The notes beneath the pieces are model-generated. The model was not told the DNA's origin, searched no databases, and saw nothing but the letters and a program-made list of their open reading frames with translations. DNA of 64,000 nt from Octopus sinensis (Eukaryota): positions 94,364,001 to 94,428,000 of the forward strand of contig NC_043001.1 of the NCBI RefSeq assembly GCF_006345805.1. Direction: 5' to 3'. Positions 1-64,000 of the stretch are shown piece by piece. The position numbers were made by a program, and so were the translations under genes. Every line of letters begins with the position of its first letter. The first letter of the stretch is position 1.

Positions 1-500
1 TATTTGTGTATGGCAAACATCTGACTCTTTAAAATACACCCACACATACTCTTACGCCTGCTTCTAACGTTGTCGTCAGATACGTATGCCTGTATGTTAT
101 ATATGCAATAATGTTCGTATAGCTACATAAACATAAGTTTATATGCATGCGATAACAACTAGACCTGAAGTTTAACTATTAACGTTGTCGGTCTCAAGAT
201 CATATGGATGTGATTTCGATTCTTGCAACCGAATTCCTTCATGTCATCCGGTCTGAAAAATGCAAAAAAAAAAAAATGAAATCTTTATACGGCATTATTT
301 GCCTCCATGTATAATCCACGTATTCTACATGAATGATGTGAGTGTTACGTAGATGCTTTGTGAATATATTGATTTGATTCGATACTTAAACAATACAGAG
401 CATAATGTCTTCATAAATATGCGTATATCTAACTATATACGTATGTATGTATGTATCTATCTATCTGTTTATCTATCCATTAATATATATTTTTAATTCT

Positions 501-833
501 TTTACATGTTTCACTCATTTGACTGCGACCGTGTTGGAGCACCGCCATAAATCGTCCTCACGATTTATCCTTTGTTAGCTTAGTACCTAACTTATCGGTC
601 TCTTTTGCCGAGTCGCTTTGTGACGTGTGCGTAAAATCACCAGCATCGGTTGTCAGGCGATGGTGAGGGGACAAACACAGAGAGGCAAGGAGACACAAAC
701 ACATACACATACACATATATGATTAAACGTGGCTATAGTAGAATATACTTGCTCAAGGTGTCACGCAGTGAGACTGAATTCGGAAACATGTGGTTGGGAA
801 GCAAGCTTCATACTACACAACCACTCCTGCACC
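501..833 (-). mobile_element. tRNA-derived SINE, family A (degraded full-length copy)
   Basis: Reverse complement starts GGTGCAGGAGTGGTTGTGTAG, has a central CA/GT microsatellite and ends ..GGCGGTGCTCCAACACGGTCGCAGTCAAATGAGTGAAAC; alignable by eye with copies at 7313 and 35153. Confidence 0.85.
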
Positions 834-861
834 GATACACACACACACACACGTGTGTGTG

Positions 862-903
<42 letters not shown>

Positions 904-931
904 AGAGAGAGAGAGAGAGAGAGAGTTGCAT

Positions 932-1190
932 ACTGTTGACATAAGCTGACAGTCCCGTAAAGAGAATTAGCCCACCGCTATTTAGCCCTAGGAAGCATCG
1001 AGGCTTCATGTCGGTTTTGAAACATTTCCTGTGTTCTTATATTTGCGAAGGAGAGGCAAGCACCACCACCAGCTAGGGCTAGTACCTAGAGAAATATGTC
1101 AAAGCCGTCAGGAGGGGTCGATGCTTCCTAGGGCGGCTAAATAGCGGTGAGGTAATTCCCTTTACGGGACTGTCACGTTATGTTGACAGT
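932..1190. mobile_element. MITE-like element with ~70-bp terminal inverted repeats
   Basis: 932-1001 (ACTGTTGACATAAGCTGACAGTCCCGTAAAG..GGAAGCATCGA) is the near-exact reverse complement of 1118-1190; no clear TSD. Confidence 0.75.
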
Positions 1191-1302
1191 CTGGAACTAC
1201 TGTATCGCTCCACCACCGCCCATGGCTCTCTGAGAGATTTAGAAATTCAATATTTCTAAATAAATAACAAATATATATATATATATATAATATATATATA
1301 TA

Positions 1303-2520
1303 CTAGCTGAAGGTGACCCGCTCTACGCGCGGGTAAGAGTGTGGGGTTACTTTCTGTTGCTTCCTTTCAGCACGTAAAAAGCACCATCCGAACGTGGACG
1401 ATTGCAGCACCGCCTTGACTTGCTTCTGTGCCGGTGGCACGTAAAAAGCACCAACCGATCGTTGCCACTGCGAGCCCCCCTGGCACCAGTGCCGTCGGCA
1501 CGAAAAAAGCACTCACTACACTCACAGTGTGGTTGGCGTTAGGAAGGTCATCCACCTGTAGAAACACTGCCAGATCAGACTGGAGCCTGGTGCAGCCTCC
1601 TGGCTTCCGAGACCCGGTCACACTGCCCAACCCGTATTTGTTTCTCTCCGTATTTGTTTCTCTCTCCTTTCTCTCTCACTTTCCCACTCTCTTACTTTTC
1701 TTTTCTCTCTGACTCTCCCTCGCTTTCTCTTACTCTCTATCTTTATCTATCTCTCTCCCATTTATAAACAACAGAAGATCTTGAGTAAGTTGAGAATAAA
1801 ATATTTAGAAAGATCAATCAGAATATGAGGCAGTGGCAATGGAAAGGTCTGCTTCAAGGCAGACAGCAAAACGCTAACATTCAAAAGGGACAGACGAACT
1901 TGCGAGCTGAATAAAAATAATAAAATATTGGAAACCAATTTGAAGTGATAGAATCTGAGGATAGTAGAGTCACCATGGCTGGCATTTGTTAACGACGGAC
2001 AGCAACGTAGTGACAGTTTAACGGCTGGCGTAAAATTTAGAACTTGATGTAAAAGAAAATTCGTAAACACCAAGTTTTGAAGTGATTCTTTCTCACGACA
2101 GTAGACTCACCATGGCAAGCATTCAAAACTTCTTTATCATGGACGGCAACACATTGACGATTAAAAGGCTGGCGCAAATTTTTTAGCTTGATGCAACAGA
2201 GAATTCCTAAACACCCGCTCTTTGAAATTTTAATCCCCTTCCAGCCCCATTTAGACCCCTTTTCACATTTTGGTTAATATAACCCGATTTCATTCGGGTG
2301 TACTGGGGCCACATTTTATAAGATGAGGAATTTTGTCCTAGAGGTGACGCCTTTCATTTGAGGAACAAATTGGTTGTGATGCAAACTTGTCAGCACCTTT
2401 AACATAGGTGTGCATATTTTCAGGTGAATCGACCGACTACGTAATGCACACATATATATATGTGTATATATATATATGTGTGTGTGCACGCATTATATAT
2501 ACAAATGTATACAAATGAGA
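1303..2520 (-). mobile_element. Non-autonomous Helitron-like element carrying an internal SINE-type insert
   Basis: Minus-strand 3' end = hairpin ACCCGC..GCGGGT followed by CTAG (1303-1306); plausible 5' ATCTC near 2520 after a microsatellite; 5' boundary uncertain. Confidence 0.5.
1365..1636 (+). mobile_element. GC-rich interspersed repeat fragment with three ~65-bp GCACGTAAAAAGCAC units
   Basis: Units start at 1370, 1437 and 1498 (third variant GCACGAAAAAAGCAC), followed by GGTTGGCGTTAGGAAGG..CAGATCAGACTGGAGCCTGGTGCAGCC; SINE-like identity is recalled, not tested. Confidence 0.55.
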
Positions 2521-2630
2521 TATATATCTGTATAAATTAAATTAGAGATAAAACCACTAATAGGCAAATCAAACAGTGAAAAACCAAAAACAAAAACATA
2601 AAAAAAGAAAAATATAACATAGAAAATATA

Positions 2631-3642
2631 TCTATATATATAAAACTGTAGTTGTGTGAGTGTCTGTCCCCTTCGATTTAGATTCCTAACTACTCCCAAA
2701 TTTTGCGGTGCAGTTTAACCAAATTCGGGTAACTTATAGTCGTGATTCATATCGAGCCATCTGGGTATTAGCGCGCGTCTACGATGAGTGAACGATTTAA
2801 AAATAATTTAACATCATTTTTTATTCCATTTTAATGCATATTTTTTCGTGTGTCGATGGCGGCGGAGTTGGCGTCCACGCTCACGCCTGCACCTGTGTTG
2901 CTTCTCCCCCTTCTTCCCTCCCTCGTGAAGCTGTGGGGAAGGGAGTGTAAGGAAATCAACGTCGTAATGCGTTGTGAAGGAGACCAGCGTTCTTTTAGAA
3001 CAACGACTTCATGGCTTGAAGTCGCCAACAAACAGTCGCTAAAAAAGCTGAAACAGATCCACAAAAACGGCAAAAACCGCCACACAGGGCAGGTTTCCTG
3101 TGCAAACAATTTGCACAACCGAATGTTTTAGTTGTTGCACAAATCTTTATATATAAAAGTAAGGTTGTGTGTCTGTCTCCTACGATTTAGATTCCTAACT
3201 ACTCCCACATTTTGCGGTGCAGTGTAACCAAAACCGGTATCTTATAGTCGTGATTCATATCGAGCCTTCTGGGTATTAGCGCGCGTCTACGATGAGTCTA
3301 CGATTTAAAAAAAAATTTACCATCATTTTTTATTCCATTTTAATGCATTTTTCGCTATTATATAAGGGAAGTAACTCTCTAAAAATGTCTACGATGAGTC
3401 AACGATTAAAAAAAAATTACCATCATTTTTTTATTCCATTTTAATGCATTTTTCGCTATTATATAAGGGAAGTAACTCTGTAAAAATGTCTACGATGAGT
3501 CAACGATTTAAAAAAGAAATTACTATCATTTTTTATTCCATCTTTAATGCATTTTTTGCTATTTTTTTTGCTATAACTCACTAAAAATGCTTATATAGTT
3601 ATTTCCCTTACAAACCCGAGCAACGCCGGGCGATACTGCTAG
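2631..3642 (+). mobile_element. Non-autonomous Helitron (composite, two 5' ends)
   Basis: A|TC start at 2631, second A|TC start at 3144, 3' hairpin CCCGAGCAACGCCGGG then CTAG|T at 3639-3642; second copy at 21652-22471. Confidence 0.85.
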
Positions 3643-3784
3643 TAAAATATAAAATTGAAAACTTTAAATTATTTAAATTGAAAATAAAAATTATGAAATT
3701 ATATTTATAATTTGTTTAAAAATATATATAACTATGAAAAAGTATGAAAAAGTTTAATATACATAAATACAGATATATACACTT

Positions 3785-4015
3785 TGTATATATACATTAT
3801 ATATACATATTTATATATAGAACACACACACACACATACATATATATACATATTTATATATAGAACACACACACACACATACATTATATATACATATTTA
3901 TATATAGAACACACACACACACATACACTATATATACATATTTATATAGAGAACACACCACACATACATTATATATACTATATTAATAGAAACACACACA
4001 CACACACCACACATA
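3785..4015. repeat. Minisatellite of ~40-bp AT/AC-derived units
   Basis: About five copies of TATATACATATTTATATATAGAACACACACAC. Confidence 0.7.
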
Positions 4016-4149
4016 TAAATGAACGCAAGATATCTGATTCATAATATTTGTTCTCATGCTCGTGTGTTGATTGTTGGTGACAGACATATACTTCAAAGAA
4101 CGCCGCCGAAGTGATAGGAAGGTAGGAAACAGAGTCAGTGAAAAAAAAG

Positions 4150-4419
4150 GAAATAACGATAGTGACAGATACTTTAAATAACCGTAGTGGCATTCTGAAA
4201 GTTATAATGAAGAGGAGTGACAGAGTACTGGAGAAATAGGGTGAGGTAGGAAGATGGCCCCTAGAACCACAGCTTTTTAGATAGGGATTTCTAAGGTAGC
4301 CCGCGCATCGTCACCTCATTCTACATGTCCCTGTAAATTTTGGATCGAATCGGACGGGATGTAGTGGCATTGAAAGCGAACCAAGCGGTAAAAACGCAAT
4401 GCAGTTTTATATATAGAGA
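4150..4419 (-). mobile_element. Helitron-like 5' fragment
   Basis: Reverse complement begins ATCTCTATATATAAAACTG like the other Helitron 5' ends; no CTAG 3' end found; left boundary approximate. Confidence 0.4.
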
Positions 4420-4753
4420 TATATATATATATGATGAAATATACCATTTCTTGAATGAGACAACAATGCAGAGGGGACTATAATAAATTCTGCAATTTAA
4501 TTCTCCCTAGTCTGATATAATATTTCAGAATATATAAATTCCTTCTTCAGGCCTCACTAGGAATTGACCGAATCACTCTCCAATCGGATTTCCACGGTTA
4601 CTCTCCTACGCACATAAATATATATAATGTATATGTGCGTGTATATATATATATATATATATATATAGTAGATATATATATATAATATATATTATGATAT
4701 ATGTATATATTCATATATACACACATGCAGTGTATCTTATATACTTATGTATA

Positions 4754-4786
<33 letters not shown>

Positions 4787-5205
4787 AATATATAATATAT
4801 ATGTGTGGTGTGTGTATGTATGTGCGTATGTATGTAAGAGAGGAAATTGAATTAACGAGCGTCTTTAATGAGTAACACGGAAATATTTCTAAAATAGTGT
4901 TACTGCTTATAAAGGGCTTCGCAATTGCAGATGTAAAAAGACATCATTTGCACAAGCACTGCATCTGTGGAAAATCGGCCTAAATATGTTAAATGCGATC
5001 ATAACAAGAAGGCATAATGTCTATCAGTACATTGGTGCAAAAGCAGAAAATAACTATTCTGTCTTTGTATACTTGTTTTTATTTGGCATAAGAAAGAAGG
5101 GAAGGAGGAAACAAGTAAAACGACCATATCCAATAACCATAACACTATATGTTGAACACACGATTTCACATCAGGAATCTTGCAAAAGAAATTATAGACG
5201 TAAAT

Positions 5206-5280
<75 letters not shown>

Positions 5281-5302
5281 TATATATATATATATATATA
5301 TA

Positions 5303-5407
5303 ATTTTATAGAAGGAGCTTCTACAGGACTAGAACTATTCCATTCAGAGGAAATCTTCAGGAAGCTGGCTGTCAAAATAAGTTCTGGTATTTATGCATTT
5401 AGGCAGA
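5303..5407 (+). repeat. Half copy of the fold-back element at 18073-18260
   Basis: TTTTATAGAAGGAGCTTCTACAGGACTAGAAC..AGGCAGA matches the left arm and loop of the 18073 palindrome. Confidence 0.8.
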
Positions 5408-5854
5408 TTTAATGGAGTGGTGGTGGCAGGGGGGGCCTTTTTTGTGTAGGTTGATATTTAGGAGATAAACAGGGCAGAAGCTATTGTTCTTAGGGGAGTG
5501 GTCAAAAGGCCAGAGTGTTTTTTGAAATGAGAAGAATCAGTGAGAAAATAAATAAATGAATAAATAGAATAAATGAATAGAAATCCCGAGAATAGTATTT
5601 CAACAGATATATGGGATGGGATTTTAGGTAAATTAGAAGACAATTGCTTTTTGGTGGTCAAGAAGAGGTAGGCAGTTTGTTATTGTTAGGTGGAGGGAAT
5701 AAATAGATAAATATACATGAAAAAACATTAAAAAAATATAATAAAATATAAAATAAATATTCATACAAACACACATACATACACATGCGAATATACATAT
5801 GCATACATACATACGCACATATACATACATACATACATATATATATATATACAT

Positions 5855-5885
<31 letters not shown>

Positions 5886-5995
5886 CCCATACATACATAC
5901 ACTTATATACACACACGCACGCACATACATATATATATTCTGCTATGTATTGGGTACCTATTTTACTGTGGTTACCCGACTCAACCAGGACATAC

Positions 5996-6029
<34 letters not shown>

Positions 6030-6051
6030 TAATATATTATATATATCTATA

Positions 6052-6116
<65 letters not shown>

Positions 6117-6268
6117 ATATATATATAATGCAGGAGCCACTCCTACTAAAATTTCTCCTATGGCATTAAACTATACTAAGCCCGACACACATACGCACAC
6201 ACACACCTACTATCATAACACACACACACAGACCTGCGCGAGCGCACATACCTACACATACACACACA

Positions 6269-6504
6269 TACCTATTTCTTTATTACCCACAAGGGGCTAA
6301 ACACAGAGGGGACAAACAAGGACAGACATAGGTATTAAGTCGATTACATCGACCCCAGTGCGTAACTGGTACCTAATTTATCGACCCCGAAAGGATGAAA
6401 GGCAAAGTCGACCTCGGCGGAATTTGAACTCACAACGTAACGACAGACGAAATACGGCTACGCATTTCGCCCGGCGTGCTAACGTTTCTGCCAGCTCGCC
6501 GCCT
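6269..6504 (-). mobile_element. tRNA-derived SINE, family B
   Basis: Reverse complement: GGCGGCGAGCTGGCAGAAACG (A-box-like) .. GAGTTCAAATTCC (B-box) .. GCCTTTCATCCTTTCGGGGTCGATAAA; further copies at 33536, 54670-55013 and 56351. Confidence 0.9.
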
Positions 6505-6648
6505 ATACCTCTTTCTCTTGCACTCTCCTGTCTTTGAAAGAACTTTTTCTTCACGCATTCCCCTCCGGTCATTAAATATGTGACCGCGTGTGTATCGTTG
6601 GCGATTTTTCCCTCAGTCTTCCCTTCCTTGGATCTTTCCTTTTTCTAT

Positions 6649-6683
6649 GTTTCTGACGAAGAGCTCTGCTCGAAACATTAAAT
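6649..6683 (+). ncRNA. Minimal type I hammerhead-ribozyme motif (one substitution in helix III) in a Penelope-like repeat fragment
   Basis: GUUU-CUGACGA-A-GAGC(UCU)GCUC-GAAAC-AUU-AAA(U): core, stem II, GAAA and a short helix I are visible directly. Confidence 0.55.
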
Positions 6684-6747
6684 TTTCCTTCTTTCTTTCC
6701 TTCCCGAGCATCCAATAACATTACACTTGTCCCACAAGTACACACAC

Positions 6748-6800
<53 letters not shown>

Positions 6801-6807
6801 CTATATG

Positions 6808-6925
6808 TAGTGGCTGTGCGATAAGTAGCTTTCTTAAGAACGACATGGTTCCGGCTTCAGTCCCACTGCGTGGCACATTGGGCAGGTATCTTCTACTATA
6901 GGCTCGGGTCGACCAAAGCCTATTC
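6808..6925 (+). mobile_element. SINE family A, 5' fragment
   Basis: GTAGTGGCTGTGCGATAAGTAGC..CAGTCCCACTGCGTGGCAC..GGTCGACCAAAGCC matches the head of the 7313 copy. Confidence 0.75.
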
Positions 6926-7312
6926 ACTTGTAGATGATCGCCATATGATATCAATGACATTCTAGTCCGTGTTTTACGTAGAAAGCCGTATCATGATAAA
7001 CAATAATTTATAGGCAAAGGTAGACTTCGTTTATGAGAAACCGTATCATGAGAAAACTGAAACCTGTAATTCATTAGTAATATACATAGGTCTACTTTTA
7101 TACTGTATCGTGGCACCGATACAAGGGACTTTGGTTGTGTATGGATATTTTGGAAATAAAGAGACAGTCGCTTTTTATCCATATTTTACTAGAATATTTT
7201 AACAGAATTTAAAAAATGATACAAAATAAGTAAAATTACTACCTGCAGTCAGAGCAAGTTGATGCACATATTTTATCCCACCCTCTCTGAAATATAAATA
7301 TAAATATAAATA

Positions 7313-7675
7313 GGCGCAGGAGTGGCTGTGTGGTAAGTAGCTTGCTAACCAACCACACGGTTGCGGTTCATCCCACTGCGTGGCATCTTGGGCAAGTGTC
7401 TTCTGCTATACCCCGGGCCGACCATGCCTTGTGAGTGGATTTGGTAGACGGAAACTGAAAGAAGCCTGTCGTATATTGTAAATATATTGTATGCGTGGTG
7501 TTGTGTGTCTGTGTTTGTCCCCTAGCATTGCTTGACAACCCGATGCTGGTGTGTTTAGGTCCCCGTCACTTAGCGTTCGGCAAAAGAGACCGATAGAATA
7601 AGTACTAAAAGGTGGTGCTCCAGCATGGCCGCAGTCAAATGACTGAAACAAGTAAAAGAGTAAAGTAGTAAGAGT
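7313..7675 (+). mobile_element. tRNA-derived SINE, family A (near full length)
   Basis: GGCGCAGGAGTGGCTGTGTGGTAAG head, GT-rich centre, tail GGTGCTCCAGCATGGCCGCAGTCAAATGACTGAAAC followed by (AGAGTA)-like repeats. Confidence 0.9.
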
Positions 7676-7755
7676 ATAATATATATATATATTTTCTATT
7701 TTCAGCTCAGAGCTGCGGCCATGCTGATGCACCGCTGTTTTGTGCTACACTGTTA

Positions 7756-10735
7756 TTACGACGAAACTCGTCTAATATGTGGCACTTGGTGAAGAATGGA
7801 GTTTGATATAGCTACTCTCATTTGCACCTCTTGCCGTGAGGTAGGTTCATCTGGGACTCTTGACAGGAAGATGTCCAGCTTTGATTTATAAACCGCTACA
7901 TCTACTTTGTGCAAGTTCCTCAGACTCGTTGGAAGAATATTAAAAAGCTGTGGGCCCTTGAAACCCAGGCTGTTGCAAAAGCTGGTCCTGAAGCATGATG
8001 GCATTGCTGGGATCTTTGGCACTATGCAGTGTCGTCCCGTTCTAGCATTGGTGTAGCTTACAATGCCAACATTTGGCACAATTCCTTCCAGGATCTTCCA
8101 GACATATATTACTGCATACCTCTCCCGTCTTCTCTCCAGGGAGTATAGTCTTAACTGTTTCAACCTTTCCCAGTAGCTGAGCTGTTGCAAAGAGATGATC
8201 TTCTTTGTGAATCTTCTCTGGATTGCTTCAAGGTCCGCTGTTAATTTTACACTGGTTGGTGACCATAGCTGTGAGCAGTAATCCAGGCGACTGAGGACGA
8301 ATGTCTGCCAGAGGACCATCATGGTTTCCTTATCTCTGGTTCTGAATGTTCTTAGGATCCACCCAGCCAGTCGTCTGCACTTTGTCGCCATCCTGGTAAT
8401 GTGCACTTGGAAAGAGGTATCATCACTCATGTCGATATCCAGGTCCCTCACAGACTTAGACTCTGGGATTGAAATTTCCTGTGGACCGGTGTATCCTGTA
8501 AGTTTAATATTCAGTTTTGGATGCTGGTAGCGTAAGGCCTGGAATTTTTCAGCATTAAACTGCATATTATTATCCTCAGCCCATCTGTAGATTGAGTCCA
8601 ACTCCTGCTGCAGGTGTGCAACATCACTGGGGTTCTGCATTTTCTGTGAGTCTTTCGTATCGTCTGCATAGCTGGCCAGAGTGGCTATGCGGGCATTTGA
8701 AGGCATATCTGAGAGGGCCACTATAAAAAGCAGTGGTCCCAAGACAGTGCCCTGTGGAACACCGCTCAATATTTGTGTGTACATAGAGGTGGCTCCATTA
8801 ACCACTACTGCCTGACTCCTATGTTTCAGGAAGTCATGCAACCACACTCCAAGTTTTCCAGATATGCCGAGGTCACGTAGTTTGTGGCATATCATACCAT
8901 GATCCACCTTGTCAAAAGCTTTTGCGAAATCAAGGTAGATTACGTCCACATTTGATTTGTTGAGTAACTGCCTCAACACCCAGTCATAATGCTGCAAGAG
9001 CTGGGTCAGGCAGCTCCTACCTGGTCGAAAACCATGCTGGGTATCATTCAGCAAGTTATTTTCCTCAAGGAATGCGATTAGTTTCTTTTTGACTATCCGT
9101 TCCATGACTTTGCTGATGTGTGAAGTCAGAGAGATAGGCCTATAGTTTTTGGCATCTGCTCTACTTCCCCCTTTATGTATTCGGTATATTATTCCCCCCT
9201 TCAGCTTCTTGGCAGTTTGCCATTCGCAAGAAAGCTCTGGAAGAGAATCTTGAGGGGTTTTGCCAGGGCATGCTTACACGCTTTGAGGAGGATGGCTGGG
9301 AAACCATCTGGACCAGCAGCTGAGTTTTTGTCCACTTCATCTATGGCTAGTAGGACATCTTTTTTGCTAATGTCAATACATTCTATTGTAACCGCCTCGT
9401 TGGTTATAGTTGAGGCTGCAAAGAAGTCCACTGGTTCGTTCACTTGTCTGTGTTCCAACGGGGTGGTAAATACACTTTTGAACTAGTCATTCAGCATCTC
9501 ACTGATCATAGTTGGACTGTCTGTGAGGGAGCCATCCGTTTGGAGGAGGGGTCCTATCTTGTAGTGCACTGAGACTGTTTCTTTCGCGTAATGAGAGAAG
9601 GCCTGTGGGTTTGATTTAATGTTTATTATAACCCAGGCTTATTTGTCTGCTTTCTCCTTCACATAGGATTGTTGCAGCCTTTTTTTGATCTCCATCATTG
9701 TTGTTTTTAGGCGGGACGTTTTGCTACTTTTTGGATGCTGGTTGAGACGATTTGCAACCTTCGTCCGTCGTCTCATGAGGATCTTCCAGTCTCTTGGAAT
9801 CTTGCTCCTATTTGTTTTGCTCTTGTGCTCTGGGACATATTTCTGGCATGCGGCTTGCACAGAAGACATGAAACATTCTAGTTTCATGTCAATGTCTGGT
9901 GTGGAGAGACATTCCGGCCAGTCCTCTCTGAGGATCTCTTTTTGCATCGAATTCCAATCTGCTTTATGGAAGTTCAGATTGGAGAGATTTCGGGTGCTTC
10001 CTTTAGGCTGTATGTCTCTGGTCACTTTCGGCCCAAACATAGACAGCTCTATTATGTTGTGATCCGAAACTGATGTCGGTGTCACTTTCACATCATGAAT
10101 GATGTCCATATTGTTCGTGAAGCAGAGATCCAGAATGTTATTCGCCCGAGTTGGCTTGAGTACAACTTGCTCCATGAATAAAGTATTGGTGAGGTTGAGC
10201 AGGGACTCCACCTGTACTTGCTTGCAATGATTCATTCCTGAGAGTATGTGACCTTCGGGCCATTTGACGTTGGGGAAGTTGAAATCATTCATAAGAAATA
10301 TGGTCACATGGTGTTCCAGATTCATGAGGATGTCTTTAATTCTTGTGAGGCAATCTTCAAACTTGCCTATGTGATTTGGGGCATCCGGTGGGCAATATGC
10401 ATTGCATATGACTATATTATGTTGTCTTATGTATACAATTAAGGTGTCACATACCGAATTTGAGTATGTCAGCAAGACCTGGCGTGTGAGGTCATCTCGG
10501 ATGTATACAGCAACTCCACCATGGCTCCTTTCCCCTCTGTCTGTTCGCAGTATGGCATAGTTTGATATGTGTACTTCTGCGTCCTCTATATCAGGGTTGA
10601 GGTGAGTTTCCACAAGTGCTATGCATAGGGCTTCATTTCTCAGGAAAGAAATTTGTTTCTATTTTGATGCAACAGGCTCCCAATATTTAGTAAAAGTATT
10701 GGGGTGACGGCAGTGGAGGCGTTAGGGGAGGCCAT
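7756..10735 (-). pseudogene. LINE ORF2 (APE endonuclease + reverse transcriptase), disrupted
   Basis: APE motifs ILLLNIG, ETHL, GGVAVY, DFNFP, NILDLCF, SDHN; RT motifs QHGFRPGRSC, YLDFAKAFDKVDH, GVPQGTVLGPLLF, YADDT. Frameshifts near 10650 and 9200; in-frame stops at 9639-9641 (TAA) and ~9483 (TAG). Confidence 0.95.
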
Positions 10736-11153
10736 CCTGTGTATGTTGACTGTGGTGGTCTTGCATAGCGGTGGGCAGGGTTCCTTCTTTGTGCTTGGTG
10801 TAGCCAGGTTAGCTGCCGGACAATTCTTTCCGCCATGCATAAAAAAGACTCTTGCTCAGCTGCTGCGTTGCGCAGAAAATCTGAGGAGCGCACTTCGTTT
10901 TTGAAAGTTTTCCTGGGAGACATTTCTTTTGTTCCCTAGGTAAAGTTTTTCTCTTTGAGTCCCGTGAAGTTCTGGCGGGGTTCGGGTGGGCGAACCGGCA
11001 GTTTTTGCCGTCCTCACCATGCCAACATTTGCCCCGCAGGTAGAACTTACAGGTTCTTCGGTGCCTTCCAGATTTCTTCTTTCCTAAAGTGTCCTGGGTG
11101 GCATTGGATCCTCCCTGGGGTTCTCTGCTGTTTGTGTGGTGGGTTGGGGTTTC
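10687..11153 (-). pseudogene. LINE ORF1 remnant with CCCH zinc finger
   Basis: CKFYLRGKCWHGEDGKNCRFAH = C-x7-C-x8-C-x3-H; frame disrupted downstream; overlaps the ORF2 start. Confidence 0.7.
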
Positions 11154-11223
11154 ATACGTATATTTACATACGTATATGTATACGTATATACATATGCAAA
11201 TACATGGGCAGAGGACGTCGCAA

Positions 11224-11418
11224 AACGTAAACAACAAAAATACGAAGTACGAGGACATAGAACAAGAAATCTTTTGCCAACAGCAAGAGAAACAAATGGA
11301 AAACAAGACAAAGAACACAAAGAACGAACTTTGTTGTTTGTCTTGTTTTCCATTTGTTTATTTCGTTGTTCGTCCATATTCCATGTACTCGTACTTCGTA
11401 TTTCTCGTTGTTTACGTT
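11224..11418. repeat. Diverged inverted repeat pair (fold-back)
   Basis: ACGTAAACAAC..AATACGAAGTACGAG..AAACAAATGGAAAACAAGACAAA followed by its reverse complement. Confidence 0.75.
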
Positions 11419-11477
11419 ATATGAGGTCCTGCGCATATATATATTCATGTCATTATGTACGTATATGTATGCATATA

Positions 11478-11526
<49 letters not shown>

Positions 11527-11543
11527 TATATATACATATATAT

Positions 11544-11586
<43 letters not shown>

Positions 11587-11839
11587 GACTGCATTTTATA
11601 TATATATATATGTTATATATTTAGACACACACACACAAACGCACACATATATATATTATATATAAAATGCAGTCTTCATAGAAGCCTGAGGATATACAAA
11701 TTACTGACTATATTTTCAATGAAATAACTTTGCACTAGAAAATTTTGCGTGCAAAACCGTCAAAAACCAGCGGACACCAAACAACCATAATTGGTAAATG
11801 AAAATGTGCTAAACTATTTTCTTTTTTCTTCATCGGATT

Positions 11840-11869
11840 CATCTATCTATCTATCTACCTATCTATCTA

Positions 11870-11905
<36 letters not shown>

Positions 11906-11956
11906 TCCCTCTATCTATCCATTTATCTATCCATCTATATATCCATCTATCCATCC

Positions 11957-12025
<69 letters not shown>

Positions 12026-12081
12026 CCTATCTATCTACCTATCTATCTATCTGTCTGTCTATCTATCTCTCTATCTCTCTA

Positions 12082-12112
<31 letters not shown>

Positions 12113-12195
12113 CTCCATCCATCCATCTATCTATCTTCTATCTATCTATCTATCTATCTATCTATCAATCTATGTATCTATGTATCTATGTATCT
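11840..12195. repeat. (ATCT)n/(CTGT)n microsatellite
   Basis: Direct tetranucleotide array; similar arrays near 22620-22725 and 30510-30610. Confidence 0.95.
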
Positions 12196-13713
12196 ATGAT
12201 ATATATATATATTAATATATATATATATATATATATAATAATATATAATATATATGTATGTAGACACAAACATGTATTCAGTTTACTGATAGAATGGTGT
12301 TAGAATGTATATATACATAAACATACACATACACATACACACACATATGTTTATTTATATTCATTCATGTGTGTGTGTGAGAGAGTGCGCCCGTGTGTGT
12401 GCCAGTGTATGTGTCTGTTTGTGTGCCCGTGGTTGTGTGTGAATGGGTGTATGGGTGTTTATTTAGCAGCGAAACATTTTTCGTCCGTAATGTAAACCTG
12501 AAAGACTGAAAGGTTTACTCAGCCGTGAAGTTTCAGTTGCTGTCGTTACACGCAAGAGATTATTCTCCGAGTACAACACTCAATCATACAACTTATACAT
12601 ATGTAATATATATGCAAATAGACAATTGAATATTCTGTAGAATATTCGTGCACTTGAAATTATATGTTGTACACTATTTTATTTATATAATAGATCAATA
12701 TTATGTTATGCTAATACTTTACACAAGACACCTTCAAATCAACATTTTACCCATAACAATATACCGACGTCTACAGACGTTGATATACGTCTTTCTTTTC
12801 ATATTCAGCAAAAACTAGAGACCTAGCTTCGTAGGATAGCACCTGCTGTTTCCGAGAAAGCGGGGATCCACATTTATCATTTCATGAAACTTTGAGAAGT
12901 TGAAAGTTTGACGTTATTTATTTGGTATGCTTAATTTACAGATTAAGTAATTATGCAAACTGTCAAGGAAATTCAAATTTGCCGTTGCTTCTGCACTGAG
13001 TTTTAACTCTTTATTACTTATACTGCAATACGCCGGGTTGTTCCTTCGAGGAATGGCACAACATGGTCATACACATGATATTTCAGTCAGTAGTTAATAC
13101 TATGTACCTTCCAACAAAACAATGATCACCTGGCGATACTTTGGTTTTCCGTCATCAAATATGTCACATCCTAGTTGTGTTTCCCGACGAAAGATTAGAT
13201 ATGACACCACAAATTCCTAGTTTTGAAGTGGAGGTCTATAAATTTTTACATAAATTATTAACTAATAAAAATTTCCTTTGACGAACAATACCTTGTAATA
13301 TGTAGATTAAAGTATAATCCAAGTTAACAATCATTATCAGCGCCCTACTGGGGAACAAAATCGAATATGAACACACAAACAATATTTCATTCTTGTGTAA
13401 TTCAATCACTTCAGTTCCAACTTATTCTGTTTATTTCACTCACATAATTAATGAAAATACAATGAGATAATCAGACAGAACGTTATATATAAAGGACCAG
13501 CATCTATCAGAATGGATAAATAAACTCTAGTGGGTGTCATGGATCCAAAATAATACATTTAAATGAAAGAATATAATTAGGATAACTACATACGTACATA
13601 TATACATACATATATACACATACAGATAAACACATATATGTATATTAAATACATGTATTAACAAAAACTCACACATATGCACCACTACTTCGTCATTTTC
13701 TCAATATTCTATA

Positions 13714-14086
13714 CGAGCAAACGTCCCGCCCCCCGGGCAATGGACGGTGCTGAGTTGTCAAATATTTAAACGAAATTTTCTCAAAACAACTTGTCCGACA
13801 GTACCATAGACCATCTCTTTGAGAAACACTGATTTAACCTAAATTTGAGACACCAGCAAAAGAAGAAATAAAGATAGACTTTTTTCTATTCCAAAGTAAA
13901 ACGATTTCCGACGGCTTTATATATCATATTCTTACCTGGAATCGACTTTAGTAATTTTCTCAAGACTTATACACGCCCGGATACCGTCGATATCTACATA
14001 TCAAATTTGAGCATAATCAGATGGAGGATGCCCGAGATCCTAGAAGCCACACACGCACAAAGACAGAACGGATTTTATATAAGAGA
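13714..14086 (-). mobile_element. Helitron-like non-autonomous element
   Basis: Reverse complement starts ATCTCTTATATAAAATCC and ends with a CCCG..CGGG hairpin and CTCG|T (variant of CTAG). Confidence 0.4.
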
Positions 14087-16908
14087 TTCCCGAATACCAT
14101 TTATTTCCATGACTCTCTTCGTCTTTACACCATTTTCCAGTATTCTGCGTGAATTACTTGCTTTAGTTGTTGGATACACACACTCACACACACACGCACA
14201 CTCGTTTAGGTGCATAAATCTAAATCTCAACCTTTATCTCTATTCACTCAGTGAATTGTCAGTAAGTTGTCAAAAATCATATCTTATTAGCAGATGCATA
14301 TTTCATGCTTGTGGGAGTAAGAGAAAAATAATAATATAACGATCATATATAAAAGGATGTTCAGTAGTTAATCCAGCATGTAATGCTGATCGAAAGAATT
14401 TATCCTTATTAATCGAATGCTTTTCGGTGAATATGTTATAATCTATTTATATAATCGCAACGCATAAGCAACAACATACAACAGAGAATGTACGTAAAAA
14501 AATATATTTCATAAATAAGAAACCGAGGGAAAGAGATCGTTACTTGATACAGATATTACTACTTCAAACAAAAATGCAAAGTGATGCATGTTTCAGCAGA
14601 AGCTAACCCATATGCTTCATGCTAACTACAGATTGAACGGGTTGATCACGAAGTATTTATAGAAACCAAAGTCAAAGTGACCAGAATCCCATTAGCTTCA
14701 TATTAATTTTGATACCAAAAATTGATCAACAACTTTTTTTAAAATTCGAAATTTAGTATTGAGAAAAAAATATGCAGGAAAGTCAAACACATTTGAATTT
14801 AATTTTGCTGATAATAGCAAATTTCGCTTCTTGTTGACCTCTTTAAACACAGGATCATTACAATTGTATATTTTAGAGTGATTGGTTGAAATCTGTGTAT
14901 TAAGTGTCAGCCTTTATTTTGTTTACTTTGTAGAATCTTTTAAAAAGTGCGGAGCTAATGCATTTGATTTGTTGACGGGGATTATAAGATCTACTGAAAA
15001 GCAGTAAGAAAGAGTGTGACAGGGAGCTAAACATAGATGTATAAATCGGCATTAATTGAAATATATAACGGGGGTAGTGGGGAGAAAAATACAGGCATCT
15101 TCCACGTTATTCATTCAAGTGGATATATGAATTATATTATTTACAAATGAAGAGCATGTGAAGGCATTTTGTCTAATACTGTACATCCAGTTGACATTAA
15201 TTTTGAAGTGAAAACAATATTGCCTTTCGTGCTTGCACTCATATGATTACCGATGCTCACAACTGTAATTCCTAGGTCTAATAATGCCGTTCTATCAATG
15301 CCTTCCTTTATTCGAAAATGATCAGAGGCTTAAAACAAGTACGAGTAAAAGGTTGCAGGTATATCATACATTACCTTAAACAGAAGATGAATTTATGTAA
15401 TTTTATTGTATTTTTTTCGTTTCATTCCCCTTTGATTACGTTCTCTAAAATATGGAAGGCAAAATAATAATCAGCTATATTTAGTGATGTACTACTTGAT
15501 AACGCTCCTGTCATACAGACAGAAAATATATTATCGTTACAGATCGATAGAAAAATGCTATAGGAAAAGAGGTCCTAGCACTGGAATCAAGATAAAGGAA
15601 TCACTGAGTTCAATAACAGCCTCTTGAAAGATAGCATATGTCAATAATATTAACATGCCTGTCTGTCTCTGTCTGTCTGTCTCTGTCCCTGTCTCTATCT
15701 GTGTGTCTGTCTGCCCCCCTCTCTCTGTTCTCAGTGAGTGAATGCCAACTTTTAAAATTTTGAATTCGCGTGCCACAAACCTAACAGAATAATGTACTTA
15801 ACCAGTTACCTTTCCGGAGGTATTGGAATTGCAATGTTTTCCTGCAATGCAAATATATACTAAATTATTCTATTACTCACACAGTATCGTAATCTGTGCA
15901 TTTTATATTAAATAATTAATGAAATTACCTCTTTTATATGTTGTGAACTAAGTGCTTTTGACGTGAAACCAAAGACTTGCTATTTGTAACAAGTGATATT
16001 AAAAACCCACTCTCTGCCATGTCTAGAGATATGCTGCACCCTCACCAGGCCTTTTTTCTCCAATTAAAATCTCGAGTATGGTATCGCAGGAAAGAAACGA
16101 ACCTTTGATGCTGACGTGACCAGCACCGTAGCGTTTATCAAATATCTGCAAAAAAGCAAGATCAACATAGTAATGTGATGACAGAATAACAATATGTTTC
16201 TAAATGTTTGCAAATAGATATAAAATAAAGAAGAAACTGGTATATATGCAAGCCAAGAGAAAAGCACTTACACATATGCTAAACCAATATTTCGGATCTC
16301 ATTTTTTTTATGGCATTTTCGATTCCTTTAACGGAGTCTAAGAAAACGTCAAACTGCAAAAAAATATTTCTGATTCTTTTTTATTCCTCTGGCAACACCT
16401 GCCTATATTTGTGAAGCTTTTCTCCAACGAAATATTTGACATTTACAGAAATTTACAATACTAAATAAAATGCTATAGAACATTCAAATGGATACTGTGA
16501 CAGAAGAACTATGTTATACTGTGGCAATTTTTGAGAACTACAATCTAAATCTATAAGATTTAGTAAACGAAATATACACGATAAACAGAGATGTGGCTTT
16601 TCTCATGATTTCTGCAAAGGCGGTCCCAGGAGAGGTTCCATGCTGTCAGTTAAACTGATGAGCAAGCATGTCTAAAGACACAGAAAGCAGTTCTGTAAAA
16701 ATGCGAAAACTAAGTTCGTCTTTTTGTTATAAATACATATAATTACAGTTTCTGTTTAGTTTAATATATTGCGGGTGAGGGATTTAAACAAACTGTCACT
16801 ACGTAGATCTTTCTTCATACCTGATGCATGTAAACATGTAATGAAACTTTAACCGTTCAGCTGCTAGAATGTCATAGCAAAAAATTTCCATTCTTTAAAA
16901 CTATTAAT

Positions 16909-16958
<50 letters not shown>

Positions 16959-17738
16959 ATATCAGAAAGAAGATATTATGAACAGTGTACGTTTTCATAA
17001 AAAAAGAATATTTTTATGTTCTTTTGGACTTACAAATAAAACCTATACTACTACGTAAATATTTTTCTGTTGCCAAATTCAAACATACCCGCGCACATAA
17101 ACACACACACAGGTATACATGCATATATAATAAATAAACATTTATTATTTGAGCACGATCCTTTCAATAGTAGGTGAGGGAAGTAAATCATATTTAACAT
17201 ATAAACAATAGTCATGCAATTATTAAATGTAGCCCAATATTTCATCAATGTTAACGAGTGATATAAATAAGCTTATAAATGGATAAAAACGGTAGTAAAT
17301 ACAATTAGGATTTCGTAGCGAAATACTAATAAAATTGACATGCGGAGAGAAATTCACAGAGAAAGGCAAATAATTTTGGTCTCTTATGCGCCGAGAGAGA
17401 GGATAAAGGGTCCTGGATTTCTGTTTCTGTGGAATAATTTGGCTCTCGAAGTTGGCTTTCCTTTAACTAATGTTAGACTTCAAATGAGGTAATCGCCTCG
17501 ATTTCACAGATCCCTCTTCTTGTAGTAATATATGAATGCATGCGTTTAAATGTGTGTGTTAGTATGCGTGTGTACATATATGCATATATATATATGTGTG
17601 TGTGTGTAATGTATCTATATTATCTATATCTATCTATCTATCTGTCTATCTAGATAAATATATAAATATATATATACATACACACATACATACATAGTAA
17701 AATGCATACATTCATATATTACTACAATGTATATATTA

Positions 17739-18051
17739 TGGAGATGAACTTGCGTAGCAAGTGACTTGATCTGAGATCATGTGTTGAAACGAAATCAATT
17801 GCAGCGTGGAAAATATTTGTAAGTCCTTCGAGAACACACAAAAAACCGTTAGTTTCACTTTAACATTTAAAATCTATTCGTGTCAAAATATTTTCTTCGC
17901 TTTGAGACTGTTCACTGACCGCGACCGCGACCTGTTTGTCAGTGGACAGGTCGCAGTTTCAAAGTGACGAAAATATTTTGACACGAATAGATTTCAAATG
18001 TTCAAGTGAAACTAACAGTTTTTGTGTTCTTCAATGGCTTCCACGCTGCAA
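17739..18051. mobile_element. Fold-back/MITE element with ~110-bp inverted arms
   Basis: TTGCAGCGTGGAA..TTTGAGACTG (from 17799) mirrored by CAGTTTCAAAG..TTCCACGCTGCAA (to 18051); the left extension 17739-17850 recurs inverted at 62881-62995. Confidence 0.8.
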
Positions 18052-18072
18052 ATATTTTGTATATATATATAT

Positions 18073-18260
18073 TTATTTTATAGAAGGAGCTTCTACAGGA
18101 CTAGAACTGTTTCATTCAGATGAAATCTTCAGGACGCTGGCTGTCAAAATAAGGTCTGGTATTTATACATTTAGGCAGACCTTATTTTGACAGCCAGCTT
18201 CCTGAGATTTCATCTGAATGAAACAGTTCTAGTCCCGTAGAAGCTCCTTCTATAAAATAA
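18073..18260. mobile_element. 188-bp fold-back/MITE element
   Basis: Arms 18073-18158 and 18176-18260 are near-perfect inverted repeats around a 17-nt loop. Confidence 0.85.
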
Positions 18261-18329
18261 TTACTTTACTCTGCTATGTATTGAGTACCTTATTTACTGT
18301 GGTTAACCCCGACTCAACCCGGGACCTAC

Positions 18330-18377
<48 letters not shown>

Positions 18378-18987
18378 TATATCTATGTGTGTGTGTGTGT
18401 GTGTGTGTATGTTTGTATGTATGTATGCATGTATGTATGTATGTATGTGTGTGTGTGTTGTTATATAAATAACGATAAGATCGTTAATTAAAAATATAAT
18501 AACGTCACTGTACTTACTGCGGCGATATTTTGACCATATCTCACATGGAATTAAACGGGGGTATTTTGAACTGCCATGATGCATGCATGCATATATGTTG
18601 GTATACGTTCGTATTCGTTTGTTGTGCATATATATATATATATAATAATATATATTATATATATATATAATATATATGTATGTATTTTTATGCTTCTTTT
18701 CTGTGTATATTCTCTTGACAAGACAAAGCATTACTACATGCAAACCAAAAATCCGGGATGAACATTATCCAGTAATTTTTACTAGTTTCATCTTGTCTCT
18801 TTGTTTTTCTCCTTTGTCGATATGGCCAACTAAGGTGGTTTTAGAGTCAGATCATGCTGCTATTTTCAGCATGGTATGTAGTAGATACCTAATTTATAAT
18901 TTTTATATTTATATATATATATATATATATATTACATATAAGAGAACAAAGTATACGTAACATACACACACACACACACACACACAC

Positions 18988-19043
<56 letters not shown>

Positions 19044-19044
19044 C

Positions 19045-19126
19045 AAAATGGGACAAGAACGCAAAACATCCAAAGAGACGATACAAAAGACACGGCCGGG
19101 TCTTTCGAAGCCTTTAATCTTCAGTC
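19045..19126. repeat. Fragment of the repeat family also seen at 47735-48230
   Basis: GGACAAGAAC..GACGATACAA..TTCGAAGCC..TCTTCAGTC is shared with the 47735 copy. Confidence 0.6.
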
Positions 19127-19217
19127 GTACAAAGTTTTTGTGACTATGTATATATTATATATATTTGTGTATATATATATATATAGATATATATATATAT
19201 ATATATATATACAATAT

Positions 19218-19972
19218 AAAAACAACAAGAATGGATTAGTTATTCAGTACAATTGTTTCATACGAAGAACAGCTATATTAAAAGCTTCAAATATTGCAGC
19301 AAATACAAGTGTCCCGTATTCAGCAGCGAAAACACATATGAGTTTTCCAAACATCCTAGGGTATGAGGCTACACTCATGAAGTATCGAAGAGAGTTCTAT
19401 GAAAAGCAAAGAAATAAACTAAACTTTGTAGGTTTTGTACTTACACCCCTTCCTCCCATAATGTCCTTATTTGGGCGGTTTCTGCTGCACTGACTTCTTT
19501 TGCGACTTCTTTTAGCCAATATAGTCAATCCAACATAGTAGTTTTGTGAAACGAATAGAAGTGTGATCAGCATCTTCTCATATATCAGGAAATTACATCT
19601 ACATTATTATGGATGCATTCATCTTCTGTGAGTATGAAATATCTCCTCATATCTCCGGAAATTACACCTGCAATATTATGGATGGATTTACCTTTTCTGT
19701 GAAGCTAACAAACTTTTTTAAAAACCTTTTATAAAACTGTGCATCATTAGAGAACTTTTGAAGTCTGCTTACGATCTAACTTTGCTTTCCATAGAACTCT
19801 CTTCGATACTTCATGAGTGTAGCCTCACCCCCTAGAATGTTTGGAAAACTCATATGTGTTTTGGCTGATGAATACGGGACACTTGTATTTGCTGCAATAT
19901 TTGCAGTTTTTAATAAAGCTGTTCTTCGTATGAAACAATTGTAGTGACAACTAATCCATTTTTGTTGCTTTT
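19218..19972. mobile_element. MITE with ~195-bp terminal inverted repeats and an internal ~68-bp tandem duplication
   Basis: 19218-19411 is the reverse complement of 19780-19972; ATCTTCTCATATATCAGGAAATTACA.. unit duplicated at ~19573-19705. Confidence 0.85.
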
Positions 19973-20121
19973 TTCTTGATTATATTCACCCCACATTATT
20001 TTATGGTTAATACCATATAGATTTCTGGTGCATCTAAGTTAAGTACCGCATTCATGTGAATTCATTGGAACTCACTTGAACCTTAATTGTTTTTACGGAA
20101 AAAAAAAATATATATATAATA

Positions 20122-20176
<55 letters not shown>

Positions 20177-21651
20177 GAATACACACGCGAACATACATAT
20201 ATTCATGGATGCATACCAACACATATATTTAGTAGTCAGAACAAATACGGAGACTTCTACAGCTGCTTATATTTTCTTTTAATTTTTATATTCACAGTTA
20301 ATTATGGAGCATAATTAGCTTAGATATGACCGGCGACTGTTTCTGACACATGAAGATTTCACTGTGGCATTTGGAACTAGCTATTTTCAACTATGGCCAT
20401 TTATTCAAGGCTTGTGCACATGTTTTTCGAGCTACAATTCTTTCTCTCTCTCTATTTCTTTCTCTCTATCTGTCTGTCTTCTTGTCTCTCTATCACCCTC
20501 TCTCTCTTTCTTTCCGATACAAAGCCAGCATCAATGACAAAATGCTGCCGGGCATTGAACGGCAATTTGCACAAATACCAAACGAAATGTTTCATGAAGT
20601 TTTGCGATTCCTGGCTTCCAGTTATCAACAGTGGCCGAGCCAAAACATCAACTAATATAAATAACAGTAAACAGAATTGGAATAATATCTGTACATTGTA
20701 ATAAGTGTTGCAAATGATACTTATTACAACAAACACTGACTTTATAATCATATAACTTATGTATGCATTTTTATAGAGGGAAACATATGTAGACAAGTAC
20801 ACATACGCAAATGGAGACTGAAACACATGATCATATATACACATACACTTTACTCCACACAAGGACACATATGGAGACACGTGTCCATACATATAGAGAT
20901 GCACAGCCATACATACAAACATGGTACATAGTTGCAAATCACACACACAGGCATGCACGCACAAGGATACAGAGGTGCATACATATACGAATACACGCTC
21001 ACACACACACATACAAAAAATTACACACACACTGACATGCAAGAGCATGAATGTGCAGAATACGTACAGGTGCACACACATACACATATACATATGCATG
21101 CACACATATATACATATACGCATGCATACATACATACATGCATACATACATACATGCATACATACATACATAGGCGCACACACACACATACACACAGACA
21201 ATGACCCACACACATGCGCACAAACAAAAAGGAAAGCAGTGCAAATAACGGACGGACGGAAAACTATTGAAAAGGTTGCAAGACGCAACAAAATTTTAGG
21301 AAAACAAAAATAAGAAATAAGTGGAAATTTTACCGGTGAGTGTGTTAAATTATAAGGCACCAAAAGAGAATGACTCTCCTCAGACACAATAGAACAGACA
21401 TAGACATATACATATAAAATATGCATCACGATAAGATTATGGGTAAGTACACGTCTATAATAAATAAAGTCAGTTAGTGCTCAGACTAAGGAAAATAAAG
21501 AAAATCAAACTTCTAATTAAGGGGAATCAAGCTAGGTAAATCACTTTTTTTAAAGTTATTCTCTTATTCTCTTGCGCTCATATATATGCATATATGCGCA
21601 TAAAAACACCCACCATCGACATTTGCGCAAAAGCTTTACAAGCGAGGAATA

Positions 21652-22471
21652 TCTACATATATAAAACTGTAGTTGTGTGAGTGTCTTTTCCCTTCGATTT
21701 AGATTCCTAACTACTCCCACATTTTGCGGTGCAGTTTAACCAAAATTTTTTCATTTTTTTCCATCTTAACGCATATTTTTTTAATTAGCGGCGGAGTTGG
21801 CGTCCATGCTCACACCTGCACCTGTTTTGCTTCTCCCCTTTCTTCCCTCCCTCTTGAAGCTGTGGGGAAGGGAGTGTAAGGAAAGCAACGTCGTAAAGCG
21901 CTGTCAAGGAGACCAGCGTTCTTTTAGAACAACAATTTCATGGCTTGAAGTCGCCAAAACAGAAATCGCTAAAAAAGCTGAAACAGATCCACAAAAACGG
22001 CAAAAACCGCCACACAGAGCAGGTTTCCTGTGCAAACAATTTGCACAACCGAATGTTTTAGTTGTTGCACAAATCTTTATATATAAAAGTGAAGTTGTGT
22101 GTCTGTCTCCTACGATTTAGATTCCTAACTACTCCCACATTTTGCGGTGCAGTTTAACCGGGTATCTTATAGTCGTGATTCATATCGAGCCCTTCTGGGT
22201 ATTAGCGCGCGTCTACGATGAGTCGACGATTTAAAAAAAAATTACAATAATTTATTTCCATTTTAATGCATTTTTTCGCTATTATATAGGGGAAGTAACT
22301 CTCTAAAAATGTCTACGATGAGTCAACGATTTAAAAAAAAATTACCATTATTTTTTATTCCATATATTTCATTTTTAATGCATTTTTGCTATTTTTTTGC
22401 TATAACTCACTAAAAATGCTTATATAGTTATTTCCCTTACAAACCCAAGCAACGCCGGGCGATACTGCTAG
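21652..22471 (+). mobile_element. Non-autonomous Helitron, second copy of the 2631 element
   Basis: A|TC at 21652, internal A|TC at 22074, hairpin and CTAG|T at 22468-22471; colinear with 2631-3642 apart from deletions. Confidence 0.85.
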
Positions 22472-22682
22472 TAAACTATATTCTCCGGTTTGCAAACTCT
22501 ATTTGCAATTTTACTCATATCTATGAGTGTGTGTGTGTGTCTGAATGAGTGTATATGTGTGTATGTATGTATGTATGTATATATATATATATATATGTAT
22601 CTCTTCCATATATATATGTATCTCTCTTTTTCTCTATCTGTCTATCTTTCTATCCATCTATCTTTCTATCTATCTATCTATC

Positions 22683-22713
<31 letters not shown>

Positions 22714-23632
22714 CTAACTATCTATAAATATATATGTGCATGTACGTATTTGTGACATCTAAACAATATTTCGCTAATCATACATAAACACTAGATATTA
22801 AATGCAGTAGACTACTAGTAATAAAAATTGTTGAGACGTATCATTTGATCAGTACTTACACATATGAGTTTATATTGAAAACGACCATAAATACAAGCCA
22901 TCGACTGTTTGATCCCTTTCCGTATACGTATACTCACACAGAAATATATTCACACAGACACACACACACACACACTCACATGCACACACACTCTCACCAA
23001 CACACACTCCACATACTCACACAAGTCTGAATGTATTCATACATATGTACTATTACATAACATTTTTCACACACACACACACACCACACACACATATATA
23101 TATATATATATATAATATATATATATATCTATATATATTATATATATATATATGTATATATCTGTAATTCCTTGTTTCATATATTGATATATCTCTATAT
23201 CTATCCACTTGACTATCTGTCTATCTATGTCTCTATGTATGTGTATGTATGTATGTATGTATGTATGTATGTATGTATGTATGTATGTATCTATCTATCT
23301 ATCTATCTACCTATCTATCTTTCTGTCCATCTATTCGTCATATATCTCACTTTATATCTGTCTCTCCTGCACTCTACTCCTCTTTCTCTACTACTCTATC
23401 CCAGTATGTATGTATGTACGTATGTATGTATGTATTTATGTATGTATGTGTACACGTGTGTGTGTGTGTATGTATATGTATACATATATGTTACAAGCAT
23501 ATATATATATATATGTACATATATATGTATTTAATATATGTACAGACACACACACATATATATGTATATAATTATATATGTTATATATACATCTATAAAA
23601 CATTTATATATGTATACATATATGTGGTGTAC

Positions 23633-23707
<75 letters not shown>

Positions 23708-24087
23708 TATACATATATAATACATACATGTACATATATGCACTTCCTTCGATAAAGTGATATACCATAAATATTTTATTGCCGTGAGAATAACACATTT
23801 AATATCCGGTGCTTAATTTAGGATAGTCATAATTGTATTATGATGAATTCAGATTGAGTAACTACTGCTTGCATCTTACACTCAAATTCTGTTAAATAAA
23901 TCCGTGTTTATTTCAAAATCAAAAATGCATTAATATCACATACTCTGAAAAATTACACTAGCATTCAAATTAATTATAACAATCGCAAATGAGGTAGAAG
24001 CAATATCTAGAACAACAATGGAGATTATTACCTCTGGATATTATGAAACATGATCTCCGAAAGTGCTCAGAGAAGCTATGTATAATA

Positions 24088-24644
24088 CGATGGTGAGTCA
24101 ATATGTAATGCCATTTTGGTTTGGAAAAGAATAATTACCAGCACAGGAACATGTATCATACATCAAAATAAAGCTGGTCCTCTGTGGATTACATCCTTAC
24201 TTCTCGACATAGTCATCGTTTCTCTCAATAGCAATGTTCAATCTTCGAATGAGAGCATGTATCCCTACCCCTGTAAAATTCTGTTGAGTTTTCTTTGAGC
24301 CACTTCTTCACTACAGTTTTCACTTCCTCGTCACTGGAATAACGTTTGCCTCTCAAACCCTCTTTCGTGGCGCCGATGTGATGATGGTCTGACGGCGCTA
24401 AATCTGGTGCGTGTGGAGGTAGTGAAGAAGTGGCTCAAAGAACAATCAACAAGATTTTACGGGGCAGGGATACATGCTCTCATTCGAAGGTGGAACATTG
24501 CTATTGAGAGAAACAATGACTATGTTGAGAAGCAGGGATGTGATCCACAGAGGACTAACTTCATTTTGATGTATGTTACATGTTACTGTTTTGGTAATTA
24601 TACTTGTCCTAAACAAAATAGCATTACTTTTTCACTCACTCTCG
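24088..24644. mobile_element. Mariner-derived element built from two inverted 3' ends, TA-flanked
   Basis: Minus strand: PPHAPDLAPSDHHHIGATKEGLRGKRYSSDEEVK; plus strand: VVKKWLKEQSTRFYGAGIHALIRRWNIAIERNNDYVEK; TA at 24086-87 and 24645-46. Confidence 0.85.
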
Positions 24645-24769
24645 TAGAATTAAATAAGTTACAGACATGCTAATATTATAAGTAGCTAACTCGGAGAGCG
24701 GGCAAAATCTTATCACCCCGGCCAAGATTCTTAACGGCATTTCGACGGTCTTTACGTTGTAATTTCAAA

Positions 24770-25338
24770 TGAGTGCTCGGAAATTTATGCCGCAGGCCAG
24801 GTAATAGTCGTTTCCTGGGAATGAAGACAAAGTCTTGGTTCTGGACTTGTGCAGCCCCAGGTTTCTTTGTGCTCTGGTGATCCTATTCTATGCGTAGGTG
24901 GAGGCACATCTATTGTTGCAACTACACTATGCAGGGCGGTCCTGTGCCTGCATTACACAGTTTTGCGGGTCGATTTGAGTGTAACTTAAAAGTACTTTTC
25001 CTTTTGGGTAGTAGTTTGTCAGACATTCCAACACGTTGGCCTGCCGACGTTGACAGCGCTCTCTTCAGCAAAGTGTACAAGCCCGGAGGATTAACTCAAG
25101 AGAGGACATTCCTGTCTCGAAACTTGTCAAGCTAGGTGATTTTCCTCAGCTTTCTTAGAAAGCTTATGCGATAGCTGTTCCGCCGTTTGGCGTGCCGTTC
25201 ATAAACCTTCCAAGTCTCGCAAGCATACAGTGTTTTAACAGTACAAGTGCTTGATATACCTTCAGCTTGGTGGTAAGCTTAATGCCTCTCATCTCCTAAA
25301 TTGCTTCACCTAGCTTCCCGAATGCTGGGCTAGCCATT
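24770..25338 (-). mobile_element. RTE-clade LINE, degraded ORF C-terminal fragment
   Basis: Translates with breaks as AFGKL..GIKLTTKLKVYQAL..LYACETWKVYERHAKR..FLRKLRKI..DK, typical of the post-RT region of RTE/BovB. Confidence 0.8.
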
Positions 25339-25366
25339 GTGATGCGGATACATAGTTATATACATA

Positions 25367-25452
<86 letters not shown>

Positions 25453-25517
25453 TATAATACATACACTACACACATACAATATAAGTACGTGTGCAATATA
25501 CATATTTATATACATAC

Positions 25518-25552
<35 letters not shown>

Positions 25553-25682
25553 ATAATATATATATATATATATTTATATTATATATATATATGAATATAT
25601 GTATATATATATATATATATATAATATAATACATACACTAACACACATACACATATAAGTACGTGTGTGTATACAATCTGAG

Positions 25683-25738
<56 letters not shown>

Positions 25739-26413
25739 TGTTCTTACACACATACTGCATATATAAGGAAGTGAGAGAGAGATAACAGTAAATACATGTA
25801 CGTACATGCATATAACATCATTATAGAGCTAAGATTAATATTACTTGACAGAGATAGATGAATTTCGTGCACACACAGTGAACTTATAATAGACCCCGCA
25901 GGCGAAGTGCCAAACAGTAGACAAGACGCATTGTTTTATGTGACGTTTTCGATTGCTGCGTGCGAATCCTATCTGTCAATTGCAGATGAAATTAATTTTA
26001 ATCTACATTTCACTAAGATAATGCGACTGCTTTTAATGATTTCTACCAGCCGTTCATCTAAGCAGAGGTTAGCCAGTGTGAAAAGCTGAGTATTCTAATT
26101 ATGAAGTTAATTTTTCGGTTAATATGAAAGACATGGCAATTAACGTTCACCAGTGATTAAAGAATGTTTTTCTTCTCACTTGTCAAAAATATTCTATGTT
26201 GTTGTGGAACCCCTGGGAGATAAACTACAACGACATCAACTGATTTTGTTTTACATATTTTTTTCCTCATTACAATTCACTGTTGGGAATGTACATATGT
26301 TCACATATGTGTCAACTTATATACATATATATATATCATTTGATTGTATGTATTTGTATATATAACTATATAGATATAAAACTATCAACACACGTGTATA
26401 TGTAAAGATGTAA

Positions 26414-26460
<47 letters not shown>

Positions 26461-26517
26461 ATACATTTGATGAATTGCTTGGGGACTTCTATCTCTAAAT
26501 CACACACACACACATAC

Positions 26518-26565
<48 letters not shown>

Positions 26566-26673
26566 CATACATACATACCTACTAGCACAGACATATACAT
26601 ATACATACACGCATGCATATATATATCTATATATGTCTGTCTATCTATCCATCTATATAAATAGGACATACAT

Positions 26674-26743
<70 letters not shown>

Positions 26744-27740
26744 TTTATACGCGATACATATTCATGCAGACTTCGTCACATATGTGTGCAGATATATATT
26801 CAGAGATGCAGAAGACATAAAGTTATGCTATTGTTGAACTATTAATTGAAGCGGATGTTGTGAACTACATGCGAAAAAAATGTTTGTTTGTAAACTCTTA
26901 GTAAGTCATCTCGAAGTAAATAACATTTCTAATAGTAATCAATTTATTTCTACAATAGAAAATCAACTGAATTTCATGGAAACTAAATTAAAGATATTTA
27001 CACTCTTTCATTCAAGAATTTCCAAAATGATAACATATACAAATTCTACATTTGGACGTTGTAATTGAAAATATAAAGTAAAACATTCGATATAATTACG
27101 ATGTTCTTCTTTGTTGCAAATCGTACCGTATGCAGTTCGTAAATACTTAGTGACACTTCGGGATATATGTCCTGAAGTGCTGTACTTAATATGTAGTTTA
27201 TTACATATATCATTTTATAGCGGAGACAGGAGCAGGTAATCTTTGTTATTAACACCTCAAAATCTTATATTTCTAACATAAAACCTGAAACGTCAAGTTT
27301 TATGTTTCTTGTATATTGGCTATAACATATTTATTGTCTTTATAATTTATATTTCTATCCAGCTCGTATAACTTTGTTTCATCTTTAAATATATATTAAC
27401 AGGTGGGGTTTAATCAGAAAGATACACTGACTTGAATACACACACACACAACCACACACACAAGCGTGCACCCACACACATATAATCATTTATATTCTCA
27501 GTACATTATAAATACATTATATCCATTATTTACATTTCTGCTCACGAACATCAGACTGAAAAGTTTCAAGAAATTTACGTATGTACTTTCGTGCTCCTTA
27601 TTTGCCAGTTCTATTTTATATCAACTTTATCAAAAATGTTATAAAATTACCATAAGACTATTGGCTATGCCATATACGACGCAGACACTCACGCACACAC
27701 ACCACACACACATGCATACACTAAGTCAGTCACATATATA

Positions 27741-28090
27741 TTCGAGGTGGTATCAAGATGTTGCCGGACTAGTTTTGTAGCACGCCAGTGATGGCAGGAT
27801 GAGATTGCGTGAGCTTAGAGAGCTACTATAAATATTCATAGGCCAAAAACAATATGGTATCGCATCTGCACCCTCCCTATTTTCCAGATGTAGCACCTGC
27901 AGACTTCCATCTCTTCCCCAAATGAAAATGTAATTCAAACGTCACCGTTGAGGAGATGAAGAATAAATCGCAGGACCTCCTCGATAAGCTTACGGAAGGC
28001 GACATCCAAGCCAGATTTCAAAAGTGGCAGGATGGCTGAAACCGGAGTGTTGCGATGCAAGGTGACTATTTTGAAGGAAATGATGTTAAA
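27741..28090 (+). mobile_element. Internally deleted mariner element
   Basis: HPPYFPDVAPADFHLFPK and FQKWQDG*NRSVAMQGDYFEG match the mariner C-terminus; TA plus TIR-like CGAGG..TATCAAGATGTTGCCGGACT at the 5' end. Confidence 0.75.
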
Positions 28091-28254
28091 AGTTAGGTAG
28101 GAGTGGCTGTGTGGTAAGTAGCTTGATTTTCTGTTAATCGATTCATAAATCAAATCGATATGATATCAAAACGATCTATGAAATAAAGGTCAGCATATCT
28201 TTCTCAAGGAACACCTACTCTGTGAAATATTATAGAAAAGAGATCAGTTAAACT

Positions 28255-28381
28255 GTAGTAGTATTAGTAGTAGTAGTAATAATAGTGGTAATGGTGGTGG
28301 GGGTGGGGGTAATGGTAGTGGTAGTAGTAGTAGTCGTAGTAGTGGTATTGGTTGTGGTGGTGGTGGCGTTAATGCTAGTGT

Positions 28382-28463
<82 letters not shown>

Positions 28464-28515
28464 CGTGGTGGTGGTCGGGGTAATGCTAGTGTTAGTAGTA
28501 GTATTAGTAGTTGTA
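28255..28515. repeat. (AGT)n/(GGT)n microsatellite
   Basis: Direct trinucleotide array. Confidence 0.9.
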
Positions 28516-28583
28516 ATAGTTTCCTGAGTATTGATAGATGATTTAAGTCCAAGCTAGAAGAACATATGAAGAATATATTCATA

Positions 28584-28783
28584 CGGAGGCGTGCTGAAAA
28601 GTTCCTGGAAAGAAAAGAAAATAGGATCAGTTAAATTTTATTTTACTTAACATATTTCACTCACACATTAATAGCAGCGGTCCTTCAGTTCTTGTAAGCC
28701 CTGTAAAAGAACGCGGAAGTTTGGGCCACCAACCCAGCCTTTCACGATGCCATTAAAGCCTGGGACTTGTCGACAGTCCCTCG
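28584..28783 (-). mobile_element. 200-bp mariner-derived MITE, TA-flanked
   Basis: TA-CGGAGGCGTGCTGAAAAGTTCCTGG at left and AGCCTGGGACTTGTCGACAGTCCCTCG-TA at right; minus strand LLQGLQELKDRCY resembles the mariner C-terminus. Confidence 0.65.
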
Positions 28784-28997
28784 TATATGAATTTATGTAT
28801 TTCTGTATGTGAAAATAAAAGGAGAGGTATTCCTGTTCCATTGGCAAATACAAAGAATGATTTCGAGTTACTTAGTATACGATTTCAGAGTATATTTTTA
28901 AATAATAGCTCAAACAAGAATGGTGATTTCACCATATAAATTGCCAGCGAAAGTTTCTGATATACTAGTGTTGCGTAATATATTGGTGCGCTGATTT

Positions 28998-29136
28998 GAT
29001 AATAATAATAATAATAATAATAAAAATAATAATATTAATAATAATAATAACAACAAAAACAACAACATCGAAAAATAATAATGCTGTTATTATTATTATT
29101 ATTATTATTATATTATTATTATTATTATTATTATTA

Positions 29137-29210
<74 letters not shown>
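28998..29210. repeat. (AAT)n/(AAC)n switching to (ATT)n microsatellite
   Basis: Direct reading; orientation switches near 29085. Confidence 0.9.
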
Positions 29211-29211
<1 letters not shown>

Positions 29212-29989
29212 ATACTGAAATTTCCAACAAATTTCCAACAAATGTAAAGTATGTATTTGTAGATGAAATGCTGGCTCAACCTGCGAGTGAAGGACGCTGG
29301 AATCAATACTGTCAACTGCATATAAACGCACACAGACAGATATACAGACTCCACCTCACACAAACACAAGCCACAATACATGACATGCTTTCTGTATGAA
29401 TCGTTGGGCGTGTGTGGTTGTACTTGTGTGTCCGTAACAGTGCACGTATGTGTGTACAGAAATGTCTATTTATGAGGGTAAATCCGTGACGGCGTGTACT
29501 TGAGTGCTTACATCTGCATAAACTTATTTCCTTAGGACATTGATATATTTTATTACTGTGAGACTGTGCTAATCATTCCTACTTCTAGATCTGATGAAAG
29601 CTTTCGATTCGTATCGTTTTGTCTCGTGTTCAACTGGTATTTTGATTTCTTATCCACACTTCTCTTTCCTGATCGGTAGGGTCTGATATGAGAAAATAAG
29701 TGTTGCATATATTTTTTGCAGCTTCGGAGGCAGGGTTCCCAGGTCGGTCCGTAATCGGCAAATGTATCTTTCTGAAGAAATCTAAACATATTTTTCGTTT
29801 CTTCCTAAGTACTTGAAAATTATGCTTAAGAGCCATTTCATTGCAGCCACATATAAGAAACACGTACAGGACAACAATGTATGGATTATGACAATACACG
29901 TACGTGTGTTTTTCTCATTATATATATACATATATAAATATACAGTTCTATATTTAAGAGTGGAGGAAATATGTACCTTATTTATATTA

Positions 29990-30110
29990 TTTTCATTATT
30001 TGTCCTCATCTTGTTTGTTGTTATTTACCCACCTGCCTTCTTCAGGTTTCTTGGGTAAATTTCGGACCTGGGTTCTCATTCCTAAGGTATTTTTCGATGT
30101 TGTGGTTGTT
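29990..30110 (-). repeat. Penelope-like repeat fragment with the 5' half of a hammerhead core
   Basis: Reverse complement: AACATCGAAAAATACCTTAGGAATGAGAACCCAGG..AAAC-CTGAAGA-A-GGC; stem II partner and GAAA are missing; Penelope assignment is inference. Confidence 0.4.
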
Positions 30111-30138
30111 GTTGTTGTTGTTGCTGTTGTTGTTGTTG

Positions 30139-30207
<69 letters not shown>

Positions 30208-30356
30208 TATTATTATTATTATTATTATTATTTGTTGGAGTTAGTAGACTGCGGTCTTAACCTCTACGCCATATGCCCACGGTTATAGTAACCCATTACA
30301 GCACTTACCTAGCGTACCTAATCCTTTAGATCACGCGTGAACTAAATCTCCATATT

Positions 30357-30398
<42 letters not shown>

Positions 30399-30506
30399 CT
30401 CATATGTATATATGGGCACATATATATACTATATACATATATATATATATATATATATAAATAGAAATATATATATATATATATACATACATGTCTATAT
30501 ATGTAT

Positions 30507-30610
<104 letters not shown>

Positions 30611-32763
30611 GCAGGTAGATATTAGGTGAGAATGAGAAAGAGGAATGTGAGTGACAGAATGGGGAATATTGATTAGAAGATATTAAGTGTGATACAACGA
30701 AACAATATGAAAGATATACATTTTCTACGTAAACATTTTTACTCTGATGCCAGAAAAAAAAATTGATCACACAGATATCAATTATCTTTCGCTTCATCTA
30801 GAATCAACAAAAAGCATGATAGCTTATAACCACAAGATTGCATGCATGTTAATTGAAAAATCATTTGAGATAAAATACAGTCTACTAGTGGAAATTGCTA
30901 GCATGTTTTACAGTTTGAAAATCCTCCCTTCTTGTTAAAAATTGGTTTCCAGAAGCTCCAACAAATGAAAACTTAAACGAGTGATCATAATAACAATCAG
31001 GGTTGTATGAATGATATTTCATAATATATTTATACTTACAAATTTCTTCTACACCTCTGATGAAAATAAAAGTTGTTCTGTATTAGCAACTGAGTGGAAT
31101 ATACTAATTGTAATTGTAGTAATTCCTTTGTCTTATCTTTCTGTGTAAACTTTGCGTTCATTTCATGTTGTTATAACTATAACTAAATCCCGTAAGAGCT
31201 ACAATACTGACATCCATTGCTCAATACCTATGATTTAACCCTCTCTTGGGTAACACGCTTTATTTCCTACCTGATTCTCTTTTAATCACATCTTTTCAAG
31301 TTTTGCTGCTTGATTAGTTCAGTAATCCCGAAATATATGAGAGTTTGTATTTGAATTACTATTTTATCCTGTTTTTTCCTGGTTTTTAATCAAGTATGTC
31401 AATAATATGTTCTCATTTATCAATGCAGCAACATGAGCAAATTCGGCAAATACTTCTTGGTGTTTCACTTATTATATGAGTCACATTTTTGTGATAAATT
31501 ACTGTCTATATTTCACGGTTTAGTTTGTTCGTAGGTAGGTGCAATTCTAATTTGTTCTTTGTAGAATGAGCTGTGACATATGAGACAACAAACGTCTACC
31601 TATAAGAGATACATTCATGTTTTGTATCTGAGACATACCAATGTATATAATTTATGTTTACGTGAGGTTTCAAAATGCTTGAAACATAGGTTTGGGGTGT
31701 ATATATCCGGTGCATTTCCAGTTTTCCATTGAATTTAGCGCCACACCTAGAGCAGCAGCTTCTATTACATCCCAATAGTATTTATGGTTTTAACTTTTTT
31801 GTAAATAAATTCTCATCAAATTACATTTAATTCTTTTCATATCAGCGCTATGCCAACTTCTATAATAATCCGTTTACGTTATAAACAATTGTACGATGTG
31901 GAGTTAAATTATGTATTGTCATCAACGTTGTTGAATCATTTCTTAAGGATGTCTTTTGCGTAATAAAGTGGAATATATGTTCGTAGTTTAGAGTGTTGCA
32001 TTATTTTGTTGTTTGTGCTATTTATCCAATGTTTAAAACGTTTTTTTTCGTTTAATTCAGTGATCGAATCGATGATTTCTATAATGATAGTGAACATTTC
32101 CTCTGTTTCGCTCTTGAATTTCATTGATCCATGTGATAGCATTTACTTATTTGTTAGTGATTATATTTGAGTTATGCCTGCAATATATACTATATCTCCT
32201 CGTGTTTTTGACGTTCATATGTATTCACTAAATCTACGTAAGCAAAATCTCATTTTTTTTCTCGCTAAATTTTATCATTTGGAGTGTTCCTTTGTTCTAT
32301 AGGAAGATACTGTATCGATAATATTTCTTAAACTATTTTCACTTTTATATTACTTACATAATCAATATGTTCAACTGCTGAAATATTTTTTGTTAAATCT
32401 TATTCATATTCCCTAACAATCGTGTTTCCTTTGTGTCACTGTGTTTCTATTTTTACGTGATTCTCATTGAGAGTTCCTTATGTTTTTTTTAAAAGATATT
32501 TTGTATTTTCATAATGGCTTACCTCTGTTACTGATTTGCATCTTCAATAAACTTTAATGTATTATATTCTAGATGTTTGTATTTGATATTTTTGTGTGCT
32601 AGTACATTTTGTGTTACATTTCCCTGTGATCTGCTATTACGTCTCAAATAATACCGGTTTTGAAAAAAAAAGCCGTCTCAAACAAGCTTGTCTTTTGGGA
32701 TTCATATTTAGATATAAATCAGATAAATGCTCCCTACACATGCGCATGCACAATCAGAGGCTT

Positions 32764-32800
<37 letters not shown>

Positions 32801-33535
32801 ACACACACAGACATACTTGTGCGTGCGCATATATATATTACGTACTCGATCGTTGTATATACACACGTCTTACATTTCACTACCATTCTTTCCATTACAT
32901 GACGAGTTTTCTAGTTACGGCTACGCAGATATTTCAATACGCAGTTCTTTTCATATAATATAGTTTTTATTTCTATTGTATGTTCTTTCTTGTATGGGGA
33001 CAAATGCGACTAGACCACTCAGTTGCTGAGCTTCATTTAAAATAATTATTTGTGGGGTTTAACTAACCTCTCAAGGAACCTTTGCCTCTATAATGTTTCA
33101 GCACTCTGTTAACACATTTTCCAATTTCACTCTTTATTTCATCAACTTAGATATCAATGAATAGTCGTAATTTCTTTACGTTGATCATCATCATCTTTAT
33201 ATTTCACCAACTAAATAGCTCTGTTATGTATTTGTTTCATTACTAAGAACAATGAACGATACTATAACAGGCAAAATCTTATTGGAATCTTACACATACA
33301 GACTAAACAACAAGTCAACGAGTAAAAATCATGACCTTAATTGTGGGTATATTTTAGACGGGCACATAGGCAACAAAGTGTGAACAATAACTGAAATTAT
33401 TGTGAAGAGAATTCCAAATATATGATTGTCTTACAGAATCCTTTAGTTCAGAGAATATTTTGGTCACTAAAAGGGTCTTCTCCCGGGAACATTAAACCTC
33501 GAAACATAAGATGTATTTTCTTCCCTACACTTACC

Positions 33536-33692
33536 TATTTCTTTACTACCCACGAGGGGCTAAACATAGAGAGGACAAACAAGGAGAGGCAAACAGATTA
33601 AGTCGATTATATCGACCCCAGTGCGTAACTGGTACTTATATAATCGACTCAGAAAGGATGAAAGACAAAGTCGACCTCGGCGGAATTTGAAC
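33536..33692 (-). mobile_element. 5'-truncated SINE family B with 18-bp target-site duplication
   Basis: TTCTTCCCTACACTTACC at 33518-33535 and 33695-33712 flanks the SINE. Confidence 0.9.
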
Positions 33693-35152
33693 ACTTCTTC
33701 CCTACACTTACCAATTTATATAATTTCAGTAACCACGTGCTTACAGTTTATGTTGTTTGAAAAATGTCAAAGTTTTTTTTTTAACTTTTGCGTTAACATT
33801 ACTGAAAAACAAATATTTTCTGTAATTCCTCTGATCATGATATACATAGGGTTATACTGTCCATCGTATTCCTATTATAACATATTTTCCTTAGAGGGAT
33901 GTTTGTCTAATACTCATAGCAGTTGATGCAACAGCGGAGAACTTCTCTCGTGGACGCATTCCTATGTGAGTTCTTGCTGCAATCCCCATATTAAAGGTTG
34001 TTCCAAAACTCGAAATATATCAGTTTCTAAGATAATTCTTCTATAAATTATGAGCCTTTGTCAGAACAAATGATACGTTACGTTGAACTAAAAATTATAT
34101 TATTCGGAAATTCGTTGGCATCGAAAGACCGAGAAAACGTTTCTATTGAAAGCTGAATGATAGCGTGTATTATAAGACGTTTGGTTTTAAAATTATTAGT
34201 GTTGAATGACTAATGAGTTCAGGATATGCTGTTAATTATTAGACACCGGTTGTTGAAGATATTTTAGCATTCCATGCGATGAGATCGTAGCCTATTGATC
34301 TTGAGCCAGAAGAATAATGATGACAAAAGTATATCAGATTCCGAAGTCAAATAAATCATGCTGAGAATCACCCAAGAGATTGGTGTTATTAAGGATCTAC
34401 GCAGAACGGTTCGCTTGAATAAGTGATTTATTGTGAAGTACACAGTCATTTATTAAATATCAGCTGAAATTCTTATACTTAGCGTTTCTTTAAAACGTCT
34501 CGTACAGAAATATTTGGACTAAAAAGCAATCTAGAAAGCTCTTAATAACCATGTTGTCGGATTATCGAAAAGGAAACAAACAACCATCTGATTACTTATA
34601 TAGAGAAATGGACTTCGGAGGAGAATTTTATTCCCTGCACGTAAAGGGAAAATCAGATCTTTTCTGATGCTTGTATTCTCATCCATCGAGTGAAAAATTA
34701 TACTCGCCATAGTAAACGGACTTTATATAACAGGTTTGTCCCAACATTGATTTAAAATAATACCAGCAAGTGATATGTATAATTACACTCACTCACCGAC
34801 ACCCATACTTTTTGTGTAAATCACCCCCACTAACTCATGTACACATGTATGTGTTTGTCTGCTTGTCTGTCTGTGTATAAAACCACAGTTTCGCACATAA
34901 ATAGCTGTATTATTTTAGGATTATCAAAGTTGACACAACATGGCTGAAAGAAGTGATAGAAAAAGATAAATTCTGTCTTCATAAAGAAGTTTCAAACGAA
35001 ACGAGTTGTACTGTAATAACTACATCACAAATTTCCAGAAAAGTTATTGGCAATATCTAAACGAAGTTCCTTCGTTCATTTAATGTGGTTTTGCTATTTT
35101 CGTAATCACTAATGTCCTTAACACAAATATAATTGGAAGAAGATATGAAATA

Positions 35153-35530
35153 GGCATAGGAGTTGCTGTGTGATAAGTAGCTTGCTTACAAACCACGTGG
35201 CTCCGGTTTTAGTTCCACTGCCTGTCACCTTGGGCAAGTGTCTTCTTCTATAACCTCAGGCCGACCAAAGACTTTTGAGTGGATTTGGTAGACGGAAACT
35301 GAAAGTAGCCCGTCGTATATATGTTTACATATGTATGTGTATATGTTTGTGTGTCTGTGTTTATCCCACCCCCAAAATCACTTGATAACTGATACTGGCG
35401 TGTTTACGTCCTCGTAACTTAGCGGTTCGGCAAAAGAGACGGATAGAATAAGTACTAGGCTTAGAAAGAATAAGTAAGGCGGTGCTCAAGCATAGCCACA
35501 GTCAAATGATTGAAACAAGTTTAAGAGTAA
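35153..35530 (+). mobile_element. SINE family A, full length
   Basis: Same head, centre and tail as 7313-7675. Confidence 0.9.
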
Positions 35531-35799
35531 GTCATGGATTTCACAAATATAATATTTTGCAATGTTTACATATGTACATAATGTAAAAACTTAAGAAATA
35601 TTTTGTCATTTCTTAACAAAAATTATTAGAATCATAATTAGACAAGCTTTACTTGGCTCTGCACACATATGTACAATACTTTTAGTACAGCTGAAAGTAG
35701 ATAAACAGTAAAGATAGACATGCACATACCAAAAGCGCTCAGGGTTACATTAGATTTGTATTGATGGGTGAGGGGCAAAATTACGCCTACTTAGAATTA

Positions 35800-35849
35800 C
35801 AGCAACATCAACAACAACAACACCAACAAAAACAACAACAACAACAACA

Positions 35850-35908
<59 letters not shown>

Positions 35909-35915
35909 AACTACA
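35800..35915. repeat. (AAC)n(TAC)n compound microsatellite
   Basis: Direct reading. Confidence 0.9.
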
Positions 35916-36760
35916 AGAATATTAGTAATAAACGTATGATTAATTCAGAACTATGATTTATTAGATATATTTATTATTCTTATATCAATGAGCATTTTTC
36001 TTTATTTTGTTCAATTGTTATTTTTTATTATTTTCTATTCTTTGACTTAATAAATAATTATAGTAATTCAATAATGAAAATACATAGAATAATTTAATGG
36101 CTTACAATTAGCTGATATATATGTCATAATCATTTACTGTTGGAGGGCTGCATGAACTCAAGTAAAGGAAATTTAGATAAAATATTGGAAATTGAGATCA
36201 AGGAAATGCTTAGATGTTAAAATCAATGCTCGATATAAATTAGTGTTTAAATGCAAGTACTTAAATATGACCTAAATAATAGAAATAATAATTTAGCCAT
36301 TAGCGCAGAGAACACATACTTTGAAGAACAGTGAAATATATTTAAAAGAGAAAATTAAAAACATCATAATTGAAAGCACAAGAGATTGAAAATATCAAAG
36401 AGAAATGACATTTTGCTAGGCATAAAATCGGGATTGGATATTAATGTAATTTCTAGAGGGGGTACAAATGCAGAAGAGTAATTAATAAGAATACTATTTA
36501 GAGATGAAAAAAAACAATGGAGAATTATTCGTTATACACTGGTTTGTACTATTTTGAAAAGATTATGAAACGACGAACAGTCAGGGTATTTAGGTTATCG
36601 GATAAATATCATAAGGTATTTGCTCCAGCGCATTATATTCTGCTAAAATTATAGTAAAGTTACCTTTACGTTGCTTCATTTTTGAGTCTATATAACTATC
36701 TACATGTTCAAACTTGTCATTGATATTGTTAGATTTTTAGTAGAAACTATGACATTACAA

Positions 36761-36935
36761 CCAGCCAGGCAAAGTCTTCGCTACCTTTGCGGCACCTGCC
36801 AGAGGGAGTGTTTGTCCTGGATAGGACTACACAGCCATAGCAGGAGATGTATTAGGACATGAAATGTAAAAGCCGGACTAGATTATTTTATGCGCAACTC
36901 CATTGTCTCCCGAGACCATAAGGATGTCAACAACA
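36761..36935 (+). mobile_element. RTE-type LINE extreme 3' end
   Basis: YLCGTCQRECLSWIGLHSHSRRC matches the C-terminal zinc-finger-like motif of RTE ORFs, followed by a short UTR CCATTGTCTCCCGAGAC..GGATG and AAC repeats. Confidence 0.7.
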
Positions 36936-38136
36936 ATAATTGTTAGATTTTTTTTAGGAGAATGACGTTATTTCTTGAAGTAATTTGCGTTCTAATAAGG
37001 ATGAGTGGGGACGTGTAATTGCACTTGTCTGTTATCAGTTACGTTGAGGCCTTTCACGCAAGAACGTATAAGGTATATAACCCGAAACTACTATAAACTA
37101 TATGAAATACAGAGAGAACGTACTACTGAAACTACAATTGTTGGCTAGTTTAACACATGGGCGAGAAAGGTGGAACACTGGAAGGAAAGAAACGTAAGAG
37201 AGAAGGAAAAAAGTAAGAGCCTCCGCTGTTGTAATTGCTGAAGTTTCCTAGGTCAGTTAAAGTTAAAATAACGGACAGCCGCACCAGAAATAAACTAACA
37301 CACTTAGACTGTTATAGGAATATATGAAAGTATTGAGGGAATTCAAACATGGCAGTGCTCATGATACTTTTACAGGCATCTAGAAACGTTCGAAAACATA
37401 CATTGACGCAAAGAACACTTTCTGAGAACAGACGCAAACATCGATACAATTCAGAGGTGAGGCCAATGAAGATGCATTATACCGCATGTGAAGTTAATAA
37501 ATCTAAACAGTATTCAGTACGTAACTCATATAAATATTGCGGAAAGTAAATCATATGCGCAATTCTCGTTTAGCGACCCTTTGAACAGATGCCTTCAAAT
37601 TTATCATTTATTAAGAGCGGAAAAACAGAATTTAAGCATCGCTGTTTTATAACAATAATGTCAAATGTCATAAAACAAATTTATAAATACAAAGGTATCA
37701 TTGTCTTTACTGAAAATGAAGAAAACATCGTGTATAATCATTCACATGATTATACATGTGAGTACTAGTATTATGAAGGAGAAAGATGCTAGCGTATATC
37801 AGGATATGAAGTTGTCAAGCGTAAAATTGAAATTTGTGGACGTGATAGAATACGAAATAAATATCAGTATTATTAGCATATACATGAATGATATATATGT
37901 AAGAAATATTTTCCCTAGGATATGAAAAGCAACTCTCAAATTACACTTCTAAATATGACCATGTAGAAGACAGTAAGAATATAGCGAAGATTGTTGAGAT
38001 GCAAGGTATACTGGAAATTAATTTATCATGAATGCCCTGCGAGGCAATATTGCAACTTGTAATTCAATATAGAATGTTTATGATAGTTTCCTAAATCTCA
38101 ATAATGGTGACGACGATGGCGATGGTGATTATGATG

Positions 38137-38183
<47 letters not shown>

Positions 38184-38461
38184 TAATAATAATAATGATA
38201 AGGATGATGATGATGATAGTAATAATTTCTATTTTTTGCCATAGGGACGTCTATTGAGAAGGACAGGACAAGGACAGTTTACATTTTATGTAGGCATTTA
38301 CAGGAACAGATGCGGTGGAATGTGTGAGCGAGGGTGAGAGCTGAGATTAAATGTATCTATAATATACATGATCTCAATAATAATAACTATGATAATAATA
38401 ATAATAATAATAACAACAACAACAATAATAATAATAATGATAATATTAGTGATGATAATGG

Positions 38462-38504
<43 letters not shown>

Positions 38505-38529
38505 AATAATAATAATAATGATGATGATG

Positions 38530-38610
<81 letters not shown>

Positions 38611-39140
38611 TGACCTCATGCAGTACCAGGCAGTGGCTCTCATGGCTTCTGAACTTAACTGATGAGAAGTATTATCATGTATATTGTTTTGTGTTGGTAC
38701 AAAAGATGGGCTACATCAAATATTCTGCTTAATACCATAGATTTGCTTGTCAGTTGTTTGACAGTAACCGGTTGAGCATGTCCCTTAGTATCTGACGATA
38801 TGTGCATCTCTGATTACATGCAGAAATAGTGGGGAAGTATCATAGCCGTGTGAAAAGAATTCTTAGAGGTTTGGATAATTCACCTCTGGAAACATGGGTG
38901 TTTCGTTGAGCATTCTAAAACAACCCTTATTCAGGGACCTTTTAAGCGACCAGGAGGAAATTCTAACTGGGCCCCACCTGCAAGGCCTTCAGATCTTTAT
39001 CTTGATATGAGTTCACCATGTCGTGGTTGAGATGCATGTGCCTAGTGTACTCTTATCAGACGGGTAGTCATGATGGGTATACTGGGCTTTGTATATTTTA
39101 CCCCAGTGTCACTTTGATGGCATGCACTGCTGCCTCAGTC
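38611..39140 (+). mobile_element. Non-coding ~530-bp interspersed element embedded in an (AAT)n array
   Basis: Flanked on both sides by (AAT)n; its last ~80 bp (ACGGGTAGTCATGATGGG..GCATGCACTGCTGCCTCA) recur at 49767-49847, again followed by (AAT)n. Confidence 0.75.
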
Positions 39141-39147
39141 AATAATA

Positions 39148-40690
<1,543 letters not shown>

Positions 40691-40714
40691 ATAATAATAA
40701 TAATAATAATAATG

Positions 40715-40803
<89 letters not shown>

Positions 40804-40919
40804 GATGAGGGTGGTGGTGGTGGTGGTGGTGGCGTTGGTGGTAGTGTTGGTGGTGGTGTTGGTGGTGGTGTTGGTGGTGGTGTTGGTGGTGGTGATGGTG
40901 GTGATGGTGGTGGTGATGG

Positions 40920-40974
<55 letters not shown>

Positions 40975-43278
40975 AATAATGCATGTAACTGATGTGTGTA
41001 CCGAGAACAGCATATTAGTAACTATACATTTGCGCAACTTTATCTCTTCAAATTCATATTCCAAATTCCTGTATTGTTTACATAAACATCTGTCATAGAA
41101 TGATTTAGAAAAAAATTAATTTATTTCCACTTGTTTGTTGTACGCCAGACTTAAATATCGCTGATATATCAAATTGCCTGTCTGAAATGGAATCTCTATT
41201 TGTGTACTATTTTTTCGTTTGCCATTACGGCAATTTCAAAACTATTTTCGCTTCCATATCCATGTTCATATGCCAGTCTCAATATAGATAATCATATGTT
41301 TTACTTATAATTTGTACTATAATGCTCTCTCTATCTCTCTTAGCAGATATTTATATGTATATAACTGAAAATGCCAAAATTGATACATTCTATCTCACTT
41401 TACAATAGAACGGATGAAAGGCTACGCTTACTATAATATATTGGTATTGAAATAAGCAAAACGGCAAGTAAACATCGAGGTACTTTCAGTAAAATCACCT
41501 GAAGAGGGGCATCTCCACGTAAAATTGCTGACAATTGATAGAATCGTATCTCATATCTAAGGTACGGATGCATGGTGAGTCAAAACATTCTACTTCTGAC
41601 TAAGGAGTCTGGTGAATTTCATTTTTTGCCCCTCAACTTTTTATATAAACTTTACGGGTACAAATTAATTCTTAAATACGCTGGAATATAACTCTATATT
41701 GTTGTTGACATTAGGTGACCGAATACGGTGGACACGCTTTAAGAATCACACTACAATCTATCTACCTCTGTATATTACTGCACACACATACACACTCACA
41801 CACACACACGTATAAATTAACAGAAATAGCTTTTTGTAATGTTAAACCGTTAAGTAAAATTATAGTCGTTAACTAAACGCAAATAAAGGTGTCAAGACAC
41901 CTACATTGCTAGAAATAAGAGCTAAAATGTTCTACCACATAACATATATTCTAATGGGGGCTGCAATCGCCCCGAATACCAAACAGAGAATTCCATTCCC
42001 TAGACTGACTTAGCAGTTTCATCTCTTTCAGTAGTCATCGTCAGTAAGGCCAGCTTTTCGGTTGATTCCGGGTTACCTCGGCTATCAAATTATCGGGTAA
42101 TCTCTCCAGTTTGTAAATATATATTCACTGTGTATCTAGAAGCGGCGTTTTGAGCATCTTATTCGCATACAGGATATCTAAATATATTTTTTATGAATTA
42201 TCCTTTATAGCTGAATTCGGCTCGCAATATTCTGTCCATCAATACAAACATGTTTGTGTGTGCAGACATGTGTGTTTGTACATGTCTCGTTGTGAGTGCA
42301 TGTAATAACGAATATAAACTTTAATAATGACTGATGTGAATAACGAAATAGCTTATAATCAATATAACGTTCAGTAAAATAACCACCGTATATTTAACTA
42401 TTGGTGGATATGGTGCTTTCGTGTTCCATAAAAATACTTCAGTAACTGCATTTCGCGGGTTGGCCTAATGAATGCGAATAATTTTAATATTTAGCTCGAA
42501 AATGGCTTCAAACGTATAGATATATATATATATACATATGAAAGGGGTGTTTGCTAAATTTTTCTTGAGAACATTTAGTGGTAAGACCATAGCGGATCTA
42601 CTTCTAGCATAAGGGTTGTCCCTCTCATATGTATATAATACAATTTAATGAACCTTCAGATTTTAATATGCTAGAACACTGGTGTTAAGTTGATGCTAAT
42701 TAAATCAATATCCAATTTCTCACCCTCATTTTAAATTTAGATATACCTATGTATTCAGGACCGAAGAATTGGGATGCCTTATTGTTATTTACAACCAATA
42801 AAGCCAAAGTATCAATGATTTCTTATTCATTCTGCTAGAAATGGAATCCGAATTTTTGTCATAGCCTGTTCAATGTAATATAATCCAATCTAAGTGATAT
42901 ATGGGGAAGCCGATATGGACATGGTTAGGACGCCTTTTATGATATCTGCACTGTCAAGAGCATAGCAGTGTCTAAAATATAACATTAACAATATTGTACA
43001 GTTTACAAGTTGTTCAATAACCTAGCTTAAATATTATTTGTGGTGATATACTGGTAAATCAATAGGAATTCAATAGGTTGTACGGAAAATTGTTAAAGGA
43101 ATACATTTTCAGTGAAATGAAACAAAGTCTAAGAATAATGGAAGTCGTAAATTTCAATATGGATCTCGAGCAAATATTAGAAGTAAGATTCGTTGTGATA
43201 TTTAAGTAAATACAGGTACAACGTAACCTACAGACATGGCTACAGGAACGTGAAATATCCGTTTATAACGCTGTACGT

Positions 43279-43608
43279 GAAGGCGCATAGCTCAGTGATA
43301 AGCGCGTCGGGCTCACAGTCATGTGGTAGTGAGTTCGATTCCTGGACCGGCTTGTGAGTTCTTGACCAAGACATTTTATTTCACGTTTCTTCAGTTCATT
43401 CAGCTGTAGAAATGAATTAAGACGTCTCTGGTGCCAAGCTGTATCAGCCTTTGCCTTTCCCTTTTCCTTGGATATGATTGGTGGCTTGAAAGGAGGAGAC
43501 TGGTATGCACGGGTGACTGCTGGGCTTCCATAGCCAAACATGCCTGGGAGGGGTACTTCCTAGTTGCAATCCCATGGTCATTCATGACCAAAGGGGATCT
43601 TTACTTTT
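43279..43608 (+). mobile_element. tRNA-derived SINE, family C (CORE-like centre)
   Basis: GGCGCATAGCTCAGTGATAAG (A box), GAGTTCGATTCC (B box), central TTGACCAAGACATTTTATTTCACG..CAGCTGTAGAAATG; CORE assignment is inference. Confidence 0.8.
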
Positions 43609-43984
43609 TTAAACTCTGTACAGAATTATGCATTCATGTGTAAAGTATTACCTGTGTTTTACAGTGAACATTGTACATATATTTATAAAAATGCATACAC
43701 ATTTGTGTGGATGCGTGTGTACATGTTTCTGTATGCTTGTGTGCAACTTTATATATGTATATGTAGTAGAAAATGCGTGTACAAACAGATCTATGATTGT
43801 TAAAATTACATTTAGCTAACCACTTAGATAACCATAATGCTGTGTGCCTCCAGCAGAGCTGTTAAGTAACTCCTATGCAGCGCATAAACAATTTGTGTAT
43901 ATTTTTATATATATATATATCAATAAACATATAGATCTATCTATCTATCTAACTATGATATTTATATTTCTTGTTTTTCTTTTC

Positions 43985-44830
<846 letters not shown>

Positions 44831-44846
44831 TATATATATATATATA

Positions 44847-44882
<36 letters not shown>

Positions 44883-45645
44883 GCACACACACACACACGC
44901 ACACATATATATATATATATATGCATGAATGTATCTATCTGTTTATATAGAGATGTGTGTATGTTTGAAAAATTAACTAATGAAATATTAAAATATATAT
45001 TTATGAGCTTCAATGCAGTTCTTTTTTTCAGAAATATTATATATTCGCAATAATCATATCAACACTTTAAACTTGGACATCTACTCTCGGTAGCGATCGG
45101 CTTATGTACATTCTAAATATGATTTTTGTTTAATGCTTTTGCCTATATGGATGCATTGCAATCTAGGTTATTGTACCTTTGTTATACTTGGGACGCTCAT
45201 AAGCTTTATCCTACGTCATTCTCATTTATCGATATCTACACTCATATTTCACACTTATAAATTAGTACGCTGCTAGTGAATGATTTTTTTTTTCCAATCG
45301 ATTCAGGACATTTAATAATTCAAGGCGTTTTTAAGAATGTTTGAATATGGTGAGTCTTGCACGTAGAAATTTTTATTTTCTACATACTTTTTATACTTAT
45401 CATTAACTTAGTAAATATTCAAATAATATCTTTAGTAAATAAACGATTCTACGCCTCTAGGAAATATGGCTCCGTTTTGAAATATTGGAAAGTTAAGTAT
45501 GCTGGATGATTTAATACCAAACTTATATTAATTCATATTTCTAAGAAAAGGTGTTTACATTTCTCTTATACATTTCATTTAATGGATTTCTGGATAATAT
45601 TCTCTCCACATCCGACAAATATTTTCCTCCCGCAAACCTATCTCT

Positions 45646-45975
45646 GATAGAATTGCACTGAGTTTACTTTATGTTTATATCGCATTTTCATTTGGTTATT
45701 GCTTGCTACGGCATTCCTGGACATCGCCACGTATAAGTGTTATATATATAGAGAATACCAAACGAGTTCCCTATGGAATCCGTATTTATTACAACTCGCT
45801 CGTTAGATACGTTTACAAGCCACGAGTTGTAATAAATACGGATTCCATAGGGAACTCGTTTGGTATTCTCTATATATATAACACTTATACGTGGCGATGT
45901 ACAGGAATGCCGTAGCAAGCAATAACCAAATGAAAATGCGATGTAAACATAAAGTAAACTCAGCGCAATTCTATC
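45646..45975. repeat. 330-bp near-perfect palindrome P1
   Basis: Arms 45646-45798 and 45823-45975 (153 bp, 3 mismatches counted by eye), 24-nt spacer CTCGTTAGATACGTTTACAAGCCA. Confidence 0.95.
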
Positions 45976-46340
45976 TTTTACAGTTACACATTGTGACGTC
46001 ACTGACGTGAAATCAAGCTGTATTCATGCGCGCTTCAACACGATGTGAAGAATTTAGTTATTGGGTTAATAAAATATGGTCGTTTATTCGTGTGTAATAA
46101 ATAAAATACCAAACTCATTCCCTATGGAAACCGTATTTATTACAACTCGTGGCTTGTAAACGTATCTAACGAGCGAAAGCGAAACGTATAGGGAATGAGT
46201 CTGGTATTTTATTTATTACACACGAATAAACGACCATATTTTATTAACCCAATAACTAAATTCTTCACATCGTGTTGAAGCGCGCATGAATACAGCTTGA
46301 TTTCACGTCAGTGACGTCACAATGTGTAACTGTAAAAGAT
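45973..46340. repeat. 368-bp near-perfect palindrome P2
   Basis: Arms 45973-46125 and 46188-46340 (153 bp); the 62-nt centre contains the reverse complement of the P1 spacer. Confidence 0.95.
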
Positions 46341-46341
46341 G

Positions 46342-46530
46342 TCATGCCGCAGGAAGATAGTCCGACTTTGTTAACCTGTATCCAGCAACATGTCGAACTT
46401 GGCCAGTATTGATCTTCACTTTGAACATTCTGTATGTTCCAAGAGGTTGAACAACGGATAACACTCTTCCCCCATCTTTACCATCAATCTTAACAAAATC
46501 ATTCACCTTGATATCGACAACAGTAGCCAT
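46342..46530 (-). CDS. 62-aa ORF, predicted small beta-barrel (SH3/Tudor/KOW-like), probably element-encoded
   Basis: MATVVDIKVNDFVKIDGKDGGRVLSVVQPLGTYRMFKVKINTGQVRHVAGYRLTKSDYLPAA; ATG in CAAGATGGC context; complex, non-repetitive composition; stop lies 1 nt from the P2 boundary. Confidence 0.55.
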   Translation of the reverse strand: MATVVDIKVNDFVKIDGKDGGRVLSVVQPLGTYRMFKVKINTGQVRHVAGYRLTKSDYLPAA

Positions 46531-46889
46531 CTTGTTGATAGATCTACCTGCATTGCAAGAGTATCGACGAGCAGACGAAATATGTTGTGATTTTTTTGGC
46601 AACAAAAAATTGAATTACCACCAGTAATGTTTGTATTTTATGTGTATATAACTTTAAGTGATATCTGGTATAAAAAGATAGTATGTTTGTTTAATTACAT
46701 GGCTACATTCTACCTGCTCGTAAAAGTAATGAATGAAGTCTAGTTGTAACTTATGAATGACAAAAGTAGTGCCGTCACCGTGACCTCGGGTCATCACTAT
46801 GGATTGACCAATCAGAAGCAGCGATCGCAGTATCTGACATATGTTAGATACCAAAAATATCTCAAAGTGTTCTCACTCACATGTGTGTA

Positions 46890-46929
<40 letters not shown>

Positions 46930-47670
46930 GTATATATAAATGGATGAATGAATTATCATTGTTCACAGTTAACACGGAAAATTCAATAAGCAGTTACCAG
47001 GGTGTCAACATTCACGCAAGTAACAAGGATGTAGCGGTCTGTTAAAAGGTAGAAACTCCGGGTTAATGTGCAGTAATTAGTATAGTATAAGTAAATAAAT
47101 GGAGTTGAACGCAGATGTTATTAAAATTATTTTACTTGCGTCATATGTTTCGAAGACAACATTGGTTTTATTCCAAAGGAATAAACGGTGTAAAATAATG
47201 TAATCTTCTCATCAGGAAAGAAAGAGAACCTATTTTAACAAGAAGACATTATAACAATTTTGATGACAGCATAAATGATAAACCGAACTCTATTAAGTAT
47301 TTAAATCGAAAACCGTTAGTAGATCTGATGTCAAAGGCAGGAAGAGAAGGGATAAAGAAATAATAAGTAGCGAACAAATAGAGAGGGATATATTGGTTGA
47401 AAAAAATGTTCAAAGGCTTGGAAGCAGATTTCTCTATTGAAGTAAAGTTCGAGGTGAACTAAATGTTCAAACTATACAGACTGTTATAAATCACTTATGT
47501 GAGCTAAAGGTATGTTTCTGCCAGTGCTAATATTTGTAAGATCGCTCTATAATTGTGTTAACTAGGTGATTCTTAGAGAAGAAAATATGGAAGAGTTCAG
47601 AGTTGCAAATGTTACAAAATCCTTTGCCTTTGAATAACACCTGCGTTAGACTACATTTATTTAGTTATGC

Positions 47671-47704
<34 letters not shown>

Positions 47705-47734
47705 ATATATATATATTAAGGTATGTAGAAGAAT

Positions 47735-48230
47735 ACAACATGGACAAGAACATATAACTCTTAGAAGACGATACAATAAACATGGACAGGACATTCGAAC
47801 CCCTCAGTCTTCAGTCAAGAACCGGATCATCGTAGTAATTTCGGCTGATTAATCTTGAGATTACTAGATCACGGCCAGCCCTCCAAGAAAAACTAACCAA
47901 CGAGCATTAGAAAAACTAAGCTGGAAGCGTAGATTTCCTGGAAGAAGGATCGAATGCATACGAACACCAGGACAGCAAAAGGGACAGATATAAAAAAAAC
48001 AAAAAACAATAATGGAATACAGAAACATGAAATACAGAAGCATTAACGGTGAAAACAACAAGTGTCTTACGACTGATAACAAGCAAACAAATTTTTTCTC
48101 TGGCGCATTGGAAGAAGCCTTTATAGCGGCGGACGAAAAACAACGATGTTAACACGACGAGGGTCAGGAGCTGAAAGGCAGATTTCGGCCAACAGTCACG
48201 TGACAGAGAAGAGGGAAAAGAAAAGAAAGA
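47735..48230. repeat. Interspersed repeat, possibly Penelope-LTR-derived
   Basis: Shares its first ~80 bp with 19045-19126; purine-rich body ending in GTCACGTGAC; class assignment is inference. Confidence 0.5.
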
Positions 48231-48514
48231 GAAGCAAAGGAAGAGAGAGAGAGAGGAGGGACAAACGCAACAAAGAGAGAGAAGAGAGAGAAAGAAGGAA
48301 TCAGAGAGGAGAAGGGATGGGTGTCGAAGAATGACCTGTGAGTGCAGAGCGAGACAAAGAAATAGGAGGGTAGTGGAAGACTAGACCAAAGGATCAGAGG
48401 AAAGAGAAGAGAAAAAGAGGATGAGTAGAGAGAAAAGAGAGAGAGGGGGACAGATTAAGTAAAAATGAGAGAGAGAGAGAGACAAACAGAGAGTCGTACC
48501 AATTATTATATATA

Positions 48515-48564
<50 letters not shown>

Positions 48565-49003
48565 TATATAGTACATGTGTTTTTGTATAGTAATATTTGT
48601 AAAATTTATTACACTCTATGTTAGTTTATTTTACACATCTAATCAAAAGACAAAAGCAGCAATTTGTTAATTTGAGTAGAAAAGAAACCACAACTCGTCA
48701 TTTGACTTATTACAGCCTAGTGCTACGAAAATTTGTAAAATCCACAAATCCATTAGAAATTTCCTAAGCTCAGATTATAATTACAAACTACGTCACTGGA
48801 TTAGGTCAGCAATAACAAAATAGGTAAAATGTCTTTCTTATAATTTAAACTTCCTGATCGAAGGCAACATTAAAAAAGTAACATCATATATATCGCACCA
48901 TCAGCCAAAACCAAAGTCATTAGATTGAGAGGCAATAGCTATTGTTTCAGTGTAATTAGTTATACGAAGAGTTTAGTGTAGGTATGGTTACACTTAAATC
49001 CAG

Positions 49004-49072
<69 letters not shown>

Positions 49073-49085
49073 TAATAATAATAAT

Positions 49086-49478
49086 CATGAAGAAAAAAAA
49101 TGCTTTCTAATTGATGTATCATTACCGGCAGATGACAACGTGTCTCTAAAAGAAATGGAGAAACTTTCAAAATACAAAGACCTGGAAATAGAGGTAACCA
49201 GAATGTGGAATCTAAAAACAGAAACAATTCCTATCATAGTAGGTGCATTAGGCATGATAAAAAAATATTCAGACAAATACATAACAAAAAAAACAGGACT
49301 TACAAACACATATAACATACAGAAAATTGCACTACTAGGCACTGCGCACATCTTACGCAAAACACTTTCCATACAATAACCATCAGAGCATCACACCAAA
49401 TCACAGCACATACCCAAGGCACACAGAGCTGCGCTCGGTAGTGAAGTGAAAGCACGCTATAAAAAATAAAACTACTGA
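49086..49478 (+). mobile_element. R4/Dong-like element, 5'-truncated 3' end inserted in (AAT)n
   Basis: KKCFLIDVSLPADDNVSLKEMEKLSKYKDLEIEVTRMWNLKTETIPIIVGALG..LLGTAHILRKTLSIQ*; 3' UTR nearly the same as 40605-40690. Confidence 0.9.
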
Positions 49479-49766
49479 ATAATAATAATATTAATAATAA
49501 TAATAATAATATTAATAATAATAATGATAATAATATGAATAAAAAGAAGAAGAAGAAGAAGAACAACAACAACAACAATAACAACAAGATATAATTAGAG
49601 GCCACATGCATTGGATTCATGAATGTCAACACAAATATTCTGAACTTCTGAAAACAGTCCGACAGAATTATTACATATCAATTTCAAATTTTGAGAAACA
49701 GTGTCTATTTCTATAATCTGTAACAAACACGCATATAGACTCAATCATATGCGTGTAAGTCATGAT

Positions 49767-49847
49767 ACGGGTAGTCATGATGGGTAAACTGGGCTTCGTA
49801 TATTTTACCTCGGTGTTACTTTGATGGCATGCACTGCTGCCTCACTC
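49767..49847 (+). mobile_element. 3' fragment of the 38611-39140 element
   Basis: Near-identical last ~80 bp followed by (AAT)n. Confidence 0.8.
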
Positions 49848-49917
49848 AATAATAATAATGATAATAATGATGATGATAATAATAATAATAATGATAATAT
49901 TAATGATAATAATAATA

Positions 49918-49952
<35 letters not shown>

Positions 49953-50036
49953 TATTATTATTATTATTATTATTGTTATTATTATTATTATTATTACTAT
50001 TATCATCATTATATTATTATTATTATCATTATCATT

Positions 50037-50099
<63 letters not shown>

Positions 50100-50680
50100 C
50101 GTTTGTAACACTGTGTAGGTAAAAATACACCGGAGTCTTTCGTCATCAGTCAAGTGACAACAAAAACCTCAAACATATTTTCGCGAAGATGTGGACAATA
50201 ACGCTGCTTTTTGTAAGACATGAATCTTTGCACGGGATTTCCAGTTGCCTGAAGAAGATTCAATGGGGATTGTGCCCACTGGTATCACATTTCCATTACC
50301 GTCTCGCATTCCATACAGTCTTGTCATTTCCACTTTCAACTCGGATTCGGGATTTTTTCAACCTCTTCTCTCACAGAATTCATGACAAATAGTATAATCT
50401 ATAGTAATGATCTGACAGTATTTGTCTCTCTCTATTCAATAAGACAATATCCGGCCGGCGGTGTTCGATTACACGATCCGTTTGCAAATCATAGTCCCAG
50501 AGTATCTTTACTTTTCCATCCTCCAGCATAACTTTAGTTGCTACATGTTCATACCAGTTCTCTGTTACTTCACATGGGTTTTTACGGCATAAGAGCCAAC
50601 GAAGATACCCAGACATTTTATCGTGACGGCGTTTGTATTTTTTGTTTGCAAGTCTCTCTCATCCACTTATCAAGTAGGTC
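50100..50680 (-). mobile_element. Second, more diverged R4/Dong-like RLE fragment with 3' UTR
   Basis: KKYKRRHDK..LRWLLC..WYEH..KILWDYDLQTDRVIEHRRPDIVLLN; bounded by (ATT)n on both sides. Confidence 0.8.
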
Positions 50681-50681
50681 A

Positions 50682-50718
<37 letters not shown>

Positions 50719-50890
50719 GTTTTGTTTTTGTTGTTGTTCTTCTTCTTCTTCTTCTTCTTTTTATTATTATTATATTATTATTATATTTTTTATTTTTATT
50801 ATTGCTATTATTATTATTATTATTATTATTATATTATTATTATTATTATTATTATTGTTTTTATTATTATTATTGTTATTATTATTATTA

Positions 50891-50957
<67 letters not shown>

Positions 50958-51027
50958 TATTATTATTATTGTTTTGTTTTTGTTGTTGTTCTTCTTCTTC
51001 TTTTTATTATTACTATTATCATTATTA

Positions 51028-51080
<53 letters not shown>

Positions 51081-51200
51081 GCTATTATTATTATTATAAT
51101 AATAATTATTATTATTATTATTGTTTTTATTATTATTGTAATTATTATAATAATATAATAATAATAATAATAATAATAATTATTATTATTATTATTATAA
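50682..51200. repeat. (ATT)n array with an internal ~250-bp duplication
   Basis: Interruption TGTTTTGTTTTTGTTGTTGTTCTTCTTCTTC occurs at ~50718 and ~50970. Confidence 0.85.
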
Positions 51201-51847
51201 AACCCAAATATCTTTGTGAATCACAACTCCCCAGAGATTCCTGGCCGAAATATTTACTTTTTCGTAATTCATCTATCTGTGAAAAAAAAAAGAAAAGAAA
51301 AGGGAAAACGGTTCAGCGTGACTCTGCTCTCGATGCTGCATACAAAATATTTTCTATGCACCTTCCTTAAAGTATTGATTAACTTTCATACTCTGCCTTA
51401 CTCTGTTTCTGTTCAGCTTTTCTCAGTAGCGAGTGCCAACAACTATGACTGACGAAATTCCCCGGCAATTTTGTTTTACTAACTCTCTACTTCACTTCAT
51501 TCTCTGTCACTGACAAATGATGTCTTGACGTCTGTTGTCCTTTTAAAGATGTCCTTGGGGCTAAAGAATGTGTTATGTATATAGCTAGTTATAGAAAACT
51601 AAGGCTTAACTAATGAGTTGCATTCATAAAGCCTCTATAATAGTCTAGTTAATCCGCTGTTTTCAGTGCATTCTGGTATATTATTGTTTGCGGCTAATTT
51701 CTATTAAAGAGTTGAAATACCCCGAGCTCGACTGTGAGATCTGCATCTACATTCCTATTATCTCACGCACAAGCCTTGCTGTAAAATATTCCTGGTAATT
51801 TTCACCTCTACATTACGAACTGAAATACGTATTCTAAAGTTAGTTGT

Positions 51848-52136
51848 GCAAGCGCAATGGCCCGGTGGTTAGGGCAGCGGTCTCGCGGTCGGAGGATCGC
51901 GATTTCAATTCCCAGACCGGGCGTTGTGTGTGTTTATTGAGATAAAACACCTAAAGCTCCACGGGGCTCCAAGAGTGGGTGGTGGCGACCCCTGTTGTAT
52001 TCTTTCAACCCAACTTTCTGTCACTCTTTCTTCCTACTTGTTGGGTAATGCTGCGATAGACATACCCCACAGAAACCGGTAAGCCGGGCCCATGAGCATG
52101 GCTAGGCTTGAAAAGGATGCTTAAGGAAATAATAAC
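51848..52136 (+). mobile_element. tRNA-derived SINE, family D
   Basis: TGGCCCGGTGGTTAGG (A box), degenerate B box GATTTCAATTCCC, unrelated body and an AAT-like tail. Confidence 0.7.
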
Positions 52137-54669
52137 GTTAGTTATAAACATGCATATTGGTTTCCAACATAGGTACAAAGCTAGGAATTCTGAGAGAGGT
52201 CTAAGTCGATTACGCCCTGTATGCAATCACTGGATTTCATACATTTTATTTTCGTCTGTCTGAATGTTTCCCTGTGCATATATTATATACTTTTGTAGAG
52301 AAAGAAGAAGAAAAACAAAGAAGTAAAATGGATCTTGTTTTTTGCTCGCAACATCTTTTGCTCCCAAGTTTATTAAATATTCATTCCATGAACATAAATA
52401 GAACAGAATTTTTCAGTAGAATCTATAATTATTTTAAAATCCATGACTTAGAAGAATAAAAATACGTTGAATTCAACGATCCTGAGGGCAATGATGATGA
52501 TGATGATGATGACGACGACGACGACCACGTGAGGATGGTGTGGTGATGGTGGTAGTGATAATGAGTATGACTACTTGCACACAGTACTCACCCATATATT
52601 GTACAACAGACCGTGTGTTCAATCTGACTTCTGTACTTACCAGAAATTTATGTTATCGTACAGGATACATTTGTATTTGAACTTGCAGCATAAAGTATCA
52701 TATCATATGTTATAAATAATTAACCCCTCAGAATCTTCCCTCAATAATAATTTGGAGCAATACCACAAGGATATGAAGGATAGCATATATGAGTAACTGG
52801 ACGCTAATCCTGGGTCAACGCTTTCTTTTTCATCTCCAATAGGATAAAACCGACAGAAAACCATGTCGGATTAGATCCTACTGAGCAGATGCTTGCATGT
52901 TAGCATCAACGCCATGACATGTCTGAACTGATGCACATTACCAATATGAATGGCAAAAATTTATTATTGAAATGTGTATAATTCAGTCATAAATTGCTCC
53001 TTTATTACATTCCACAATGGTCGTCGCTTATATTCATCAGTACAAAAATTCAAAAATCTTGTATTCTGTTGACAACTTGTAAGAGTTACACTAACAATAT
53101 TTCACTAATTGTGATAATAGAAGATTGAAAACAGTCACGTCTCTAACCATCGCGATAAATGCCATCATACAGGTTCTATGCAATTAATTATAAATCCAAA
53201 TTCGTTAAAAATAGATTTACAGAACTATCGATTATAAAGTAGCATGTGACAATAACTTGACTAAACGAAAACGAATTTGAAATGAACGTTTAACGCTTTG
53301 TGTCTGAAAATGATCTTCATCTGTAACAACAAATAATAAAACAATAAAGCGATTAGAAGAAAGACACGAACAAGAATCGCTACCAGATTAAAAGTCAAGC
53401 ACAATCGATTACAAGACGAAACAATCGATAAGCACGCAAACACAAATATATACATGTATTAATTAGACATCTTTTGAAACACACACAAAATTAATTACAC
53501 ACACATACACTGAGAGAAAGGCACAGACAGAATGAATATTACATTCACGCACACAGATACACAGACACTCATACATATGGATAAAGATATAGATATAGTT
53601 GCGTGTACATTCTACGTAGAATGTATGGTTATATAATGTTTTCAAAATATATGCTAGAAATAAAAGAGGTGAATAAAAAATATTCGATTGAAAAGTTTAA
53701 TCCTTTAATGTATAAAGCTTAGTATAATCTTTTAATGTATCTCCTTGCAACCATAATTGCATACACCATAGTAACATTTAACAAGAGCCGATTCTTTATC
53801 TCTTTGTTGCTCTTGAAAACTCATAGATAAAACGGCAGTAAACTATGAAAATTGAAAAAGAAAAGTTAAACAAGTAGAAGAAAAATTTAAATGTAAATAT
53901 GACGAACAAACAAGAAAAGAAGTAAAATTAAGAATTCTGAAGTTTCTACACTTTAAGTTCATTTAGATATCACGTGATTTAACATTAGAAATCGATTATC
54001 GATTTTGTGCGAGTTTAATTTTCTTCTAGATTTTATATTTTTTTGTATTATTTATTTTGTAACTTATTTTTGTGCGTTTGCAAAATCTCTTCTTAACTAT
54101 AAAGTTCTCTGACCTAAATGATTGTGAATATGCTAGATTCGAAAAATACGAAATCCAGAAGCAAAAGAAGAGATGAAAAATATCTGAATCCTAATATAAC
54201 AGGAAGGAAAACGTTAACCGTGATAACGAATACTGTATGTCTAGTATTTATATTCTATGTTCAGCCAGTTTAGGAGATTGCATCATTCATATACATGAAT
54301 AATTCAAACCAGCTTCATAGAAGTATGGAAATATACAGGTATTGTAGTATTAATCGATCGGATGTGATGTAGAATATTTAAATGGGCAAGTATAGAAACA
54401 GACGTATCACATACATTACTTGAATATCTTGTCTATTTCTAACAATTGGGTAAATTTTTAAGCCGAAGAAAGCATCAAATGATGAAATAGTTTATTTCAT
54501 ATCATTTGCTATTGTATTACGTTTAGGATTATAAAAGTTACACTTACAAATACCACAAAATTTTAATTTAAATTTCATAATCCTAGTGCTACAAAGGTCT
54601 CGCATTTATACCACCTGTTCTAATATAAAGCAAATATTACAAGAGAATAATTTATTCACATACATTTAT

Positions 54670-55013
54670 TTCTACCGAAATTCTGGGGGAGAGGACCTGC
54701 TCGTTCGACTGACTCTAGTATGCAACTGGTACTTATTTTATCGATCCCGAAAGGATGAAAGGCAATATCGACCTTGGTGGAATTTGAACTCAGAGCATAA
54801 AGACAAACAAAATACCTATTTCTTTACTACCCACAAGGAGCTATACACAGAGAGGACAAACAAGGACATAATAAAGGATCAAGTCGATTACATCCCGAAA
54901 GGATGAAAGACAAAGTCGACCTCGGCGTAATTTGAAATCAGAACGTAGCGGCAGACGAAATACCGCTAAGCATTTCGCCCGGCGTGCTAACGTTTCTACC
55001 AGCTCGTCTTCTT
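54670..55013 (-). mobile_element. Two adjacent SINE family B copies
   Basis: GAAAGGATGAAAG..GTCGACCT..AATTTGAA occurs twice (~54745 and ~54900); the head GAGCTGGTAGAAACG (rc) is present at 54990-55013. Confidence 0.85.
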
Positions 55014-55704
55014 AATGTATTCGCATACATTATTATAAGTAAATAAGATCTTTACTTAATTGTTAATTTCCTTCATCTTAGGCATATCTAACTACATTAT
55101 TTAAGCTTTAATACATATTGTAGATAGATATTTTGGCATCGAATTTGATTCTCTCAAATACTTGATATGTTAAAATATATAACTATATCCGATTTTCGAA
55201 TCAATAGTAACGGTTACATGTTATTCATAAAACAGAAGATTAAAATGATTTAGCGCATTCATTCAACATAATTTCAAGTCCCGAGATATGTCGTGCTGAC
55301 GTGTCCATAAGAAGGACGAAACAGTACTATTAAGAACTACCAGCGACTTTAAGAAATTTGTCCCATGGAAATGATCAAAAATAATTATATAGCAACATGT
55401 TTATGTTTCCCATTGTTTAATGCAATTTATAAATTTCACAACATGCTTAAAGCTTAAAGCAAGAAGGGATTCTCTCACTTTCGGTAGCAGCAGCAGTCAC
55501 ACATGTGTGTAATTATCACGTTCACTAGAAGAACAAAATTGCTTCTGTTGACAGTAGAATTCATATTTTTCACCTCAGTGAATACTACAGAAAGATTCCA
55601 TTATTGCGTAAAATATATCATTTGAGGTCTAACAAGAACTAATCTGTGTTTTCTTCGTGCGTTACAACATAATTTTATATGTAAAAACCTAAATTTTACA
55701 TGTA

Positions 55705-55758
55705 AAACCGCTTCCTCCTAATCTCCTTCCTCCACCTCCCCTTCCTCCCCTTCTCATC

Positions 55759-55814
<56 letters not shown>

Positions 55815-55900
55815 TCTTCTTCTACTACTACTGTTGCTGTTGCTATTGTTACCATTGTTATTAATGCTGCTGGTGCTTCTACTGCTTCTGGTTCTTCAGC
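55705..55900. repeat. (CCT)n/(ACT)n compound microsatellite
   Basis: Direct reading. Confidence 0.85.
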
Positions 55901-56350
55901 TGTGATCACTGCCACGACAGGACACTTTCCCATCCCCACTGTGCCTGCTGTAGCTACTTACGAAAAGAAACATCACAAAAAGACTACCACCTCCTCTGTC
56001 ACTTCTAAAAATAATATGTCACGACTACTAAGACTATGTCACTACAGCTGTTGCTACTGCTACTAGCACTGCCAAATCTACCATTCCGGCTTCCGTTACT
56101 AATACTTCCACTACTTCGTTATTTGATACCATTGAATACTTTCGTCTAAGAACATACATGGTGGTCACTGATCTCTGAAAAATTATCCTAAACTAATATT
56201 TCAACTTGGGAAATCTTCTGAAATATAAAGATTTAACTTATTATTCATTTTCTTTTCGCATTGCTATAAAGGCTCTACTTAATTTTGATTAGAATATCAC
56301 GTATCCTTCAGATAACTAGACATCTTTATAAATATTTGTGTTATTCATAT

Positions 56351-56577
56351 GATAGCGAGCTGGCAGAATCGCTATCAGGCCCGGCAAAATGTTGAGCACC
56401 ATTACGTTCATTTCTTACGTTCTCAGTTCAAGTTCAGCCGATGTCGACTTCGTCCTTAATCCTTTCGGGCTCGATAAAACAAGTACCATTACAGCAGTGT
56501 GTGCAGCGGTGTCGTTGTAATCGACTCACTCTCTCCCACGAAATTGTTAACCTTGTATCAAAATTTGAAGACAATAT
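56351..56577 (+). mobile_element. Degraded SINE family B
   Basis: GCGAGCTGGCAGAATCG..GTTCAAGTTCAGCC..GTCGACTT..CCTTTCGGGCTCGATAAAACAAGTACC. Confidence 0.75.
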
Positions 56578-56957
56578 TTGTTTATTCTATTCACATTTTC
56601 CTTGTGTTCATTGCTAGATCTTCTAATTTATAGTATTTGATCTTCTGCGTTTTTAACGTTACTACGCCTATTCACTAGGAACCGGATAAAAAAAAAATAT
56701 CGATTTGTAAGTATATTTCTTTATTTTTTCATTCACCTTTCTGGTTTACAATTTCCAAGCCAGCTACCTTCATCCCGATTTAAGATTCATCTAACCGCCA
56801 TTGTGTCTCACATAATACGAACACCTGGGCATACACTCATTAATGCTGTTCTTTAAGTAACTCCACAGCGCAGGAAATACAGGTATCTATCACTGGTACA
56901 ACAAGTGCAAGTATTTCATAATTTCACATATAAGCTGAGGAACGAAATGAGAGAGAT

Positions 56958-57014
<57 letters not shown>

Positions 57015-57035
57015 TGGAGAGAGAGAGATACATAT

Positions 57036-57080
<45 letters not shown>

Positions 57081-57081
<1 letters not shown>

Positions 57082-57204
57082 CGGGAAGCTTTATGAAAAT
57101 AAACAAAAGACGAAGGCAGGTGGAAAACAAACGAACAATTGTATTAGTATGGCGCTCAGGAAATATAAATAAAACAAGTCTTTAACGTTTCGAGCCTACG
57201 CTCT
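57081..57204 (-). repeat. Penelope-like repeat fragment with the 3' half of a hammerhead motif
   Basis: Reverse complement begins AGAGC-GTAG-GCTC-GAAAC-GTT-AAAG; the CUGANGA part is truncated. Confidence 0.45.
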
Positions 57205-57804
57205 ATATACATATATATATATGTATATATGTTTGTGTGTGGGGGGTGTATAAAGCTATTTACGTTCATTTTTACTTTACTTTACATCCACTTTTTATCA
57301 ATTCCTGTTTCTTCTTAGCATTAAGGAGAGTCAATTCTAACACCTAGTAGACATGAAACAAGCCAAGCAAGCTAATTTGCATGTAGTTTCGGTCTTCCAT
57401 ACATTTTAAATATATATAGAGAAATTTTGTAAGTATAAGTACAATTGAATCATTAGTGTAATAATGCTTTTCTGGTGATCTGATGCGCTAGCTTTATTTG
57501 CATTCATTTGTAAATATACCATTTTATTTCTTAATTCCGAGCACGAATATTAATGCAAATATGCTATGAAGTATCCGTAATATTAAGGATCCCCAGTTCT
57601 TGAATAAATATTTTCACCTCTCATTCGCACATCCTGACGGTTTATATACCCCACAGTAAATAATTTCAGCGACTGCATCTTCTAAGTTTCAACTGCATGG
57701 ACATACTACATTACACATCCGTCCATCTCTATGGGTATGTTATGTGGAATGCTGGCTAAGTCCGTAAAAAGAACCTACTGTGTGCACATATATATATATA
57801 TATA

Positions 57805-57878
<74 letters not shown>

Positions 57879-57880
57879 TA

Positions 57881-58410
57881 CAGGGTACTTTGTTTGTTTT
57901 GGATTTTGTCAACTACACAGTATAGTAGGTTCAGTTGGGTACTGTTTGTGAGGAAAACAGCACCATGACACAATTCATTCTGCCAAACATTTGAAACCGA
58001 CATGCTGTCCTGCTTGGCATTCGCGCTGGAAGCTCCAACATGAACATACCATAATGTTTGGGTGTCAAACCTTGAACAGTGCAATCTGAGGGCAAGTATC
58101 GACATTCATAAATATCAAACATCCAGTCAACATCATGTTGTTTGGAATGATCACTATTACTGGCGACGTTATCTTCCCACAGGGCCTCAGACACACTACG
58201 GAGGCCTACATCAAGTGCCTGAAGGACTTAATCTTGCCCTGAATCAAGAGGGTGGACGCTAGAACAAGCAGGAGAGCACTGGCATGGTTGTCATACAATT
58301 TCTGCGAGCACATCACTCCTAAAATCTAGACACCTAACTTTCCAGACTGCTATTCTCTTTATTATTATGTGTAGAGCGTAGATGGTGTCTGAAGAGACCC
58401 ACACGAAAGA
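57881..58410 (+). mobile_element. Tc1/mariner (maT, DD37D-like) transposon remnant
   Basis: TA-CAGGGT start; KHPVNIMLFG..PQGLR..TEAYIKCL..LP*IKRV..TSRR..WLSYNFCEHITPKI*TPNFPDCYSLYYYV*; the segment around the second catalytic Asp is deleted. Confidence 0.8.
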
Positions 58411-58419
58411 GAAACAACA

Positions 58420-58700
58420 TCAGCAGAATCGTTGATTGTACCTCGACGATGCTCACGCACAAGCTGATGAATTCACTCCACATTTCCGGGGTGACGCACA
58501 TGGAAGTTCTTCCAGATCGTTCATCGTCTTCCAAGGATGTTCTTCTCCTTTTGAAGCGCCCGTACCACTAGAAATATTGTATGCAACCCACTGTCGTAAG
58601 CTTGCCAATGTATGCTTAATATCTCTCGAGCAGACTTCTGAAGTTAACGCAAAATTTCACGTTGGTTCCGATTTTTCTTTTTAATTTTCATTACATCCTT
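58420..58700 (-). mobile_element. Mariner transposase N-terminal (HTH) fragment
   Basis: WYGRFKRRRTSLEDDERSGRTSMCVTPE matches the mariner RF..GR.SLEDD.RSGRP motif. Confidence 0.75.
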
Positions 58701-59127
58701 CCATCTGTCCACTTTCTATGAGACATTTCGCATCGGTTTATTTATAAGAAAGAAACGTCTTCTTCGAAGCCGCATTGCCTTTATTATCATGTATATTGCC
58801 AATTTCTTACTTTTTTGTGTGTATTCACATTTGTACCATGTTTTTCTTTTCGTCCACAGCCCTCAGACTTGTTTCGCTTTTCTGAACAGCTTCTCGTTGT
58901 TCACTCCAGTAGAACTATTGAAGGTGGGGAAATATAATGGTGTTTTGGGTTAGAAGAGACGAAGAAAGAGCACAACCATGTGACGTGTGTGAAGTTTCGT
59001 TTCGTTAGTCGTTGAGCTTCCGTTTAATTTTTGCAATACGCACAAACACACATATCTCGCTCGTAAGAGAGAGGGGGGGGCGATAGAGAGAGATATATAG
59101 ATAGAGTGAGTGAGAGAGAGAGAGAGT

Positions 59128-59167
<40 letters not shown>

Positions 59168-59496
59168 CGGAAAATGCATAAGGGAGGAAATGACATTGAA
59201 GATTTTTTCACATACCAGTGACCATTTCAAGCACTTGTTTACATATTGCGAAAGCCTACATGTACCGCGTCTGATCAAAGAAGGAAGAGGGGAAATGTAT
59301 AGAATTGCTGTTTGTCTTTCAATTAAGGTTCTATTATATTTTCGCTTTTCATTATTCAACAGCGATACTAAAATTAGCAATCATGTTGTTTCAAGAATGA
59401 AATGGCGAGACGGTCTTGGATCTTCAAAAGATTTTCATTATCGACGAGTACTTTGTCTTCAATACAAAAAAATAAACGCAAGCGCGTGCACTTGTT

Positions 59497-59609
<113 letters not shown>

Positions 59610-59684
59610 TTATGTCCGTGTGGGTGGGTCTTTGTTTAGGTATATTAGTATGCATGTACGTTTGTATACATACAAAATTCCTGA

Positions 59685-59745
<61 letters not shown>

Positions 59746-59789
59746 ATATATATACATACATACACACCTGTGCGTTTGTGTGTGTATTT

Positions 59790-59980
59790 GTGTGTTTGTG
59801 TCTGTGTTCCTCCACCCACACTTACAATTGCCTGAAAATCGATACTGGTGTGTTTACGCACCCATAAGTTAAGCGGTTTGGCAATAGAGAGGCAAAGTCA
59901 GACTTACAAAGCTCGATCTATTCGACTAATGTAATGGTCTAACATGGCCGCAGTGAAATGACTAAAACAAGTAAGCAAAT
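59790..59980 (+). mobile_element. SINE family A, degraded 3' half
   Basis: CGATACTGGTGTGTTTACG..AGCGGTTTGGCAA..CATGGCCGCAGTGAAATGACTAAAACAAG. Confidence 0.65.
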
Positions 59981-60511
59981 AAACAAGCGTATAAATTTAT
60001 ACGCCTATATATGTTTACACACCCACATACACGCAAACATATAGTTATATATACACACAATTTTAAAATAGGCTATAATCTTTATAAGAATTTATCAAGT
60101 AGTTAGCGTGAAAAACCTCATAAGGGAAACATTTATTAATTATTCCCTTGAAATATATTTATTTATATTAACGGCATTACTATACATAAATGTCTGTTCA
60201 TTGTTTTCTCACACAAACGAGTCGTTCATAGAAAACATTAGACCTGTGCCTAACCGATCACAATTGACAGCAATAAATAAACAATTTAAGTACACAAATA
60301 ACGTAGATTATTTTCGAATCCCTTCGACTTTCTTACAGTTATGTGCATTCTATTTCTCTACATCTGCAATTTATGTTCTCATCGCTTTACTCGATTTCTG
60401 TTAATAAATTCGTTTGTTATATTACGGATTCTGTATAAGTGATAATGATATATTATCATTTCAAAGCCTATGAACATTTGGAAAAATGTTCAATCTTTAG
60501 TGTATTTCGCA

Positions 60512-60976
60512 TCTCTATATATATAAACGGCAGTTTGTCTGTCTGTGTGTCTGTGTGTCTGTCAGGTTGTACCCTCACCCTGACCACGGCTTTCAACCGA
60601 TTCTGATGAAACTTGACACACACATAGCCCAATGTCATAATTCAAAACTAACGCAGCGAAAATTTTGAAAAGTTCCTCCAGTTCTGAAAAATTCGATAAA
60701 TTCGACATGGGGTCGAGAATCTAAGCTTTTTATATGCAACACATTTTCTGGACTGTACGTGGTTTGTTCACACGTTGGGAGGCGCAATGATGTTTTCATG
60801 TTTTCGCCCAAAGGGACAGCTAGGAACATCGTATACACAGAAGTATTTGAGTGAAGAGAAGACATTGCAACCTGCACATGCCCCTTCGTTCCCTAGAGGG
60901 AAAGGACTAGATTGGGATTAGTCTTTGCCTACTAGGGGCTCTTACATACCCGGGCAACGCCGGGCTATGCTGCTAG
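60512..60976 (+). mobile_element. Non-autonomous Helitron (465 bp)
   Basis: A|TCTCTATATATATAAA start, (CTGT)n block, hairpin CCCGGGCAACGCCGGG and CTAG|T end. Confidence 0.85.
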
Positions 60977-62557
60977 TTTACTATAAATTCCGCTGTCAAA
61001 GTGTTAATCTTTCTTTTTCGTTCTCTGTTTCTCTACCTGTCTGTCCTGTCTATCTGACTTTTATTTTGTTTCTCTTTCTCTCTTTAATATACATTCGTTC
61101 CAGATATATTTTAATATATTGTTCCTTCAAATTCAAGCGTTTTTTTCACAAGCGACCAATGGGCCCCTACTTGGACATAAATTATTGCAAACAGAATGTA
61201 TTTTAAATTTTACAACTACAATGGACAGAATAATGAGACTTAAGAACTGTATAAAACATAGGTTATAATCAAAGTAAGGATGTCTCAAGAGAAATACAGA
61301 TTTTGCACATGATCCATAGGCTATTTGATGAAAAGTTTCCTTGAGTCATCTCATGTCAAACAAACATTCGATAAACCTTCTTCTCTATATATTTTTGTGA
61401 AGAATACTTATTTTCTCTTTCATACTGCATTCAATTAATGACGCTGTTCAAATTAATTAGCTTAAATTCAGCATATAAAATAATATTCATTTAAATATTC
61501 GTAATTTACTTAATTTAAGAATCATGAATTCTGAGTATTAATATTTTCCATAAAATTGGTACTAGGGAATGATATTGTTGACTTGATCTTTGACTTCCAC
61601 TTCAACCTAACATCCATGTTTATTGACTGCTAAAATATTCTAGAGTGCTATGTTCAAATTACATTTCGAAATGATGCCTCATTTTAGAGATCAAAGTTCA
61701 AATATTCAAAACAAATTTGAAAACAAGCCCATAAATAATTTTAAAATTTTGTTTTATTTTTCTCCCAGCATTTTAATGATAAAACCAAATGCTAGTTAAC
61801 AGTACTAATCTCCGATGATCGCAAATGCAGTCCTGTTTGGCTTTCAAACAATCAACTTGAAAAAAAATGATGTCCTATGCTAACTATAGTGCGGCCATAA
61901 TTCTTGAATCGGTGAAATATCGATTAAAATTTTAATTAAATTCCGGAGACAACTAGCTATCAAATGCACTTTGGTTATTTAAATTAGCGTCAAAAATTGA
62001 GATTATACATGTGTGAACAGAATAGCTGAAGAAAAAAGTCGAAATAGCATTTAATTTGATTTTTCTTCTCTCTAATAGAAGAATTACATTAATTTGTTGT
62101 TTGAAATATAAGTTCCAGAAGCAAATATTCAATGAGAATAAATCGTTTTCATTTAATTACAGCATTGTCTCAAGAACTCATCACAGAAACTTATAGACAA
62201 AATTCATTTAAATCTCTGGACACACAAACACAGGCGCAGATACTACAGAGGTACAGGCACACAATCACTAACACACACATACACACACATACGCAGATAC
62301 ACACACACACACACACACACACAAACTTACATAGCACTGCGTATTAATGTACAAGTTTTCACACACGCAAGAGTGTATAGCTAGATTGAAAGATATATAT
62401 AGATATACACATACATATATAGGTTGTCATACACACATAATCACACATATCGATATACAATCGGTTCAGACAAGTATTTACACAAACACACATATATACA
62501 CACCCAAGCACACTCACACAACCACACACACATACACACACACACATACACACACAT

Positions 62558-62628
<71 letters not shown>

Positions 62629-62880
62629 TTTAATGCTGTTTTATACCTTTAGCTATAACAAAAGCAATTTTACATTAATTTGAAGTGTTACTCAATATTT
62701 TTGTAAAGAAAAAATTTATTATTCTTTAAGAAGAGCAATATTGACAGTAACATCCAAATTTCTGAACAAAATGTTCTGTACAAAAGCATAATCTCCTAAT
62801 TTAGTCAATAAAACATTTTCTACAAACCCTCTTCATCACAAATTTCCCCACTACCTAATTTAAAAGTAGAAGTGATTCTA

Positions 62881-62995
62881 ACGGTTTTTGTGTGTTTCTT
62901 AAATGGCCTATAAACACCTTCCACGCTACAATTGTTTTCGTTCAAGCACATGATCGCAGATCAGGTCACTTGCCTTGCAAGTACATCTCCATAAT
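62881..62995 (-). repeat. Copy of the left arm of the 17739 fold-back family
   Basis: Reverse complement matches ATTATGGAGATG.ACTTGC..GCGTGGAA..CACACAAAAACCGT. Confidence 0.75.
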
Positions 62996-63690
62996 ATGTA
63001 TATAGATATATGTATATATAGAAATAGCGGCAGAGTAACCTTAAACAAGAAGTCATTCGGAGGAAACCATTTCAGCCACTTGCATACATGGTCATCCTCT
63101 TTCTTTCATTACCAGATATTCGTGACCTTAAGTGACCATAAGTGATAAAAGACAAGATAGCCGAATAGAAATTAGAAAATTTCGATTGATTACTAACCTA
63201 ACCTGGATCTGGGACAATACTCTTAGAGCGTTTTCATTTCCAGCTTGCCATTCACTCCCCGAAAGAAACCATATTGCTTGTTAAATCGGTCCCAAAATAC
63301 TTAAACATCTTCAATTGCCTCAGTGATGTTTGTACTTAAATATAGCATGCTCTGCGAAGATTGAATTGCGAGAACCAACTTTTGTCGTTGTGTCACTAAT
63401 TCCCATCCATGGCATTGAGACATCGTGTGTGTCTGACACTGAATCAGCTTCGCTGACTGATAGGTGACGGTCGTTTAGAGAATGCGCGGGTTAAGACTAC
63501 GCGCCTTCACTAGTCAGTTAAGGTGAGACAGTGTCACGTGATAACTTGCTGGGGCTGCCTGCTAGAGTCTGAGACAGGCAATTAAAGGGGAAAATTTGAC
63601 AAGTCAGTCACCGGCTAACACTCGCTGATGATAATACGAAGAGGCGAGGGAATAGAAGAAAGAAGAATAAATAAGACATGCACCCAACAC

Positions 63691-63776
63691 CAGAGCTGAA
63701 GACACCTCCGAAAGGTGGGGGCGCCACGTCAAAACGGTAGAGGAGTAGGCGCCGAAACCGGACGTGGTTCCTCCTG
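63691..63776 (+). ncRNA. Type I hammerhead-ribozyme-like fold with an extra hairpin
   Basis: CAGAG / CUGAAGA / hairpin CACCU-CCGAA-AGGUG / GGCGCC..GGCGCC stem II / GAAA / ACC-GGACGU-GGU helix III / UC / CUCCUG helix I. Confidence 0.55.
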
Positions 63777-64000
63777 ATTGATGTCTTGAGCTAACTGTAT
63801 CCTATAAAGGAGCTGTTGTGATAGCAGACCACGAAACACGGTTGGAATTCCCCCAAAACCTTCCACCACATTCTGATGAAAAAATGTGCAACCTTTCGTC
63901 TGTAAATATCAAATCTGAGACACTTTCCCGATAGCTGCATACACAAACACAATCACACACACATACACACAGATACAAACACTGAGACATACACACGTAT

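What the first reader, a model, noticed from the sequence alone, without database searches (positions are those of the whole stretch)
45646..46340. Twin giant palindromes with a shared core and flip/flop spacers
Seen: P1 and P2 abut, each with 153-bp arms. Their outer arm sequences are unrelated, but both converge on AATACCAAAC...TTCCCTATGGAA.CCGTATTTATTACAACTCG. The P1 spacer CTCGTTAGATACGTTTACAAGCCA appears as its exact reverse complement in P2, followed by CGAAAGCGAAACG. Nothing else in the window has this organisation. Inverted binding arms around an asymmetric spacer is the layout of tyrosine-recombinase sites, and flip/flop loops mark hairpin-end replication (established). Which mechanism applies here, if either, is inference.
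Basis: partly seen in the sequence, partly recalled or inferred. Interest (0 to 1): 0.8.

Follow-up and report, generated by a model that had tools for sequence, protein, structure and literature searches.

The report
Transposon hairpin duplicated into twin palindromes
Two abutting 330- and 368-bp palindromes in an octopus genome are a one-off rearrangement of the end hairpin of a Crypton (tyrosine-recombinase) transposon; that hairpin is conserved as far as a snail and may be the unknown recombination site of these transposons.

Summary
In detail: P1 (45646-45975) and P2 (45973-46340) have 153-nt arms, a shared core and a 24-nt piece in opposite orientations.

The same locus in the Octopus vulgaris reference (L004) carries everything once: host flank A, a ~150-nt imperfect hairpin K, then segment B'. 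The window therefore equals that monomer plus a 351-nt block (45799-46149). The block is two 177-nt inverted copies, of [A + left arm] and of [right arm + B'], joined through 3 shared bases. Part of each new centre is also missing. The "spacer" is a leftover of K's inner arm.

K is not a free-standing site. It is the 3'-terminal hairpin of a ~2.4-kb Crypton-like transposon encoding a QRICH1/DUF3504/Phage_integrase recombinase, and the window holds an internally deleted copy. Tip orientation is the same in all five octopus copies that keep the tip and in Littorina, so flip/flop is not a family trait.

Most likely mechanism (inferred): a strand swap at the hairpin (replication U-turn or cruciform cutting), a microhomology join, then centre deletions. 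An assembly artefact is not excluded (~0.1).

By-product: the hairpin, with an inverted copy of the 5'-terminal 12-mer at its inner base, is conserved with 32 compensatory pairs across Octopus, an unnamed relative and Littorina. The layout resembles integron attC sites.

The parts
45646..45747 (.). Segment A: host DNA flanking the transposon (outer part of the left arm of P1). Its inner end (about 45737-45747) is the copy-specific direct repeat that resembles the element's 5' terminal motif.
   Evidence: Present once, next to the hairpin, at the orthologous O. vulgaris locus L004. Absent from the paralogue L003 and from all full-length copies.
45748..46890 (-). Whole non-autonomous Crypton-like element (sense on the minus strand), including the rearranged hairpin. 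About 0.84 kb in unrearranged copies.
   Evidence: L003 against L004: 92.6% over 846 nt. Both ends match the ~2.4-kb full-length copies L005-L010 and the middle is missing. Termini.
45748..45798 (.). Conserved 3' end of the element (ATAGAG on the + strand) followed by the left arm of hairpin K ('cL' type). Inner part of the P1 left arm.
   Evidence: Alignments A1 and A3. Carries GAG at 45764-45766 and T at 45779, the left-arm states.
45799..46149 (.). 351-nt block absent from the ancestral monomer: two 177-nt inverted copies that overlap by 3 nt.
   Evidence: Piecewise alignment A1 against L004. Lengths.
45799..45975 (.). Inverted copy 1: reverse complement of [A + left arm + inner arm]. The rest is the right arm of P1.
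   Evidence: The reverse complement aligns end to end with L004 from the start of A to the end of the inner arm. 150/153 matches to the left arm against 143-144 to the ortholog.
45973..45975 (.). Junction of the two inverted copies: ATC is shared by the end of copy 1 and the start of copy 2 (3-nt microhomology).
   Evidence: Read directly and compared with the L004 flanks.
45973..46149 (.). Inverted copy 2: reverse complement of [right arm of K + element segment B']. Left arm of P2. Contains the inverted 12-mer at 46090-46101.
   Evidence: Alignment A1. Carries, as reverse complement, the state GGTTTCC that is specific to the right arm at this locus and shared with L004. B is 121/121 identical to B'.
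46150..46182 (.). Inner arm of K plus the intact asymmetric tip (GAGCGAAAGCGA), in the same orientation as in every other copy.
   Evidence: Identical over 33 nt to L009, L010 and L003. The tip contains GCGAAAGC, a motif of the DNA 'mini-hairpin' class (PMC13037366).
46183..46189 (.). Scar of the centre deletion in P2. About 40-46 nt (second inner arm plus the inner part of the right arm) are missing. The few filler bases make AAACGTAT (46182-46189), which repeats 46158-46165.
   Evidence: Gap in alignment A1. Sequence.
46188..46340 (.). Right arm of P2: the original outer part of K's right arm, the inverted copy of the 5'-terminal 12-mer (TTTATTACACAC, 46212-46223), and element segment B' with two TGACGTCA motifs.
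   Evidence: Collinear with L004, L003 and L005-L010.
46342..46530 (-). Remnant of the tyrosine-recombinase gene. It is broken once, by one large internal deletion that leaves only about a tenth of the coding sequence.
   Evidence: 96% identical to the start of P0003 (497 aa; QRICH1, DUF3504, Phage_integrase).
46531..46890 (-). 5' part of the element: untranslated, promoter-like region and the 5' terminal motif (about 46883-46890, here partly replaced by target-like AT repeats).
   Evidence: 95% identical to the 5' parts of the full-length copies. End defined.

Best explanation
SHOWN. The twin palindromes are one derived, local rearrangement at the terminal hairpin (K) of an internally deleted Crypton-like transposon.
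- The ancestral arrangement survives at the same locus in the O. vulgaris reference: host flank A, then K, then element segment B'. K is left arm, inner arm, GAAA-type tip, inner arm, right arm.
- The window has that arrangement plus a 351-nt block inside K. The block is two 177-nt inverted copies, one of [A + left arm + inner arm] and one of [right arm + B'].
- The two copies are joined at their far ends through 3 shared bases.
- Each new palindrome has then lost part of its centre.

INFERRED mechanism.
1. A strand swap occurred at the hairpin. Either a nascent strand made a U-turn between the two complementary arms and later turned back, or the extruded cruciform was cut into two hairpin-capped ends.
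2. One microhomology join linked the two inverted stretches.
3. Centre deletions followed, which are frequent in this hairpin.

The 24-nt 'spacer' of P1 is the surviving inner arm. The opposite orientation in P2 follows from the two centres deriving from opposite sides and strands of K. Host replication or repair suffices. The element's recombinase is not required.
For: - Ortholog. L004 is collinear with the window over 36000-56000 and holds the monomer.
- Mapping. Every window piece maps on that monomer, in the orientation stated (A1).
- Arm types. Both P1 arms carry left-arm states. Both P2 arms carry right-arm states, including a state specific to this locus and shared with L004.
- Tip. P2 keeps inner arm plus tip intact in the family orientation over 33 nt. 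That fits an intrastrand (cruciform or U-turn) origin and not closure of a broken duplex end.
- Junction. ATC is shared at 45973-45975. No target-site duplications flank either palindrome.
- Polarity. The paralogue L003 and three full-length copies have a complete K, which neither window palindrome retains. The derived state GGAATCC sits in both P1 arms, against GGATACC in L004, L003 and 6 others.
- Age. Arms differ at 3/153 and 1/153 positions, against 8-9 and 2-3 differences from the ortholog. Pooled window-L004 substitution divergence is 2.1%.
- Fragile centre. 5 of 8 other octopus copies carry independent centre deletions. One identical deletion arose twice: L005 and L007 share it, while L009, the ortholog of L005, is complete.
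- Literature. Cruciform resolution gives two-ended hairpin-capped breaks and inverted dimers (PMC8053094). Palindrome-centred inverted duplications are described in PMC3315005. [quoted passage not shown] Centre-break revision of palindromes is Cunningham 2003, as cited in PMC3300023.
Against: - The window's structure rests on a single assembly. No reads could be examined.
- Three switches, or two nicks at about 150-200 nt from the hairpin tips, are needed, and nothing fixes where they fell.
- The exact equality of the two inverted copies (177 and 177 nt) is unexplained by the model.
- The strand-of-origin argument for P1 rests on only 2-3 bases. The one for P2 rests on 12-13 bases.
- The state of the left arm/inner arm border in the window's own ancestor is unknown, because L004 has a small deletion there.
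- Intact recombinase genes of the same family exist in these genomes. An enzyme-triggered break therefore cannot be excluded.
Confidence: 0.6

Rival explanations
1. Recombinase-triggered version. The Crypton tyrosine recombinase, supplied by intact copies elsewhere in the genome, bound the hairpin and cut or resolved its extruded cruciform. That gave the two hairpin-capped ends. Host repair then produced the join and the centre losses.
For: - K lies about 9 nt from the element's 3' junction. It is conserved with the recombinase across Octopus, L011 and Littorina.
- Uninterrupted recombinase ORFs of 497-522 aa with invariant R, HxxR, H and Y exist in O. sinensis and O. vulgaris.
- A cruciform is a four-way junction, the natural substrate of tyrosine recombinases (established knowledge).
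Against: - The A'/B junction lies in host DNA and in element-internal DNA, far from any conserved motif, and uses only 3 nt of microhomology.
- None of the 9 other copies examined shows a twin structure.
- Palindromes of this size break without any dedicated enzyme (PMC8053094).
Confidence: 0.15
2. Assembly artefact. The window's source genome really has the monomer. Fold-back or chimeric long reads at a strong hairpin were built into the consensus.
For: - The only other genome available for this locus has the monomer.
- Palindromes are notoriously hard to assemble.
- The four arm differences could in principle be heterozygous sites distributed between the arms by polishing.
Against: - The structure lies in the middle of 64 kb that is collinear with the ortholog on both sides.
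- It is not a simple fold-back. It is two inverted copies with a microhomology join, plus two different centre deletions, one with a templated-looking filler.
- The arm differences are substitutions, not the indels typical of long-read error.
Confidence: 0.12
3. Break at the hairpin tip followed by fold-back priming, or hairpin closure of each duplex end (including a telomere-resolvase-like closure), then rejoining.
For: It gives two palindromes, with arms A and B and homogeneous arm types. It fits the P1 centre as well as the favoured model does (own analysis).
Against: It predicts that the P2 centre is half a tip plus its own complement. Instead, P2 keeps the complete asymmetric tip and the inner arm in the original orientation (46150-46182).
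Confidence: 0.05
4. Either these are two independent foldback/MITE insertions sharing a core, or a site of hairpin-end (rolling-hairpin) replication with flip/flop loops.
For: Long arms, a shared centre and an inverted 24-mer.
Against: - A and B' flank a single hairpin at the orthologous locus.
- A is host DNA, absent from the paralogue.
- There are no target-site duplications.
- Tip orientation is fixed in the family.
- No HUH/Rep ORF was found among ORFs of 120 aa or more.
- The viral collection has no match to the core or the 24-mer.
Confidence: 0.02

Closest known systems
Crypton DNA transposons, CryptonA/DUF3504 group (Goodwin et al. 2003; Kojima & Jurka 2011, PMC3212892; Glomhopper, PMC13465315)
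   Same: - A single intronless gene for a tyrosine recombinase with DUF3504 and the catalytic R..HxxR..H..Y.
- No long terminal repeats.
- Short, similar-looking direct repeats at both ends.
- Internally deleted non-autonomous derivatives that keep both ends.
- The only solved relative detectable by sequence is human QRICH1, a known Crypton-derived gene.
   Different: Animal Cryptons were reported to have no terminal repeats of any kind (PMC3212892). Their 'only distinguishing feature' was said to be a short direct repeat (PMC8969392). This lineage instead has a conserved ~120-150-nt imperfect hairpin about 9 nt from the 3' junction. It also has an inverted copy of the 5'-terminal 12-mer at the hairpin's inner base.
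Palindrome- or inverted-repeat-provoked inverted duplications: hairpin-capped breaks and cruciform resolution in yeast (PMC8053094), E. coli (PMC3315005), ODIRA and template switching (PMC10766183, PMC5453318)
   Same: - A pre-existing short palindrome sits at the centre.
- The new arms are inverted copies of the adjoining DNA.
- The secondary junction uses microhomology.
- The break is two-ended, so both sides become palindromes.
   Different: - The known cases give chromosome-scale inverted dimers, dicentrics or triplications.
- Here both products were trimmed to about 100-125 nt of flank and rejoined in cis. That left a 351-nt insertion, inherited in the germ line, with the ancestral allele preserved in a sister genome.
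Centre-break revision of long palindromes (Cunningham et al. 2003, cited in PMC3300023)
   Same: Asymmetric deletions confined to the centre, with short homologies at the joins. They are seen in both window palindromes and in 5 of 8 other family copies.
   Different: These are natural, evolutionary instances in a transposon hairpin, not transgenes. One identical deletion arose twice independently (L005 and L007).
Integron attC sites and their cassettes (PMC2727003, PMC5027507, PMC3458562)
   Same: - An imperfect palindrome of about 60-150 nt, recognised (in integrons) as a folded single strand by a tyrosine recombinase.
- Structure is conserved while sequence varies.
- Conserved inverted motifs sit at the base.
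- Unpaired features are kept on one strand.
- The start of the mobile unit carries the sequence that completes the base of the hairpin.
   Different: - This is a eukaryotic transposon and the recombinase is not an IntI relative beyond the generic Phage_integrase fold.
- Single-strand use, cleavage point and strand choice are untested.
- The resemblance is an inference from layout only.

Membership tests
Crypton (CryptonA/DUF3504) transposon | Encodes a tyrosine recombinase with the catalytic residues, plus DUF3504 | tested here: met
   P0003 and P0008 match QRICH1, DUF3504 and Phage_integrase above the Pfam cut-offs. R266, H394xxR397, H420 and Y429 are invariant in 8 proteins of 47-98% identity. 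The window's own copy keeps only a remnant of the gene.
Crypton (CryptonA/DUF3504) transposon | No TIRs or LTRs; short direct repeats at the termini that look alike across copies | tested here: met
   In 8 octopus copies the ~10 nt after the 3' end resemble the 5' terminal TTTATTACAC, with copy-specific variants, for example L007 and L003. Caveat: a subterminal inverted 12-mer and a hairpin are also present.
Crypton (CryptonA/DUF3504) transposon | Non-autonomous derivatives retaining both ends | tested here: met
   The window, L004 and L003 match the 5' ~0.5 kb and 3' ~0.3 kb of the full-length copies and lack the middle.
Crypton (CryptonA/DUF3504) transposon | Excision as a circle and site-specific integration | not testable with these tools
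   No read data or extrachromosomal DNA data were available.
Tyrosine-recombinase core site (lox/FRT type) | Two inverted 11-13-bp binding elements around a 6-8-bp asymmetric crossover spacer | tested here: not met
   Arms are 153 nt and the gaps are 24 and 62 nt. The 24-mer is the inner arm of a longer hairpin seen intact in L003, L009 and L010.
Hairpin-end (rolling-hairpin) replicon with flip/flop termini | Both orientations of the asymmetric loop occur among copies | tested here: not met
   The tip CGAG-CGAAAG-CGAG has the same orientation relative to the gene in L003, L004, L008, L009, L010 and Littorina L012.
Hairpin-end (rolling-hairpin) replicon with flip/flop termini | Palindromes at the ends of a linear genome with a Rep/HUH gene | tested here: not met
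   Both palindromes are internal to a chromosome region collinear with the ortholog. Pfam scans found no HUH family in window ORFs of 120 aa or more. There were no viral contigs matches.
MITE / foldback transposon | Each unit flanked by target-site duplications; arms recur as a unit at other loci | tested here: not met
   There are no direct repeats at 45646/45975 or at 45973/46340. A occurs once at the ortholog and not at the paralogue. This test is limited to the loci held.
Palindrome-provoked inverted duplication (hairpin-capped break / template-switch U-turn) | A pre-existing inverted repeat at the centre and an ancestral allele without the duplication | tested here: met
   L004 monomer with K. 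Polarity is set by L003 and the full-length copies.
Palindrome-provoked inverted duplication (hairpin-capped break / template-switch U-turn) | New arms are inverted copies of the immediately adjoining DNA; microhomology at the other junction | tested here: met
   Alignment A1. ATC overlap at 45973-45975.
Palindrome-provoked inverted duplication (hairpin-capped break / template-switch U-turn) | Hairpin-capped or U-turn intermediates | not testable with these tools
   Only the end product is visible.
attC-like folded recombination site (works-like comparison, not membership) | Structure conserved while sequence varies; conserved inverted motifs at the base | tested here: met
   65 pairs, 32 with changes on both sides, 96.4% of cells paired, 0 of 500 shuffles as high, slid controls 2-4. 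The base AGAGAATAC / GTATTCTCT is conserved. A lineage-specific 12-mer is inverted at the inner base in three lineages. Caveat: only three independent lineages.
attC-like folded recombination site (works-like comparison, not membership) | One strand is the substrate, marked by unpaired features | tested here: inconclusive
   CGAG occurs on the same strand in both arms, giving tandem G.A mismatches. GCGAAAGC lies on the strand antisense to the gene. That strand folds 3-5 kcal/mol better in all three lineages. No functional data exist.

The most novel reading that the evidence does not exclude
The conserved hairpin is the recombination site of this Crypton lineage and is used as a folded single strand. 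The site comprises the hairpin itself, the inverted 5'-terminal 12-mer at its inner base and the matching sequence at its outer base. That would be a eukaryotic counterpart of integron attC/cassette recombination. Alternatively the hairpin could be a single-strand priming signal, since its GCGAAAGC tip is the motif found at the complementary-strand priming site of phage G4 DNA (PMC13037366). Under this reading the twin palindromes are a fossil of that hairpin being extruded and cut in vivo.
Probability: 0.3. Interest if true: 0.85.

Novelty: new variant of a known kind. Interest (0 to 1): 0.6.

Why it matters
1. Palindrome breakage. The locus is a base-pair-resolved, germ-line example of what a short palindrome does when it breaks. 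Both reciprocal inverted duplications are retained side by side, and the unrearranged allele is preserved in a sister genome. Models of cruciform cutting versus replication U-turns are usually argued from chromosome-scale products.

2. Crypton biology. Cryptons are the least understood eukaryotic DNA transposons, and their recombination sites are unknown. A hairpin conserved from octopus to periwinkle was found here. It has compensatory changes, fixed asymmetric mismatches and an inverted copy of the 5' end at its base. This gives a concrete candidate site and a searchable signature for annotating these elements.

3. Instability. The same hairpin is a hotspot: 7 of the 10 octopus centres examined are altered.

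Tried and rejected
Searches that gave nothing:
- Exact-pattern scans of viral contigs with the core and the 24-mer gave no hit.
- A 19-mer scan of metagenome contigs gave two hits. Both are chance matches inside bacterial coding sequence.
- Exact look-ups of two window ORFs found nothing on record.
- Pfam on the flank ORF and 20 other window ORFs gave only LINE RT/endonuclease domains and no recombinase or HUH.
- Rfam gave nothing at gathering threshold. Below threshold there were only miRNA-precursor hits, of the kind any long hairpin attracts.
- No tRNA was found. The bacterial promoter/terminator scan is irrelevant here.

Ideas dropped:
- The flank ORF is an integrase SH3-like C-terminus. 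This was my guess from memory and it was wrong: the ORF is the recombinase N-terminus.
- The 0.84-kb repeat is a SINE/LINE-type retroposon with target-site duplications. This was replaced by a non-autonomous Crypton with Crypton-style direct repeats.
- A circularised A...B' mobile unit. A is host DNA.
- A break at the tip with duplex fold-back, or telomere-resolvase-like closure. The P2 centre contradicts both.
- An adapter-centred chimeric read. The centre is native sequence shared with other loci.

Full report
OBSERVATION. The two palindromes exist as described. P1 has arms 45646-45798 and 45823-45975 (153 nt, 3 mismatches, 24 nt between). P2 has arms 45973-46125 and 46188-46340 (153 nt, 1 mismatch, 62 nt between). 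They overlap by 3 nt. The inner 53 nt of the left arms are 87% alike. The 24-mer at 45799-45822 recurs as its exact reverse complement at 46150-46173. Neither occurs elsewhere in the window, against 0 expected by chance. The window is AT-rich and full of microsatellites, with LINE fragments, so it is an animal genome.

THE KEY COMPARISON. The ORF that abuts P2 (46342-46605, minus strand) matched two Octopus vulgaris proteins. Their loci were fetched.
- L004 (chromosome OX597818.1) is collinear with window 36000-56000. Substitution divergence is 2.1%. It is therefore the same locus in a different, closely related genome.
- At L004 the region is a monomer: host flank A, one long imperfect hairpin K, then B'.
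- On the window's + strand, K reads: left arm, CGAG, inner arm, CGAG-CGAAAG-CGAG (tip), inner arm', CGAG, right arm. It folds at -46 to -68 kcal/mol as DNA.

Piecewise alignment (A1) places every window piece on this monomer.
- 45600-45798 is flank + A + left arm.
- The reverse complement of 45799-45975 is A + left arm + inner arm.
- The reverse complement of 45973-46149 is right arm + B'.
- 46097-46400 is an arm, the inner arm and the intact tip, then a gap of about 40-46 nt, then the outer right arm, B' and the flank.

So the window equals the monomer plus a 351-nt block made of two 177-nt inverted copies. These are joined through a shared ATC. Part of each centre is also lost.

POLARITY AND AGE.
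- The complete centre is present in the paralogue L003 and in full-length copies L009 and L010. It is present in neither window palindrome. The monomer therefore cannot derive from the present twin.
- Both P1 arms carry GGAATCC, where L004, L003 and the other copies have GGATACC.
- P2's left arm carries, as reverse complement, a right-arm state specific to this locus.
- Arms differ from each other at 3 and 1 positions, but from the ortholog at 8-9 and 2-3.

The duplication therefore arose in the window's lineage after the split. It has since collected four substitutions.

WHAT K IS. An all-against-all protein search with the flank ORF found P0003 (497 aa, O. sinensis) and P0008. Both have QRICH1, DUF3504 and Phage_integrase domains. 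This is the Crypton type of tyrosine recombinase (PMC3212892).
- Full-length copies were fetched: L005 from O. sinensis and L006-L010 from O. vulgaris. They show a ~2.4-kb element.
- Its parts are the 5' end TTTATTACACAC..., one intronless gene, about 0.5 kb of 3' sequence containing B, and K about 9 nt from the 3' junction.
- Three of the six copies have uninterrupted ORFs. Three are split into two gene calls.
- The copies in the window, L004 and L003 have one large internal deletion in the gene and are non-autonomous.
- The sequence just outside the 3' end resembles the 5' terminal motif in every copy, with copy-specific variants. This matches the short direct repeats described for Cryptons (PMC8969392).
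- A lies outside the element and is host DNA.

FLIP/FLOP. The asymmetric tip has the same orientation in all five octopus copies that retain it and in Littorina. The opposite orientation of the 24-mer in P1 and P2 is a consequence of this one rearrangement. It is not a family trait.

MECHANISM (inferred). Three observations constrain it.
1. Both arms of each palindrome are of one arm type.
2. P2 keeps inner arm plus complete tip in the original orientation over 33 nt.
3. P1's inner arm is preceded by the bases expected from the opposite strand.

This fits a strand swap within the hairpin. One route is a nascent strand turning from one arm to the complementary arm and back, with a 3-nt microhomology jump between the two turns. 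The other is cutting of the extruded cruciform into two hairpin-capped ends that are opened off-centre and rejoined. It does not fit a duplex break at the tip with fold-back or covalent closure, because that predicts a symmetric half-tip in P2.

Both routes are documented for palindromes (PMC8053094, PMC3315005, PMC10766183, PMC5453318). Subsequent centre deletions are expected (centre-break revision, cited in PMC3300023) and are rife here. Five of eight other octopus copies have them, and one identical deletion arose independently twice.

The recombinase may have triggered the break. I give that version about 0.15. The A'/B junction, however, lies far from any conserved motif. An assembly artefact remains possible, at about 0.12, and only reads can settle that.

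BEYOND THE FINDING. Two distant relatives were examined: L011 (recombinase 63% identical, unnamed source) and Littorina saxatilis L012 (57% identical). Each carries a 120-150-nt hairpin 340-370 nt after the stop codon (folds).
- Conserved features are the base (AGAGAATAC / GTATTCTCT), the same-strand CGAG bubbles and, in Littorina, the identical tip.
- The tip contains GCGAAAGC, a motif of the DNA 'mini-hairpin' class (PMC13037366).
- The stems differ but stay paired. Of 65 pairs, 32 have changes on both sides, 96.4% of cells are paired, and no shuffle or slid control comes near.
- In each lineage the 5'-terminal 12-mer recurs inverted at the inner base of the hairpin.
- The strand antisense to the gene folds 3-5 kcal/mol better in all three lineages.
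- Kojima & Jurka found no terminal repeats in animal Cryptons. Neither that paper nor a 2026 CryptonA paper contains the words hairpin or palindrome.

The layout recalls integron attC sites and cassettes (PMC2727003, PMC3458562). That is an analogy, not a tested function, and it rests on three lineages only.

SLIPS, as required.
(a) Early in my reasoning I recalled a sequencing-adapter sequence from memory.
(b) Before I recognised the repeat as a mobile element, I recorded where the remnant recombinase ORF departs from the full-length protein. This is in my reasoning and in notebook entry 5. BLAST tables printed by my scripts show the bounds of the internal deletion.
(c) In my reasoning I wrote out short hypothetical centre sequences of the rearrangement intermediate by reverse-complementing observed sequence. 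None was saved, printed or searched with.

Nothing has been deleted. Consensus lines printed by the alignment tools were not used.

Noticed in passing
window 24086-24646: Inverted duplication with 186-nt arms (87% complementary) and 189 nt between them. Both arms read as the same open frame, which from memory looks like the C-terminal end of a mariner-type transposase. The unit begins TACGA... and ends ...TCGTA. Pfam gave no significant hit, so the mariner call is unconfirmed.
   Followed up: partly
window 19244-19947: Another MITE-like inverted repeat: 168-nt arms, 94% complementary, 368-nt loop. It is unrelated in sequence to the finding.
   Followed up: no
window 7756-10613 (minus strand): Non-LTR retrotransposon fragment: ORFs with RVT_1 (E 5.6e-24) and an Exo_endo_phos_2 endonuclease (E 1.6e-11).
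   Followed up: partly
L004 10001-13566 and L003 10001-11825: The O. vulgaris annotation models 'hypothetical proteins' P0001 and P0002 that start in the Crypton recombinase remnant and splice across the hairpin into flanking DNA. They are probably spurious gene models seeded by the transposon's first 50-odd codons.
   Followed up: partly
L005 (O. sinensis) versus L009 (O. vulgaris), and L007: L005 and L009 are the same full-length Crypton insertion in two species (99% identical including flanks). They differ by a centre deletion of the hairpin in L005. The unrelated copy L007 carries the identical deletion, so it arose at least twice.
   Followed up: yes
window 45799-45975 and 45973-46149: The two inverted copies are exactly the same length, 177 nt each. 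No version of the model predicts this. It may be chance, or it may reflect a unit length such as a nucleosome- or Okazaki-sized stretch.
   Followed up: no
window 45988-46008 and 46305-46325 (segment B / B'): Each B arm carries two closely spaced TGACGTCA-type palindromic motifs (CRE-like). The 5' part of the element has a CCAAT-like ATTGG and a TGACC...GGTCA palindrome (about 46780-46830). These are possible regulatory sites of the transposon.
   Followed up: no
L011 7126-7632: A PiggyBac-type DDE_Tnp_1_7 ORF lies 1.3 kb beyond the hairpin of the Crypton relative on the ENA contig. It is probably an unrelated neighbouring transposon.
   Followed up: no
window 48984-49379: ORF with a long poly-Asn run (a translated AAT microsatellite) followed by about 90 residues. 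From memory these resemble the conserved C-terminal tail seen in many invertebrate retroelement ORFs. No significant Pfam hit.
   Followed up: no
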